A stretch of 41,325 nucleotides of DNA from a virus (taxonomy: Duplodnaviria > Caudoviricetes). The stretch lies in IMG/VR virus record IMGVR_UViG_3300035683_000204, positions 1-41,325 of that record. The stretch is one strand, 5' to 3'. Positions 1-41,325 of the stretch are shown here, piece after piece. Positions within the stretch are counted from its first letter, which is position 1. Each line of letters begins with the position of its first letter. Under the pieces are notes generated by a model. The model was not told where the DNA came from. It saw only the letters and a program-made list of their open reading frames with translations, and did no database searches. A program made the position numbers and the translations under genes.

Positions 1-2538
1 TCACACCCCGTGAATGACGACACGCCAGACCGGCGCGATCGTGCCTCCCGCCCCCACCGGCTCGATCTGCACATACCGATCGGAGCCAGCAGCGGGCACG
101 TCGGTGAGATAGATGTCGTCTCCGGGGCCGAGGGCGATCGGGACCGGGTGCGCGTCGGCGGTGGGCCAAGGAAACTCGCCCTCGCCGAGCGGGTCCGCCT
201 TCACCCAGTCGTACACGTAGACGGTCTCAGTCCCGGCCAGACGGGTCCAGGCGATTGGCAGGGAGCGCTCGCAGTCGCTGAGCACGCGCACATTCGTGAT
301 GCCTGTACTCGCCCCGGCCGACACGAACCAGTCACGCACGTGCATGGTGATCTCCGTCCCCAGCGCGTCGCCGACGCGGGTGATGACCCCCCGCGCCCAC
401 ATCATCCCCTTCAGCGCTGTGCCGAGGACAGGATCCTTGGTGACGAAGTGCTCCATCTCCACCTCGATCACGTCCCCCGGCTCCAGGTGCGGATGTGCGT
501 ACTCGGCAATGAAGCTCAGCTGGGGGAGCCCGAGGCCGTGAAGGCGGGTGGTGGCGCCGGCGACCTGGTCAGCGAGATCGGGGTTGTCGATCCACCGAGA
601 GACCACGTCGTCCAGGACGCGCGGGGCGTCCAGCGTGTAGTTGTTGAAGCGCAGGATTCCTTGCGGGTGGATGGAGCGGGCCTCGTACTGGTACCGCTCC
701 TCCACGGCCGACCACTGAGCGGGAGCGAAGAACTCGGGTACACGCTGCCGGATGCCGGGACTGTTGCCGACGGCCTTGATCTCCGCGCTGGGGAAGCGGG
801 CAACGGGTTCCTGCTCGTAAACCACGGGCACGAACTTGATCGCTCCCTGCGAGGCCAGCATCACACCGCCGGCGATCCGGCAGATCGCGTCCAACTCGGC
901 TTTGGCGTTGCTCCGCTCCCTCTCGGTGATCGCCTTCGCCACCACCCACACGGCGTCCTCCGGGATCCCGGCCCCGCGGAACCGCGCAGGGAGGGCGACC
1001 TGCGCATCCAGGAGGTCGGCGTACACCTCGCCCAGCGGGAGCCCGGAGTACACCAGGTCTGGACGCGTGGAGGTGTCGACGTCGTGCACCGGCAGCTCCT
1101 GGCGCACCGCGCAGAGCACGGAGAGGCAGGTGAGGACGATGGAGTCGCTCTGGTTGGCGTAGTCGTCCACCAAGTAGACGTCCAGGAGCATCCAATCTGC
1201 CCGGGGCAGCAGCGCCGAGCCGATCCAGACGAAGAAGGCCAGGTCGACCAGGTAGTACCGGGAGAGCAGCTCCGTGGCGGGATCGGCGAAGTCACGCTCG
1301 CCGGTGCGTGCGAGCGTGATCGTGGCCTCGGAGATCTCCGCGCGCATCTCGATCGGGTCGAAGCTCCAGCCCCCCGGTGCGAAGGTGGCCACGCCGTCCA
1401 GGAGCACGCGCTCGGCGAGGCGCGCGCCCAGCTCGCGGCAGATCGGGGCGATCTGCCCGTGCGTGCTGGGCGACAGTGTCACGCGCAGGTACAGGGTGGT
1501 GGGCGACGGCTCGCCGGCGAAGACGTCCTCGCCGACCACGTCGCCGTCCAGGAAGGGCACGTAGGCCACACCGTCCAGGCTGACTTCGAACAGCAGGGCG
1601 GTGTCTCCGGGCGTCTCGCCCGTCCCGACCAGCACCGGCTTGAATCCAGACGTGCTGACGGGCAGCTCGATGACATTCGCCACCGGGAAGGCAGGGTCCG
1701 TCCCGTCGCGCGTGAAGCCGGTGACCATCTCCTCGAAACTGCGGCTGAAGACGCTGAGGACCGGCGCGCTGATGGGCGTCGGAGCGGGCTCGTACCGGCC
1801 ATTCCCATCCGGTGTGAGCACCCGGATGCCGAACGTGCCGGCCGCGTCCGTCTGGGCAGTGCGCGAGTCGTCCACCAGCCAGCCGACGTTCCCCGCGGCC
1901 GTGCCGTCGCTCTTCCGGCCTTCGAACGCCAGCACGGTGATGGTGCGCGTGTAGGCGTTCGGGCCTGTCTCGCCCTGCGGCAGGTCCGGCGGACCACCGA
2001 CGGCGACGCCGCCCAGCGCGAACTCCAGGGTGATCGCCGTCGTCCCACCCAGGGCCGGCAGCTCGCGGCGCGCGATCTCCTCGATCTCGAATGCCTGTTC
2101 CAGGTCCATCCGCGTGCCGTAGGCGGCGGTCACCCGGAACACCCGCAGCCGCCAGGTGGCCACCGCCTTCGGCTCCGCCGCGTCACGCTGCGCCACCAGC
2201 TTCGCCGACACGAAGTCCAACACGGTACCCGGGCCGTCTGTCCACTCGATGACAGCGACATCCCACCCCTCGTCGGCCGGCGCCGGCTCGGACAGGCCGG
2301 TGACGCGAGTGCCGTCGTCCGTGGGGTTGTGCAGCACGTACTGAGGCTCGCCCGCGATGGTCACACCTCCGGAGTACAGGAGCTGCGCCTCGCCGGCGAT
2401 GTCGTTGCGCGCCTGCCAGTCGGCGAACTGGCGGCGCACGTCCTCGCCGGCGGTGGCCTGCGCTTCCACGAGGACGCCCGCGGCAGGATCGGCCCGGTGC
2501 AGCAGCTCCTCCAGGCGAGGGTTCCACCCGAGCCTCAC
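1..2538 (-). CDS. Tail tip / baseplate hub-type structural protein
   Basis: Second gene after the tape measure. Probable GTG start at 2538 overlaps the stop of the upstream gene. Large, acidic, beta-rich. Confidence 0.65.
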   Translation of the reverse strand: MRLGWNPRLEELLHRADPAAGVLVEAQATAGEDVRRQFADWQARNDIAGEAQLLYSGGVTIAGEPQYVLHNPTDDGTRVTGLSEPAPADEGWDVAVIEWTDGPGTVLDFVSAKLVAQRDAAEPKAVATWRLRVFRVTAAYGTRMDLEQAFEIEEIARRELPALGGTTAITLEFALGGVAVGGPPDLPQGETGPNAYTRTITVLAFEGRKSDGTAAGNVGWLVDDSRTAQTDAAGTFGIRVLTPDGNGRYEPAPTPISAPVLSVFSRSFEEMVTGFTRDGTDPAFPVANVIELPVSTSGFKPVLVGTGETPGDTALLFEVSLDGVAYVPFLDGDVVGEDVFAGEPSPTTLYLRVTLSPSTHGQIAPICRELGARLAERVLLDGVATFAPGGWSFDPIEMRAEISEATITLARTGERDFADPATELLSRYYLVDLAFFVWIGSALLPRADWMLLDVYLVDDYANQSDSIVLTCLSVLCAVRQELPVHDVDTSTRPDLVYSGLPLGEVYADLLDAQVALPARFRGAGIPEDAVWVVAKAITERERSNAKAELDAICRIAGGVMLASQGAIKFVPVVYEQEPVARFPSAEIKAVGNSPGIRQRVPEFFAPAQWSAVEERYQYEARSIHPQGILRFNNYTLDAPRVLDDVVSRWIDNPDLADQVAGATTRLHGLGLPQLSFIAEYAHPHLEPGDVIEVEMEHFVTKDPVLGTALKGMMWARGVITRVGDALGTEITMHVRDWFVSAGASTGITNVRVLSDCERSLPIAWTRLAGTETVYVYDWVKADPLGEGEFPWPTADAHPVPIALGPGDDIYLTDVPAAGSDRYVQIEPVGAGGTIAPVWRVVIHGV

Positions 2539-3356
2539 AGGGGCACCGGCTCCCGCTCGACCCACATGAGGGAAGCCTGCGGCAGGAACCATCCCTCCTC
2601 GCGCCTGAAGCCTCCCGGGCCCGGCGCCATCTCCGCCAGCACGGCGCGCTCTGCCCGCAGCGGGTCGTGCACAATCCACATGGGGCGGCGCCGGCCGAAG
2701 AGGGTGTTGACGTGATACTCGGCGGTGGGGATCTCGGCCGAGCTCATGAGCTTGATGAGGAGGGTGCCCTGCCTGCGCTGCGCGATCACCGACGCCCCCA
2801 CCCACAGCGCGTCCGTGACGCTCGCACGGTACGCCAGCTCGTACTCGCTGTCGGAGTAGGGGAGGTCGGCGTACTCGGAGAGCTGCCAGCTGGAGCCGAG
2901 GTACAGCCCCCGGATCTCCGGCAGGTACCCGGCGGCGCCGCCGGCGTACACCTGCAGGCGCCACACGCGCCCGGTGGTGCTGGCGAAGCGGCAGAGCCAC
3001 GCCCCCTCGCTGCTCACCGCGCCGGCGGCCCCGTCGACGTCGCCGGGGACCGTCGCGGCCGCGGGTACCACCAGGTCGAGCACGGCGGCGCCGTCGCAGG
3101 TGAGGACCACCCGCTTGCCGCCCAGGGAGTGCCCGCGGTCGATAGCCACCATGTCGGCGGCGCGCTGGGCGAAAGCGTCCACCTCGATCCAGCCGTCGCC
3201 GGCGGCGGATGCACGCCAGGAGTTGAGCTCGCTACGGCGCCCGGTGCCGACGCGCCAGGCCTCCCGCCCGGCGGCGGCGCTGCTCGCCGTGATCGCGTGC
3301 GACGGGAACTGCGTCCGGCTGAAGAAGGATTCGGCGAAGAGGAGAGGCGTCCTCAT
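2535..3356 (-). CDS. Distal tail-type structural protein
   Basis: 273 aa, directly after and overlapping the TMP stop; call from synteny. Confidence 0.6.
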   Translation of the reverse strand: MRTPLLFAESFFSRTQFPSHAITASSAAAGREAWRVGTGRRSELNSWRASAAGDGWIEVDAFAQRAADMVAIDRGHSLGGKRVVLTCDGAAVLDLVVPAAATVPGDVDGAAGAVSSEGAWLCRFASTTGRVWRLQVYAGGAAGYLPEIRGLYLGSSWQLSEYADLPYSDSEYELAYRASVTDALWVGASVIAQRRQGTLLIKLMSSAEIPTAEYHVNTLFGRRRPMWIVHDPLRAERAVLAEMAPGPGGFRREEGWFLPQASLMWVEREPVPL

Positions 3357-6300
3357 TTCTTCACCAGCCGGTACCCATTGGGGATCCTCACCACCGCGTC
3401 GCGCCGGCCGAGCCGCTCCAGCGCGTATCCGGTCTCCGCGAGGATCTCGCCCGACTCCGTGACGAACTGCAGGTTGACGACGTCCGGCCCTTCCTTGCGC
3501 TTCGACTGATCGAGCGCGCGCTGGGAGTACTCCTCCACGCGCACAGGCTGCGGTTCGCGGCGCTCGCGCCTGCCGAACAGCGAGCCGATGATCCCCCCCA
3601 GCACACCGATCCCGGCACCCAGGATGGGATTCGCCTGAGAGACAGCAGCCTGCGCGATGCTGGCGAAGCCCTGGATCACGGCCTGCTCCATGGTGGCGGA
3701 GCCGGAGATCGCCGCTTGTGCGATGCTACCGAACGCCTGGACCGCCACCACCCCCGCACGCTCCAGCTCGTCGGAGCCCTTGCCCACGTCGCGGCCGAAC
3801 GTCTCCCAGGTGTTGCCGCTCCCGCGGACGATGTTCTCCGCAGCCTCGCGCTCGGCGCCGCGTAGCTGCTCCGGATCGACCATCATGGCCACGAGCGCCT
3901 GATACTGGCGGCCGTAGTGCTGCTGATCTAGCGCTTCTCTGCGCTCCCTGCTGAGCCCCGTGCGATCGATGCTCAGGCCGGCTCCGGCGTCCAGGCCGGC
4001 CGCGGCGAGGAAGGGGCTCAGGTCCGCCATCTTCAGGCCGGAGAGGTTCCCGCCCAGGAGGCGCAGGTCCTGCCCCAGCTCGCGGAGATCTCCGCGGAGC
4101 CGGTAGACCTTTTCGTTCATCTCCGCCCAGCCGTCCGCTGACTTCGGGAGGCGGCGGAGCGACTCCTCGGCGAGCGCCAGCTCGGTGGTGAGCTGCCGCA
4201 CCCGCTGGCTCGTCTGCTCCTGGAGCTCGATCATCCCCGCCACCGCCGCGCGGTCCACCACCACGCGCGCAAAACCGTCGCCGACGCCGATCACCTGGGT
4301 CGGTGTCTCCCGCGCCTTCTTCCGGCCCCCGCTGTCGCCTTCCAAGTCAATCACCGGCCGCTTGGGCCCCTCGACGGAAATCGTCAGCCCGTCAATGGTG
4401 TTCCGCTTTGTGCGCTCCGCCTCGAACTCCTTCGCCAAATCCAGGACCGCACGGTACTGGATCGCCAGCGCCTCGTACTCCGATGTCAGCTGGGCATACA
4501 GCGCACGGCCCGGAGCACCTTCTCGCCACGCGCCCTGGCCATGCAGCCGCAGGATCGCCCTGCGCTTTTCCTCCAGGTCGGCGTACAGGTCGTTAGCACG
4601 CTGGGCTTCATCCTTGGCCGCGGCGACCACCACCCCCGCATCCATCTGCGGGATTGCCGCTTTCACCTTGGAGACGGCGTCCACCACCTCTTCGGCCGCC
4701 TCCCTGGCGTTGTCCTTCACATCCTCCAGGATCGCCGACATGGTGAGGAGTCCGGCCAGCAATGGCCCCCCAACCATGACGACGGTGCCCAGGGCGCCAG
4801 CGGCGCCGGCGAGTCCGGCACCTGTGCCGATCGCCGCCGTTGCGCCGGTGGCGGCCGTGGTCACTCCCCCCACACCCGCAGCCGCACGTGCAGCCACGGC
4901 AGCCGTACCGCCGAGCGCCGACGCCCCGTTGAGCAGTACGACCGCGGCCCGAAGGTCAACAACCAACCTCACGATCGAACCCACCGAGGCGATCACAGGC
5001 CCAGCGATCATCACAAGCCCAGTGAACCCAAGGAGCGCCGCCTGAAGCGGTTCAGGCAGCTCCCCGAACACCTGCACCGCATCACTTACCACCCCCACCA
5101 CTGGCCGCCCCGCTTCCAGCAGGGTGACCAGCGCCGGTGCGAGCTCCGATCCGATCTCCACTGCGAGCACGGCCGCCTCAGCTGCGGCCTGCCGGAACTT
5201 GAATCCCTCCGTCTCCCGTACCCGCGCGAACGCCTGCTCCAGGATACCTTGCGAGTTGGCCACCTCCTGAGACACCTGGGCGAACGTCTCCGCCTGGAGG
5301 CCAGCCGTACCGAGCACACCGACCAGCCCCTCCACGTTGGGGATCACGCGGGCCAGCGCGGCGGTGTTGCCGTCGAACTTGTCGATCAGATCGAGCAGCG
5401 TCTGCGTCAGCCCCTTGTCGCGCACCTCCTCGCGCAGCTTGGCCGCGGAGAGGCCCACCTTCTTCAGCACCTTCTCGGCGTCGTCCGAGGGGTTGAGCAA
5501 CGTCTGGAGATACGACCTCAGCGCGGTGACGGACACCGCGGCGTCGCCGTTGACCCTGGTGAAGCTGGCGATGAAGGCGCCGACCTCTTCGAACTCCACA
5601 CCCATCGAGGCGGCCACGGGGAGCACCGCGCCAATCGAGCCGGCGAGCTGTTCTACTTCGAAGTTCCCCGCGCGCGCGGTGGCCAGCATGATGTCGGTGG
5701 CACGGGCGGACGTCAGGTTCGCCGCCTCGTATGCCTGCATCGCCGCGGTGGTGGTGCGGGCGATGGTGGCGGTTTGGCCCAGGCCCACCGCCGACGCCAT
5801 GGAGGCGTCCTCCAGGACGTCGAGCGCCTCCGCGCCTCGCTCTCCGGCGCTGGTGACCACGAAGAGCCCCTCGGCGAGGCCGTTGGGCATCGCCGCCAGC
5901 TCGGGCCCCATCTCCAGGAGCGAGCCTCGCCAGCCGTCGACCGTCTCGGCACTGATGCCTACCAGGTTCTCGATCTTGCCGAGAGAGTCGCCGAAGTCCA
6001 CGGCCATCTTGGTGCTCGCCGCACCCACCGCGAACAGCGGGAGCGATACGCGCGTGGTGAGGTCGTTGCCGAGCCGCTCCATGCGGTCGGCCGCGTCCCC
6101 AACACGCTCGGCCATGGTCTGCACGTTCCGGCCGGTCGCCTCCGCCTCCCGCCCCACCGCTTCGACGCCCGCGCTGCCGTCGCGCGCCGCGTCGCCCAGC
6201 TGCTCCACCTCGCGCCCAGCGGCGGCCGCCGCGGTGCCGACCGCCTTCACGGGCGCGGCGTCGACCGTGACGAACAGCTCTAGCTGCTCGGACGCCGCGG

Positions 6301-6643
6301 CGGCTTCCGTACTCAGGCCCTGGAGCTCCACCCTGGCCGCCGCGGCCGCGCTCTCCACCGCCTCCAGCTCGGCCCCGGATGCACTGCCGAGCGCCTGGCT
6401 GACTCCGGCGCCGGCGGCGACCGCTGCACCGCGCAGCTCCCCCAGCTCGGCCACGAGCACCGACACCTGCTCCGTCGCCGCCACGAGCGCGGTCGGATCG
6501 AACCCGGCGAGATCAGCGGCGGGCGCACCGTCGCCCCGGAGCTCGCCCTGGGCATCCCGGAGCGCATTGAACGCTCGGATGCCCTCGGGAGCCCCGGGGG
6601 TGGTGACCCTCAGCTCGATTTCGTTGGTGACCGTGCCGGCCAT
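3353..6643 (-). CDS. Tape measure protein (TMP1, TP901-type core)
   Basis: 1096 aa, Ala-rich helical. Motifs LTTRVSLPL and LPVAASMGVEFEEVGA, hydrophobic segments; follows the tail chaperones. Confidence 0.95.
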   Translation of the reverse strand: MAGTVTNEIELRVTTPGAPEGIRAFNALRDAQGELRGDGAPAADLAGFDPTALVAATEQVSVLVAELGELRGAAVAAGAGVSQALGSASGAELEAVESAAAAARVELQGLSTEAAAASEQLELFVTVDAAPVKAVGTAAAAAGREVEQLGDAARDGSAGVEAVGREAEATGRNVQTMAERVGDAADRMERLGNDLTTRVSLPLFAVGAASTKMAVDFGDSLGKIENLVGISAETVDGWRGSLLEMGPELAAMPNGLAEGLFVVTSAGERGAEALDVLEDASMASAVGLGQTATIARTTTAAMQAYEAANLTSARATDIMLATARAGNFEVEQLAGSIGAVLPVAASMGVEFEEVGAFIASFTRVNGDAAVSVTALRSYLQTLLNPSDDAEKVLKKVGLSAAKLREEVRDKGLTQTLLDLIDKFDGNTAALARVIPNVEGLVGVLGTAGLQAETFAQVSQEVANSQGILEQAFARVRETEGFKFRQAAAEAAVLAVEIGSELAPALVTLLEAGRPVVGVVSDAVQVFGELPEPLQAALLGFTGLVMIAGPVIASVGSIVRLVVDLRAAVVLLNGASALGGTAAVAARAAAGVGGVTTAATGATAAIGTGAGLAGAAGALGTVVMVGGPLLAGLLTMSAILEDVKDNAREAAEEVVDAVSKVKAAIPQMDAGVVVAAAKDEAQRANDLYADLEEKRRAILRLHGQGAWREGAPGRALYAQLTSEYEALAIQYRAVLDLAKEFEAERTKRNTIDGLTISVEGPKRPVIDLEGDSGGRKKARETPTQVIGVGDGFARVVVDRAAVAGMIELQEQTSQRVRQLTTELALAEESLRRLPKSADGWAEMNEKVYRLRGDLRELGQDLRLLGGNLSGLKMADLSPFLAAAGLDAGAGLSIDRTGLSRERREALDQQHYGRQYQALVAMMVDPEQLRGAEREAAENIVRGSGNTWETFGRDVGKGSDELERAGVVAVQAFGSIAQAAISGSATMEQAVIQGFASIAQAAVSQANPILGAGIGVLGGIIGSLFGRRERREPQPVRVEEYSQRALDQSKRKEGPDVVNLQFVTESGEILAETGYALERLGRRDAVVRIPNGYRLVKK

Positions 6644-6646
6644 TGA

Positions 6647-6877
6647 TCAGCGCTCGGAGTGGAGGGCACGCTCGGAGTCGAGTGCCGCCTGCAAGATGGT
6701 CATCGCTTCTAAGTACGCTGGGTCCACATCATCCAGGGGCAGACCCATGTCCATCGGAGTCTTGCCCCAGGTCACGAGCATGTGGAACGCGAGCACGAGG
6801 CGACGTTCACGGGGACTCAGGCCGGCGAGGACGTTCCCGCCGTGGTAGAAGACCCGGCCGGCCCCGTCGAGTTTCCC
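6647..6877 (-). CDS. Tail assembly chaperone GT extension (-1 frame)
   Basis: Open -1 frame (GKLDGAGRVFYH...ALHSER) from slippery G GGA AAC at 6877-6871 to a stop just before TMP1. Confidence 0.8.
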   Translation of the reverse strand, partial: GKLDGAGRVFYHGGNVLAGLSPRERRLVLAFHMLVTWGKTPMDMGLPLDDVDPAYLEAMTILQAALDSERALHSER

Positions 6878-7233
6878 CGTTCCGCCTCCGACAGGCCGGA
6901 GGACAGCGCGTGGCGCACGAGCTTGGAGAAGGCGAGCGCCTTCCAATGGTGGGGGACGCGCTCCAGGTGATCGGGCTTCGCCACGTCGAAGGGCTGCCCG
7001 TCCACCGTCGCGCCCTCGACCCTGCGGATCCGGCTCTCGAACAGGCCGGGGAGGCGGGACGCGCGGTAGATCAACCGCAGCTCGTCTCCCTCCCCCTCGC
7101 GCTCCGCCGTCTCCTGGGCCCGGAAGTACTGATCGTCGGTCATCGCCTCCAGAACCAGCGTGACTCCTCCTTCCACGTCGACCCTCACCTCCCTGTTCCT
7201 GCGCGGCAGCTCCAGCATGTACGTCCTCCTCAC
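6817..7233 (-). CDS. Tail assembly chaperone G (start may be ATG 7219)
   Basis: Between tail tube and TMP; carries an X XXY YYZ heptamer near its 3' end. Confidence 0.85.
   Translation of the reverse strand: MRRTYMLELPRRNREVRVDVEGGVTLVLEAMTDDQYFRAQETAEREGEGDELRLIYRASRLPGLFESRIRRVEGATVDGQPFDVAKPDHLERVPHHWKALAFSKLVRHALSSGLSEAERGNSTGPAGSSTTAGTSSPA
6871..6877 (-). other. -1 programmed ribosomal frameshift site GGGAAAC
   Basis: In-frame CGG GGA AAC; same position as lambda G/GT-type sites. Confidence 0.8.
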
Positions 7234-7273
7234 CAGGTGAATGATGTGCGGGGCGGATCCGCCCCGCCGGCGA

Positions 7274-8239
7274 TCAGTCGAAGATCAGCTTGAAGGCCGG
7301 GGCCGGGTCGGCGTGGTGCATGGCCAGCTGGATGCCGATCATGGCGTGTCCGTTCTGCCCCTCGTGCGGGATCTTGAGGATGCGAGCCGCTGGTCCCTCC
7401 ACACGGAGCCGGTTGAACTGGATGCTCCCGATCTGGTGAGCCCACGGGAACAGCTCGCCTGCCGCGTGGGCGGCCCACGGGTTCCAGGTGGCCTTCACCG
7501 GCGAGTCGATCAACACCTTGGCCTGCGGGTCGTAACCCATGATGTCGTAGCCGGCGTGTCCGCCTGGGCTCCCGCCCCTCGGCTTGGCGGGCAGCTCGGT
7601 GTTCAGCTGGAAATCGAAGCTCGCCGACGGCGCCCCGAAGCCGTCCAGGGTTACCACGTTTGTGGAGACCGGCGGCAGCACGGCGCGGCCGGGGTACACG
7701 ATCGCGGGCAGCGTGACGTCGGTGGGATCGTCCACCAGCAGCCCCATGACTTCGAAGCGCGCGATGCAGATCCGCGCCGGCACGGAGGGCAGGGACACGA
7801 GCCGGCCGCGGCAGCCCACCAGCTTGAAGAGGCTCCCGGCCGTGTACGCGAACAGGGTGGCGCTCTCGTGCGCCTCATCGATGGGCACGTACTCGATGGA
7901 CTCGTCGCCGGCGCTGGCGTCCACCGTCGCGCCGAAACCGCAGATCCGCAGGAGCACGTCCAGCTCCGGGCGCGTAGCGGCCGCGTAGGCCGCGCCCGCG
8001 CCCTTGATCGCGATCGGCAGCGTCAGCTTCGCCCAGCGTCCGCTCGGCTGCGCGCTCGCGTGCCGGCCCATGCGCGAGCCGGCCACGTCCTTCCGTTCGT
8101 TCTGCTCCAGGTGGTCGACCTCCAGCGTCGACCAGAGGTGCGACTCCAGCTGGATCCCGTCGGTGCCGGGTACCGGCACCGAGTTCGTCCCGTATACCGG
8201 CTCGATCTTGGCCAGCAGGCCGGTCAGGCGTTCGCGCAT
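7274..8239 (-). CDS. Major tail tube protein
   Basis: 321 aa; N-terminal LLAKIEPVYG and LLRICGF motifs typical of phage tube proteins; precedes the chaperone. Confidence 0.8.
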   Translation of the reverse strand: MRERLTGLLAKIEPVYGTNSVPVPGTDGIQLESHLWSTLEVDHLEQNERKDVAGSRMGRHASAQPSGRWAKLTLPIAIKGAGAAYAAATRPELDVLLRICGFGATVDASAGDESIEYVPIDEAHESATLFAYTAGSLFKLVGCRGRLVSLPSVPARICIARFEVMGLLVDDPTDVTLPAIVYPGRAVLPPVSTNVVTLDGFGAPSASFDFQLNTELPAKPRGGSPGGHAGYDIMGYDPQAKVLIDSPVKATWNPWAAHAAGELFPWAHQIGSIQFNRLRVEGPAARILKIPHEGQNGHAMIGIQLAMHHADPAPAFKLIFD

Positions 8240-8242
8240 GGG

Positions 8243-8470
8243 CTACTCCTCCGAGGTGGTTGCGGGTTGGGGGGCAGGCTCCGCCGCGCGCGCCCGGCGC
8301 GGCCTTGGGGCGGGGTCCGGCTGCTCCGCGCAGGTGTGTGCGATGAACGCGACGCGGTCCGGCGCGGCCGCCTGGCACTCCAGGCAGACCAGCTCGGTGC
8401 TCTCGCCGCTCGGGCGAGTCGCGAAGCGTCGGGGCGGATCGCCCAGGGTACCAGCGCCTTGCAGTGTCAT
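8243..8470 (-). CDS. Small hypothetical protein (CxxC)
   Basis: GGAGG RBS; fills the gap in the operon. Confidence 0.5.
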   Translation of the reverse strand: MTLQGAGTLGDPPRRFATRPSGESTELVCLECQAAAPDRVAFIAHTCAEQPDPAPRPRRARAAEPAPQPATTSEE

Positions 8471-8482
8471 CCTCCCTCCAGG

Positions 8483-8926
8483 TCAGAGTTGATTGGTGTA
8501 GAAGTCCAGCACCAGCTCGCACTCGGCGACGTGGCAGAGCACCCCTCCGAACACGCGCAGCTCGGCCACCAGGATGCGCACGAGTCCCTGAACGGAGCCG
8601 ACGGGCAGGTTCGGGTTGTCGCGGAAGTGGGCGACCACGTCGTCCACGCCCTGCTGAAAGAGGTGGTCCGTGGCGGCCGCATCCTGGAGACCGAAGAAGT
8701 GCAGGAGGCAGTAGACGTCGCCCCACCTGGTGCTGTTGGGATCGAGCAGTGCTCCGCCCTTCCGGGTGACCTCCCAGCCGTTGATGCGCTGGGTCTCAGG
8801 ATCCCGGTACTGGGCGATGTACTCGCCGAGGTCGGCCGAGAATCGCTGGCGGTCGTGCACCACGCCCGTGTCGGGGACGCTCCGGATCGCGTCTGTGATC
8901 GCCTGCACCCGCTCCTGGTAGCTCAC
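8483..8926 (-). CDS. Tail terminator / completion-type protein
   Basis: 147 aa; size and position upstream of the tube gene. Confidence 0.6.
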   Translation of the reverse strand: MSYQERVQAITDAIRSVPDTGVVHDRQRFSADLGEYIAQYRDPETQRINGWEVTRKGGALLDPNSTRWGDVYCLLHFFGLQDAAATDHLFQQGVDDVVAHFRDNPNLPVGSVQGLVRILVAELRVFGGVLCHVAECELVLDFYTNQL

Positions 8927-8927
8927 G

Positions 8928-9509
8928 TCACTGCCTCCGGCTCAGCTCGACGGTGATCTCAGCGCCGGCGCGGCCGACGATGCGGCGGATCGTTGCGTCG
9001 TTCTCGCTGACGGCCGCTTCGAAGAAGTGCCGCCCCTCGATCCCCTTCCTCCCGATCGCGCGGGCGATGACGAAGGCGATGCTCTTCGCCTCGGCGACGG
9101 TCGGCGGCCGGATCAGCGTGACGCCGTTCCGCGTCTTCGCCTGTCCCTTTTTCTTCCCAGCCTTGTGGACGCGCTCGATCTTCACCTTCCTGCGCACCCA
9201 CAGCTCCAGCGACTCCGCCGGCGGCGGCTTCTGGCCCGGCCGGCGCCCGTCGTTGATCACCGCGACGTGCTTCATGGGGCTGCCCAGCCGCCCCACCACA
9301 GCGCCCATCCCCACCGCCTCCCCGCGACGCACCTCGTGCGCAATGGACCCGCGCCCCGCCTCCGTGACGCCGATCGGCGTGTGGATCTTCACCTCACGCT
9401 CCAGGAACAGCATCAGCTCCGTGACCACGCTTTCCAGCTCGCGGCCGATCGCCTCGCCCGGGTTCGCCTGGAGGCCTCCGGTGATGGTGATGCGGACCGG
9501 CGGGATCAC
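8928..9509 (-). CDS. HK97 gp10-like neck / tail completion protein
   Basis: Motifs TPIGVT, GRRPG, IARAIGRKG..GRHFFE. Confidence 0.75.
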   Translation of the reverse strand: MIPPVRITITGGLQANPGEAIGRELESVVTELMLFLEREVKIHTPIGVTEAGRGSIAHEVRRGEAVGMGAVVGRLGSPMKHVAVINDGRRPGQKPPPAESLELWVRRKVKIERVHKAGKKKGQAKTRNGVTLIRPPTVAEAKSIAFVIARAIGRKGIEGRHFFEAAVSENDATIRRIVGRAGAEITVELSRRQ

Positions 9510-10174
9510 GGGTGCGTCAGGTAGCTGAGGACGTTCTCGAAGGAGGTTTCCGCGGCCGCGGGCTTCACGGCCGTGCCGATCTCCGACACCAGCTCGGGCA
9601 GCTCCCTGGCGACCATGCCCATGTACTCCTTGCCCCGCTTCGCGAACTCCGAGCTCTTGCTCTGGTAATCGACGCTGTCGGCCAGGATGGTGGGGTCGTT
9701 GGTCGATGCGTACCGCGCCGCCAGCGCCATGCAGGCGAGCCCGGCCGCCAGGTAGACGAGCGTGTCCAGGTCCGTGCGGCGGACGCTGGTGGCGTCCTCG
9801 GTGATGCTGTGGGGCGCGGTGATCGTCACACGCACCACCTCGCCCGCCCCGGGCTCACCCTCCAGAAAGCGCAGTGCCGAGCCCTCCGGGGCGGCGTACA
9901 CGCGGAACTCCCGCCGATCGCGCAGGTTGGGGACGCGCTCACCGACCGGATGCTCCACTTCGCGCAACTCGCTGAAGTCCTCCTCCCACTCCTCCGGGAG
10001 CGGCACGTCGAAGGATCCGCCTGCGACCAGGTCACGAACCAGAACGCGAGGGCGGTGGCGGGAGTACTTCGCGACGGCGTCCTCCAGGTGCCCGTCGTAA
10101 TCGGGGTCCAGGAGCACGCCGGCGGTGTCGCGGACGTACTTTCGGACCTTGCCGCGGAGGGTGGCCTTGCTCAC
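9506..10174 (-). CDS. Head-tail adaptor-type protein
   Basis: GTG start overlaps the upstream stop; position after the capsid region. Confidence 0.6.
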   Translation of the reverse strand: MSKATLRGKVRKYVRDTAGVLLDPDYDGHLEDAVAKYSRHRPRVLVRDLVAGGSFDVPLPEEWEEDFSELREVEHPVGERVPNLRDRREFRVYAAPEGSALRFLEGEPGAGEVVRVTITAPHSITEDATSVRRTDLDTLVYLAAGLACMALAARYASTNDPTILADSVDYQSKSSEFAKRGKEYMGMVARELPELVSEIGTAVKPAAAETSFENVLSYLTHP

Positions 10175-10425
10175 GGGACGGGGAAGAGGAGGGGAGGGTG
10201 CGGAGCGGCAGGCGCGCGCTCGGGCCAGTGCCACGTGTTGTCCGCGTGCTGGTCGCAGTGCGGGACGTCGTCCACCACCCTGAGACCGTCTGCGGTGAAC
10301 GCGGTGAGATCGATTCGCCCGTCGGCCGATCCGGGGTAGGTCACACGCACGACGGCGGGGAAGGCACCCTCGCCCGCCCCGCCCACGAAGTGAACGATAC
10401 GCCCCATCCCTGGCATCGTGAGCAC
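10171..10425 (-). CDS. Small phage protein (GRIVH...W.WP type)
   Basis: GAGGAGG RBS at 10437-10431; sequence PGMGRIVHFV...PAVV...TWHWP. Confidence 0.65.
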   Translation of the reverse strand: MLTMPGMGRIVHFVGGAGEGAFPAVVRVTYPGSADGRIDLTAFTADGLRVVDDVPHCDQHADNTWHWPERAPAAPHPPLLFPVP

Positions 10426-10460
10426 GGACACCTCCTCAAGTGTGAGGGTTGGACTGCGGA

Positions 10461-10535
10461 GGGCGAGTGTGGGATTCGAACCCAGGTGATGAGGGGTATG
10501 CGGCCCCTCGCGCGTCGCCATGCGCCTCACCCGCC
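10461..10535 (-). tRNA. Atypical tRNA-like element (8-bp acceptor / 4-bp T stem, GCA at the anticodon position; possible pseudo-tRNA-Cys)
   Basis: GGCGGGTG AG GCGC ATGGCGAC GCGC GAGGGG CCGCATA CCCCTC ATCACC TGGG TTCGAAT CCCA CACTCGCC C folds as a full cloverleaf. Lacks U8, U33 and encoded CCA. Confidence 0.7.
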
Positions 10536-10542
10536 AGGAATG

Positions 10543-10619
10543 CCTTGGGGACCGCGCAGAACCTGCGCGGCCCCCAAGGTAGTGCTCCGGCCGCGCCGAG
10601 GTGGCGCGGCTGTCCAGGC
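10543..10619 (-). promoter_or_regulatory. Putative late promoter copy C with overlapping hairpin
   Basis: GCCTGGACA-N4-GCGCCACCT-N17-TACCTT, followed by an inverted repeat at 10543-10579. Confidence 0.7.
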
Positions 10620-10629
10620 AGCGAATCGG

Positions 10630-11019
10630 CTACGCGGAGGAGGGGAGCCGGTCGCGCCCCCGCCGCATCATCAGCTGCGGCGCGGAGCATCCGGGATCGG
10701 ATCCGCTGCGCGCGCAGCCGCGGCGCTGCGGGCGCCAGCTCACCTGGGCGTAGCGGATCCGCCTCCCGGCCTGCCGGGTCCAGCCGTCGAAGGTGGGCAC
10801 CAGGCTCTCCGCGTCCTGGTTGGTGGGGAGGGACACGGCAGGGATCGACTCCGCCGGCGCCGGCAGAGCCGCGGCCGCGCGCGCAGCGGATCCGATTCCG
10901 GACGCGGGGGGCGAGGCGACGGGCGCGCCCCTGGGCCCCGCCGGCCCTGCAGGGCTGGCGTCCATGGCCAGGAGGGTGACCGCCAGCGCGAGAAAGAAGA
11001 GGGCACGCTTGGGAACCAT
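10630..11019 (-). CDS. Hypothetical protein with signal-peptide-like N-terminus
   Basis: GAGGAG RBS; starts MVPKRALFFLALAVTLLAM; overlaps a long inverted repeat. Confidence 0.45.
   Translation of the reverse strand: MVPKRALFFLALAVTLLAMDASPAGPAGPRGAPVASPPASGIGSAARAAAALPAPAESIPAVSLPTNQDAESLVPTFDGWTRQAGRRIRYAQVSWRPQRRGCARSGSDPGCSAPQLMMRRGRDRLPSSA
10687..10905. repeat. 50-bp inverted repeat (10687-10736 / 10856-10905)
   Basis: 45/50 identity by hand alignment. Confidence 0.9.
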
Positions 11020-11116
11020 CGAGATCTCCTCTGGGGTGGAGGCGGGCGCCGGCGGATCCGGCGCCCGGTGCATCTCCGGCAGGCGGGGGTGCTCCTGCCA
11101 GCACCGCAGGCAGCTG

Positions 11117-13519
11117 TCAGATGACGGCCGCCTTCTGCACGCCGCGGTGGTCCAGGACGTTGCCGCCGTACTCGTGGCGGATCTTCCAGACCAGCTTGTC
11201 CGCCACCAGCATCTGCCCCGCGGTGGGGTTGTCGGCCATGAAGTACTCCGGCTCCTGCTGGTCGTTGAGGAAAGCGACCTCGATGATGTCCACCTCGGCC
11301 GGGTCGCCGAAGACGTAGTAGTCCGTCGCGTCGGTGAGGAACGGCGGCACCAGGATGTTCTCCCCGTTGGCCCCGAAGCGCCCCTGCCACTCGTTGTCGC
11401 TGTCGCTCGTCCCCTTCTTGTTCAGGTTGGTTGCGGCCGGCTTCAGCTCGATGGGGACGGCCAGCAGGTGAGGCCGCAGCGCGAGCGCCTCCTGGCTGTC
11501 GGCCTCCTGCTGCTTGAACAGGTTCTGCTCCATCTTGTTCAGCGCCGCGGCGCTGAACGGGTCGGTGATCAGGTTGCCGTGGGCGGCGTGGAAGAGCGTC
11601 AGCCCATCGTAGGCGGTCACCGGGTTGGAGAGGATCAGGTTCCAGCAGAACCGCGCGTAGGTGCGCTTGGCGGCCCGGCCGAGGCGGTTGGTCAGCCGCG
11701 AGACGTGCCCGACGTCGTCGTTGATGATGTGCTTCCTGGTGATGGTGACCAGCCCTCCCTTCTGGCCGACCTGGTACTCCACCGGGTCCTCCCCGTACAC
11801 GCTGATGTCCTGGTAGTCCGCGGTCTCGGGGTTCACGTTGGGGATGTCCCCGAAGCCGCCGAGGCGGATCACGGTCACCTTGCGGAAGTCGCGCACCCCC
11901 CCGGGGCGGATGCGGACGAACCGGCTCTCCCCGTAGTCCACCGCCGCGTACTCGCGGGCGAGGGAGCGGTTCATGGTGTTGCTGACCACCGTCGGGAGCG
12001 TGGTGCTGTCGAAGCCGGCGGCCTGGATCGTCGCCCACTCCGAGGCCTGCAGCGTGCCGTCGACGTTGGGGTCCAGCCCCTGGGTGATGTGCTCGTAGAG
12101 CCCGCGGATGCTCAGGGGGCGGATCGTCTTCAGCTCGCTGTTCTCCGGCACCAGGCCGAAGCTGCGGTCGAAGCCGGCCTGGAGCCTGTCCAGCGGCTCC
12201 ACCTGGACCGACGCGCTGACGCCCGAGCGGCCGATGCCGAGGCCCTGCACCGGAGTGGGGGTCAGCTGCGCCAGGTACGAGCGCTCGCCGTCGATCGCCG
12301 CCTGGATCTGCGCGTCGTCCAGAACGCGGCCCTTGGTCACCTCGCGGATCCGCTTCAGCGCTGCGGCCGGCAGCTTGCTCTCGCCGAGCGCGCGCTCCAG
12401 GCGGATCTCGGTGGCGAGCACTCGCACCTCCTCGGTGCCGGCGTCGGCGGCCGGCGGCTCGCGGAACGCCGTGGCGATCTCCTCCGCGTTGGCGAGCTGG
12501 AGGAGCTGCGCCCCCTCCATCGTGTCCAGGGTCCTGCCCTGGAGGACCTGCGGGCGGCTCGCCTGGATGGCGGCCCACAAGCGCTTCAGCTGGTCCGGAT
12601 TCATCCCGCTGTTCTCCTCGTGGTGGGTGTCGGCCGCGCTCGCGGCCAGGTCTACGAAGCGCCCGCCAGCACCGGCCCGCTTCACGATGTCGAGGCTATC
12701 GCACTTGCTGGCCTCGAGGGCGAAGTAGTAATCGATCCCGCCATGCTTCCGGACCTCGCCGCGCCCGTCCGCGTCGATGCTCAGGCCCCAGAAGTCCCGC
12801 TTCTTCTTCTCGTAGGCGAAGAGCAGCTCCTGCCGCTTGGCTCCCCCGATCCCGGTGGGGAGGAGGTGTACCTTCCCGCGCAGCCGGCCGGGCTCGATCG
12901 TGACGCCGTCCACCCAGCCGGCCCGCTGAGCCTGCAGCTTCTGGCTGCGGTCCGGCTTGTGCCCCGTGGCGGTGTCGTCCAGCGCGAACACGTCGGCACC
13001 GTCGACCAGCGGTGCCAGGCTCTTGAGGTACTCCTCGGTCACGTAGACCGGCATGCGGCGCCCGTCGGCGAGCTGCACGGCCGCGGTGGACGGCCCCACC
13101 TCCATGATCACCACCTGCCATGCGGATCCGTCCGGCTTGCCGCCCTCGGCCGCCAGCAGGGTGGCGGCCTGAACCGTCGGCTGCTCGATGGTGACCGGGA
13201 CGTACTCGGTCTCGACCTGCTCCGCCGTGCCGAACGTGACGTCGCCGGCGTCGCTGATGGTGAAGGGCACGCGGTACATCTTCAGGCCGGCACGCACGAT
13301 CACCTCCGTGTCGAACACGTCCACCGGCTCCCAGTCGTTCTGGGCGAGATCTCCGCCGAGGGAGCGGCGGGCCCACACGGCGCGCCGCACGGCCGACACC
13401 TTCCACTCGATGCTCCTCGCGGTCTGCACCAGCTCCCCCCCCGCCGCCTGCAGCACGGCCGCGAGGAGGACCGCCGTCCCCGCATTGCCCGGCAGGAGCC
13501 CCGCGTCGCGGCCGCCCAC
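11117..13519 (-). CDS. Fused prohead protease/scaffold - major capsid protein (Mu gpT-like C-terminus)
   Basis: 800 aa. GLSID protease-like motif; capsid motifs VRDFRK, ITRKHIINDD, YDGLTLFHAAHGNL. Confidence 0.88.
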   Translation of the reverse strand: MGGRDAGLLPGNAGTAVLLAAVLQAAGGELVQTARSIEWKVSAVRRAVWARRSLGGDLAQNDWEPVDVFDTEVIVRAGLKMYRVPFTISDAGDVTFGTAEQVETEYVPVTIEQPTVQAATLLAAEGGKPDGSAWQVVIMEVGPSTAAVQLADGRRMPVYVTEEYLKSLAPLVDGADVFALDDTATGHKPDRSQKLQAQRAGWVDGVTIEPGRLRGKVHLLPTGIGGAKRQELLFAYEKKKRDFWGLSIDADGRGEVRKHGGIDYYFALEASKCDSLDIVKRAGAGGRFVDLAASAADTHHEENSGMNPDQLKRLWAAIQASRPQVLQGRTLDTMEGAQLLQLANAEEIATAFREPPAADAGTEEVRVLATEIRLERALGESKLPAAALKRIREVTKGRVLDDAQIQAAIDGERSYLAQLTPTPVQGLGIGRSGVSASVQVEPLDRLQAGFDRSFGLVPENSELKTIRPLSIRGLYEHITQGLDPNVDGTLQASEWATIQAAGFDSTTLPTVVSNTMNRSLAREYAAVDYGESRFVRIRPGGVRDFRKVTVIRLGGFGDIPNVNPETADYQDISVYGEDPVEYQVGQKGGLVTITRKHIINDDVGHVSRLTNRLGRAAKRTYARFCWNLILSNPVTAYDGLTLFHAAHGNLITDPFSAAALNKMEQNLFKQQEADSQEALALRPHLLAVPIELKPAATNLNKKGTSDSDNEWQGRFGANGENILVPPFLTDATDYYVFGDPAEVDIIEVAFLNDQQEPEYFMADNPTAGQMLVADKLVWKIRHEYGGNVLDHRGVQKAAVI

Positions 13520-13520
13520 G

Positions 13521-13778
13521 TCAGGCCCCCTCGCCGGCGGCGGCGGGCTTGCCCTTGCTGTCCTTCCGGGCGCTGAACTTGGAGCCGTCGACGGTGACCA
13601 CGCGCACCTCCGCCTCCGTCTCCCGCCAGGCCAGCACCTCCTTGGCGGCGAGCGGCCTCATCTGCACCTCCTCAGTGCCCTTCTTCTTCACGGGCAGCCC
13701 GTCCTTCAGCACCGGGCGCTGAACCAGCGTCCGGAGTGCGGACGGCATGGGTCCGGTCTGTGCCTCGCTCTCCGTCAT
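13521..13778 (-). CDS. Small phage protein (VVTVDGSKF motif)
   Basis: AGGAG RBS; 85 aa between the head morphogenesis and capsid genes. Confidence 0.6.
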   Translation of the reverse strand: MTESEAQTGPMPSALRTLVQRPVLKDGLPVKKKGTEEVQMRPLAAKEVLAWRETEAEVRVVTVDGSKFSARKDSKGKPAAAGEGA

Positions 13779-13798
13779 TCCCGATCTCCTGTTGGGGT

Positions 13799-14608
13799 TC
13801 ACGTCCAGTCCGCCTTCCACGGTACGGACTCGCAGCCGCATCCGACCACGTTCTCCGCCGAGGCGCCGGCCTGCCTCGGATGCCTCATCTCTTCCCCGCC
13901 CACCGACCACGTCTGCTCCACCTCGCGGACTGTCTTGTCGATCGCCCGGTGCGTCGCTCGCGACTTGCCCGACCACCGCCATTCCTTCTTAAGACCGTCC
14001 ACCACCCTCGCGCCCTGCACCAGCCGGAGGTCACCGGCCTCGGAGTGGATCCGTCCCATTTCGGTACGGACCACCATTTCAGCGCGGAACTTCACGAAGC
14101 GGAACGGCCCCGGGCCGTCGAGCGTCTCGCCTACCGCTTTCATCACCTCGTGGGGCGACTTCCCCCCGAGCACACCGAGCCGCACCTGCTTGCCGATCGC
14201 CGCCTTCGCGTCTGCGGTGATGCCCTTCACTTTGTCCGGCGCGTACCCCGTCAGCGTCTCGATCAGGGAGTCGGTGATCAGTGGCTCACCGATCCGGATC
14301 CCGCCCAAACGCAGCGGTCCGTCCACCATCTGCGGGCCCAGCTCGGCCGCGGCGCCCCAGAACGGCGAGGTGGCCGCGTCTACCTTTCCCGTCCACCGCT
14401 CCACCACCCGGTCAAGCTCGCCGAGGAGCTGCGGCAACCGAGCCGAGTCGAAGTCGCTCGGGGTGGCGGCGAGGGTCTTCTGGATCTCCTCCTGCAGGTC
14501 CAGCACGGTCTCCAGCACCCTGGCCACCCCTGCACGCCGCTGCTCCGCCCGGCGCTCGATCTCCTCCTGGATGGCATCGCCGACGCCCTTCTTCTTCCTG
14601 GGGCTCAC
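13799..14608 (-). CDS. Minor head morphogenesis protein (Mu gpF / SPP1 gp7-like)
   Basis: RAEMVVRTE, KKEW, R.TH and ENVVGCGC motifs; follows the portal. Confidence 0.88.
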   Translation of the reverse strand: MSPRKKKGVGDAIQEEIERRAEQRRAGVARVLETVLDLQEEIQKTLAATPSDFDSARLPQLLGELDRVVERWTGKVDAATSPFWGAAAELGPQMVDGPLRLGGIRIGEPLITDSLIETLTGYAPDKVKGITADAKAAIGKQVRLGVLGGKSPHEVMKAVGETLDGPGPFRFVKFRAEMVVRTEMGRIHSEAGDLRLVQGARVVDGLKKEWRWSGKSRATHRAIDKTVREVEQTWSVGGEEMRHPRQAGASAENVVGCGCESVPWKADWT

Positions 14609-16041
14609 GACGCCAGGCGCCGGTCAAACCCCCGCCCCGCCTGGTCGGCGAGTGTGTCCTGCTGCTGCCGGCGGGCCTTCTCCAGCATGTCCTCCACATC
14701 GACCTCCACGCCGATGTGCGCGCCCATCGCTCCCACGAACTGCCCGATCACCTCGTCGCTGATCAGCCCGTCGCTCCTCAGGAGGACTGCCGCGTTTGCG
14801 ACCGCCTGGAAGGCGGCACCGATGCGGCTCAGGTCGCGGGTGGAGATGTCCGGCCAGGTGAGGTTGAACTCCCGTGTCTCGGGCGTGTCGCGCAGGAAGC
14901 CCACCTCGATCCCGCGCTCCACCTGGGCGGCGAGCGTGTCCTCCACGACGTTGCCGTAGCGGCGCTGCTTGGAGGACATGCTCTTGACCATCGCTTCGTC
15001 CATCGACCCGGACGTGGAGCGGTTCACGTCACCACCACCACCGTAGTGGTGCTCGCCGATCCCGGCGCCGCCCAGGATGTGGTTCCTTTGGAGCCTCGCG
15101 GCTTCGTTGTCGTTGGCGGCGGACCCCATCTCGGGGCCGACCAGGCGCCGCTTGACCTTTTCGTTGTGGCCGAAGGAGGAGAACGGCCGCGGGGGCATCA
15201 GCCCCGCCATGTACTCGTTGATCTGATCCTGGGAGAAGCCGGTCAGCTCGTAGTCCCAGAAGTAGCTCGCGAGCGCCCGGTTCCGGGCCAGCATGGAGAA
15301 GAGGAGCTGCTCGTACCCGTCGACGCTGTCCGCCAGCGCGAACAGCTCCGAGACGCCGCGCTTCGCCGTGCTCAGCTTGTTGATCGCATGGAGCTGGATC
15401 TCGCCGTCTGCAAAGCGCTCGCGCTCCAGGAGCGCGTGCGGGCTCAGGACCTGCTCGGGCGGCCCCAGGAGCACGGTCCGCAGGCGGAGCTCGCCGCGGC
15501 CGCCGCCGTATCCCTTGGTCACCACGCCGATCGGCACGGTGGCGTTGCCGGGGTCCGTAACCACCTCCTTGATCTGCGCAGGGTCGAGCACACCCAGGCG
15601 CATGATGCCGGAGTACGGGTTCCCGAATACCGGCCAGGCCTGCTCGCCAAACAGGTGGAGCTCGCGGCACCTCACCTCCATGTGGCGCTTCCACCGGTTG
15701 ACCGGGTCGTTCCAGAACTGGAGCAGGAAGGCCTTCGTCCGCGGATCGCTGGAGCTGAGCTTGACGCCCTCCCCTACGATCCACTCGGAGTACAGGTCAA
15801 GGATCCGGCGGGCGAGCGGGTTCCGCCCGCCGAGGTAGACCGCCACCTCGATCATCCTGTCGTGCGTCATCGCCGGCAGGTCTCGGCGGCTCTCCGTCAG
15901 GCGCCGGTACCCGTCATCCTCGCGCTGGCGCGCAGCCGGGAGCCCCGCGGCCTGGATGCGCTCGGCTACCCGCTCCTCGATCGCGTTGCCGAGGAACCGG
16001 TCCACCACCCACCCGCCGAGAGCCCGAAGACTCATGACCAT
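14605..16041 (-). CDS. Portal protein
   Basis: 478 aa between TerL and gpF; motifs NPLARRI, RGVSEL, VNRSTS. Confidence 0.85.
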   Translation of the reverse strand: MVMSLRALGGWVVDRFLGNAIEERVAERIQAAGLPAARQREDDGYRRLTESRRDLPAMTHDRMIEVAVYLGGRNPLARRILDLYSEWIVGEGVKLSSSDPRTKAFLLQFWNDPVNRWKRHMEVRCRELHLFGEQAWPVFGNPYSGIMRLGVLDPAQIKEVVTDPGNATVPIGVVTKGYGGGRGELRLRTVLLGPPEQVLSPHALLERERFADGEIQLHAINKLSTAKRGVSELFALADSVDGYEQLLFSMLARNRALASYFWDYELTGFSQDQINEYMAGLMPPRPFSSFGHNEKVKRRLVGPEMGSAANDNEAARLQRNHILGGAGIGEHHYGGGGDVNRSTSGSMDEAMVKSMSSKQRRYGNVVEDTLAAQVERGIEVGFLRDTPETREFNLTWPDISTRDLSRIGAAFQAVANAAVLLRSDGLISDEVIGQFVGAMGAHIGVEVDVEDMLEKARRQQQDTLADQAGRGFDRRLAS

Positions 16042-17810
16042 CCTCCAGTCCCAAAGCCCAACTGCTCGCCCATGCGGGGGACCTGCACCCCGCCGGCATC
16101 GTCAAAGAGTCCTTCGCGGCCGAGCGCGTCTTCCGCAGTCAGCCGGCCTGCATCCTTCGCCGGCGCCAGACTGGAGCACGCGGCGGTCACCTCTTCGAAC
16201 TGGCCCTCGCCGACGGTGAGGCACTGGTCGATGGCATCCCAGACGTCATCCTTGGGGTGCTGCCCATAGTAGGAGATCTGCTCCTTGGCCGCGGCAGAGA
16301 GCTCGTCGGAGAACAGGATCGTCTCCGACACGACGCCCCCCCGGCGCGACTTGATCCGCAGATCCTTGTCTCCCTTCGGTGGGCCGGCGACCAGGTTGAT
16401 TGTGACCTGTGCCGCGCGCGCCGCCTTCTGGAGATCCTCGTCATACGAGCTGAGGGCCACCTTCTCCACGCCGGCGAAGTGGATCCGCCTGAGCACGTGC
16501 CGCGCGATGATTGCCGACTGCACCTGGTCCGGCGGGAGCGCCTCGGCGAGCACCCACCGGACTACGCGGCGCCCGTCCCGGATAAAGTCGATCTCCACCA
16601 CGGCCGACGTGTCGCTGATGGTGGTGCCGCGCGACGGGTCCCAGAAGATGCCCGTGGCGAGCACGTCGTCTTCTGCGGGAAGCTCCTCCCTGGACCGGTA
16701 GTTGATCGTGGGGAAGTAGCTCCCCGCGGGGTCAAACGGATCGTTCTGCCTCTCCGAGAGGAAGCTGCCGAGGTCCTCAGCCCGCTCCGTCATGAGGCCG
16801 TACAGGGTGAACTGCTCCGGCCACAGCACCACCGCGCCTCGGTCCATCCGGGTGCGGTTCGCCACGTAGAACGCGCGCGCCGCCGCCTTCCGGTCCGGCA
16901 GGCTGCGATCGTGGTAGATGGCTTCCCACTCGCGCCACAGGCCGTCGAGCTCTTCCGGGTAGGAGACCAGGGCGCGGTGGATGTCCGCGTCGCTCTCCAC
17001 CTGGTGCTTTAGGAACGACTCGGCGTGGAGGATGGTGCCGACGATGATGTAGACCGCTGCGCGCCCGAGCTTCCGCACCACCTTGTTCCACCACGCCGCC
17101 TTCTTCCGCCGGCGCTTCGGGTTGTGGACCTCCTGGTCGTTCTCCAGGTCGTCTCCGAAGATCAGGTCCGGGCGGAAGCGCCTCCACCGGGCGCCGCGGA
17201 TCGCCTTGCCGCTGCCCGCCGCGGCGATCACGCACTCGGTCCCCAGCACCAGGAAGTTCACGCGCGGCTTCTCCAGGTAGACCCCCAGCTCGGGGTAGAC
17301 GGCCTGGAGCCGTTCGTTCGTGTCGATCTCGGTGCGGATGTCACTCAGGATCCCGCGCGCCTGGTCGCTGGTGTCGGAGGTGATCACCGCGAATCGCCTC
17401 AGCTGGTTGGCGGCCGCCCAGATCGCCGCCCACGCGGTACCCACCACCGACTTGGCGCACTCGCGGGGGTACGCCCGGGCAATGGTGTCCTCCTCGGTCT
17501 CGCCATGCACCAGCGCGGTAATGTCATCGGCGAGCTTGCGATGGAATGGGGCGCTCGCGATCTCCCGGCCCTTCCTGTCCTTCCGCCAGTCCTGCCCGAA
17601 GTACGTCCAGAAGAGCCAGTAGGAAGCGGCGAACTCGGCCTGGATCGCTTCCAGGGGCGCATCTTCGGGCAGCTCCAGGAACACCCGCGCGTCCGCCCGG
17701 ATCTCCTCCCGCGCTTCTTCCAGCGCCTCTTCATCACTCAGCTCCGGCGGAGCAGGCTCCGGCACCAGGTCATCAAGGGCATCGGAACCCGGAAAGCGGA
17801 TGACGCTCAA
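16032..17810 (-). CDS. terL: Terminase large subunit
   Basis: Walker A-like PRECAKS, RPDLIFGDDLE, VGTILH, nuclease WDPS and DDVWDA. TTG start at 17810 after GGGAGG. Confidence 0.92.
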   Translation of the reverse strand: MSVIRFPGSDALDDLVPEPAPPELSDEEALEEAREEIRADARVFLELPEDAPLEAIQAEFAASYWLFWTYFGQDWRKDRKGREIASAPFHRKLADDITALVHGETEEDTIARAYPRECAKSVVGTAWAAIWAAANQLRRFAVITSDTSDQARGILSDIRTEIDTNERLQAVYPELGVYLEKPRVNFLVLGTECVIAAAGSGKAIRGARWRRFRPDLIFGDDLENDQEVHNPKRRRKKAAWWNKVVRKLGRAAVYIIVGTILHAESFLKHQVESDADIHRALVSYPEELDGLWREWEAIYHDRSLPDRKAAARAFYVANRTRMDRGAVVLWPEQFTLYGLMTERAEDLGSFLSERQNDPFDPAGSYFPTINYRSREELPAEDDVLATGIFWDPSRGTTISDTSAVVEIDFIRDGRRVVRWVLAEALPPDQVQSAIIARHVLRRIHFAGVEKVALSSYDEDLQKAARAAQVTINLVAGPPKGDKDLRIKSRRGGVVSETILFSDELSAAAKEQISYYGQHPKDDVWDAIDQCLTVGEGQFEEVTAACSSLAPAKDAGRLTAEDALGREGLFDDAGGVQVPRMGEQLGFGTGGWS

Positions 17811-17865
17811 GATGCCTCCCAGACGCGCGCGACCCCCGCACCGGCCCACGAGCCGACGCAAGGCC

Positions 17866-17912
17866 GGATCGTGTGCGTAGGGCCGTTGCGCAACGTCGCG
17901 GCGGGCATTCCG
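17866..17912. promoter_or_regulatory. GGATCGTG-N11-GTTGCGCAACGTCGCGG motif upstream of terL
   Basis: Palindrome GTTGCGCAAC; the same motif and spacing occur inside both 96-bp inverted repeats. Confidence 0.6.
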
Positions 17913-17954
17913 GCGTTCATTCTCAACTTTTGGTGGGAGCCGGTGAGGAGGCGG

Positions 17955-18146
17955 TCAGATCGAGGGGTTCCGAAGCCAGATTGGCGCACAGGCCGGCAGA
18001 GGGTCAGCGGAGGGTTTGACTTCACCTGTCCACCCGCGGACGTCCGCGGCTTCCATCAGCTCGCGTCGCTCCTGGCAGGTGCAGCACGTGCACCCCACGC
18101 GGAGCGGGGGCAGCTCGGCCAGCCGCGCCGCGGCCGCCGGAGTCAC
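17955..18146 (-). CDS. Small Cys-rich hypothetical protein
   Basis: Start overlaps the terS stop; CTCCTC. Confidence 0.4.
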   Translation of the reverse strand: MTPAAAARLAELPPLRVGCTCCTCQERRELMEAADVRGWTGEVKPSADPLPACAPIWLRNPSI

Positions 18147-18580
18147 ACGGGCTCCTCGATCTCGGCGCGTCGCAGCTCCGCGCGCAGGTCCGCAAGGATC
18201 GTCTTGCGCCGGGCCTGGATCAGCGGAGCGAGAGCGGGCTCCCGCATCAGCACCACCAGCAGCCGCTCCGCCACACGCATCGGGTCCGGGTTGGGATCGC
18301 GGGGTGAGTCCAGGCCTGCCAGGCGGGCCATGGTGGCTGCGGCATACGCCTGCTGCGGGTCCGCCGACTCCCGCGCCGCCTGCGTCAGGCTGACCACCAG
18401 CTGAGCTGCTTCGCGCTCCAGCTGGCGGTTCCGCTCGCGGATCCCCGGCCAGTCATCCTCTCCTGACCAGCGCTGGAGCGTGGCCCGGCTGATGCCCAGC
18501 CTCTCCACGAGCCAGGTCAGGGAGCGGCCGGCGACGTACAGGTCGCGAGCTCGCGTGCGGTTGGAGAGGTCGTAGGCCAC
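18143..18580 (-). CDS. HTH protein, probable terminase small subunit (DUF1804-like)
   Basis: ARDLYVAGRSL...LGISRATLQRW...DDW; upstream of terL. Confidence 0.72.
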   Translation of the reverse strand: MAYDLSNRTRARDLYVAGRSLTWLVERLGISRATLQRWSGEDDWPGIRERNRQLEREAAQLVVSLTQAARESADPQQAYAAATMARLAGLDSPRDPNPDPMRVAERLLVVLMREPALAPLIQARRKTILADLRAELRRAEIEEPV

Positions 18581-18581
18581 C

Positions 18582-18737
18582 CTACGAAGCCGCGTTGCGG
18601 GCGGCCTCCACGAGAGCGCGCATCGCGGCGGTGCGCTGCCGGAGCACGGCAACGTTCACCTCCCCCAGCACCCGCTCCGCCCGGCGCCGAAGCGCCCAGA
18701 CGCGGACCCGCTGCGCCAGCTGGTGCACCGCGCTCAT
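18582..18737 (-). CDS. Small basic hypothetical protein
   Basis: 51 aa; GGAGG RBS; translationally coupled. Confidence 0.5.
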   Translation of the reverse strand: MSAVHQLAQRVRVWALRRRAERVLGEVNVAVLRQRTAAMRALVEAARNAAS

Positions 18738-18967
18738 TCCGGTCCTCCCGCGCGCAGCGCCATGGCCTGGCGCACGTGATCGAGCACGACGCCGAAATCG
18801 CCCTGCGCCTGCAGGTGCTCGCGCACCCACGTGTTCAGCTCGCGATTCTCCCTGTGGAGCACGTAGCACCAGCGGAGCACACCCAGGAGCACGCCAAGGA
18901 GAACCAGGGAGACGGCGACCTGGCTCTTGAGGACCGCCTCCCACGCGTGCAATTTCTCGGGAGTCAC
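18734..18967 (-). CDS. Single-TM membrane protein (holin-like), first late gene
   Basis: VAVSLVLLGVLLGVL followed by a coiled coil; start uncertain. Confidence 0.55.
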   Translation of the reverse strand: MTPEKLHAWEAVLKSQVAVSLVLLGVLLGVLRWCYVLHRENRELNTWVREHLQAQGDFGVVLDHVRQAMALRAGGPE

Positions 18968-19045
18968 GTCGGCGTTTGTCGAGGGGACACGGGAAGCGAC
19001 ACGGGGAGAGCGGCGGACGGCGCGGCGGCGGGCGGGAACGCAGGC

Positions 19046-19119
19046 GGGGCCGTGCTGCGCTTGCAGCACGGCCCCAAGGTAATTCGGCGCCGGGGGGAAG
19101 GTGGCGCCGTTGTCCAGGC
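19046..19119 (-). promoter_or_regulatory. Putative late promoter copy A with hairpin
   Basis: GCCTGGACAACGGCGCCACCT-N17-TACCTT then a 13-bp stem; heads the late operon. Confidence 0.75.
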
Positions 19120-19134
19120 GCGCAAAGCCTCCTC

Positions 19135-19182
19135 CACCGAATACGGGGGGCCGTCCGCTGGGACGGCCCCCCGTATTCGGTG
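19135..19182. terminator. Perfect 22-bp hairpin, probable terminator insulating the late operon
   Basis: CACCGAATACGGGGGGCCGTCC gctg GGACGGCCCCCCGTATTCGGTG. Confidence 0.7.
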
Positions 19183-19209
19183 CGTGTCGGCGGGTGCAGG
19201 CGCCGCTCC

Positions 19210-19518
19210 CTATCTGCCCCCAGCAGCGCGAAGCTCCCGGCGCACGCAACCTCTGTATAGCCAGTACGACCCCTCGCCCGTCGCGGTCGCCATGCGCGTG
19301 CAGTGCTGCGCGATGCGTGCGGGCACGGAGGGGGCGGCGCGCAGCTCTTCCTTCGACCGCGCCTCCCTCCGCATGCACCCGGCCTTCATTTCGTAGCTTC
19401 CGCCCGACGCGCGGGACATCAACTCGCAAAACCGCTCACTGTCGAACTTCGGCAGATCGCCCCCCTGCGCAGCACCGGCGAGCAAGAGAAGCGGCAGGGC
19501 GAACACACGTAGCTTCAT
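19210..19518 (-). CDS. Small secreted 4-Cys protein
   Basis: Signal peptide MKLRVFALPLLLLAGAAQG; internal repeat GSY...GC.RRE twice. Confidence 0.75.
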   Translation of the reverse strand: MKLRVFALPLLLLAGAAQGGDLPKFDSERFCELMSRASGGSYEMKAGCMRREARSKEELRAAPSVPARIAQHCTRMATATGEGSYWLYRGCVRRELRAAGGR

Positions 19519-19624
19519 GGCGACCCCGTGAAGGTGGAGAGCGGCGGCACGGCGGCACAGCCCCAAGGTAAAGCGCCAGGCGGGCGGGCGGAACAGGATC
19601 GTTCCGCTGACCTGCCGAGCGCGC

Positions 19625-19972
19625 CTAGTTCGGCTTCCCCGACCCCGGCAGCGCGGGGTTCACCACTTCGTTCACGAGCCGTTGGAAGGCGAGCGCCTTC
19701 CAGTGCGGCGGCACGCGCGCCATGTGCTCCGGGCGGGACACGTCGAACGGCTCCCCGTCCACCTCAACCCCGTCCACCCCGCGGATGCGGTCCTCGAAGA
19801 ACCCGGGCAGGAGGGACGCGAAGAACTTCAGCCGCATCGTCTCCCCCTCCCCCTCGCGGTCCATCGTCTCCTGCAGCTTGAAGTATTGTTCGTCGGTGAA
19901 CGGCGCGAGCCGGAGCGTGGCGCCCCCCTCTACGGTCACGGTCAGCTCTTCCCGGTGTGGCAGCTTCAGCAT
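19625..19972 (-). CDS. Second tail assembly chaperone G (paralog; no GT extension)
   Basis: Aligns with 6817-7233 (VEGG, TD.QYF, REGEG, VDG.PFDV, RVP.HWKALAF); AGGAG RBS. Confidence 0.9.
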   Translation of the reverse strand: MLKLPHREELTVTVEGGATLRLAPFTDEQYFKLQETMDREGEGETMRLKFFASLLPGFFEDRIRGVDGVEVDGEPFDVSRPEHMARVPPHWKALAFQRLVNEVVNPALPGSGKPN

Positions 19973-20041
19973 ACGCGTTCTCCTGTCTGGTGGATGGTGT
20001 GCGGGGGCGAGGCAGCGCGCCCCCCCCGCGGCGGAACGGGC

Positions 20042-23000
20042 TTATTTCACCCTGCGGTATCCCCCGACGTTGGGGATGCGGACCTGCGCATCCTGGCGGG
20101 CCCTCCGCCCCAACGCGTACTGGATTTCCTCAATCGTCTCCCCCGACTCGGAAATGATCTGGATTTTCACCACGTCGGGCCCTTCCTTGCGCGCCGTCTT
20201 TGCGAGCGCCGCCGACTCGTAATCCGCCACCACCACCCGCTGCGGCTCCCGGTTCCGCTCCCGCTGGCCGAACAGGCTCCCGATCAGCCCGCCCAGCACG
20301 CCCACGCCCGCGCCCAAAATCGGGTTGATCTGGGTGGCGGCGGCTTGCGCAATCGACGCGAGCCCCTGGACGACCGCGGCCTCCATGCTGGCGCTGCCGC
20401 TGATGGCCGCCTGCACCATGTTCCCGAACGCCTGCACCACCAGCACCCCCGCCCGGTCGAATTCGTCCGACCCCTTCCCGATGGCGACGGCGTACTCTTC
20501 CGCGGAGCGCCCGGCCCCCCGGATGATCCCTTGCAGGGCGTCCAGGTCCGCGGCGCCCAGCTTCGCCGGGTCGATCCGCAGCCCCGCCGCCGCCTCGTAC
20601 TGGCGCTGCGCGGCCCGGCGGTCCAGGGCCTCCACCCGGGCCGCCCCCAGGCCCCGCGTGCTCACGTCCACCCCGCGGGCGGCGTCCAGCCCGGCCGGGG
20701 CCAGGAAGGGCGTCAGGTCGGTCCGGCGGAGCCCCGACAGCCCGCCGTGAATGGTCCCGAGCTGGACCACCACCTCCGCAAGGTTCCCGCGGAGCCGGTA
20801 CACCTGTTCGTTCAGCTCCTTGAAGGCGTCCCCGCCGCGGGGGAGCCGCGTCAAGGCCGCTTCCGCGGTGGCGACTTCCACCGTCACGCTCGCCAGCGTG
20901 GCGCTGGCCCGCTCCCGCAGCTCCGCCAGGGCGCGCACCCCGTCCGCGGTGCCGATCCGCGCGAAGCCTTGGTCGGGGCCGACCACCTGCAGGGGCGTTT
21001 TCTTCCGGCCGCGGGGTTCGTCGTCCCCGAAGTCGAAGGGCGGGAGGCGCGGCGGACCGGGGGCCGGAGGCCCCGTCACCACGGAGCCGTAGAGCCCCTG
21101 CAGCTCCGCGTTGCGGCGCACGGCATCCGCGTACTTGTCGCGGGCGGCATCCAGCAACGCGTCTACGCCCTCTATCTCGGACCTGATGCGCGCGACGCTG
21201 GCGCTCTGCGCCTGCGCCACGCTCCCGAAGATGTCTGCTGTCCCCGTGCTCCCCACACGCGCCACGACGCGGGCGGCGTCCGCCGCCAGCTTCGCCCGCC
21301 TGCCCTCTAGCTCCTCTATCTCCAGCTCCGCGTCGAGCTGCGCCTGCTGCACCCCCCCAAGGCTCATGTCCCGCAGCGCCACCCGGAAGTCTGCGGCGGC
21401 ACCCTGCGCCCGGCGGGCGGCGTCCTCTGCGCTGTCGCCCGCGTGCGCGAACGCAGATGCCACGGCGGTCAACCCAACCACAAGCGGCGCGCCGATCCCA
21501 ACGATCAGCAGCAGCCCGCGCGCGGCCGTCGCCACCCCGAACACGGCCGTTGACGTGGCGACGGCCGCGGACCGCACCGCTACCGTCGCATGGGCCACGG
21601 AGGCGAGCCCCGCGGCGGCGGGCCCCGCAACGGTTACGATCCCGCCCAGCACCAGCACCGTCGTCTGGACCGGCCCCGGCAGCTCGGTGAACACGCCCAC
21701 GGCGCCGCGCGCGATTTCCACCACGGGGCGGGACGCTTCCAGCACGTCCACCAGGGCGGGCGCCAGCTCCGCGCCCAGCTCCACCGCCAGCACCGCGGCT
21801 TCCGACGCGGCCTGCTTGAACTGATACCCGTCCGTCTCCTGTAGGCGCTTGAAGGCGGCGTCGAGGATGCCCGCGGAGCCCTGGATGCTGGCGGCGACCT
21901 TGGCAAACTCCTCCCCTTGCAGCCCGGCCGTCCCCAGCACGCCGACCAGCCCTTCCACGTTCGGAATCACCCGCGCAAGCGCATCCTCGTTGCCTTTGAA
22001 GCGGGCCGTCAGCTCCAGCAGGCTTTGGGACAGGCCCTTTTCGCGCACTTCCTCCCGCAGCGCCGCCGCCGACAGACCGACCTTACGGAGCACCTTTTCG
22101 GCATCGTCCGACGGGTTGAGCAGGGTTTGCAGGTACGACCGGAGCCCCGTCACGGACGCGGACGCATCCCGGTTGACGCGCGAGAAAGAGGCGATGAACG
22201 ACCCCACCTCTTCAAAGGAGACCCCCATAGACGCGGCGACCGGGAGGACTTGCCCCAGGCTCCCGGCGAGCTGCGACACCTCGAAATTTCCTTCCCGCGC
22301 CGTCGCCACCATGATTTCGGTTGCGCGGCGCGCGGACAGGTTCGACGCGGCATACGCCTGCATCGCCGCTGTCGTGGTGCCCGCGATGGTGTTCACCTCG
22401 CCCAGCCCCAGCGCGGACGCCTTTGCGGCGTCGGACAGCACGTCCAGGGCTTCCGCGCCCCGCTCGCCGCCGCTGGTGACGGTGAACAGCCCGCGCGCCA
22501 GCTCCGCGGGCAAGGCGCCCAGCTCCGGGGCCATCTCCACCACGGCGGCCCGCCATGCGTCTACCTGATCCCGCGACACCCCCACCAGGGTTTCGATGCG
22601 GGTCATGGAGCTGTCGAAGTCGGTCGCCATGTGGACCGCCGCGCCCCCCGCCGCCACCAGCGGGAGCGTGACGCGGGTGGAGAGCGTGCCGCCGATCTGT
22701 TCCAGGCGGTCCGCGGCGCGGTCGGCACGTTCCGCGAGCCCCGCCACCTTCCGGCCCGCCGTCTCCGATGCGTCCCCCGCCGCCTCCACCCCGCGGGCCG
22801 CGGTGCGGGCGCCGTCGCCCAGCGCGATGAACCGGCCCCGCGCGTCCCGCACCCGCCCGTCCAGGCCGACGACCCGCTCCCCGGCCGCACCGGCGACGCG
22901 CGAGACTTCCACCACCCCGGCGGCGCCCGTGCGCCCGGCGGGCCCCAGCGCGGACAGGTCGTCCCGGAGCCCCGCGGTGGCGGCGCCGTCCGCGGCGGCG

Positions 23001-23221
23001 GCCACCACCTGAACCGACCCCGCCAGCTCCCGCATTGCGCGGCCCGCCGCGTCCAGCTCCGCGGCATCGACCGCGAGCGGGCCGAAGTCGGCGCCCGCGG
23101 CGCCGCTGGTGGCGGCGGTCAGCTCCGTCTGTGCGGTGCGGATCGCGGTGTAGGCGGCGACCACTTCGGGGGCGCCACGCGACGTGACGACGATTTCTAT
23201 TTCGTTCGTAACCTTGGTCAC
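20042..23221 (-). CDS. Second full-length tape measure protein (TMP2)
   Basis: 1059 aa, colinear with TMP1 (VTNEIE; LRSYLQTLLNPSDDAEKVL; ALARVIPNVEGLVGVLGTAGLQ; RKEGPDVV...VRIPN). Confidence 0.95.
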   Translation of the reverse strand: MTKVTNEIEIVVTSRGAPEVVAAYTAIRTAQTELTAATSGAAGADFGPLAVDAAELDAAGRAMRELAGSVQVVAAAADGAATAGLRDDLSALGPAGRTGAAGVVEVSRVAGAAGERVVGLDGRVRDARGRFIALGDGARTAARGVEAAGDASETAGRKVAGLAERADRAADRLEQIGGTLSTRVTLPLVAAGGAAVHMATDFDSSMTRIETLVGVSRDQVDAWRAAVVEMAPELGALPAELARGLFTVTSGGERGAEALDVLSDAAKASALGLGEVNTIAGTTTAAMQAYAASNLSARRATEIMVATAREGNFEVSQLAGSLGQVLPVAASMGVSFEEVGSFIASFSRVNRDASASVTGLRSYLQTLLNPSDDAEKVLRKVGLSAAALREEVREKGLSQSLLELTARFKGNEDALARVIPNVEGLVGVLGTAGLQGEEFAKVAASIQGSAGILDAAFKRLQETDGYQFKQAASEAAVLAVELGAELAPALVDVLEASRPVVEIARGAVGVFTELPGPVQTTVLVLGGIVTVAGPAAAGLASVAHATVAVRSAAVATSTAVFGVATAARGLLLIVGIGAPLVVGLTAVASAFAHAGDSAEDAARRAQGAAADFRVALRDMSLGGVQQAQLDAELEIEELEGRRAKLAADAARVVARVGSTGTADIFGSVAQAQSASVARIRSEIEGVDALLDAARDKYADAVRRNAELQGLYGSVVTGPPAPGPPRLPPFDFGDDEPRGRKKTPLQVVGPDQGFARIGTADGVRALAELRERASATLASVTVEVATAEAALTRLPRGGDAFKELNEQVYRLRGNLAEVVVQLGTIHGGLSGLRRTDLTPFLAPAGLDAARGVDVSTRGLGAARVEALDRRAAQRQYEAAAGLRIDPAKLGAADLDALQGIIRGAGRSAEEYAVAIGKGSDEFDRAGVLVVQAFGNMVQAAISGSASMEAAVVQGLASIAQAAATQINPILGAGVGVLGGLIGSLFGQRERNREPQRVVVADYESAALAKTARKEGPDVVKIQIISESGETIEEIQYALGRRARQDAQVRIPNVGGYRRVK

Positions 23222-23300
23222 GGCGCGCCGGGGAGCGGGGGAAGTGCGGAGCCCCGCGGGCGGCGGGGAGGCGGCGCCCGCGGGGGCGCGCGACCGGTGG

Positions 23301-23344
23301 AAGGTACGCGCGCGGAAGCGGCGGCGTGGCGCGCCTGTCCAGGC
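23301..23344 (-). promoter_or_regulatory. Putative late promoter copy D upstream of TMP2
   Basis: GCCTGGACAGGCGCGCCACGC-N17-TACCTT; same spacing as the other copies. Confidence 0.7.
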
Positions 23345-23422
23345 GACGGCGGGGAGGGGCGGCGGCAGGCCGCAACCGGCTGGGGATGCCGGAGGCGAGG
23401 GCCGCAGGCGGGCCGTAGACCC

Positions 23423-23518
23423 GCCCCGCGACGTTGCGCAACGGGGTTGGGGGCACGATCCCCGCCGACCCGCGGCGGGACGACACCCCCGGAGCAGATC
23501 GGGGCTTGTGGCGCGATT
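23423..23518 (+). repeat. 96-bp inverted repeat, left copy
   Basis: 88/96 identical to the reverse complement of 27842-27937. Confidence 0.92.
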
Positions 23519-23520
23519 TC

Positions 23521-23700
23521 GGGGACCGGAATTCGCCCCCTTGAGACACTCATCGCGTGTTGGAACCCGCCCTTGAGAGGCGGCTCGCGGGTCTACGCCG
23601 CCGCCTTACTGGCCGGACAGCTCGCCGCAGGGCGTTCCCCGCCCCTCTTTGCCAACGCGAGAATATTGCGGGCCGCGTTCACGTCGCGGTCCAGCCGGAG
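23521..23700 (-). ncRNA. Putative TnpB omega/reRNA (5' boundary approximate) with candidate guide 23540-23521
   Basis: Two hairpins after the tnpB stop ending in GTGTCTCAA, resembling an IS200/IS605 right end. Confidence 0.55.
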
Positions 23701-24732
23701 CCCGCACTCCTCACACTGGTGGACGCGCACCTTGAGCGTCTTGCGCTTCGCGGGCGCGTATCCGCAGCCGGAGCACATCTGAGACGTTCCGCCAGGGTTC
23801 ACCGCCACCACCACGCGGCCGGCGCTTTCAGCCTTGCCACGCAGGATTTCGAGGAACTGGCACCACCCGGCGTCATACACGCTCTTGCGGAGCATGCCGC
23901 GGGAGAGGCCGCGGAAGTTCAGCGCTTCAACGGCAAGGAAATCGTAGCGCCGCACAAGATCGCGTGCGGTCTTGAAGTGGAAGTCACGCCGGGCGCTCCG
24001 CACGTAGCGGTGCACCCGCGCCAGCGTCCGGACCCGCGCGCGGAAGCGGGCCCCACCTAGCTTCGCCTTCCTCATCCGCCGGTTTGCACAGGCCAGCCGA
24101 GCGGCGGCGTGCTGCGCGAACCTGGGATTCTCCACCGTGTCCCCATCCGACGTGGCGAGGAACGACGCAAGCCCGAGGTCGAGCCCGGCGGCGGCACCCG
24201 TCGCGGGGAGCGGGCGCGGCTCCACCCCGTCGCAACAGAACGTGACCCACCAGTCCCCGCACCGATCCCGCTTGAGTGTGACGCTCTTCACCTTCCCTTC
24301 CACCGGACGGGAGAGGAACAGGCGGAGCGTACCAATGCCCGCCAGCGTGAGCCGCCGCCCTTCTAGGGTCCACCCGGTCTGCCGGTACGTGGTGGAGTCA
24401 TACCGGCCCTTGCCTTTGAAGCGGGGATAGCCGGGCGCCTCGCCCCGCTGGGCACGTTCGAAGAACGCCTTGAAGGCCCGGTCGAGATAGCGGAGCGCGG
24501 CGTGGGTCGCCTGGCAATCCAGGGCGCGGTACTCGGGATCGGCGCGCCGAATCTCCGTGATCTGGGCCGTCTGACCGGCGTAGGTGACAGTCACTCGGCT
24601 CTTGGCCCACGCATCCCGTCGCTCCTGAAGCGCAGCGTTGTAGAGCTGGCGCAGTAGCTCAAGCTGGCGCTCCGCGTTGCGGAGAGTCGAAGGGCTCATT
24701 CGAGCAACCTTGTACTTGAAGCTGCGGCGCAT
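23593..24732 (-). CDS. tnpB: TnpB RNA-guided endonuclease (IS200/IS605 family)
   Basis: YNAALQER, GYPRFK, RuvC GLDLG / AVEAL / DRDVNAARNI, Zn finger CSGC..CEEC. Confidence 0.96.
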   Translation of the reverse strand: MRRSFKYKVARMSPSTLRNAERQLELLRQLYNAALQERRDAWAKSRVTVTYAGQTAQITEIRRADPEYRALDCQATHAALRYLDRAFKAFFERAQRGEAPGYPRFKGKGRYDSTTYRQTGWTLEGRRLTLAGIGTLRLFLSRPVEGKVKSVTLKRDRCGDWWVTFCCDGVEPRPLPATGAAAGLDLGLASFLATSDGDTVENPRFAQHAAARLACANRRMRKAKLGGARFRARVRTLARVHRYVRSARRDFHFKTARDLVRRYDFLAVEALNFRGLSRGMLRKSVYDAGWCQFLEILRGKAESAGRVVVAVNPGGTSQMCSGCGYAPAKRKTLKVRVHQCEECGLRLDRDVNAARNILALAKRGGERPAASCPASKAAA

Positions 24733-24769
24733 CGGGTCACGGGGGCGGTTCGGGTCCGGCGGCTGGGGG

Positions 24770-24833
24770 TGTCTCCCCTGCTTGTATATATCATAATAGA
24801 CGGGCGGGGCGTTGTCAGCCCCCGCATATACAA
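24770..24833 (-). promoter_or_regulatory. Sigma70-like promoter/operator for tnpB
   Basis: CTGACA-N17-TATGAT flanked by TTGTATAT / ATATACAA half-sites. Confidence 0.75.
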
Positions 24834-24849
24834 GCCGGGGGGGGTGCCG

Positions 24850-25071
24850 CTAGTCGGAGAGGGTGCGGGCGAGCTTCTGTAGGTCGGCGGCGCGGGTCCG
24901 GGCCAGGTCAGAAAGAACCTTGCGCCAGTTGGCCGGGGGGTCTCGGCGGCTGGGGTTGTCGGGGGGTAGTTTCGCCTGTCGAATGAGCTGGAGCGACACC
25001 CCGGCGGCGTCCGCGATTTCTTGGTCTGTGGTGCACCGCTTCAGCTCTGCGGATGCGGCCTTGAAGTCCAT
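24850..25071 (-). CDS. Small HTH (Xre/Cro-like) regulator
   Basis: DQEIADAAGVSLQLIRQA; 73 aa. Confidence 0.8.
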   Translation of the reverse strand: MDFKAASAELKRCTTDQEIADAAGVSLQLIRQAKLPPDNPSRRDPPANWRKVLSDLARTRAADLQKLARTLSD

Positions 25072-25076
25072 CGGAA

Positions 25077-25140
25077 TTGTATATGCTAGGGTTGACGGCG
25101 GGGTCCCTGTCTATTATCTTATATACAGGCAGGGGAAACA
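25077..25140 (+). promoter_or_regulatory. Sigma70-like promoter/operator, mirror copy of the tnpB promoter
   Basis: TTGACG-N17-TATCTT; 49/64 identical to the reverse complement of 24770-24833. Confidence 0.75.
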
Positions 25141-25259
25141 GCAAGGCTGACCGCACACCCGCCAAGATGTCACGGCCAGCCTTGCCCCCAACGCGACCCG
25201 AAGGCCGCACCGAAAAGGTGCCCCCTGCCGCGGCTCGGGTCAAGGTCAGGAGACCGAAC

Positions 25260-25868
25260 ATGGTACGTGCCGCAGACGCCGCCACTGCCGCCGCCGCCGC
25301 CGCCGCGCTGGCCCCCGCGTTCCCCAAGGCAAGCGTCTATCACTCTCAGCTCGTCGGGCGCGGCCCGCTCTGCATCCGCCTGACGGCCGGTGTGATCCCA
25401 AGCAAGTTCAAGGACAAGCCCGCCTTTGCCCCCTTCCAGGTCCGCGGCGACACGGCGGAGTATCGCCTGACGGTCGAGAACGACACGATCCGCGAGCGGC
25501 TTGCCTCGCTCCCGCTGAACACCTGGGTGGAAGTGCAGGCCGCCGGGAGCCGGGACGCTGCCACGCTTGAAGTGCTGCGCATGGCCCCGCAGCGCACCCC
25601 CACGGCGCGCCGGATGGACGCGGGCGCGGCCGGGCCGGGCGAGTCTCCCGCGGGCGCGGCGGCCCCTGCGCCGTCCAGCCTGGAAAACGAATACTGGACC
25701 GCGCTGGAAGCCGCGGTGCGGATCGTGGGCGACTTCCAGCGGCAGTTCGGCCGGGAGCCCAGCGAGGCAGAGCGGGCCATCGCCTGCACGCTCTGGATTC
25801 AGGCCAACCGCGAGCGCGACGGGCGCCCGCTGGCGGCGCCGCGCCCGGCCCCGCGGGGGGGCCGGTGA
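25260..25868 (+). CDS. Hypothetical protein (beta-rich domain, linker, helical C-terminal domain)
   Basis: AGGAG RBS before ATG 25260; 202 aa. Confidence 0.7.
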   Translation: MVRAADAATAAAAAAALAPAFPKASVYHSQLVGRGPLCIRLTAGVIPSKFKDKPAFAPFQVRGDTAEYRLTVENDTIRERLASLPLNTWVEVQAAGSRDAATLEVLRMAPQRTPTARRMDAGAAGPGESPAGAAAPAPSSLENEYWTALEAAVRIVGDFQRQFGREPSEAERAIACTLWIQANRERDGRPLAAPRPAPRGGR

Positions 25869-26077
25869 CGCCCCGGCAGATCCACGCGGCAATGCGCCGG
25901 GCGGTTCGCGTGGTCATGAAAGCCCAAGTCACCAAAGCCGGGGGCGTAGCCCCCGGCCCGTTCCAGATCCCCGGCGAATTCTTCTCCCCGCACGCCTGGA
26001 ACGCGGCGGTTCGGGCGGAAGAGGAACGGGCGGCGGAGCGGCGGCAGCGGGAGCGGTACTTGGGCAGGGCTGGCTAA
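25865..26077 (+). CDS. Small hypothetical protein
   Basis: GTGA overlap with the upstream stop. Confidence 0.55.
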   Translation: MTPRQIHAAMRRAVRVVMKAQVTKAGGVAPGPFQIPGEFFSPHAWNAAVRAEEERAAERRQRERYLGRAG

Positions 26078-26157
26078 TTTCGTGGGACTGGCGGGCCGCG
26101 GTGGCTGAATCTATACTCCGTGAGCCTGCCGGTTCCCCGCCTTGCACTCTTCCGACA

Positions 26158-27462
26158 ATGAGCGGTCACATGGACCAATCCAACAACACCCCGTCCACGG
26201 GCGGCGGCTCTCCTGACGCCCGCGCCCTCTACGTGCGCAGCTCCGGGCCGCCGCCCGTCGCGGGGAGCTTTGACGGCTCGGCAATTCTTGAAGAGGTGGC
26301 GGAGCCGTTGGGGGTGGTGCTGTTCCAGGCGGCGCGGGACGGGCTCCTGTGGGCGACCGCCGCACCGGGGGAGCGGGCTGGGATCTTCGCACCGCGGGCG
26401 CGACTGCCCCGCCTGGACGGATACCGCGGGCTGCGGGGGGCGCTCCATCCCTTCGTGCGGATGGTGCGGAAGCCCCGCGAGACCGACCCGGCGGAGCTGC
26501 TGGAGGCTTCGGGGCAGGTGTGCGAGTGGGCGGAGCACCGGGGGCACCTGCGGACAGCGGGGGCGTTCGCGGAGATTGCCGCCCGCCTCTTCCCTTCGGA
26601 CGGGGCGCTCGCCGTGCGGGTCGGCCAGTTCGCGCGGCGCGCAGCCGACTACGGGCGGGCCGAAGCGTGGCTCGGGTGGGCCAACGTACTCGCCCGGCGC
26701 GCGGGGGACTGGCGGACCTACTGCACGTCGCTGGCTGCGCTCGGCAATCTGCACTGGCAGCGTGGCAACTACCCAAAGGCGTGGCGGCGGCAGGCGCAGT
26801 GCCTTCGCCGGGCGCGGCTGCTGGGCTTGCGCGACTTCCAGGCGTCGGCGCTGCACAACCTCTTTGCCCTGTCGGTGGAGATGGACGACTTCCAACAGGC
26901 GGAGACGTACTACAAGGCCGCTTTCGAGGTGTACGGACCGACGCACCCGCGCATGCCGTACTTTGCGCATGACGTCGCCTGGTTCTACATGCTCCGGGGC
27001 CACAACACGGCGTCCATACAGATCCTCAAGGCCCTGCTCTCCCACTTCCAGAAGCCGACCGACCAGCTTCTCGTATGGGGGGGGCTGGCGCGAACGGCGG
27101 CCGGGGCGGGACGGCGGGAGCTGTACCGGCAGGCTCGCGGCGCCGTGTGGGACATCGTGCGGGAGCATGGGAACGCGGAGCACGCGGCAACGGCGCTGCT
27201 GGACGCGGCGCGCGGAGCGGAGGCGCTTCGGGACTGGCATGACTGCCGTGTGCTGGCCGAAGCCGCGCTCGGGATTGCGCAGATCCGGGGGGAGGGGAAA
27301 GTCTCGCTCTCTGCCGAGGCGCTGGTGAGGATGGCCCGCATCGGCCTAGCGCCGGGTGCCGTGGCGGGCGGGGCGCACGCCGGGGAGGTGGTGGCGGGCG
27401 CGCAGCCGGAGACGTGGACGGGGCCGCTCCTGACCCGCGAGATCGTCAGGGCGCTGCGGTAG
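26158..27462 (+). CDS. TPR-repeat protein (RRNPP-receptor-like candidate)
   Basis: Helical repeats LAALGNLHWQRGNYPKA, ALHNLFAL..DDFQQAETYY, AHDVAWFYM; start 26158 or 26170. Confidence 0.8.
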   Translation: MSGHMDQSNNTPSTGGGSPDARALYVRSSGPPPVAGSFDGSAILEEVAEPLGVVLFQAARDGLLWATAAPGERAGIFAPRARLPRLDGYRGLRGALHPFVRMVRKPRETDPAELLEASGQVCEWAEHRGHLRTAGAFAEIAARLFPSDGALAVRVGQFARRAADYGRAEAWLGWANVLARRAGDWRTYCTSLAALGNLHWQRGNYPKAWRRQAQCLRRARLLGLRDFQASALHNLFALSVEMDDFQQAETYYKAAFEVYGPTHPRMPYFAHDVAWFYMLRGHNTASIQILKALLSHFQKPTDQLLVWGGLARTAAGAGRRELYRQARGAVWDIVREHGNAEHAATALLDAARGAEALRDWHDCRVLAEAALGIAQIRGEGKVSLSAEALVRMARIGLAPGAVAGGAHAGEVVAGAQPETWTGPLLTREIVRALR

Positions 27463-27489
27463 CTGGCGGAAAGCCGGGGGCGGGCATTC

Positions 27490-27525
27490 AGGCGGCGGGG
27501 GCGCGATGCGCCCCCGCCGCCTTTT
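27490..27525 (+). terminator. Rho-independent terminator between the convergent TPR and peptide genes
   Basis: AGGCGGCGGGGGCGC gat GCGCCCCCGCCGCCT TTT. Confidence 0.8.
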
Positions 27526-27529
27526 CGTC

Positions 27530-27733
27530 CTACGCCTTCGTGGAATCCGGTGCCGCGGCTCCGTTCGACGTGGTGCTGTCGGGTTCGTTCTTGTGCCCGG
27601 AGCCGAACAGGCCGCTGTTCTCATTGCGCCGGTCGCCAGGTGCGGCGGTGTCCGGCGCGGTGGAGTCGGAACAGGCCGCCGCCACGGCGGCGCAGATCAG
27701 CAGGGCGACGGCGACGGTGCGAGTTGCTTTCAT
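27530..27733 (-). CDS. Small lipoprotein / secreted pro-peptide
   Basis: 67 aa; AGGAG RBS; signal peptide with lipobox AAAC; embedded SGLFGSGH. Confidence 0.8.
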   Translation of the reverse strand: MKATRTVAVALLICAAVAAACSDSTAPDTAAPGDRRNENSGLFGSGHKNEPDSTTSNGAAAPDSTKA

Positions 27734-27841
27734 GGTAGCGGGCTCCTGAGATGGGGAGGGTGGATAGCGGGACCGGGCGGCCCCGCGTCTCCAAGATAGC
27801 CGGTGGGGCCGCCCGCGGCCCCCCGCGCGCCGCCCCCTCAG

Positions 27842-27937
27842 AATCGCCCCACAAGCCCCGATCTACTCCGGGGGTGTCGTCCTGCCGCGGGTCGGCGGGG
27901 ATCGCGCCGCCTACCCGGTTGCACAACGTCGCGGGGC
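27842..27937 (-). repeat. 96-bp inverted repeat, right copy
   Basis: Partner of 23423-23518. Confidence 0.92.
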
Positions 27938-27953
27938 CATTCCGTCTCCGGAG

Positions 27954-28355
27954 TCACGTGCCCCCGCCGACGATCCCGATCTGTCCCAGCTCCACCCTGA
28001 CCTCCTCGGCGTGCCGCTGCGCCCGCGCGATCCGCACGTCCTCCGCGGTCTCCAGCTCCCGGCGGCGCGAGTCCCGCAGCGTCCGGTCAAGCTCTACCCG
28101 CCGGAGGATCAGCTCGTCGGTACGGCTGCGCAGCTCCCGGAGGTCGGCTTCGTGCGGGCTGCGCGCGGAAGGGTCGTAGTGGATCAGGTCATCGGCGCTG
28201 TTGACGAACAGCTCCAGCTTCGCCGACACCATTCGGTGCTCGTCGCGGGTGTCTCCGTCGATCTGCGCGCAGATCCGGCGGATCAGGGCGCGCGCGCCGT
28301 CCTCCAGCGCGAACAGCTCCTCGCGCAGCTTGCGCAGGGTGGCGTTCTCGTTCAC
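27954..28355 (-). CDS. Hypothetical coiled-coil protein
   Basis: 133 aa, Glu/Arg/Leu-rich; coupled to the upstream ORF. Confidence 0.65.
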   Translation of the reverse strand: MNENATLRKLREELFALEDGARALIRRICAQIDGDTRDEHRMVSAKLELFVNSADDLIHYDPSARSPHEADLRELRSRTDELILRRVELDRTLRDSRRRELETAEDVRIARAQRHAEEVRVELGQIGIVGGGT

Positions 28356-28888
28356 GAGGGCTCCAGGGCGGGAACGGGGGGAGAGGTCCCGGCGGCGGGG
28401 TCCTCGGCAGGGGGGCGAATCTCACACATCTCGCGGGCGGCCAGTTCCAGGAAGAGGCGGACGATCAGGCGCGCCACGCTCTCGCGCACACTCAGCTGCA
28501 CCAGCACGAACGCGACGGGGCGGGGCAGCACCCGCGACACCTCGCGCACCAGCACCGTCCGGAGGGCCCTGGCACCGCCAGCTTCCTGGAGCAGCTCCCA
28601 GACGATCTCCTCCGAGAGTTCCATCCGCTCCGCCGGCCCCGGGCTCCACCACGCCAGCCGCACGAGGGTGGGCGCGAGCACCAGGTCCCGGACAGCGGCC
28701 CACATCTCGCCCAGATCGCGCTCCTCAAGCGGCCTGCCCGGGAAGAAGAAGCCGGTGTCCTGCCGCAGGAGGGCCGCCAGATCGGCCGTGGTGTCCAAGC
28801 GGAGTTTCCCCGGGCACGTCACCAGCGTCGCGACGTTCAGCTGCCGCACCCGAGTGCCAGAATGCTCTTTCGCGTGAACCGCCGACAT
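28352..28888 (-). CDS. Hypothetical protein (start uncertain, 28888-28942)
   Basis: Open frame downstream of promoter copy B. Confidence 0.55.
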   Translation of the reverse strand: MSAVHAKEHSGTRVRQLNVATLVTCPGKLRLDTTADLAALLRQDTGFFFPGRPLEERDLGEMWAAVRDLVLAPTLVRLAWWSPGPAERMELSEEIVWELLQEAGGARALRTVLVREVSRVLPRPVAFVLVQLSVRESVARLIVRLFLELAAREMCEIRPPAEDPAAGTSPPVPALEPS

Positions 28889-28984
28889 CGCGGTTGCAGG
28901 GTGCAGAGGAGAGCACCCAGCCGGGTAGCAGCTGGTGGACATCGCGTCGTATGTCGGGGGGAGACTTCAGGCCGGAATGCAGAC

Positions 28985-29058
28985 GGGGCCGTGCTGCGTC
29001 AGCAGCACGGCCCCAAGGTATTGTCTCGGCGCGCCTGAGGTGGCGCCGTTGTCCAGGC
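28985..29058 (-). promoter_or_regulatory. Putative late promoter copy B with hairpin
   Basis: Identical to copy A except for the hairpin loop and the 17-nt spacer. Confidence 0.75.
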
Positions 29059-29068
29059 GCTTCGCCTC

Positions 29069-29719
29069 CTACTCCATTTGGAGACTCACGAGTCCCCAGC
29101 TTTCATCGCTCGCCTGGTATTGAACGGTGCAGTCGAAGTTGCTCCGGAGCTTTGCACCGAAAGAGTTTTCCGCGTCCACAGAGGCTCTCACTTGGTACCT
29201 GCCGCTGCCAACGTGAGCCACGTGATCGGAGTAGACACCCGGGAAGTCAGCCGTGCCGGGGGCTTTAAGCCGTCGGCTCACGAAGTCCTGGCACGCCACC
29301 CATGCTCCGACCGCGGTGCCATTGATTCGAGCCTCCGCACTCGATCCGCCCGCAGAATCATCGCCTCCCCCCAAGGCAGCGAACAACACCATCACCCCAA
29401 GCAGCCCGAGGCAGCCGATCCCGCACCCCTTCGCGGCATTGCTCTTTTGCTGCTGTGCTGTAGCAGCGGCCGCTTGCACGGCGCGGGACCTCTCGCCGGA
29501 AGGATCCGGAGCCCCGCACTGCGGGCAGGTCAGCGCATCAGTGCTCACCTGGTGCCGGCACACGCGGCATGGTGCCAGGCGCGGGGTCCCTGGGATGGGG
29601 GTCGCCCCGGCAGCTGCGAGACTCCCCACGCCGGCGGGGTCCGCTGCACCGCAGTGGCTACACCTGGGATCCCGCGTACTGACTGCGCCCCCACACTCTC
29701 GGCAGATCGCAACGGCCAT
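29069..29719 (-). CDS. Double zinc-ribbon membrane protein
   Basis: Four CxxC pairs, TM GCGIGCLGLLGVMVLFAAL, C-terminal LKAPGTADF...VDAENSFGA. Confidence 0.8.
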   Translation of the reverse strand: MAVAICRECGGAVSTRDPRCSHCGAADPAGVGSLAAAGATPIPGTPRLAPCRVCRHQVSTDALTCPQCGAPDPSGERSRAVQAAAATAQQQKSNAAKGCGIGCLGLLGVMVLFAALGGGDDSAGGSSAEARINGTAVGAWVACQDFVSRRLKAPGTADFPGVYSDHVAHVGSGRYQVRASVDAENSFGAKLRSNFDCTVQYQASDESWGLVSLQME

Positions 29720-29723
29720 GGGC

Positions 29724-30332
29724 TCAAGCAGCTGGTGATAGGCCGGGAGCGCCCCCTGCGGCTTCCATCTCGCGCATGCGTCGCGCTACAACCCGGGCGT
29801 CCACTCGAAACTCGGTCGCGAACCACTGTACCACCCCGTCCACCTCCCGCATCTCCCACAGCACCGCCTCGGCCTCAGCTGAAAGCACCGGCCGCTTCCT
29901 GAGTCCCAGCGCCCTCGCCTTGTTGCGCACCCGATCCGGTGAGCATCCCAGCTCGGCGGCGATCTCCGGCATCGAGGCATGCGGCCAGCGATCCACCAGG
30001 AGGCGCTCCGCGGGCTCGCTCCAGTGGTACTCGGCGGTCAGCTCCAAGACCTGCATTCGGGCCTGCACAGCCTGCGCGGAGCGACCCAGACCGCGGCCGA
30101 TCTCCTTCGCAGTCAGCCTCCCTCGCTGCTCGACCAACACGCTGTCCTGCTCAGCAGTCCACCGCGGCAGCACCGCCAGCTTGAGCACCCGGGCCCGTTC
30201 GTTGAGCGCCGCCACCGTGCGTCCCAGGTGACGGGCGATAATTGCCGTGCGGCGCACACCGTAGGCACGGGCGAGCAGCGCGTCATCCCGATCGCTCCAC
30301 GGGATCCGTCTCGGCTGGCTCATCAGCGTCAT
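29724..30332 (-). CDS. Tandem Myb/SANT-like HTH repeat protein
   Basis: Repeats WSDRDDALL, WTAEQDSVL, WSEPAERLL, each followed by IA..LGR-type helices. Confidence 0.75.
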   Translation of the reverse strand: MTLMSQPRRIPWSDRDDALLARAYGVRRTAIIARHLGRTVAALNERARVLKLAVLPRWTAEQDSVLVEQRGRLTAKEIGRGLGRSAQAVQARMQVLELTAEYHWSEPAERLLVDRWPHASMPEIAAELGCSPDRVRNKARALGLRKRPVLSAEAEAVLWEMREVDGVVQWFATEFRVDARVVARRMREMEAAGGAPGLSPAA

Positions 30333-30847
30333 TCGCCTTCCTCCGGGACCTCCACGAACCGGCGCTCCAGATCGTAGAGCTCTGGTGGTATTGGCCGACG
30401 CAGATCTATCGCCGTTTTCTTGACTGCGGTGATCAACGCCAGCGCCACAATCCTTCGCTCCTCCCCACTCACATTCCCAATCAGCACCTCCATCATCCGC
30501 TGCAATCGCGGATTATGGCTCCCAAAGAAATCGAGCAGGTCCTCCTCGGGCGACCGCTCCGGGCGATACCCCGCTGTAGCTTCTGATACCTTTCCTACAC
30601 CCTTCCTGTCGGTAGTTCTGTAAACTTGCTGTTCGGCCGTTTCGGAAGAAGAGCCCCCATCCAACCACCTAGCGACTTGCTCCCGTGTTTTCTGGCGCGG
30701 CTCTGCAGTCGACCCGTCCAACAGACTTAGTAGCGCTGGCCGAGAGATACCGATCTCGCGAGCAAGCAGCTCGGGAGATTTGCGCGACTCCTCCACACGC
30801 TTCTGTAGTCGTTGGCGCAGCCCAGTCCAGGGAGGAGCGTCGGTCAC
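30329..30847 (-). CDS. Prophage repressor (Xre HTH)
   Basis: LAREIGISRPALLSLLDG; GTG 30847 abuts the operator; divergent from the early operon. Confidence 0.8.
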   Translation of the reverse strand: MTDAPPWTGLRQRLQKRVEESRKSPELLAREIGISRPALLSLLDGSTAEPRQKTREQVARWLDGGSSSETAEQQVYRTTDRKGVGKVSEATAGYRPERSPEEDLLDFFGSHNPRLQRMMEVLIGNVSGEERRIVALALITAVKKTAIDLRRPIPPELYDLERRFVEVPEEGE

Positions 30848-30903
30848 CTGTAACCTTACAGAAAGTTGCTTGACAGGCGGGTGCCCATGCTGTAACCTTA
30901 CAG
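30848..30903 (+). promoter_or_regulatory. Immunity switch: two CTGTAACCTTACAG operators and early promoter TTGACA-N17-TAACCT
   Basis: Identical 14-bp palindromes at 30848-30861 and 30890-30903; -35 at 30870-30875. Confidence 0.88.
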
Positions 30904-30905
30904 CG

Positions 30906-31172
30906 ATGGTTAAATCTTTCACTACACCCGAACACATAATGCACTTCACCGAAGGCGATTTCAAGAAGCTGCTTGTCGATCTCGGCCTGAGGCCCATCGA
31001 CGTGGCCCGCGCCATCGGCAAGGCGCCGAACACTGTCACGTACTACTTCCGTGGACGGCTGAAGAACTCGGGCACTCGGCTGGCCATCAAGCGTGTGCTG
31101 AGGGACCGGGCGCGGATAGTCGGGGTCGCGCTCCCCGAGTTCTGGAAGGACACCAGCGCCCGCTCGCGCTGA
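30906..31172 (+). CDS. Ner/Cro-like HTH protein
   Basis: DVARAIGKAPNTVTYYFRG; first early gene (alternative start 30938). Confidence 0.8.
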   Translation: MVKSFTTPEHIMHFTEGDFKKLLVDLGLRPIDVARAIGKAPNTVTYYFRGRLKNSGTRLAIKRVLRDRARIVGVALPEFWKDTSARSR

Positions 31173-31175
31173 TCG

Positions 31176-31201
31176 GGCGACGGCCAGAACGGCCGTCGCC
31201 C
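31176..31201 (+). terminator. Hairpin after ner/cro (terminator or antitermination site)
   Basis: GGGCGACGGCC agaac GGCCGTCGCCC. Confidence 0.5.
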
Positions 31202-31269
31202 TTCATAGTGCCCGTGGATGCCCTGCGGGATCACGCCACCAGAGTTCCGCAACCCCATGGAGGTGGGTC

Positions 31270-31791
31270 ATGCAACCGAAACCAGCAGCCGCCGTCACCG
31301 CCCTCCCCAGCCACGAGCTGATGCGCCGCGTAGCGCCGAACCGCGTCGAGCGCGCGCGCCTTGGTCGGCAGCTCGGCATCGCCAGCGAGTCCCTGATGTA
31401 CGCCTTCGGCGCCCCCGCTGCCCCCGTGGGGTCCGGCCGCCCCAATCCGATCGACAAGATGGATGCGGTCCTGGAGCACGCTCGCCACCACCACCCCGAC
31501 GTGGCCGAGCAGATCGTCCAGCGCTTCGCCGCGGGCAACGCCGCTGCCCTGGCGGAGCGGGGCCGCGCGCTCCGCGTGATGGACACGGTGGTCACGCTGC
31601 ACCCGGAGATCACTCGCGAGGCCATGGACGCCGTCGTGGCGGTCGGCGAGGCGCTCCGGCAGGGCATGCTCACTGGCGGCTGTGACGCCGAGTCCGTGCT
31701 CCGGGAGCTGGAGGAGTGCGAGCGTGCCGCCCGGCGCGCTGCTGCGGTGCTCCGTGCCTCGATCACCGCCGAGCGGAAGGAGGTGGCGTAG
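31270..31791 (+). CDS. CII-like phage regulatory protein
   Basis: HTH-like N-terminus, GSGRPNPIDK, helical C-terminus; GGAGG RBS. Confidence 0.6.
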   Translation: MQPKPAAAVTALPSHELMRRVAPNRVERARLGRQLGIASESLMYAFGAPAAPVGSGRPNPIDKMDAVLEHARHHHPDVAEQIVQRFAAGNAAALAERGRALRVMDTVVTLHPEITREAMDAVVAVGEALRQGMLTGGCDAESVLRELEECERAARRAAAVLRASITAERKEVA

Positions 31792-32091
31792 CCATGCCCG
31801 ATCTGCTGAAGCACGTCCCCGAGCCACTCCAAAAAGGCGTTTCGGGGCCCTCCTGAGCCTCCGGAGGTACCGCTCCGAGATCGTGTGGAGGGACCTGCCG
31901 CTACCTCCGGGGAGCTCGGTTCAGCGACACGAGCTACGTCGGCAGCGCGACCTCCAGTCGCTTGATCAGGAGATCAGAGCAATGGAGTACGTGGCCGGCT
32001 ACGAGCCGGTCTGGGGGCGATCCCCATGCGGCACCGGGCGCTCGTGCCCGTCACCCGATAGCCGCCCCGGCGGCTATTCCAGCCTGAGAAA

Positions 32092-32925
32092 GTGAGGAAC
32101 CACGCGGTGAGCGCAGTCGAAGAGGCCGCAAACGGCGGCCATTCTACCGGGCGAGACGAGGCGGTGAGGGCGCTGGGCGCCCCCGTCGGGCTCCGCCTCG
32201 CGAGCCTGACGGCCAGAGCGCAGGAGCTGGTCGCGATCCAGCGCCTGCGCGAGGACCGCACGTATCGGCAGCTCGGCTACACCTGGGAGGGCTACTGCCG
32301 GGACGTGCTCGGCCGATCCTCCAACGCCGTCGAGGAGGAGCTGCTGAGCTTCAGTGCGCTCGGAGAGCAGCTCTTCGTCGCGGCGGAGCTCGCCGGTCTC
32401 GGCCGCAACGATCTGCGCGCGCTGCGGAAGATCCCGGAGGACGCCCGCCCGGCGCTGCTCCCGAGCGGAGAGCTGGAGCTCGGCGACCGCCGTGTGTCCC
32501 TGGACCACCGCGAGGAGGTGCGGGAGCTCCTGGAGGACCTGCTGATCGGGCAGCAGGAGCTGCGCGAGACCCTCGCCCGCGGTGAGGAGCAGCTCCGCAG
32601 TCGGGACGACGCGGTCACCCAGCTGAAGAAGGAAGTCAAGGAGTTGAAGCGCGCGCCCCAGGTGGCGCTCGACCTCCAGCTCCACCCTGTCGCCCGCGCC
32701 GGGGCCGAGGTGGAGCTGTCGCTGTCCGGGCTGCTGGAGCTGATGCACACCGAGCAGCCGGACCCGGCGATGGTGCTGCGCATCTACCGGCGGCTCGCCC
32801 CGATGATGAGCGAGCTGGCGCAGTACGGCGGCGGCTACGAGGTCGCCCCGCCCAACACGGACCTGCTGGACACGGACGCACTGGAGGAGGCGGCCCGCGC
32901 GCTGGAGGAGGCCGAAGATGCGTAG
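32092..32925 (+). CDS. DUF3102-like protein of Mu-like phages
   Basis: TWEGYCRDVLGRS...LGEQLF plus a coiled coil; precedes the transposase. Confidence 0.65.
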   Translation: MRNHAVSAVEEAANGGHSTGRDEAVRALGAPVGLRLASLTARAQELVAIQRLREDRTYRQLGYTWEGYCRDVLGRSSNAVEEELLSFSALGEQLFVAAELAGLGRNDLRALRKIPEDARPALLPSGELELGDRRVSLDHREEVRELLEDLLIGQQELRETLARGEEQLRSRDDAVTQLKKEVKELKRAPQVALDLQLHPVARAGAEVELSLSGLLELMHTEQPDPAMVLRIYRRLAPMMSELAQYGGGYEVAPPNTDLLDTDALEEAARALEEAEDA

Positions 32926-33071
32926 CGCCATGTGCTGCGGCCGTCGCAACGCCCGCTGGATCACCCTCGCTGTCCCCGCCTCGCTGGCGATCCGCTGCCC
33001 GAGCTTCACCTGGCTCGCCCACCGGCACGGAAGCTGGCTGACCGTCATCCCCAGCCCGCCCCGCTGACCCC

Positions 33072-34718
33072 ATGCCCCCACGCTCCACGCTGTCGCCGGA
33101 CCAGATTGAAGAACTCCGCCGCGAGGCCGCCTCGTGGTCGGGACCCAGGAGCGCGTGGGCGGAGGAGCGCGCCCGCCTCCTGAACGTACACACCAGCACG
33201 ATCTACCGCGCCGTCGCCAACGTGACGCCCGCGCGGAAGCGGCGCAGCGACGCGGGCGGCATGCGGGCGCTGAGCGAGGATGACTTCCGCGTGCTGGGGG
33301 CGATGGTGGTGCAGTACGACTACGATGCGCAGCTCGCGATCGACACGCTGAACGCGAACCGCGCCGCGGCCGGCCTGGCTGAGCTGGAGATCCACCCCGA
33401 GACGCTGAGGCGCCACCTCCGGGAGCGCGGCGTCAGCCGGCGCGACAACACCCAGGACCTGCGGCCGCACCGCCGGTGGGAGGCGCCCCACCCCGGCTAC
33501 CTCTGGCAGATCGATTCCACCTGCGCCGCGCAGTACTACGTCGACACGGACCGCAGCATCGGCTACGAGCAGCCGCACCTCAAGAACAAGAACAAGGAGG
33601 GGAATCAGCGCTCGCGGGTTTGGCTGATCGGCGTGGTGGACGACTACACCCGCGTCCGGTGGGCGCGCTTCTACACCGGCAACGACGCGTTCGCCTGGCA
33701 GGACGTCCTCTTCCGCTGCATGGCCGGCTTCGCCGACCCCGCGCGCTGGCCCGCCTTCGGGGTGCCGCAGCGGATCTATTCCGATCAGGATGCGGCGATG
33801 AAGAGCGCGGTGATGACGAAGACGCTGCAAGCGCTCCAGGTCGAGCGGCTGCTGGCGCTCCCGTCCACCGCGGCGTGGACCAACGCGCAGGCCAAGGGCA
33901 AGGTCGAGAGGACCCTGGGCGTGCTGGTGCAGGGCTTCGAAAAGGTCACCCGGTGGAGCCGGTTCCCCAGCATCGACGCGATGAACGCGGCGCTGCTGGA
34001 GCACCTGGTGTGGCTCAACAACCGGATCCACTCCGGGACCCGGTGCGTGCCCTTCGAGCGCTGGCTGGAGGCCGACCAGGTCATCCAGCTGCCCGCCGAG
34101 GAGCTGCTGCGGCGTCTGCGCTTCCACAGCGTGGAGCGCGTGATCACCAGCGGCGTCGAGATCCACCTGGACAGCACGAAGTACCAGCTGCCCCACCGGC
34201 GCCCGTTCGTGGATCACATCGGCCGCAAAGTGGAGGTGCGGTACCGCGAGGGCGAGGGCGTCATCACCGTCGTGCTCGCGGGCGAGGAGCACGAGATCGC
34301 CGCCGTCACGGCGCTGCCCGACGCGGCCGGCGACTTCAAGGGGTCCGAGACGCCCGGCTCCGTGCTGCTCAAGAAGGAGCTGCTCAGGCCCGAGCTGCTC
34401 AAGCCGCTCGATCCCCATCTGGTGCGCGGGTTCCGCAACGAGCGGGACCAGCGCACCTACCCGATCCGCCCGGCCGTCGTCCCGCACCCGCTCACCGCGG
34501 AGCAGCTGGACGTGCGGATGGTCAAGCGTGGGCCCGCCGTCGACCGCCTCCAGGCCGCCGGCGCCGTCGCCACGCCCCCCACCCCCGCGGAGCGCGCACT
34601 GCTGGACGCGCTCTTCGGCGGCCGCGGCGAGATCCCCGAGTCTGACCTCCGGCAGTTCATCACCGACCGCACCACTCCCGGTGCGGCCATCACCCCGCTG
34701 CGCGCCGAGCGCGCTTAG
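33072..34718 (+). CDS. Mu-like DDE transposase (A protein)
   Basis: RKRRSDAG, WQIDST, IYSDQ, AKGKVER. Confidence 0.93.
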   Translation: MPPRSTLSPDQIEELRREAASWSGPRSAWAEERARLLNVHTSTIYRAVANVTPARKRRSDAGGMRALSEDDFRVLGAMVVQYDYDAQLAIDTLNANRAAAGLAELEIHPETLRRHLRERGVSRRDNTQDLRPHRRWEAPHPGYLWQIDSTCAAQYYVDTDRSIGYEQPHLKNKNKEGNQRSRVWLIGVVDDYTRVRWARFYTGNDAFAWQDVLFRCMAGFADPARWPAFGVPQRIYSDQDAAMKSAVMTKTLQALQVERLLALPSTAAWTNAQAKGKVERTLGVLVQGFEKVTRWSRFPSIDAMNAALLEHLVWLNNRIHSGTRCVPFERWLEADQVIQLPAEELLRRLRFHSVERVITSGVEIHLDSTKYQLPHRRPFVDHIGRKVEVRYREGEGVITVVLAGEEHEIAAVTALPDAAGDFKGSETPGSVLLKKELLRPELLKPLDPHLVRGFRNERDQRTYPIRPAVVPHPLTAEQLDVRMVKRGPAVDRLQAAGAVATPPTPAERALLDALFGGRGEIPESDLRQFITDRTTPGAAITPLRAERA

Positions 34719-34727
34719 GAGGCCGCC

Positions 34728-35201
34728 ATGCCCTTCTTTGACATGATCGACTCCCGCAACTGGTTCCTGGACTCGGCCGTCCTCCCGTCGCACCTGCGCC
34801 TGCCCGCGGGCGCGCGGTGGCTGCACGTGGTGGTGTCCGGCACGGGGCGGATCGTCTTCGCCTGGCTGACCGCGGACTGCACCGCGCAGACAGCGATCAA
34901 CACCTTGGGCGCCGCCCTGGACGCCCGCACCCAGACCGGGATCCCCCTGCCGTCCACGCTTGTCACCGACCGCAGCGTCGCGGTGACCAGCCGGGAGTTC
35001 GCGTCCTACGTGCTGGCGCGGGGGCTGTGCCTCCAGCGCCTCCACCCCACGGCGGTCCACCAGGTGACGGAGCGGGTGCTCGACCGGTTCTGCACCGTCG
35101 TGCTCCCCGAGGCGCTTCCGCTGGCCGCCGACACGCGCGAGCTCAACCGCCGGTTGGTCGGCGCGATCATCTCGGCCGAGACGCTCGCGAGCGCGGTGTA
35201 G
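34728..35201 (+). CDS. Stand-alone degenerate rve/DDE core domain
   Basis: WFLD, LVTD...TSREF, TER; AGGAGG RBS. Confidence 0.65.
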   Translation: MPFFDMIDSRNWFLDSAVLPSHLRLPAGARWLHVVVSGTGRIVFAWLTADCTAQTAINTLGAALDARTQTGIPLPSTLVTDRSVAVTSREFASYVLARGLCLQRLHPTAVHQVTERVLDRFCTVVLPEALPLAADTRELNRRLVGAIISAETLASAV

Positions 35202-35205
35202 CGCC

Positions 35206-35907
35206 GTGGACGCCCTCACCTGGCTCCTCGACTACGTCCTCCTCCCTGACCCGCACCGCCGGTTCTCCGTGGACCTGGTGGTGGCCGGCGACGGGGAGCT
35301 GACCGCCGCCCGCGCCACCGAGTCGTTCACCATGGAGGAGTGCCTCGACACCGTCGCTGGAGCGCTCGAAGGGCGCCGCACCGGCGGCCTGCCGCTGCCC
35401 TCGCGGCTGCTCACGAGCATCGGCTTCAACAAGGAGGGCGAGGGCCGGGTGAGGGCGATGGGGATGGACTACGTATGCGCGTTCGACCGGCGCGCAGACA
35501 GGCTTCTGCACGACGGCTTCCGCGGCATCCTGCTGCACGTGCTCCCCCTGATCGCGCGCGACCCGGACGCCACCTGCGTCGAGGTGGACAGCTGGGTCCA
35601 GGAGGCCGTCGCGGCCGCCCGCGCGGCCGAGCGCCCCGCCGGCTCCGCGGAGCCATACGACGGCGCGGCGTGGTGCCGCGAGCTGGCCACCGGCCTCGTC
35701 GTCACGGTCGGCTACGTCGGCCACGGCCTGGTCATCGGTTTTGACGGGCGCAGCTACCAGCTCCCCTCCCGGCCCCCTTTCTCCGGCCTGACCGGCCGGT
35801 CTGTAGCGATCACCCACCACCTCGGCGCACCGGAGCGGATCACCGTCCGGGTGCCGGGCGAGAGCATCGAGCTGAACCCCATCGAGAGTCACCCCTCAGC
35901 ACAGTGA
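35206..35907 (+). CDS. Protein with transposase C-terminal-like beta domain
   Basis: FDGRSYQLPSRPPF..GRSV matches transposase LDSTKYQLPHRRPF..GRKV. Confidence 0.65.
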   Translation: MDALTWLLDYVLLPDPHRRFSVDLVVAGDGELTAARATESFTMEECLDTVAGALEGRRTGGLPLPSRLLTSIGFNKEGEGRVRAMGMDYVCAFDRRADRLLHDGFRGILLHVLPLIARDPDATCVEVDSWVQEAVAAARAAERPAGSAEPYDGAAWCRELATGLVVTVGYVGHGLVIGFDGRSYQLPSRPPFSGLTGRSVAITHHLGAPERITVRVPGESIELNPIESHPSAQ

Positions 35908-36182
35908 TGAGCATGGACACTGAAAAGCCGGCACTCACCAACAGCCCGTTCTTCCGCCCTCATACCCACATGGGAGTGATTCGGGTGGTGAGCCGCAATC
36001 TCAAGGTGCGGGTTAATGGCCACACGTACCAGTTGCCGCCGCACCGGCCCTGGTCGGGACTCGCGTTCCAGATGGTGGGTGTCATCTACCCGCTGAGCGG
36101 CGCGCACCGTGTGACCGTCGCCGTAGAAGGCACCCGCATCGAGCGGGACCCCATCGAGTCACCCCTGACGGAGAAGTTCTGA
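35904..36182 (+). CDS. Stand-alone transposase C-terminal-like beta domain
   Basis: VNGHTYQLPPHRPWSG; ends PIESP like the upstream paralog. Confidence 0.65.
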   Translation: MMSMDTEKPALTNSPFFRPHTHMGVIRVVSRNLKVRVNGHTYQLPPHRPWSGLAFQMVGVIYPLSGAHRVTVAVEGTRIERDPIESPLTEKF

Positions 36183-36529
36183 TGCGCGACACCCGAATCA
36201 TCATCCAGGGCGGCAACCCCGCCGTGCTGGAGCGGATCGCCGAGGCCGCGGCGGCGGGCGGCGGCACCGTCAACCTCATCACCCCCAAGTCGGGGCCGTG
36301 CGACGCGTGCGGGGGCGAGACGGCCCTCGCCCAGCTCAAGTGGGTGAAGAACGTGGGAGGCAGCGTCTGCCCGCTCTGCGCCCGTGCCGCGGGCGAGCTC
36401 CGGGCGAAGTTCGAAGAGCAGGCAGCGCTCCACCGGGCGCAGTTCGAAGGCCAGCTGCGGCGCATGGTGGTGGACCGCCGCAGCGGGTGCGACGAGCCCA
36501 CGTTCTACCTGACGGACGGAGGCGCATGA
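36182..36529 (+). CDS. Zn-finger hypothetical protein
   Basis: CDAC...CPLC; translationally coupled. Confidence 0.6.
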   Translation: MRDTRIIIQGGNPAVLERIAEAAAAGGGTVNLITPKSGPCDACGGETALAQLKWVKNVGGSVCPLCARAAGELRAKFEEQAALHRAQFEGQLRRMVVDRRSGCDEPTFYLTDGGA

Positions 36530-36807
36530 AGTCGATCTCGATCACCGCGGGCGGCCGAAAGGGCGAGTTCCCCAAGGCGCTCCGGGCGAAGGTCACCGAG
36601 ACCGCCGCGGCGGCCCGTGCCCGTGGGGAGGAGCAGCTCGCCACCCTCGCCGAGGCGATCGGGACCTCCGTGAACAAGATCGTCCCGCGCGCGCCCAAGG
36701 GGGCCATCGTCCAAATGCAGGCCTCGGTCGAGCTGGACGAGCGGGGCTGCTGGAGCGCCAGCGTGCTCCTGGACGTCTCGGGAACGCCGGTGCGGGGAGG
36801 ATCCTGA
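36526..36807 (+). CDS. Hypothetical protein
   Basis: GGAGG RBS; ATGA overlap. Confidence 0.6.
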   Translation: MKSISITAGGRKGEFPKALRAKVTETAAAARARGEEQLATLAEAIGTSVNKIVPRAPKGAIVQMQASVELDERGCWSASVLLDVSGTPVRGGS

Positions 36808-37967
36808 TGGTCTTCCGAGCGCACCACGTGATCACCCAGGCAGGGATCCGCCTTGCCGCCTTCGTGGCGGCAGGCGGCTACAGCCGGACCACGTGGTCTC
36901 GCTTCCTCCGCGACGAGCTGGACCCGGAGCCCGCCGGCGGGCGCCAGACCGTCGAGCGCGTGCTCCGGGAGCACAACGTATCCATCCCCGCCGATCTCTG
37001 GCGGCGGGTCAACGATTCTCCGGCGGGGGCCGAGGCCGCCGCCGACATCGAGGAAGGAGAGGCCTTCATGCAAATGCAGTCGCTTTCCCTGGCTGCGCAG
37101 CGCGCCTGGGAGCTGTTCATGAACCCGTTCGATCCCGCGGCGATGCAGAAGCCGGACGGGGGGGATCGCCTGGATGAGCTGCACCTGTCGATGGACGCGC
37201 GCTTCATCGAGACCCGGATGCAGCAGGTGATCACCCACCAGGGCTTCTTCGCGCTGAGTGGCCCGGCCGGGTCGGGCAAGTCCACGCTCCTGGAGCGGGC
37301 CGTCCGCGCCGCGAGCGAGCGCTACACGGTGACCATGGTGCGCCCGGCCAACATCGAGCGGCGCAAGATGTCGGCGGTGCACATCGCCGCCGAGATCATC
37401 CGCCAGCTGAGCGGGGAGAAGCTCCCGCGGACGGCCAACGAGCGCGACGCCGTCGCCGCCCAGGTGCTCCGGCACCGCTACGCGGTCGGCGAGCGGGTGT
37501 GCCTGGTGATCGATGAGGCGCACGAGCTCCCCACCAGCACCGTGCTGGACCTGAAGCGCTTCTGGGAGCTGCGCGACGGGTTCGCGAAGCTGCTCGGCAT
37601 CATCCTGATCGGCCGCGAGGAGCTCGCTGTCCGCTTCCACGACGCCGCCAACTTCCGGCTCCGCGAGGTGATCATCCGCTGCGAGCTGAAGATCATGAAG
37701 CCGATGAGGGGGGAGACCGGGGCGTACCTCGCCCGGCGCTTCGAATGGGTCGGGCGGCAACTGCACGAGGTGTGGGAGCCCACCGCCGTGGAGGCCCTGG
37801 AGACGCGGCTTGCCGTGAAGGACCAGCAGCTCCCGCAGATCATCAACAACGCGGCGGTGGCGGCCATGAACGTCGCCGCGCGCCGCGGGAACGCGCGGGT
37901 CACCGCGGACGACGTGGAGGCGGTGTGGCTCACCGACTCGGCCACCCTCCAGGAGCTGGGCTTCTGA
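36807..37967 (+). CDS. AAA+ ATPase, MuB/ExeA-like transposition B protein
   Basis: Walker A GPAGSGKS, Walker B VIDEAH, IILIG. Confidence 0.92.
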   Translation: MVFRAHHVITQAGIRLAAFVAAGGYSRTTWSRFLRDELDPEPAGGRQTVERVLREHNVSIPADLWRRVNDSPAGAEAAADIEEGEAFMQMQSLSLAAQRAWELFMNPFDPAAMQKPDGGDRLDELHLSMDARFIETRMQQVITHQGFFALSGPAGSGKSTLLERAVRAASERYTVTMVRPANIERRKMSAVHIAAEIIRQLSGEKLPRTANERDAVAAQVLRHRYAVGERVCLVIDEAHELPTSTVLDLKRFWELRDGFAKLLGIILIGREELAVRFHDAANFRLREVIIRCELKIMKPMRGETGAYLARRFEWVGRQLHEVWEPTAVEALETRLAVKDQQLPQIINNAAVAAMNVAARRGNARVTADDVEAVWLTDSATLQELGF

Positions 37968-38212
37968 TGCGCGCCGCGACCCCCCAAAGCGGCAGCACCT
38001 CCCCCACCGGGGAGGTGCTGTACCTCCCGACGCGAGCCTGCCGCGGCTGCCCGTATCGGCCCAACTGCCACCCCGCGCGCCAGCGCTCGATGGACAGCCT
38101 CGGGACCGGCCACCACGTCTCGTGCGAGTTCTACCAGGCGTTCCGGGGGCGCGAGCCCGCTCCCCCGCCGCGGCGCTCCTGGTGGCGCCGGCTCCTCTTA
38201 CTGGGGAGCTGA
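37967..38212 (+). CDS. Small Cys-rich hypothetical protein
   Basis: TGATG overlap; CRGC..C..C. Confidence 0.5.
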   Translation: MRAATPQSGSTSPTGEVLYLPTRACRGCPYRPNCHPARQRSMDSLGTGHHVSCEFYQAFRGREPAPPPRRSWWRRLLLLGS

Positions 38213-38214
38213 GC

Positions 38215-38454
38215 ATGTTCACGATCGACTCCAGGACGTTCTCTGACCTGCACGGTGCGCTGGGCTTCGCCACGCCGATCGGCGTGGTGGCGGTCGGCAC
38301 CCAGCGGCCCGCTGGGCTGATCGTGTCCCCGGCCGACCCGGAGGGGGCCGCGGCTGGGCACGCCACGCCGACGGTGCTGCTGGGCGCGGGACGCGAGCTG
38401 AGGGTCACCTACTGGACGACGCGCGCGGACTCCGGCTCGCTCACCTGGAGGTGA
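38215..38454 (+). CDS. Hypothetical protein
   Basis: GGGAG RBS before MFTIDS. Confidence 0.5.
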   Translation: MFTIDSRTFSDLHGALGFATPIGVVAVGTQRPAGLIVSPADPEGAAAGHATPTVLLGAGRELRVTYWTTRADSGSLTWR

Positions 38455-38735
38455 CCGCGCCGGCGGGGATCCGCGCCGACCTGCGGGCGCTCGGGAAGAA
38501 GTACGGCTGGCCTACGTTGATGGCCGAGATGTGCGACCTGGTGCGGGAGTTCGCGGTGCGGGGGATGGAGGCGGCCGTCACGGAGGAGCACGCCGACACG
38601 AGCGAGTCGTGCCCGCGGTGCCGGCGGAACGACGCTCTCCTGCGCCAGTCGATGGCAGTCACGAAGCGAGTCACCGCCCGCCCGCCGGTGGGCGCCACAG
38701 GAATCGAGGAGGGAACCGATGCAACGAACCGCTGA
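38451..38735 (+). CDS. Hypothetical protein
   Basis: Coupled ORF with CPRC. Confidence 0.5.
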   Translation: MTAPAGIRADLRALGKKYGWPTLMAEMCDLVREFAVRGMEAAVTEEHADTSESCPRCRRNDALLRQSMAVTKRVTARPPVGATGIEEGTDATNR

Positions 38736-38934
38736 GGCGCCCAGCACGGCGCCACCGTCGCAGGGCCGGGTCTGCGCCTGCTGCGATGCCCGCGCGACGG
38801 ACCGGATCGAGGTCACCGTGATGGGCATTCCGCAGCAGATCGACGTCTGCGCCTACGACGCCCACCTGCAAGGCGCCCACATGACCGCTGTACCGCGCTA
38901 CGCCGCCCAGGCGCAGGCGGACGGACACCCTTGA
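38719..38934 (+). CDS. Hypothetical protein
   Basis: GAGGAGG RBS. Confidence 0.5.
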   Translation: MQRTAEAPSTAPPSQGRVCACCDARATDRIEVTVMGIPQQIDVCAYDAHLQGAHMTAVPRYAAQAQADGHP

Positions 38935-38948
38935 ACAGAGGAGGGACG

Positions 38949-39845
38949 ATGCTGACCGAGGAGCTGGTAGGGTCCGCCCAGGAGCGGACGGGAGAGCCGA
39001 CGGAAGTGGCCCTCGCAGTGGCGCCAGCGGCGCCGACGAAACCGGAGACGTTCCTGATCTACGACCTGGTGAAGCTCGCGTGGTGGACGCCGCGCGCTGC
39101 TGGCCACAGCCCCGTGATCCTGGAGGCGGGTCTCTTCGATCGGGACCTCGCCCGCGAGATCGTGAAGGAGAATGCCGGCCGCGTGACGGCGATCCCGGTG
39201 ATCGAGCGAGAGGAAGAGATCCGCCGCCTTTGCGTCGCCGCCGAGCGCATGCAGCGAGCGTTGGGCTTCGCTGTACTCGCGGTGACCTGCCTGCAGTGCG
39301 GACGCCGGTTCAGCGAGCAGGAGGCCGCCGCTGGCTACGAGACATGCGAGCACTGCCCGCCGGTGGACGTGTCCACTACCGAGGGTGCTGCGCGCCGCAT
39401 CGCACGAGCGCTCCAGGCAGATCCCGTTTTCATCACCCACGTGGTGAGTGGCCGCCCCGACTGGATCCACCTGGAGACGGAGGCCGGGCATGAGTACGTG
39501 GTGACACTGCGGCGCTCGGTGGTGGCCCCCGACGATGGCCAGTCGGCGATCGAGGAGATCATAGAGGTGGACGACGGCCCCGTCTTCCCCTGGGAGCTCT
39601 GGCGGATGAGCCTCGTGTGGGGGCACGAGGTGGCGCTGGCCACCATCCAGGGCTGGCCCCAGGAGGTGATCGACCAGGCCGGCCTCTACGTGGCCATGGC
39701 GATCGCCCACGAGCTCTCCCCCCCCGTTCCCGAGGATGAGTGGCCGGAGGCTCCGGCTGAGCTGGAGGCGGTGATCGGGCGGCAGCTCTACCACCCGACT
39801 CGGCATCCGCTCGGTCACAGGCCCCGCCCCCGGCAGGAGGGCTGA
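38949..39845 (+). CDS. Hypothetical protein with central Zn ribbon
   Basis: GAGGAGG RBS; CLQC...CEHC. Confidence 0.65.
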   Translation: MLTEELVGSAQERTGEPTEVALAVAPAAPTKPETFLIYDLVKLAWWTPRAAGHSPVILEAGLFDRDLAREIVKENAGRVTAIPVIEREEEIRRLCVAAERMQRALGFAVLAVTCLQCGRRFSEQEAAAGYETCEHCPPVDVSTTEGAARRIARALQADPVFITHVVSGRPDWIHLETEAGHEYVVTLRRSVVAPDDGQSAIEEIIEVDDGPVFPWELWRMSLVWGHEVALATIQGWPQEVIDQAGLYVAMAIAHELSPPVPEDEWPEAPAELEAVIGRQLYHPTRHPLGHRPRPRQEG

Positions 39846-39846
39846 G

Positions 39847-40020
39847 ATGGGCGAGCCGACCAAGTTCCAGTGCCCGGTGGACGGCTGCACACACGAGATG
39901 CGTGCGCGGGAGACCGGCTACATCGATGACCAGGTGGAGACCTTTGACGAGCTCTACGTGACGGCGTATCGCTGCGAGGCGGGACACCTGTCCTGGGTCT
40001 ACGTGGAGGAGGAAGACTGA
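39847..40020 (+). CDS. 57-aa Zn-ribbon-like acidic protein (absent from the ORF track)
   Basis: GGAGG RBS; MGEPTKFQCPVDGC...YRCEAGH...EEED. Confidence 0.6.
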   Translation: MGEPTKFQCPVDGCTHEMRARETGYIDDQVETFDELYVTAYRCEAGHLSWVYVEEED

Positions 40021-40045
40021 TGATACCGCGGCGCTGATGGAGGGA

Positions 40046-40120
40046 GGCCCAAGCCCGCCTGACGAGCACCCCGGTGGCACCGGGGCGAAAAGGGACCCTG
40101 AGGTCCCTTCGCGGGAAGCC
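40046..40120 (+). ncRNA. Type I hammerhead ribozyme
   Basis: Stem I CCCGC/GCGGG, core CUGACGA, stem II, GAAA, stem III AGGGACC/GGUCCCU, cleavage triplet UUC (cut after 40110). Confidence 0.88.
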
Positions 40121-40166
40121 CGCCGCGCCAGAGGGCGCGCACTCAAGACCACGGAAGGAGCGGCTC

Positions 40167-40364
40167 ATGAGCACGAGAACGCTACACAAAACGAACGGCG
40201 GGAACTTCAGCTGCGGCTGCCCCACCTGTGGGAGCTGCATCCTAATTGACGGCGACCTGAAAGTGGTCGCTAAGTGCGAGCACTTTGCTCGCCGGTGGCG
40301 TGTCTCGGCCGATGGCCGTGTGCGCGCTGAGTTCCGCAGCGACACCCTAGTGACCACGGCCTGA
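40167..40364 (+). CDS. Small Cys-rich hypothetical protein
   Basis: AAGGAG RBS; CPTC..CEH. Confidence 0.6.
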   Translation: MSTRTLHKTNGGNFSCGCPTCGSCILIDGDLKVVAKCEHFARRWRVSADGRVRAEFRSDTLVTTA

Positions 40365-40366
40365 CG

Positions 40367-40774
40367 ATGGACTCGCAGCTCGCGCTCTACTTGGACACCA
40401 CGCGCCCGCAGCTCGACCTCACTGCGCTGTGCAGCGACGAGGAGCGGGCAGTCGCGGCCGAGCTCCGCTGGGGCAGCGCTGCCGCGCGCCAGGTACCGGA
40501 GATCGCGGCTGCGGCAGGCATCCCCGCGCGCCGGGTGCAGGTCATCATCAAGCACCTGGTGGACGACCACAGCTGGCCGATCGGCACCAGCATGGCCGAG
40601 CCGTTCGGCAACTACCTGATCGACAGCTCCGACGATCTGCAGCAGACCGTAGCGCTGCTTCGCGGGCGCGGCATCAGCATGCTCGCCCGCGCGGCAGCCC
40701 TTTCACACACTAGCCTGCGCCGCTTCCTGGAGTCGGTGCAGGCCGACCTTCTGGAGGGAGACCGCAATGCGTAA
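40367..40774 (+). CDS. Winged-HTH protein
   Basis: EIAAAAGIPARRVQVIIKHL...PIGT...GNY. Confidence 0.7.
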   Translation: MDSQLALYLDTTRPQLDLTALCSDEERAVAAELRWGSAAARQVPEIAAAAGIPARRVQVIIKHLVDDHSWPIGTSMAEPFGNYLIDSSDDLQQTVALLRGRGISMLARAAALSHTSLRRFLESVQADLLEGDRNA

Positions 40775-40821
40775 GGAACGGAGGCTCACGTCTATCAGCA
40801 CGCGCGCGCGCGCGAGGATCC

Positions 40822-41325
40822 ATGGGTAGCGCCGCCCTGGCCCCGCACGCCGTCCGCGGGGATACTCCGCGCCTCGGCTACCTGGTGGACCTGGACCGGA
40901 TCGCCCACGCGGCGCTGTTCCGGCCCGAGGGCACCACCCCCGACGAGGTGATCGAGCGCGAGCTGACGGCCGCCGGCGTACCCGGGGGCTGGGGCTCCAA
41001 GGAGTTCCGCGTGCTTTGGCACCTGGGCGCCAGCACCTACGTGGACCTGCGCCGGGAGCAGCGCATGCGCACTCCCGAGTCCATCAACGCCGAGGAGCTG
41101 TGGCGCGCCTACGACGCCGGCGTGACGCAGCAGCAGTTCGCGCTGAAGACCGGCGTCAGCGGCGGAATGATCGCGAAGCGCAGCGCCGAGCTGGGCTTTC
41201 AGCTGGAGCGCCGGCCGGGGTCGTACCCGCCACGGTGGAGCGTCGCGGCCGGGCCGTGCCTGGGATGCGGGAACGTGCTGCCGATCGCCGAGCTGGACAT
41301 CGACCACCGCTGCGGCTGCTGCTGA
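40822..41325 (+). CDS. Hypothetical protein with HTH-like segment and C-terminal Cys cluster
   Basis: TQQQFALKTGVS; CLGC..CGCC; true start uncertain. Confidence 0.6.
   Translation: MGSAALAPHAVRGDTPRLGYLVDLDRIAHAALFRPEGTTPDEVIERELTAAGVPGGWGSKEFRVLWHLGASTYVDLRREQRMRTPESINAEELWRAYDAGVTQQQFALKTGVSGGMIAKRSAELGFQLERRPGSYPPRWSVAAGPCLGCGNVLPIAELDIDHRCGCC

Follow-up and report, generated by a model that had tools for sequence, protein, structure and literature searches.

A foreign 8,990-bp element with a second tape measure protein inside a Mu-like prophage from soil-crust bacteria

Gene content and borders of the element

The window analyzed here is the whole stretch of 41,325 nt (IMG/VR record IMGVR_UViG_3300035683_000204), which derives from a Mu-like prophage from soil-crust bacteria. 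This phage, referred to below as the helper, was classified as Mu-like by a DDE transposase and an AAA+ MuB-like gene (phrog_310 and phrog_296), and GemA is present in four relatives of the prophage. The ends of the helper lie outside the window, and a scan of four relatives for TG...CA ends yielded no convincing pair; the measured prophage core is 40.8 kb, compared to 29.9–36.6 kb in three relatives. Inside the late operon lies a discrete foreign insertion of 8,990 bp (positions 18970–27959; Table 1). An initial annotation had delimited this block as 19210–27937 (~8.7 kb), borders that are corrected here, and had wrongly placed it between the immunity operon and the late operon. The parts listed at that time (tape measure protein, chaperone, TnpB, TPR/peptide pair and motif copies) are all present in the block.

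Table 1. Features of the element and the corresponding sites of the helper phage.
Feature	Position	Strand	Remarks
Native terS-terL spacer motif of helper	17866..17901	+	outside element
Left direct repeat	18955..18969	.	att-like core or target duplication; overlaps start of holin-like gene (18734-18967)
Copied late-promoter region	19031..19121	-	faces outward to holin-like gene, terS, terL
Hairpin, long, nearly perfect	19135..19182	.	likely terminator or insulator; z = -7.2; 0/200 shuffles fold equally well
Orphan 102-aa ORF	19210..19518	-	signal-peptide-like N-terminus by eye
Partial late-promoter motif	19555..19600	-	-10-like part only; precedes 102-aa ORF
TAC2	19625..19972	-	tail assembly chaperone of G type; slippery site and T extension absent
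TMP2	20042..23221	-	intact 1,059-aa tape measure protein; PF10145; both ends conserved
Late-promoter motif ahead of TMP2-TAC2	23297..23344	-	31/55 nt to native copy, ungapped
Inverted-repeat arm B	23423..23518	-	holds terS-terL palindrome motif, inverted; 29/37 nt to native site
TnpB	23593..24732	-	NF040570, 250 bits (cut-off 100); RuvC D/E/D residues by eye
Second operator-promoter copy	24770..24833	-	precedes tnpB; 77% inverted match to 25077-25140
Small Xre-like HTH protein	24850..25071	-	likely repressor; atlas feature score 0.98 to Gemmatimonadota cluster; Xre-like structural neighbours
Operator-promoter divergent from HTH	25077..25125	+	promoter 25092-25120; same layout at homologous HTH loci
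Two-helix conserved 5' leader of HTH module	25126..25244	+	12 pairs kept in 215/215 cells, 18 sequences
202-aa protein, SSB-like (weak)	25260..25868	+	predicted OB-like fold; model pLDDT 67
70-aa ORF	25865..26077	+	matches no known family
TPR protein	26158..27462	+	multicopy Longimicrobiaceae family
Hairpin between convergent TPR and peptide genes	27490..27522	.	z = -4.3
Lipopeptide-like 67-aa ORF	27530..27733	-	convergent partner of TPR gene; homologue beside TPR homologue in G001
Inverted-repeat arm A	27842..27937	+	7 nt inside right direct repeat; palindrome oriented as native; 24/37 nt to native
Right direct repeat	27945..27959	.	contains stop codon of 133-aa gene (27954-28355)
Native late-promoter region of helper	28970..29060	-	outside element

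The element is flanked by 15-bp direct repeats that match at 14/15 positions; allowing for at most one mismatch, the sequence occurs at these two sites only within the window, and none of 20,000 random position pairs reached 14/15. The repeat coincides exactly with the stop/start overlap of the 133-aa gene and the holin-like gene, both of which are uninterrupted. These two genes abut each other in G001, G052 and G057 (homology E 3e-14 to 6e-6) and, as read by eye, in G064, so that they are directly coupled in 4/4 related Longimicrobiaceae Mu-like prophages. These relatives lack the block, and the same accessory slot holds other cargo in relatives, such as a TPR gene in G057. An assembly chimera was rejected, as a same-run contig of 48,379 bp from another assembly covers positions 13000–32900 with 0 differences and spans the element unchanged; two of the three outcomes named beforehand as refuting the initial annotation, presence of the block in relatives and a chimera, thus did not occur. 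As for the contig, its run may be the source run, which makes it a second assembly, not a second sample. Joints indicative of excision or inversion were not found among the contigs of this run, in which rare forms are dropped, and weak contig joints (sides of 20–42 letters) were set aside as paralogue or foreign matches.

The nine ORFs of the block are all uninterrupted, and promoters precede each unit. No match to capsid, integrase or Rep was found among them in Pfam, PHROGs, NCBIfam and PADLOC, which upholds the initial annotation in this respect. For the 102-aa ORF there was neither a family match nor a homologue in the 71 family genomes. Codon choice had been said to differ from the backbone through more GAA, GCG and GGG. 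The shares in block, late and early genes, respectively, show the excess for GAA (0.33/0.12/0.07) and GGG (0.51/0.31/0.25), but not for GCG (0.49/0.45/0.44). In a leave-one-out codon test, 8/9 block genes scored as block, and the early and late genes (24/24) were assigned to the backbone, as were the two genes that flank the element.

Tail genes and copied phage signals

The block has its own tape measure protein and chaperone, as had been proposed. TMP2 shares 49% identity with TMP1, the tape measure protein of the phage itself, across 1,115 aligned residues and is 37 aa shorter, and TAC2 is 55% identical to TAC1. In a quick tree TMP1 joins the G001 TMP to the exclusion of TMP2 (SH-aLRT 100), and TMP2 is therefore not a recent duplicate; no relative carries a second TMP. 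For TMP2, pN (0.34) is below pS (0.57), and the ortholog pair of TMP1 and the G001 TMP gave close values (0.26 and 0.53, uncorrected). TAC2 retains the leader of the phage chaperone gene. In the block, TMP precedes TAC and the pair has its own promoter, whereas 7/7 related tail operons seen run TAC-T-TMP; this reversal argues for a rearranged unit and not a plain remnant. Lambda tail assembly has been described to require both G and GT (PMC3296357); TAC2, which lacks the slippery site and T, would depend on the helper.

The initial annotation mentioned one copy of the phage late-promoter motif, and two full copies and one partial copy are in fact present. The outward-facing copy comprises 91 nt with 81% identity to the native region, matches it at 44/55 nt compared to 28/55 for the homologous G001 site, and is positioned to restart the interrupted late operon. 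The motif ahead of TMP2-TAC2 is hardly nearer to the native sequence than the G001 site (31/55 vs 28/55). A pattern derived from these copies has four occurrences in the window, two of them in the block, compared to an average of 0 in 30 resampled windows. The element has the promoter part CCTGGACA in common with this phage, and no such sequence was found in the relatives' loci; a similar GCGCCA...TAnnnT motif was seen by eye at homologous places in G001, G052 and G064.

The two inverted copies of a terL-leader motif that had been reported lie within the arms of a 96-nt inverted repeat (92% identity), and its core, GGATCG-N13-GTTGCRCAACGTCGCGG, is also found upstream of terL at position 17866. 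The palindrome or a one-base variant is located between terS and terL in 5/5 related prophages, the window included; the copied palindrome points to a conserved, unexplained cis site in these phages. Arm A is hardly closer to the native site than the G001 site is (24/37 in both cases), the arms fold no better than shuffles (z -1.2 and +1.2), and the palindrome was not enriched in other islands with the HTH module described below. Packaging in Mu-type phages is described to begin near a genome end and not between terS and terL (PMC5557969); this speaks against a pac role of the spacer palindrome. That the 96-nt repeats delimit a mini-Mu or another non-autonomous transposon was rejected, since the flanks show neither TG...CA ends nor a target duplication, TMP2-TAC2 lies outside the repeats and there is no match to the end regions of the relatives. 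Matches of the inverted-repeat DNA in 11/71 genomes (E about 1e-4 to 1e-3) are short and GC-rich and were judged to be chance.

TnpB, the HTH control module and host-type genes

The TnpB protein is 44–47% identical to Thermus and Deinococcus proteins. Like IS200/IS605-family elements, the locus has a full-length TnpB and a hairpin after the stop codon; it differs from these in that tnpA is absent, no typical right-end tetranucleotide was seen (the end motif is unlike that of three relatives) and the promoter is a copied HTH operator-promoter. This sigma-70-like promoter (24818–24790, 10/12 consensus) is TnpB's own, in line with the separate regulation noted initially. No guide target with a run of at least 10 matching bases was found in the window for 12 candidate starts; a 13/14 match inside terL, with its start within the repeat arm, was judged to be chance.

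Homologues of the HTH protein are present in 38/71 family genomes. Together, HTH, promoter and structured leader form the control module of small Longimicrobiaceae accessory islands, for which no published description was found. Two-sided changes in the leader occur at one pair only, and Rfam gave no relevant match (two miRNA-like hairpin matches were far below gathering scores). Among 20 module loci examined, one also has integrase, primase-polymerase and terS, and 19 are without integrase among the ORFs scanned within 6.5 kb; the module elsewhere adjoins defence-like cargo, including GmrSD, HEPN, an AbiEii-type ATPase, OLD-TOPRIM and methylases. The element shares with these islands the HTH, the divergent promoter and the leader, and in two genomes a TPR homologue follows as well. 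The islands differ in being low-GC and chromosomal, mostly with a ~55-aa ORF after the leader, and 0/20 carry tail genes. The 202-aa protein encoded downstream of the leader had no PDB match at E ≤ 0.001, with OB-fold and SSB chains among the weak matches. Three relatives of it lie on short contigs; further scans gave 0/151, 1/71 and 1/401 as well as one 1.3-kb metagenome contig, and none was found in IMG/VR or GenBank phages. One homologue is situated in the early operon of an integrase-bearing element.

The TPR/peptide pair is present as described and belongs to an ordinary multicopy host family found in 71/71 genomes; by a strict pattern, a similar convergent ORF occurs at 6/27 host TPR loci.

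The element is a single instance in our IMG/VR and metagenome scans. TAC homologues in 6/71 family genomes and 3/401 phylum genomes are all within ordinary tail operons, TMP2 used alone as query against IMG/VR returned no second copy, and a TMP alignment search gave six loci in GTDB contigs and four in IMG/VR, none with the block. Weak TMP matches in the family genomes G005, G017, G022 and G060 have no TAC nearby; in G022 a 26% TPR match lies about 9 kb from the weak TMP match. A TAC profile run over 1.84 billion representatives recovered 74 proteins without context, and the 16 of these that were inspected terminate either at a motif of the GN/KN/KG/KA type or past it, in contrast to TAC2. Pattern scans of IMG/VR yielded 125 and 8 loci, of which the phage of G001 itself is the only related one. 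The third outcome named as refuting the initial annotation, genes never linked in other genomes, holds in part: TMP2 with TnpB or TPR was found linked nowhere else.

Interpretation and comparison with known satellites

Since the element encodes a tail-length protein of its own, preceded by copies of the likely late promoter of the phage, we take it to be a probable parasite, which would build or spoil the tails of the phage and need no integrase or replication genes for this. Tentatively, and with somewhat less than even confidence, we consider the block best explained as a satellite-like passenger, embedded in its helper, that would be copied in cis through phage transposition and would substitute its own tape measure into the tails. 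The earlier proposal of an independent parasite or defence module is supported in part, through the foreign insertion, the codon bias and the copies of phage cis motifs. Points against a passenger are the TPR/peptide and HTH genes, which are common host cargo, the single instance, the uneven closeness of the motifs to this phage (31/55, 24/37) and the lack of a TnpB guide target in the window.

Such a passenger would have entered by one crossover at the 15-bp core, with a recombinase supplied in trans or since lost. While embedded, it would be copied by MuA/MuB transposition of the prophage, so that no Rep would be needed. In the lysogen, the HTH protein would act on the duplicated operator to repress both tnpB and the SSB-like operon. 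Upon induction, the phage late activator would fire the motif ahead of TMP2-TAC2, and the outward copy would keep the holin-like and terminase genes on. TAC2 would coat TMP2, with GT, tube and baseplate borrowed from the helper, and TMP2 would compete with TMP1 to give tails about 37 residues' worth shorter. In the least certain step, the palindrome copies may recruit or titrate whichever phage protein, possibly terminase, binds at the terS-terL site. A further point against a passenger is that no integrase, Rep or capsid-size gene was found by which it might spread independently.

We regard it as rather unlikely that the block is a defence cassette, in which the late-promoter copies would sense related infecting or induced phages, and TMP2 with a surplus of G-type chaperone would poison tail assembly while lysis continues. 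The defence-like cargo next to the same HTH-leader module elsewhere is consistent with this, and a phage protein might be titrated by the palindrome copies. Genes that act on tail assembly are also described from prophages, such as Tai (PMC11364771) and Tab, a constitutive blocker with an anti-Tab partner that targets the tape measure protein (PMC10884400); the gene of the element, in contrast to Tab, encodes a complete TMP and is preceded by a late promoter. However, TMP2 is full length with conserved ends, like a working part, and the cassette would hit its own host prophage, whose late promoter the element restores. Moreover, lambda with a higher G:GT ratio was reported to give more phage, not less (PMC3296357), and PADLOC matched nothing besides Cas12/TnpB-like and generic TPR models. 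A beneficial moron, which would provide the prophage with a second kind of tail in case a host system blocks or senses one of the TMPs, is unlikely: defences that target the TMP are real (Rta, PMC12987554; Tab, PMC10884400), the neighbouring genes are intact, the late promoter is re-supplied and the accessory slot carries other cargo in relatives, but this leaves the two palindrome copies, TnpB under a repressor and the 9-kb load unexplained, and no second TMP exists in any relative. That the block is debris without current function, left where illegitimate recombination caught host island DNA and a rearranged, defective fragment of another related phage, is improbable as well, for while the single instance, the missing mobility genes, the mosaic of phage-, host- and IS-family genes and the ability of microhomology to yield 15-bp repeats would suit it, the uninterrupted ORFs with a promoter ahead of each unit, the rearranged TMP-TAC order, the operator duplicated ahead of tnpB and the one codon bias common to most block genes do not.

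P4-like and cf-PICI satellites encode capsid-size (Sid/Psu) or own capsid genes as well as an integrase, and PLEs have integrase, replication and capsid-remodelling genes of their own; among the block ORFs, none of the capsid-size, capsid and integrase genes of the former and no recognisable PLE-type integrase, replication or capsid-remodelling gene was found. A satellite-like passenger would share features with two known systems. The PLE satellites of Vibrio cholerae are described to produce chimeric, shorter tails through tmp/tac (PMC12987554) and, like the element, encode a TMP and a tail assembly chaperone and borrow other tail parts (the element has no tube or sheath genes). The PLE tail genes are given as about 20% identical to those of the helper, compared to 49–55% here, and PLEs reside as islands in the chromosome and exploit a lytic myophage, whereas this element is inside a temperate transposable prophage. 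HE-PICIs are described in the late region of a helper prophage, flanked by a short identity block, where they ride passively on helper replication and late transcription and capture late genes from related prophages (PMC10111431). The element resembles them in its position at a late-gene junction between 15-bp repeats, empty in 4/4 relatives. According to the same source, HE-PICIs have a clade-specific integrase, AlpA and primase, and break a lambdoid late gene that is delayed until excision (PMC10111431). The element, in contrast, has no integrase or AlpA/primase zone, only an Xre-like HTH and a weak SSB-like fold, and breaks no gene, with a promoter copy facing the downstream genes. The terms "Mu-like", "transposable" and "tape measure" are absent from the main text of that paper (PMC10111431).

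Both ingredients, the PLE tmp/tac chimeric tails and the HE-PICIs in late genes, are published, whereas no description of the two together in a transposable phage was found. It is doubtful whether the element is the founding example of a class of satellites restricted to transposable phages. Such a class would combine MuA/MuB copying in cis, no integrase or Rep, a tape-measure swap, two terS-terL signal copies that bias packaging and an undescribed HTH-plus-RNA-leader switch common to many integrase-free Longimicrobiaceae islands. Function of a satellite-encoded TMP has been demonstrated in the PLE family alone, and satellites embedded in their helper have been shown only in lambdoid prophages; if true, joining both traits in a transposable phage without mobility genes would be a minimal cis parasitism of a phage. 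As TMP2 and TMP1 are still half identical, they would form a good system for studying how a tail picks between two tape measures, a choice left open in the text of the PLE paper (PMC12987554). The HTH-leader module is a separate lead, since it marks numerous small islands in a soil phylum that has received little study.

Borders and codon use of the insertion

The window is a complete virus record of 41,325 bp found in a single biocrust metagenome run. By family matches of its gene content, it comprises most of a transposable prophage: besides the DDE transposase and MuB-like ATPase, the phage carrying the block (the helper) has genes for a repressor, terminase, portal, protease-capsid fusion, tube, tape measure protein (TMP1) and distal tail proteins, and a chaperone gene that includes a -1 slip site and a T part. 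Related prophages, mostly at 40–80% protein identity, sit in Longimicrobiaceae genomes (G001 and five more from its family), from which we infer a host in the Longimicrobiaceae (Gemmatimonadota). GemA is present in four of these relatives. "Holin-like" and "late promoter" are putative labels, given by position and look with no family match behind them.

All parts named in the initial annotation are present in the window, and the related prophages supply the empty site: a 133-aa gene meets the holin-like gene directly in G001, G052, G057 and G064. Its homologue runs up to, or into, the beginning of the holin-like gene in G001 (E 3e-14), G052 (4e-7) and G057 (6e-6); in G064 the same junction is seen by eye, with a frame break close to the end of the 133-aa gene. 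In the window these genes, both intact, are 9 kb apart, and a direct repeat of 15 bp, 14 of them matching, lies over the stop of the former and the start of the latter. No further site in the window matches the repeat at one mismatch, and no random position pair was as good (0/20,000). Taking out 8,990 bp brings back a four-base stop/start overlap of the kind found in G052 and G057. Through the insert the measured core grows from 31.8 to 40.8 kb; in three relatives it measures 29.9, 30.7 and 36.6 kb. An assembly chimera is unlikely, because a 48,379-bp contig spans 13000–32900 unbroken with zero differences; it stems from a second assembly of the metagenome run and is thus not an independent sample.

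The deviating codon choice, previously judged by eye, is borne out for GAA and GGG, not for GCG; against the late genes the block as a whole gives a chi-square of 203 on 40 df. A leave-one-out test placed eight of nine block genes and all 24 early and late genes on their own side, and scored both block-flanking genes as backbone, in agreement with the borders given by repeat and empty site. Three of the six genes of the middle region (the repressor, a zinc-ribbon gene and 28352–28942) also score block-like, so such a score is not exclusive to the insert.

Features of the block and its helper prophage
Feature	Position	Strand	Location
Block	18970–27959		within late operon
Direct repeat, holin-like gene start	18955–18969
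Direct repeat, 133-aa gene stop	27945–27959
133-aa gene	27954–28355
TAC2	19625–19972	-	block
TMP2	20042–23221	-	block
Arm B	23423–23518	-	block
TnpB	23593–24732	-	block
HTH-leader module	24850–25244		block
HTH gene	24850–25071	-	block
Leader	25126–25244	+	block
SSB-like gene	25260–25868	+	block
TPR-lipopeptide pair	26158–27733		block
TPR gene	26158–27462	+	block
Lipopeptide ORF	27530–27733	-	block
Arm A	27842–27937	+	block
Native terS-terL motif	17866–17901		helper prophage
DDE transposase	33072–34718		helper prophage
MuB-like ATPase	36807–37967		helper prophage
Late-promoter motif copies	before lysis/packaging operon; after capsid gene; before TMP2; at element's exit	late strand

Second tail gene set and copied cis motifs

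TMP2, the tape measure protein of the block, aligns end to end with TMP1 at 49% identity, with conservation highest in the core and C-terminal part. In a quick tree of 11 tape measure proteins, TMP1 and its G001 counterpart form a clade (SH-aLRT 100) with TMP2 outside, so that TMP2 is, as judged from its sequence, from a sister lineage and no recent duplicate. Uncorrected pN and pS, with synonymous sites near saturation, are 0.34 and 0.57 for TMP2 and TMP1, similar to the ortholog pair TMP1 and G001 (0.26 and 0.53). The chaperone TAC2 is 55% identical to TAC1 of the helper and keeps its upstream leader. The GN slip motif is kept in all six phage chaperones aligned with TAC2; TAC2 has no XXXYYYZ slip site, and the window holds a single T region. 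The order is TAC-T-TMP after the tube in 7/7 related operons, and promoter-TMP-TAC in the block. As lambda requires both G and GT, according to PMC3296357, the block would need GT, tube and baseplate from its helper.

The motif CCTGGACA-N3-GCGCCA...TACCTT occurs in four copies in the window, every one on the late strand. By eye, the relatives carry GCGCCA...TAnnnT at homologous places; the CCTGGACA part was not found at these loci. The exit copy is identical to the native late promoter at 44 of 55 positions, the TMP2 copy at 31 and the G001 site at 28.

The terS-terL palindrome is exact or one change off in 5 of 5 related prophages, that of the window among them, and each of the four relatives has at most one further palindrome octamer in 49–74 kb. 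The block holds two copies, within its 96-nt inverted arms, one of them 7 nt short of the right border. Arm B matches the native 37-nt site at 29 positions and is closer to it than the G001 site (24/37); arm A (24/37) is not. By its position, the palindrome fits a candidate packaging or TerS site, but Mu-like phages are described (PMC5557969) as placing their first cut within host DNA, close to one end of the genome. An end scan did not locate the ends of the related prophages. The arms were also considered as transposon ends and rejected: they lack TG...CA, are not flanked by a duplication, and leave TMP2 outside.

Control module, cargo and competing readings

Two sigma-70-like promoters (0.4 expected), 77% identical to each other, precede tnpB and diverge from the HTH gene, respectively. 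HTH, divergent promoter and two-helix leader form a conserved module in Longimicrobiaceae (L241–L270, L274–L293): HTH homologues occur in 38 of 71 family genomes, in up to 12 copies, and the same leader pattern lies beside the HTH at 21 of 30 loci. A family search found no HTH in the contigs or genomes with the four best-covered related prophages. Both leader helices are paired in 215/215 cells over 18 sequences; with two-sided change in just one of 12 pairs, an RNA structure is plausible from the alignment, not proven. No Rfam family was found for the leader. The gene following it has a predicted OB-like fold, only weak SSB-type matches, and a homologue encoded in the early operon of an element that bears an integrase. 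The TPR family is present in all 71 Longimicrobiaceae genomes, a tally that counts the unpublished G021 and G026, on which alone no conclusion depends; in two genomes a TPR homologue follows the module, as in the block. TnpB looks intact, with no tnpA beside it and no target in the window.

Our tentative preference is for a satellite-like passenger that lies embedded in the helper, with a mechanism reconstructed from a single instance. Replicative transposition would copy everything between the phage ends, the embedded block included, which would explain the missing Rep. The promoter copy at the exit would keep the helper's terminase genes running, so that they are not cut off, and a tail-substituting parasite would need what the block has under late control, a TMP that is intact and a G-only chaperone. 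This reading offers no way for the block to spread without its helper and no benefit from the tail swap. The earlier proposal, an independent parasite or defence module wired into the phage, is partly supported. A real class of cis-riding satellites seems doubtful.

The HTH-leader loci form small islands of low GC that carry defence-like genes; none has tail genes, and integrase, primase-polymerase and terS occur at one of 20 examined at length. A defence cassette is an unlikely account of the block. A moron useful to the phage is somewhat less likely still, and so, to the same degree, is debris.

Like PLE (PMC12987554), the block carries tmp and tac; that paper also reports putative tmp genes in PLE-like elements and cf-PICIs. 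Embedded placement in a helper is shared with HE-PICI (PMC10111431). The block belongs to neither, as a search of it for integrase, AlpA, primase and capsid genes found none. Searches of the open-licence literature turned up neither a transposable-phage satellite that carries tail genes nor a paper joining "Gemmatimonadota" with "phage satellite".

Further observations on relatives and islands

After MuA, three ORFs (window 34728–36182) look like transposase-domain pieces (rve match; match to the C-terminal part of the relatives' MuA). Directly after the capsid gene and upstream of the internal late-promoter motif, a 53-nt inverted repeat (89%; 10687–10905) lies within ORF 10630–11073. G052 has a tRNA-Met gene after the capsid gene, behind an internal late promoter (L048 11155–11230), and tRNA-like remnants occupy the homologous place in G001 (L007 ~6070–6130), G064 (L044 ~4500–4560) and the window (~10470–10530); ARAGORN calls the G052 gene only. 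In G064 (L044 6283–11900) the TMP is split across two frames, and the tail-hub gene is upstream of the tube, with the neck genes on one side and the terminator genes on the other, unlike in the other relatives.

TPR genes with convergent lipopeptide ORFs (L086–L115) form a large multicopy Longimicrobiaceae family, at least 24 per genome at the most loaded, resembling peptide-sensing pairs. A conserved ~55-aa ORF usually comes next after the leader in the HTH-leader islands, which recur beside the same host genes: thiC (L275, L286), sdhB (L287), acrB-type (L276, L278, L279, L281) and pnuC/nadR-type (L290, L292). Those at thiC and sdhB are set apart by repeated 200–500-bp copies of the gene's 3' part (70–94% identical), like cassette arrays growing via homologous recombination without an integrase. 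A 92-bp sdhB fragment (87% identical) flanks the related prophage of G052 in copies 38.6 kb apart (G052:C100 ~138,555 and ~177,200); this may be the remnant of a cassette array instead of an end of the phage. A candidate Gemmatimonadota satellite is L293 (G005:C6), a PICI-like island that encodes a tyrosine integrase, a primase-polymerase, DUF1376 and the small subunit of terminase and has an HTH-leader module in diverged form.

What the first reader, a model, noticed from the sequence alone, without database searches (positions are those of the whole stretch)
19625..23221. Second complete tape measure protein with a G-only chaperone in reversed order
Seen: TMP2 (1059 aa) is colinear with TMP1 (1096 aa), with conserved N-terminus, core and C-terminus but more divergent hydrophobic and distal segments. 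Its chaperone lies downstream, has no canonical slippery heptamer and no GT-like -1 frame. Established: tails need one TMP plus G and GT, and TMPs set tail length and act in DNA entry. Inference: TMP2 must borrow the phage GT and tube. It would yield either a second tail type (altered entry, or escape from TMP-targeting defences such as Tab or superinfection exclusion) or a dominant-negative decoy that poisons tails.
Basis: partly seen in the sequence, partly recalled or inferred. Interest (0 to 1): 0.88.

Follow-up and report, generated by a model that had tools for sequence, protein, structure and literature searches.

The report
Spare tape-measure cassette in Mu-like phage
A Mu-like phage of soil bacteria carries a second, intact but diverged tail-length ruler gene plus a chaperone copy that has lost its frameshift, behind the same promoter-like motif as its head and tail genes, so it likely builds two kinds of tail, which would hedge against defences that target this protein.

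Summary
Observation confirmed. TMP2 (20042-23221, 1059 aa) is 49% identical and colinear with TMP1. Downstream G2 is 55% identical to G1; its slippery site GGGAAAC is changed to GCCGAAC with a stop in the next codon, and no T frame remains. New here: TMP2 sits behind one of four exact copies of a promoter-like motif that also precedes the head and tail operons (0 of 100 shuffles reach four). G2 is sister to this phage's own G1. The pair lies in a ~9 kb insert absent from the closest relative. Nine related elements, four covering this region, have one TMP in normal order. A truncated second prophage is unlikely. Best reading (0.45): a late-expressed alternative tape measure that borrows GT, tube and tip and yields a second tail type, like the TMP+chaperone of Vibrio PLE satellites but inside a self-sufficient phage. 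Rivals: idle capture 0.2, sponge 0.15, tail poison 0.15. It is a singleton with no expression data. The scan held no look-alike; its one twin-TMP note (staphylococcal jumbo phages) is a different arrangement.

The parts
20042..23221 (-). TMP2, second TP901-family tape measure gene, 1059 aa, GTG start, no Shine-Dalgarno
   Evidence: TIGR01760 E 2.9e-26; 49% to TMP1; hydrophobic segments at 520-543, 557-592, 965-983 as in TMP1; SD duplex -1.7 kcal/mol, TMP1 -2.2
19625..19972 (-). G2, G-only tail assembly chaperone copy, 115 aa, with Shine-Dalgarno
   Evidence: 55% to G1; sister to G1 at 95/89; model's top four structural matches are 3fgx, 5ir0, 3klu, 2ob9, Z 5.0-3.5; SD -7.4
19625..19634 (-). 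Altered slippery site: G CCG AAC TAG in place of G1's G GGA AAC TCG
   Evidence: colinear DNA alignment with G1 and the G001 gene
19973..20041 (-). TMP2-G2 spacer, homologous to this phage's tube-G1 spacer
23301..23341 (-). Promoter-like motif TGGACA-N6-CCAC-N19-TACCTT upstream of TMP2 (lacks the GGGG tail that the other three copies have)
19076..19116 (-). Same motif upstream of the holin-like gene (label inferred), terminase and head operon; part of a 91-nt duplicate of 28970-29060
10576..10616 (-). Same motif upstream of the connector and tail operon
   Evidence: equivalent site in G001
29015..29055 (-). Same motif upstream of 28352-28942 and 27954-28355
   Evidence: equivalent site in G001
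3353..6643 (-). TMP1, canonical tape measure gene, 1096 aa
   Evidence: normal tube-G-T-TMP-tip order as in relatives
6647..7218 (-). G1 (6817-7218) and T frame (6647-6874) with GGGAAAC at 6871-6877
   Evidence: T homologs in relatives
7274..8239 (-). Tail tube gene (label by position; no library hit)
   Evidence: conserved upstream of G in relatives; no hit
19135..19182 (-). Long perfect hairpin between the insert and the head-operon motif
   Evidence: fold of 19120-19200, z = -8.09
19030..27950 (.). ~9 kb insert that holds the cassette plus a small secreted-type ORF, TnpB, HTH, two unknown ORFs, a TPR gene and a small peptide (ends approximate)
   Evidence: flanking genes are contiguous in G001

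Best explanation
TMP2 and G2 form an intact accessory two-gene cassette behind the phage's shared promoter-like motif, and it is likely expressed with the virion genes so that a fraction of tails would be built on TMP2 instead of TMP1. Steps: (1) shown: intact genes, same motif as the head and tail operons, G2 with a ribosome site and a dead slippery site, no T, tube or tip gene in the cassette. (2) Inferred from Mu biology: the motif is an activator-dependent late promoter. (3) Inferred from lambda and TP901-1: G2 coats and solubilises TMP2, while GT from the main operon links it to the tube protein; dropping the frameshift lets the cassette add G without adding GT. (4) Inferred: TMP2 seeds on the shared tail tip and gives tails about 37 residues (roughly 5-6 nm, recalled rule 0.15 nm per residue) shorter, with a different membrane-proximal region and C-terminus. 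(5) Inferred: the gain is a hedge against TMP-specific barriers such as Tab/Rta-type assembly blockers, SNIPE-type or exclusion proteins, or a second inner-membrane entry route.
For: Motif: 4 exact copies, shuffles mean 0.01, 0 of 100 reach 4. Two equivalent sites in G001 share CCAC-N19-TACNTT but not the upstream CCTGGACA found in 4 of 4 window copies, so the TMP2 copy matches this phage. G2 is sister to G1, brought the tube-G spacer with it and stops exactly one codon after the altered slip site. dN/dS TMP2-TMP1 is 0.43 overall, 0.25 in the core and 0.31 at the C-terminus. TMP2-specific codon changes are 125 non-synonymous to 101 synonymous, against 6975:2649 for random single changes. Overall rate equals TMP1's against distant outgroups (97 v 100; 90 v 107). 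Hydrophobic segments are kept. Feasibility: a TMP-only swap between Mu-like siphophages gave infectious, Tab-resistant DMS3 (PMC10884400 section 7); PLEs put their own TMP into ICP1 tails (PMC11838301 section 7); TMP sequence governs SNIPE sensitivity and ManYZ use (PMC13190303 passages).
Against: Singleton: 0 of 9 related elements has a second TMP, and only 4 of them cover the region, so there is no conservation evidence for the cassette. The selection signal may date from a donor phage: TMP2 falls outside TMP1+G001 (100/99), though a TMP1+TMP2 clade is not rejected (p-AU 0.067). The C-terminal part is more altered than in canonical TMPs: 25 of 33 outgroup-invariant columns kept, against 30 and 30; unique changes 18 v 8 and 16 v 5; TMP2's non-synonymous share exceeds TMP1's (37:62) and G001's (70:68). 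TMP2 has no Shine-Dalgarno, its start codon can pair in a hairpin, and its motif lacks the GGGG tail. PLEs also swap the baseplate hub; this cassette has none. The core span is about 42 kb, against 32-38 kb in 4 relatives, so the element may be too long to package whole.
Confidence: 0.45

Rival explanations
1. Idle capture: TMP2 was taken fairly recently from a related phage into an accessory-gene hotspot and has not yet decayed; it does nothing useful here, and the prophage may be oversized.
For: Singleton; TMP2 branches outside TMP1+G001; the insert also holds host-type HTH and TPR genes and a TnpB; G060 has a TPR gene in the same interval; about 4 kb longer than the longest of 4 relatives.
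Against: It needs several coincidences: reversed order, a G copy from this phage's own lineage, a slip site changed with a stop in the very next codon, and a motif of this phage's own type 80 nt upstream, with no T or tip remnant.
Confidence: 0.2
2. Sponge: TMP2, kept soluble by G2, is made late but stays out of virions and soaks up a TMP-binding inhibitor (Tab/Rta type), so that TMP1 tails can assemble.
For: Late-type motif; core and C-terminus are the best-conserved parts (67%, 65%), and Tab sensitivity maps to the TMP C-terminus; the C-terminal part is mildly relaxed.
Against: A decoy should track TMP1 closely rather than sit at 52%; a full 1059-aa protein with its hydrophobic segments is more than a sponge needs; weak translation signals suit a low-copy structural protein better than a titrator; for sensors that kill on seeing TMP or TAC (Avs17/18, PMC13581612 passages) an extra copy would hurt.
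Confidence: 0.15
3. Tail poison: the cassette is switched on in the lysogen, by a superinfecting relative's late activator or by read-through from the TnpB promoter, and TMP2/G2 jam the invader's tail assembly by mixing with its TMP or skewing its G:GT ratio.
For: The G:GT ratio is critical in lambda and TP901-1 (PMC5009743 and PMC4493119 passages); G2 makes G only; prophage tail-assembly blockers exist in Mu-like phages; TnpB lies upstream on the same strand.
Against: The same motif would fire in the phage's own lytic cycle and poison itself; Tab has a constitutive promoter and an antidote gene, and I found no antidote candidate and no PADLOC match for TMP2 or G2; G001's motif differs in its upstream half, so cross-activation is doubtful; TMP2 is not truncated.
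Confidence: 0.15
4. The insert is a small satellite nested in the phage, with a PLE-like TMP+TAC pair for its own tails.
For: TMP+TAC pairing as in PLE; an HTH gene with a divergent neighbour and a 96-nt inverted repeat pair.
Against: No integrase, primase or capsid-remodelling hit among the insert ORFs scanned; the HTH region is a common host-chromosome module; TMP2's motif is the phage's own; TMP2 lies outside the inverted repeats.
Confidence: 0.05

Closest known systems
Vibrio cholerae PLE satellite tmp-tac(-bhuB) cluster (PMC11838301; abstract, section 7 and passages read)
   Same: An extra TMP with its own tail assembly chaperone, outside a full tail operon, that relies on another operon's tube. 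G2's model matches PLE1 TAC (5IR0) at rank 2, Z 4.6.
   Different: PLE is a satellite exploiting a helper, replaces the helper's TMP wholly, also supplies a baseplate hub, and its proteins are about 20% identical to the helper's. Here both TMPs are in one self-sufficient phage genome, about 50% identical, with no extra hub.
Tab / anti-Tab of Mu-like phage JBD26, and PLE11 Rta (PMC10884400 section 7 and passages; PMC11838301)
   Same: Accessory genes near the terminase genes of a Mu-like phage that bear on TMP-dependent tail assembly; a TMP swap escapes Tab.
   Different: Tab is a dedicated blocker with a constitutive promoter and an antidote; this is a full TMP with a chaperone behind a late-type motif.
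Lambda-type G/GT-TMP module (PMC5009743, PMC4493119; passages read)
   Same: G1/T/TMP1 is a textbook example with GGGAAAC; G2 and TMP2 are homologs.
   Different: Order reversed, slippery site lost, no T, not next to tube or tip genes.
Twin TMP-like genes of staphylococcal jumbo phages such as MarsHill (10.1101/2020.12.14.422802; one passage read)
   Same: Two TMP-like genes in one phage genome.
   Different: There one is annotated as a tail lysin with peptidoglycan-degrading domains; here the second copy is a plain TMP in a separate cassette with its own chaperone.
Phage morons (PMC3594210, seen in search listing only)
   Same: Inserted unit with its own promoter-like site between conserved phage genes.
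   Different: Morons are usually lysogen-expressed foreign genes (recalled); this one carries the phage's late-type motif and duplicates core virion genes.

Membership tests
TP901-family tape measure protein | TIGR01760 / PF10145 domain above cut-off | tested here: met
   TIGR01760 92.3 bits v cut-off 28.8; PF10145 88.5 v 33.2
TP901-family tape measure protein | Full length with central hydrophobic segments and family C-terminus | tested here: met
   colinear with TMP1; segments kept; 25 of 33 C-terminal outgroup-invariant columns kept
TP901-family tape measure protein | Encoded between G/GT and the distal tail gene | tested here: not met
   preceded by a promoter-like motif and TnpB, followed by G2; no T or tip gene
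TP901-family tape measure protein | Present in the tail and sets its length | not testable with these tools
   needs virions
Tail assembly chaperone G/GT pair | TAC fold | tested here: inconclusive
   model pLDDT 86; top four of 48,161 chains are 3fgx, 5ir0, 3klu, 2ob9, but Z is only 5.0-3.5, rmsd 3.9-5.9 over 78-87 residues; 2ob9 is titled TAC and 5ir0 is PLE1 TAC; that 3fgx and 3klu are TACs is recalled; Foldseek gave nothing at E<=0.001
Tail assembly chaperone G/GT pair | Homology to a G gene in canonical position with a slippery site | tested here: met
   55% to G1, E 1e-45; G1 has GGGAAAC and a T frame
Tail assembly chaperone G/GT pair | -1 slippery heptamer and T frame in G2 | tested here: not met
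PLE-type satellite tail cluster | Own TMP plus TAC outside a complete tail operon | tested here: met
PLE-type satellite tail cluster | Own baseplate hub gene | tested here: not met
   no large unassigned ORF in the insert and no tube or Dit-like remnant; the hub itself was not used as a query
PLE-type satellite tail cluster | Separate mobile element with integrase and replication genes | tested here: not met
   no such hit among insert ORFs scanned; lies inside a transposable phage
Tab/anti-Tab defence | Dedicated blocker with constitutive promoter and adjacent antidote | tested here: inconclusive
   no PADLOC hit (2023 library); motif is shared with virion operons; an antidote cannot be excluded from sequence
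Mu-type activator-dependent late promoter | Conserved upstream site plus -10 box without a sigma-70 -35, repeated before late operons | tested here: met
   4 copies before head, tail and two other units; no sigma-70 consensus promoter in 18900-23700; Mu comparison from PMC12867686 passages
Mu-type activator-dependent late promoter | Bound and activated by a phage Mor/C-family protein | not testable with these tools
   activator not identified; conserved genes beyond the window's right end are candidates

The most novel reading that the evidence does not exclude
One self-sufficient phage genome makes two virion types that differ only in the tape measure protein, using a compact late cassette (TMP2 plus a frameshift-dead chaperone). 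This is bet-hedging at the assembly and inner-membrane entry step, a counterpart to Mu's tail-fibre switch, and a counter-defence against TMP-targeting immunity.
Probability: 0.38. Interest if true: 0.86.

Novelty: new variant of a known kind. Interest (0 to 1): 0.66.

Why it matters
Long-tailed phages are taken to use one tape measure protein, and that protein is now known as a target of several defences (Tab, Rta, SNIPE, Avs18) and as a determinant of inner-membrane entry. A phage that keeps a second, diverged copy wired into its late programme would show a new way to evade them. It is also a natural test of two open questions: whether a G-only chaperone can work with another operon's GT, and how a tail tip chooses between two TMPs. 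The limits are one metagenomic example and a host family inferred from relatives.

Tried and rejected
Complex prediction of the tail-tip protein (1-745) with TMP2's C-terminal 145 residues: no answer, score 0.09 against a mark of 0.32; not used as evidence. Sequencing runs: no RNA holder listed; one DNA holder, possibly the source. Search for a second cassette: G2 found only itself among 6 candidates and nothing in viral contigs; the G profile gave 46 proteins without context. TMP profiles gave 4 viral, 5 metagenome and 4 genome loci (the metagenome scan covered 26 of 64 parts) and 7 viral loci. G was found in 6 of 71 family genomes and 2 of 401 phylum genomes, the latter with only 10 candidates scored each. 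Where context could be read it was canonical; L018-L020 and L024 were too short or too distant to show it. These word-based searches are insensitive (one search missed the G001 TMP). GenBank phages: 160 records matched TMP2, 160 places in all, none with two. TnpB guide: 14-mers from 23515-23590 hit only the inverted-repeat copy and one further 1-mismatch site in the window; 16-mers over 305,722 bases of relatives gave one site seen in two overlapping loci; no target accepted. Rfam gave two chance miRNA hits. No consensus promoter or terminator in 18900-23700. Foldseek on G2 gave nothing. The core-only tree left TMP2 unresolved. The relative-rate test with G001 as outgroup (228 v 82) was set aside because G001 groups with TMP1. 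An alignment of 15 G proteins was too diverse to scan with. Literature: 'two tape measure'+phage (5 papers, 3 checked by passage, none a second TMP gene), 'second tape measure' (0); no description of this arrangement was seen, but subscription journals and supplements were not searched. Rejected: assembly chimera, truncated second prophage, nested satellite.
Full report
Setting. The window is a whole 41,325-base virus record of a transposable, Mu-like phage: transposase 33072-34718(+), transposition protein B 36807-37967(+), and terminase, portal, head-morphogenesis and protease-capsid genes on the minus strand. Tube, distal-tail and hub labels are by position and conservation in relatives; no library names them. 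The closest relative lies in a Longimicrobiaceae MAG (L022), so the host family is inferred. The one run that holds the DNA is labelled biocrust metagenome and may be its source; its contig matches 1-33000 in one piece without differences.

Observation. TMP2 (20042-23221, 1059 aa) aligns end to end with TMP1 (3353-6643, 1096 aa) at 49%. Both pass TIGR01760 and PF10145. Among 7,990 scored candidates TMP1 was the only full-length relative, though that search missed the G001 protein found later. Identity is 67% in the core and 65% at the C-terminus, but 30% at residues 531-720 and 38% at 1-165. Hydrophobic segments are kept; the 33-residue Gly/Ala linker missing from TMP2 is also missing from 4 more distant TMPs. 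G2 (19625-19972) follows TMP2 and is 55% identical to G1. G1 and 3 of 3 relatives tested have GGGAAAC in frame; G2 has no heptamer, and no T, distal-tail or tube remnant scores above shuffles in 18.9-28 kb. The other 14 rows of the G alignment end in a GNS motif at the slip site. At DNA level G2 is colinear with G1 through that site: G GGA AAC TCG has become G CCG AAC TAG.

(a) A motif TGGACA-N6-CCAC-N19-TACCTT occurs exactly four times, all on the minus strand: before the tail operon, before the head operon, before gene 28352-28942, and 80 nt before TMP2; 0 of 100 shuffles reach four. G001 has CCAC-N19-TACNTT-GGGG at two equivalent places but a different upstream half; the relaxed scan found no convincing copy in the other relatives. 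The TMP2 copy is therefore of this phage's own type, though it lacks the GGGG tail. Mu's four late promoters have a -10 box, no -35 and an activator site (PMC12867686 passages); that these motifs are such promoters is inference. (b) In G001 the homologs of 28352-28942, 27954-28355, the holin-like gene and TerS are contiguous, so about 19030-27950 is an insert, with a duplicate of the motif at its left end behind a long perfect hairpin (z -8.09). Its right half carries TnpB and HTH and TPR genes of host type. (c) G2 is sister to G1 (95/89 among 26 rows) and carries the tube-G spacer. TMP2 is sister to TMP1+G001 (100/99 for that pair among 8 rows; a TMP1+TMP2 clade is not rejected, p-AU 0.067). 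The two genes may have joined the cassette separately. (d) Translation signals mirror the main operon: G2 and G1 have Shine-Dalgarno sites (-7.4, -12.2 kcal/mol), TMP2 and TMP1 do not (-1.7, -2.2); the leader of 28352-28942 also lacks one (the holin-like start was set 4 nt off there).

Selection. Pairwise dN/dS is 0.43 for TMP2-TMP1 against 0.35 for TMP1-G001, and 0.54 for G2-G1 against 0.49 for G1-G001; dS is near saturation at GC3 of about 0.9, so these are rough. TMP2-specific codon changes are 125 non-synonymous to 101 synonymous, below the random ratio of 6975:2649 but above TMP1 (37:62) and G001 (70:68). Against distant outgroups TMP2 and TMP1 change equally overall (97 v 100, 90 v 107), but TMP2 changes more in its last 160 residues (18 v 8, 16 v 5) and keeps 25 of 33 outgroup-invariant columns against 30 and 30. 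This shows purifying selection, but not that it acted in the present place.

Distribution. Nine distinct related elements were read: G001/G006, G002/G055, G007, G060, G049, G011, G473, G474/G475 and G476/G477 (paired records counted once). Each has one TMP in a normal tail operon; in G007 it is split over two ORFs. Four of the nine cover the interval where the insert lies. None has a second TMP or a G after a TMP. Among GenBank phages, 160 records match TMP2 at 160 places. The cassette is a singleton so far. The core span is about 42 kb (41.3 kb plus about 0.8 kb of conserved genes beyond the window) against 32.2, 32.2, 36.7 and 38.0 kb; whether that fits the head is untested.

Mechanism. In lambda, G binds the TMP, the T domain of GT binds the tube protein, and the ratio is crucial (PMC5009743 passages); in TP901-1 loss of G or T gives no tails, and aggregates proposed to be TMP appear without G (PMC4493119 passages). 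A second TMP made with the virion genes needs more G but can share GT, and that is the anatomy seen. A TMP-only swap between Mu-like siphophages gave infectious, small-plaque DMS3 that escaped Tab, with sensitivity mapping to the C-terminus (PMC10884400 section 7). PLE satellites insert their own TMP, with their own TAC and hub, into ICP1 tails (PMC11838301 section 7), and G2's model ranks PLE1 TAC second among 48,161 chains at a low Z of 4.6. TMP sequence also tracks SNIPE sensitivity and ManYZ use (PMC13190303 passages). I commit to a late-expressed alternative TMP that yields a second tail type (0.45). Idle capture (0.2) cannot be excluded in a singleton that may be oversized. A sponge (0.15) fits the timing but not the divergence or the weak translation. 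A tail poison (0.15) would hit the phage itself. A nested satellite (0.05) lacks mobility genes.

Known kinds and novelty. It works like the PLE TMP+TAC substitution but is not a member: no separate element and no hub. TMP2 is a TP901-family TMP by sequence but fails the operon-position feature; G2 is a G homolog that fails the frameshift feature. Twin TMP-like genes are reported in staphylococcal jumbo phages, one being a tail lysin (10.1101/2020.12.14.422802 passage; lead from e1-1958296). Eight literature searches showed no second TMP with a G-only chaperone under a late promoter in a self-sufficient phage; subscription journals and supplements were not seen. PMC13581612, PMC3556154, PMC3447690 and PMC8407745 were read as passages only. 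Verdict: real, unusual, a new variant of a known kind; interest 0.66, held down by a single example and no expression data.

Noticed in passing
window 17882-17894; copies inside 23423-23518 and 27842-27937; L012 ~2974, L013 ~12308, L051 ~3624: The palindrome CGTTGCGCAACG sits between TerS and TerL in the window and in 3 relatives. Two further copies lie in a 96-nt, 92% inverted repeat that brackets TnpB to the small peptide gene: a possible protein-binding or recombination site, and a possibly invertible 4.3 kb segment.
   Followed up: partly
window 23593-24732(-): TnpB with its catalytic acidic residues apparently intact (read from the sequence) and no TnpA nearby; an end hairpin and two CTCAAGGG repeats follow it; no guide target was found.
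   Followed up: partly
window 24781-24833 and 25075-25140: Two inverted, similar AT-rich promoter-like blocks with TGTATA...TATACA ends flank the 73-aa HTH gene 24850-25071; the HTH region recurs in many Longimicrobiaceae genomes, in some next to TPR genes.
   Followed up: partly
window 26170-27462(+) and 27530-27733(-): TPR protein facing a small signal-peptide ORF; TPR homologs lie beside G006's prophage and in the same accessory interval of G060.
   Followed up: partly
window 19210-19518(-): Small cysteine-containing protein with a signal-peptide-like start and its own TACCTT box at about 19565-19570; Atlas neighbours are unnamed or lipoprotein-like. A superinfection-exclusion role is a guess.
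   Followed up: partly
window 10687-10739 / 10853-10905: 53-nt inverted repeat at 89% inside the small gene after the capsid gene.
   Followed up: no
L023 8732-12825 (G007): The single TMP of this relative is split into two overlapping ORFs of 960 and 405 aa, and its hub gene sits upstream of the tube: an assembly error, a pseudogene or a programmed shift.
   Followed up: no
G060 C121 ~75400-78700 and G011 C203 ~2100-4700: These relatives' TMPs match the family at both ends but hardly in the PF10145 core, which suggests swapping of TMP middle parts in this group.
   Followed up: no

Follow-up and report, generated by a model that had tools for sequence, protein, structure and literature searches.

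An apparently immobilised IS1341-type tnpB behind a predicted phage promoter in a Mu-like prophage: a possible homing nuclease against sibling phages

Introduction

The TnpB of ISDra2 has been described with its catalytic triad and zinc finger; in its RNA, the stem-1 loop is paired with bases -6 to -2, and the resulting pseudoknot lies ahead of the guide (PDB-codes: 8bf8, 8exa, 8h1j; PMC10097598). In IS1341-type elements tnpB stands alone and the guide is taken from the right flank; according to two reports on chromosomes and plasmids, TnpB cuts the vacant site, and recombination follows (10.1101/2023.03.14.532601; PMC11870625). Arc represses the tnpA and tnpB promoters inside IS605 elements (10.64898/2026.09.24.754181), a cyanophage-borne tnpB is induced during infection (10.64898/2026.02.14.705889), and TldR proteins combine a dead RuvC site with conserved partner genes and promoter-matching guides (10.1101/2023.11.30.569447).

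Here we compare with these systems a tnpB gene in a prophage sequence of 41,325 bases, the whole of which is called the window below. The predicted pseudoknot of its RNA has the geometry of that in ISDra2. In contrast to ISDra2, the window has no tnpA, no recognisable left end, a shortened right-end hairpin ending in CCAA and a scaffold of about 85 nt instead of 116 nt, and its tnpB is predicted to be transcribed from a phage promoter. IS1341-type elements such as locus L187 resemble it in carrying tnpB alone, in the right-flank guide and in proteins that are 53-65% identical; however, L187 keeps both ends and is movable in trans, whereas in the window the space for a left end is lacking and the right-end motifs are changed. 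As in the Arc-regulated IS605 elements, a small DNA-binding protein adjoins tnpB, here the predicted repressor of the tnpB promoter. Arc, however, is a ribbon-helix-helix protein encoded inside the element, while the window regulator has a predicted helix-turn-helix and belongs to a phage family that is not otherwise tied to tnpB in the loci examined. With TldR the locus shares the prophage location, the lack of tnpA and an unidentifiable left end, but its RuvC site is intact, which sets it apart from that class, and we found neither a conserved partner gene nor a target.

The reading that we favour, with a probability of roughly 0.55, is that of an immobilised IS1341-type remnant in a Mu-like prophage, placed behind a predicted phage promoter and acting as an RNA-guided homing nuclease against siblings. 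The features on which the comparison is based are collected in Table 1.

Table 1. Features of the tnpB region (positions in the window)
Feature	Positions	Strand	Description
Candidate guide of the sequence-only reading	23521..23540	minus	downstream of the predicted guide; self-folds into a short hairpin
Predicted guide	23540..23559	minus	first 16-20 nt of the flank, starts CACGCGATGAGT; target search empty
Element end CCAA	23560..23563	minus	from covariance model and pseudoknot rule
omegaRNA scaffold	23560..23645	minus	from covariance model; overlaps the last tnpB codons; sole significant copy in the window
Stem 4, shortened right-end hairpin	23567..23583	minus	6 bp; preceded by GAGC
Stem 2	23628-23625 with 23590-23587	minus	paired segments
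Stem 1	23644-23630	minus	
Stem-1 loop	23635..23639	minus	GGAA at loop positions 2-5 is predicted to pair with TTCC 23565-23562 (pseudoknot)
tnpB, 379 aa	23593..24732	minus	ORF; Pfam OrfB_IS605 (PF01385) and Cas12f1-like_TNB (PF07282)
Intergenic segment, 37 nt	24733..24769	minus	promoter repeat to tnpB ATG; left-end hairpin and Shine-Dalgarno match absent
Repeat copy a	24770..24833	minus	CTGACA 24818-24813, 17 nt, TATGAT 24795-24790; lies between TGTAT and ATACA boxes; faces tnpB
Regulator, 73 aa	24850..25071	minus	predicted helix-turn-helix; between copies a and b
Repeat copy b	25077..25140	plus	TTGACG 25092-25097, 17 nt, TATCTT 25115-25120; faces the divergent genes
First divergent gene, 202 aa	25260..25868	plus	no family assigned; similar proteins are mainly viral and hypothetical; outside the element, included as context

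TnpB protein

Judged by its residues, the gene encodes a TnpB with an intact catalytic site, and nuclease activity is predicted. Its match in the PDB is ISDra2 TnpB (E 4.6e-45), and no N-terminal HTH_OrfB domain was matched in the 379 residues. In an alignment of the window protein with 29 of at least 120 homologues (identity 58-65%), the RuvC residues Asp-185, Glu-269 and Asp-350 and the zinc-finger residues Cys-320, Cys-323, Cys-340 and Cys-343 of the TNB domain are invariant in all 30 proteins. The intact RuvC triad, the intact zinc finger and the missing tnpA, all of which had been noticed in an earlier reading of the sequence alone (hereafter the sequence-only reading), are confirmed. The D/E/D triad, the CCCC zinc finger and a 3'-end scaffold with a terminal pseudoknot are together the features of a TnpB-omegaRNA nuclease.

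Six-frame searches of the whole record revealed no Y1 transposase and no serine recombinase tnpA (PF00239); the same searches were positive in 6 (Y1) and 12 (serine recombinase) of 14 control genomes. Possession of tnpB without tnpA agrees with the IS1341 type, and the lack of the recombinase that is the hallmark of IS607 argues against membership of that group. We also considered a type V CRISPR-Cas system with a Cas12f-like effector and rejected it, because a CRISPR array is missing beside the gene: none of the 20 largest repeat families shown is regularly spaced, and the Rfam scan of the window returned no CRISPR family.

Scaffold and right end of the element

A covariance model built from 16 relatives, from which the window had been left out, aligns with all of its 88 positions to 23645-23560 (E 1.8e-10). 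The end can also be located by a pseudoknot rule, according to which bases 2 to 5 of the stem-1 loop pair with the four bases that precede a terminal AA or AC. Among loci L001-L187 we took those that match two independent patterns, a canonical right end and, beyond the final conserved motif of the protein, a hairpin with a 5-nt loop; once duplicates had been merged, 35 were left. The rule holds in 27 of these 35 canonically ended relatives, whereas 2000 shuffles reached 11.5 on average and 19 at most. The window loop reads GGGAA, and among the 10 downstream sites before AA or AC only TTCC followed by AA, ending at 23560, pairs at four of four positions.

The sequence-only reading had described a right-end-like structure ending in TCAA (23544-23541). 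This tetranucleotide is present, but the corresponding TCTC followed by AA pairs with the loop at three of four positions only, and by both predictions the scaffold ends at CCAA 23563-23560 instead. With the scaffold ending at 23560, the guide runs from 23559 to about 23540; the candidate guide proposed before, the 20 nt after TCAA, is indeed without a match in the window, but it had been taken 19 nt too far downstream. The locus thus offers a clear example of an omegaRNA end marked by the pseudoknot rather than by the nearest TCAA.

Could the element nevertheless end at TCAA, with the RNA beyond it pairing with, or guiding TnpB to, the tnpB leader (24737-24757), or with the similarity of the two segments being left from decayed terminal inverted repeats? 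Segment 23544-23523 is an imperfect inverted copy of that leader and gives the best-scoring flank match in the window (score 22), and inverted repeats around tnpB are clear (score of at least 30) in 6 of 141 loci. A score of 22, however, lies below the shuffle maximum of 24 and is just one point over three unrelated sites in the window. Of 1000 shuffles, 188 give a duplex that matches this RNA duplex, as do 613 of the 3290 segments of the window, which puts self-targeting at chance level, and the covariance model and the pseudoknot both end at 23560. We therefore regard a TCAA end as the most remote of the readings considered. Inverted repeats at both element ends, of the type reported for DDE-associated and solo TnpB (PMC10691335), were rejected on the same score, the match in addition lying outside the scaffold end.

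The pseudoknot of most relatives is formed by GGCA with TGYC, and in the window by GGAA with TTCC; here both the pseudoknot and stem 2 have been kept via compensatory changes of the window's own. In an alignment of 12 scaffolds, every one of the 156 cells (13 pairs in three helices) is paired, and 9 of the 13 pairs have changed on both sides. The pseudoknot rule was used to place the ends of L114 and L186 (both scaffold alignments) and of the window (second alignment only), and these particular rows are not independent. The minimum-energy fold of 23500-23670 is no better than that of shuffles (z 0.29), as expected of a pseudoknotted RNA. The part that faces the transposase, on the other hand, is altered: GAGC replaces the GAAT or GAAG that precedes the right-end hairpin in canonical relatives, the hairpin is reduced to 6 bp, and CCAA stands in place of TCAA, so that the combination of GAAT or GAAG, hairpin and TCAA or TCAC that makes up a canonical right end is not present. 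That the pairs were kept while the transposase-facing motifs changed suggests that the function of the RNA was kept.

This pattern bears on a further explanation, which is that tnpB is a neutral relic: recently stranded and functionless, intact because little time has elapsed, and preceded by a promoter left over from a gene that it replaced. The scaffold has changed at the pseudoknot, at stem 2 and at the right-end hairpin, yet every pair is kept, which is not what a relic would lead one to expect, although the compensatory changes could predate the arrival in this phage. We consider the relic unlikely and return to it below.

Promoter repeats and the 73-residue regulator

On the left side, the left end with a subterminal hairpin that belongs to IS1341-type elements is missing. 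Our hairpin pattern is insensitive, being positive in L187, the closest relative whose upstream region is complete and in which left-end hairpins lie 81 and 164 nt upstream of tnpB, and missing five other canonically ended loci; the case for a missing left end is therefore the lack of room in the 37 nt ahead of the gene. Supported by the missing tnpA, the unrecognisable left end, the shortened right-end hairpin and the changed terminal motif, the element looks immobilised, and going by the rule by which the ends pair, it is probably no longer a substrate for a transposase. No Shine-Dalgarno match precedes tnpB (+0.1 kcal/mol), a point that would suit a relic; the MuA gene likewise lacks one.

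In place of a left end there is an inverted repeat of 64 nt, the two copies of which are 77% identical and 243 nt apart. Each copy carries one outward-facing sigma-70-like promoter, and these are the only two in 23000-28200, where 0.2 are expected; the composite box of TGTAT, promoter and ATACA occurs exactly twice in the window (0.00 expected). A promoter/operator at this position, shared with the divergent operon, had been proposed in the sequence-only reading. There are in fact two promoter copies and not one shared site, with the 73-residue gene, to which that reading had not referred, between them. The second tape-measure gene, which is next leftwards of tnpB, has a promoter-like motif of its own (23341-23301, one of four in the window), and the predicted promoter of copy a consequently seems to serve tnpB alone.

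The regulator belongs to a family of 219 relatives, most commonly from Gemmatimonadota and without a Pfam match; 40 members of the family gave scattered weak matches to phage helix-turn-helix and repressor families. The structure model is confident (pLDDT 98) and all-helical with four helices. Its nearest structures are XRE, Cro and Aca-type regulators, none of them significant (best Foldseek E 0.59; Aca1 TM 0.54), and the fold search returned nothing at E 0.001 or better. Among all loci examined, the regulator profile matches the window and the phage locus L207 only (L207: E 1.5e-28). In L207 the same box, with a near-consensus promoter, is found directly upstream of the regulator homologue, at the start of the gene. 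It agrees with copy b in 32 and with copy a in 29 of 51 bases, compared to maxima of 28 and 27 in 300 shuffles, and its match exceeds the best match in 18 tnpB background loci. L207 has one copy of the box only, and downstream of its regulator homologue there are head genes and no tnpB. A search for further loci with the box pattern returned L207 alone, a circular result since the pattern had been built from L207.

We conclude from this comparison that the box is likely the cognate operator-promoter of this phage regulator family, and that the 73-residue protein is a likely candidate repressor of both promoter copies; a family of 219 relatives without a Pfam match thereby gains a candidate operator. 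Because the L207 homologue has the same box upstream without any tnpB, the regulatory module is the phage's own, and tnpB now sits behind it. Of the sequence-only reading, in which the control had been called element-encoded, this much is supported: tnpB lies behind a predicted promoter/operator that belongs to a phage-encoded regulator.

The immunity region of lambdoid phages is arranged as pL/OL, repressor and OR/pR. The window resembles it in having two related operator-promoters that face outwards around a small repressor gene, but the predicted regulator is a single domain of 73 residues, and the Mu-type repressor/ner region of the prophage is located elsewhere.

The regulator and tnpB might instead form one mobile unit, a helix-turn-helix counterpart of the Arc-bearing IS605 elements with its left end beyond the regulator gene. 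The precedent is the repression of the tnpA and tnpB promoters by Arc, and small DNA-binding genes stand, by eye, ahead of several viral tnpBs. The regulator family, however, is present in 0 of 187 tnpB loci, its L207 member is without tnpB, the all-helical model with a helix-turn-helix is not that of a ribbon-helix-helix protein, and copy b is predicted to drive the divergent genes as well. We consider such a unit very improbable, and the absence of a ribbon-helix-helix fold together with the 0 of 187 count led us to reject membership of the Arc-bearing group itself. Of five loci with the regulator motif, four are not members of the family.

As L207 has a single copy of the box, it may be that copy a originated together with tnpB or for its sake, and this would favour recruitment; a copy dedicated to tnpB is the best point on that side. 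It is the main argument for true domestication, in which the prophage would keep tnpB as a regulated nuclease for cutting a host locus or the DNA of a competitor phage; its guide would no longer depend on where the element inserted, and the additional promoter copy would have arisen for its expression. The intact enzyme and scaffold and the weak resemblance of the regulator to small XRE and Aca-type repressors would also fit domestication, to which we nevertheless assign a small chance, on account of the missing target and flanks and of the tree discussed below. A related idea, which we likewise consider unlikely, is that the operator-promoter of the repressor was duplicated to put an active TnpB under burst-then-silence control, as in anti-CRISPR operons, providing a transposase-free, RNA-guided weapon or gene drive in the competition between phages. 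If this were true, phages would be enlisting active TnpB for homing or exclusion, as a nuclease that is both regulated and RNA-guided, and this would be a stage between the TnpB of transposons and the TldR and Cas12 systems carried by phages. As it stands, it is one more tnpB-only phage remnant, with its guide corrected.

Related loci

How unusual is a tnpB of this kind? A Y1 gene within 1 kb is lacking in 106 of 133 distinct related loci (62 of 79 viral, 44 of 54 genomic), and a Y1 gene and a canonical right end are both lacking in 38 of 79 viral compared to 13 of 54 genomic loci; the count comprises distinct loci with at least 1 kb upstream and was made with a home-made Y1 profile and a rough right-end pattern, with serine recombinases uncounted. 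Published figures point in the same direction: tnpA is near about 25% of tnpB genes (10.1101/2023.03.14.532601), and 89% of TnpB clusters are immobile (PMC10691335). Absence of tnpA, which the sequence-only reading had taken as a mark of domestication, is accordingly the norm. Missing tnpA and remodelled ends are common, and a stranded tnpB is largely an ordinary fate; the 38 viral loci also lend weight to a neutral relic.

The closest viral relative (L114, 64% identity) is a complete phage of 46 kb, in which tnpB lies in an early operon and begins where a small early gene has its stop codon. By eye it has no left end, and a short right-end hairpin ending in CCAA is followed by an open-frame fragment. 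The nearest complete relative is L187 (53% identity), and since this locus keeps both ends and L184 (56% identity) has a canonical right end, the close relatives are ordinary elements. Scans for further relatives returned 80 distant loci (32-53%) from GTDB and four loci from metagenomes. In a tree of 83 proteins (75 window homologues including the window protein itself, and eight loci), a quick tree in which the careful search was unfinished and many forks are open, the window TnpB groups with P0010 and P0011 and not with the end-remodelled L114 or L186. Its position outside the L114/L186 group makes repeated stranding the simpler reading over one domesticated clade, if weakly so, and the missing clade speaks against domestication. 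Were regulated TnpBs nevertheless recruited by phages, the left-end-less copies in early operons would be a recurrent selected class and not debris. We did not find an active left-end-less TnpB under the operator of a phage repressor in the literature, in which subscription journals were thinly covered and supplements (e.g. that of PMC10691335) may list some.

Guide, target searches and proposed mechanism

Within the window, the best foreign match of either candidate guide covers 14 of 20 positions; the seed measures 8 nt in the case of the corrected guide and 10 nt in that of the earlier one. Complementarity to a promoter, as in TldR, is limited to 8-9 seed bases in the window. In IMG/VR, the 15-mer with which the corrected guide begins has 16 matches, none of which (0 of 16) extends past 15 nt, and no common motif was found upstream of these 16 matches. 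When the 261 nt around the element end were compared with 50,697 phage records, 16 weak matches were obtained, and none of the 15 listed covers either guide. The guide of L114 matches its own genome with two mismatches only.

We looked for an empty allele in the contigs of one sequencing run that contains the stretch and is possibly its source, where a single record covers 23380-23700. Neither a joint nor a loose end at the element end was seen among the rows listed for 17000-32000 and 23380-23700, and the contigs show presence only. None of the listed datasets containing the stretch is an RNA dataset. The tnpB cluster has two members, both on the same contigs, and further copies were not found; this single occurrence, the lack of a guide target and that of an empty allele are what a relic would predict.

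Single-protein scans with the regulator and with the 202-residue gene returned no syntenic phage. On the question raised in the sequence-only reading, whether homologues keep the same flanks, no second phage with the region was found. Nor did we find a target or a sign of selection after immobilisation, and the claim of a domesticated rather than a passive element finds no support in these searches; the absence of a target and of a second phage with the same flanks argues against domestication. The two targets named by the sequence-only reading, a competitor phage and an element-free allele, were meant to stand against an ordinary insertion sequence, but TnpB ordinarily cuts alleles from which the element is absent, and the two readings collapse into one. 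An empty allele would therefore confirm the target and show an ordinary insertion at the same time.

If tnpB works at all, its likely role is that of a homing nuclease that cuts sibling phages in which the insertion is missing. We propose that an IS200/IS605 element of the IS1341 type inserted leftward of the regulator gene, and that a later deletion would have removed its left end together with the target motif (TAM) next to it, which would have brought tnpB to within 37 nt of the repeat. With little or no regulator present, on entry into a new cell or on induction, copy a would fire and give a single transcript comprising tnpB, scaffold and guide. The guide would be the old insertion flank, and its natural target the TAM followed by 23559-23540 in an unoccupied sibling. 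A cut at this vacant site would lead either to repair with the occupied copy as template or to the loss of the sibling, so that the cassette could spread or persist by recombination. Against homing stands that no empty allele, guide target or related phage with the region was found in the data searched.

Prophage and host

The window is the whole of a provirus record, 56% complete, of a transposable, Mu-like phage with a MuA-like gene at 33072-34718 and a MuB-like gene at 36807-37967. Terminase, portal, capsid and tail genes run leftwards from about 18.6 kb, and the prophage's own Mu-type repressor/ner region is found at about 30.3-31.2 kb, away from tnpB. The tnpB region forms an accessory block with structural genes on one side and early genes on the other. 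The host is probably a Gemmatimonadota bacterium, as a TnpB homologue of 58% identity is named from Longimicrobiales and the clusters of regulator look-alikes are most often from Gemmatimonadota.

Inverted repeats of 96 nt surround a 4.3-kb block; we examined whether they are the ends of a transposon and decided against it, as no target duplication was seen at them, and a third, partial copy is present at 17866-17901. The Rfam scan of the window gave a single weak match, to tRNA-Sec, at 10461-10536.

A second tape-measure gene and repeated motifs

The window carries a second, full-length tape-measure gene (20042-23221), whose 1059-aa product shares 49% identity with the tape-measure protein of the tail operon (3353-6643). 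Just after it lies a paralogue (19625-19972) of the gene neighboring the first tape-measure gene (6817-7233), and the two are 77% identical at the DNA level across 230 nt. The second pair is located outside the structural operon, and its tape-measure gene has its own promoter-like motif. We hypothesize that the pair may specify an alternative tail length, or may act as a module that interferes with assembly.

Four copies of a motif with fixed spacing, each upstream of leftward genes, were found on the minus strand, with a further partial copy at 19570. A perfect hairpin follows two of the four. These motifs are probably activator-dependent late or middle promoters.

The core common to the copies of a 96-nt repeat is a near-palindrome. 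The repeat may be a promoter/operator-like element or a substrate for inversion; no recombinase was found. The genes for a TPR protein and a small peptide are convergent, and we presume a likeness of their products to a peptide-receptor signalling pair.

Repeats, promoter-like motifs and a convergent gene pair in the window
Feature	Position	Strand	Remark
96-nt inverted repeat, 92%	23423-23518 and 27842-27937		flanks 4.3-kb block containing tnpB
96-nt repeat, third, partial copy	17866-17901		immediately upstream of large terminase
TGGACA, 29 nt, TACCTT	10576-10616, 19076-19116, 23301-23341, 29015-29055	-	4 copies
TPR protein, 430 aa	26170-27462	+	
Peptide, 67 aa	27530-27733	-	lipoprotein-like signal sequence

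Elsewhere in the window, integrase-core (rve) matches occur in two consecutive ORFs (33072-34718 and 34728-35201) at the MuA position. A weak tRNA-Sec match at 10461-10536 on the minus strand (32.7 bits, E 0.0086) falls under the gathering score, and ARAGORN found no tRNA in the window.

Comparison with other loci

Terminal inverted repeats surround the viral tnpB genes of L002, L004, L007, L012, L014 and L142, and weaker ones those of L010, L011, L013, L017 and L018. At such enclosed loci the right repeat also provides the omegaRNA end, as judged by eye. In principle, tnpB between terminal inverted repeats is already known (PMC10691335). L185, another locus compared, has two omegaRNA scaffolds, one upstream of tnpB (753-843) and one at 2000-2089 (E 8.9e-11).

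In L207, a phage locus with a homologue of the helix-turn-helix regulator but without tnpB, a leftward-facing site (TTGACA, 17 nt, TAGTCT; 3740-3768, minus strand) lies behind the regulator homologue; it was recognized by eye and is under the scan threshold. This site may mark an ancestral leftward promoter where promoter/operator copy a sits in the window.
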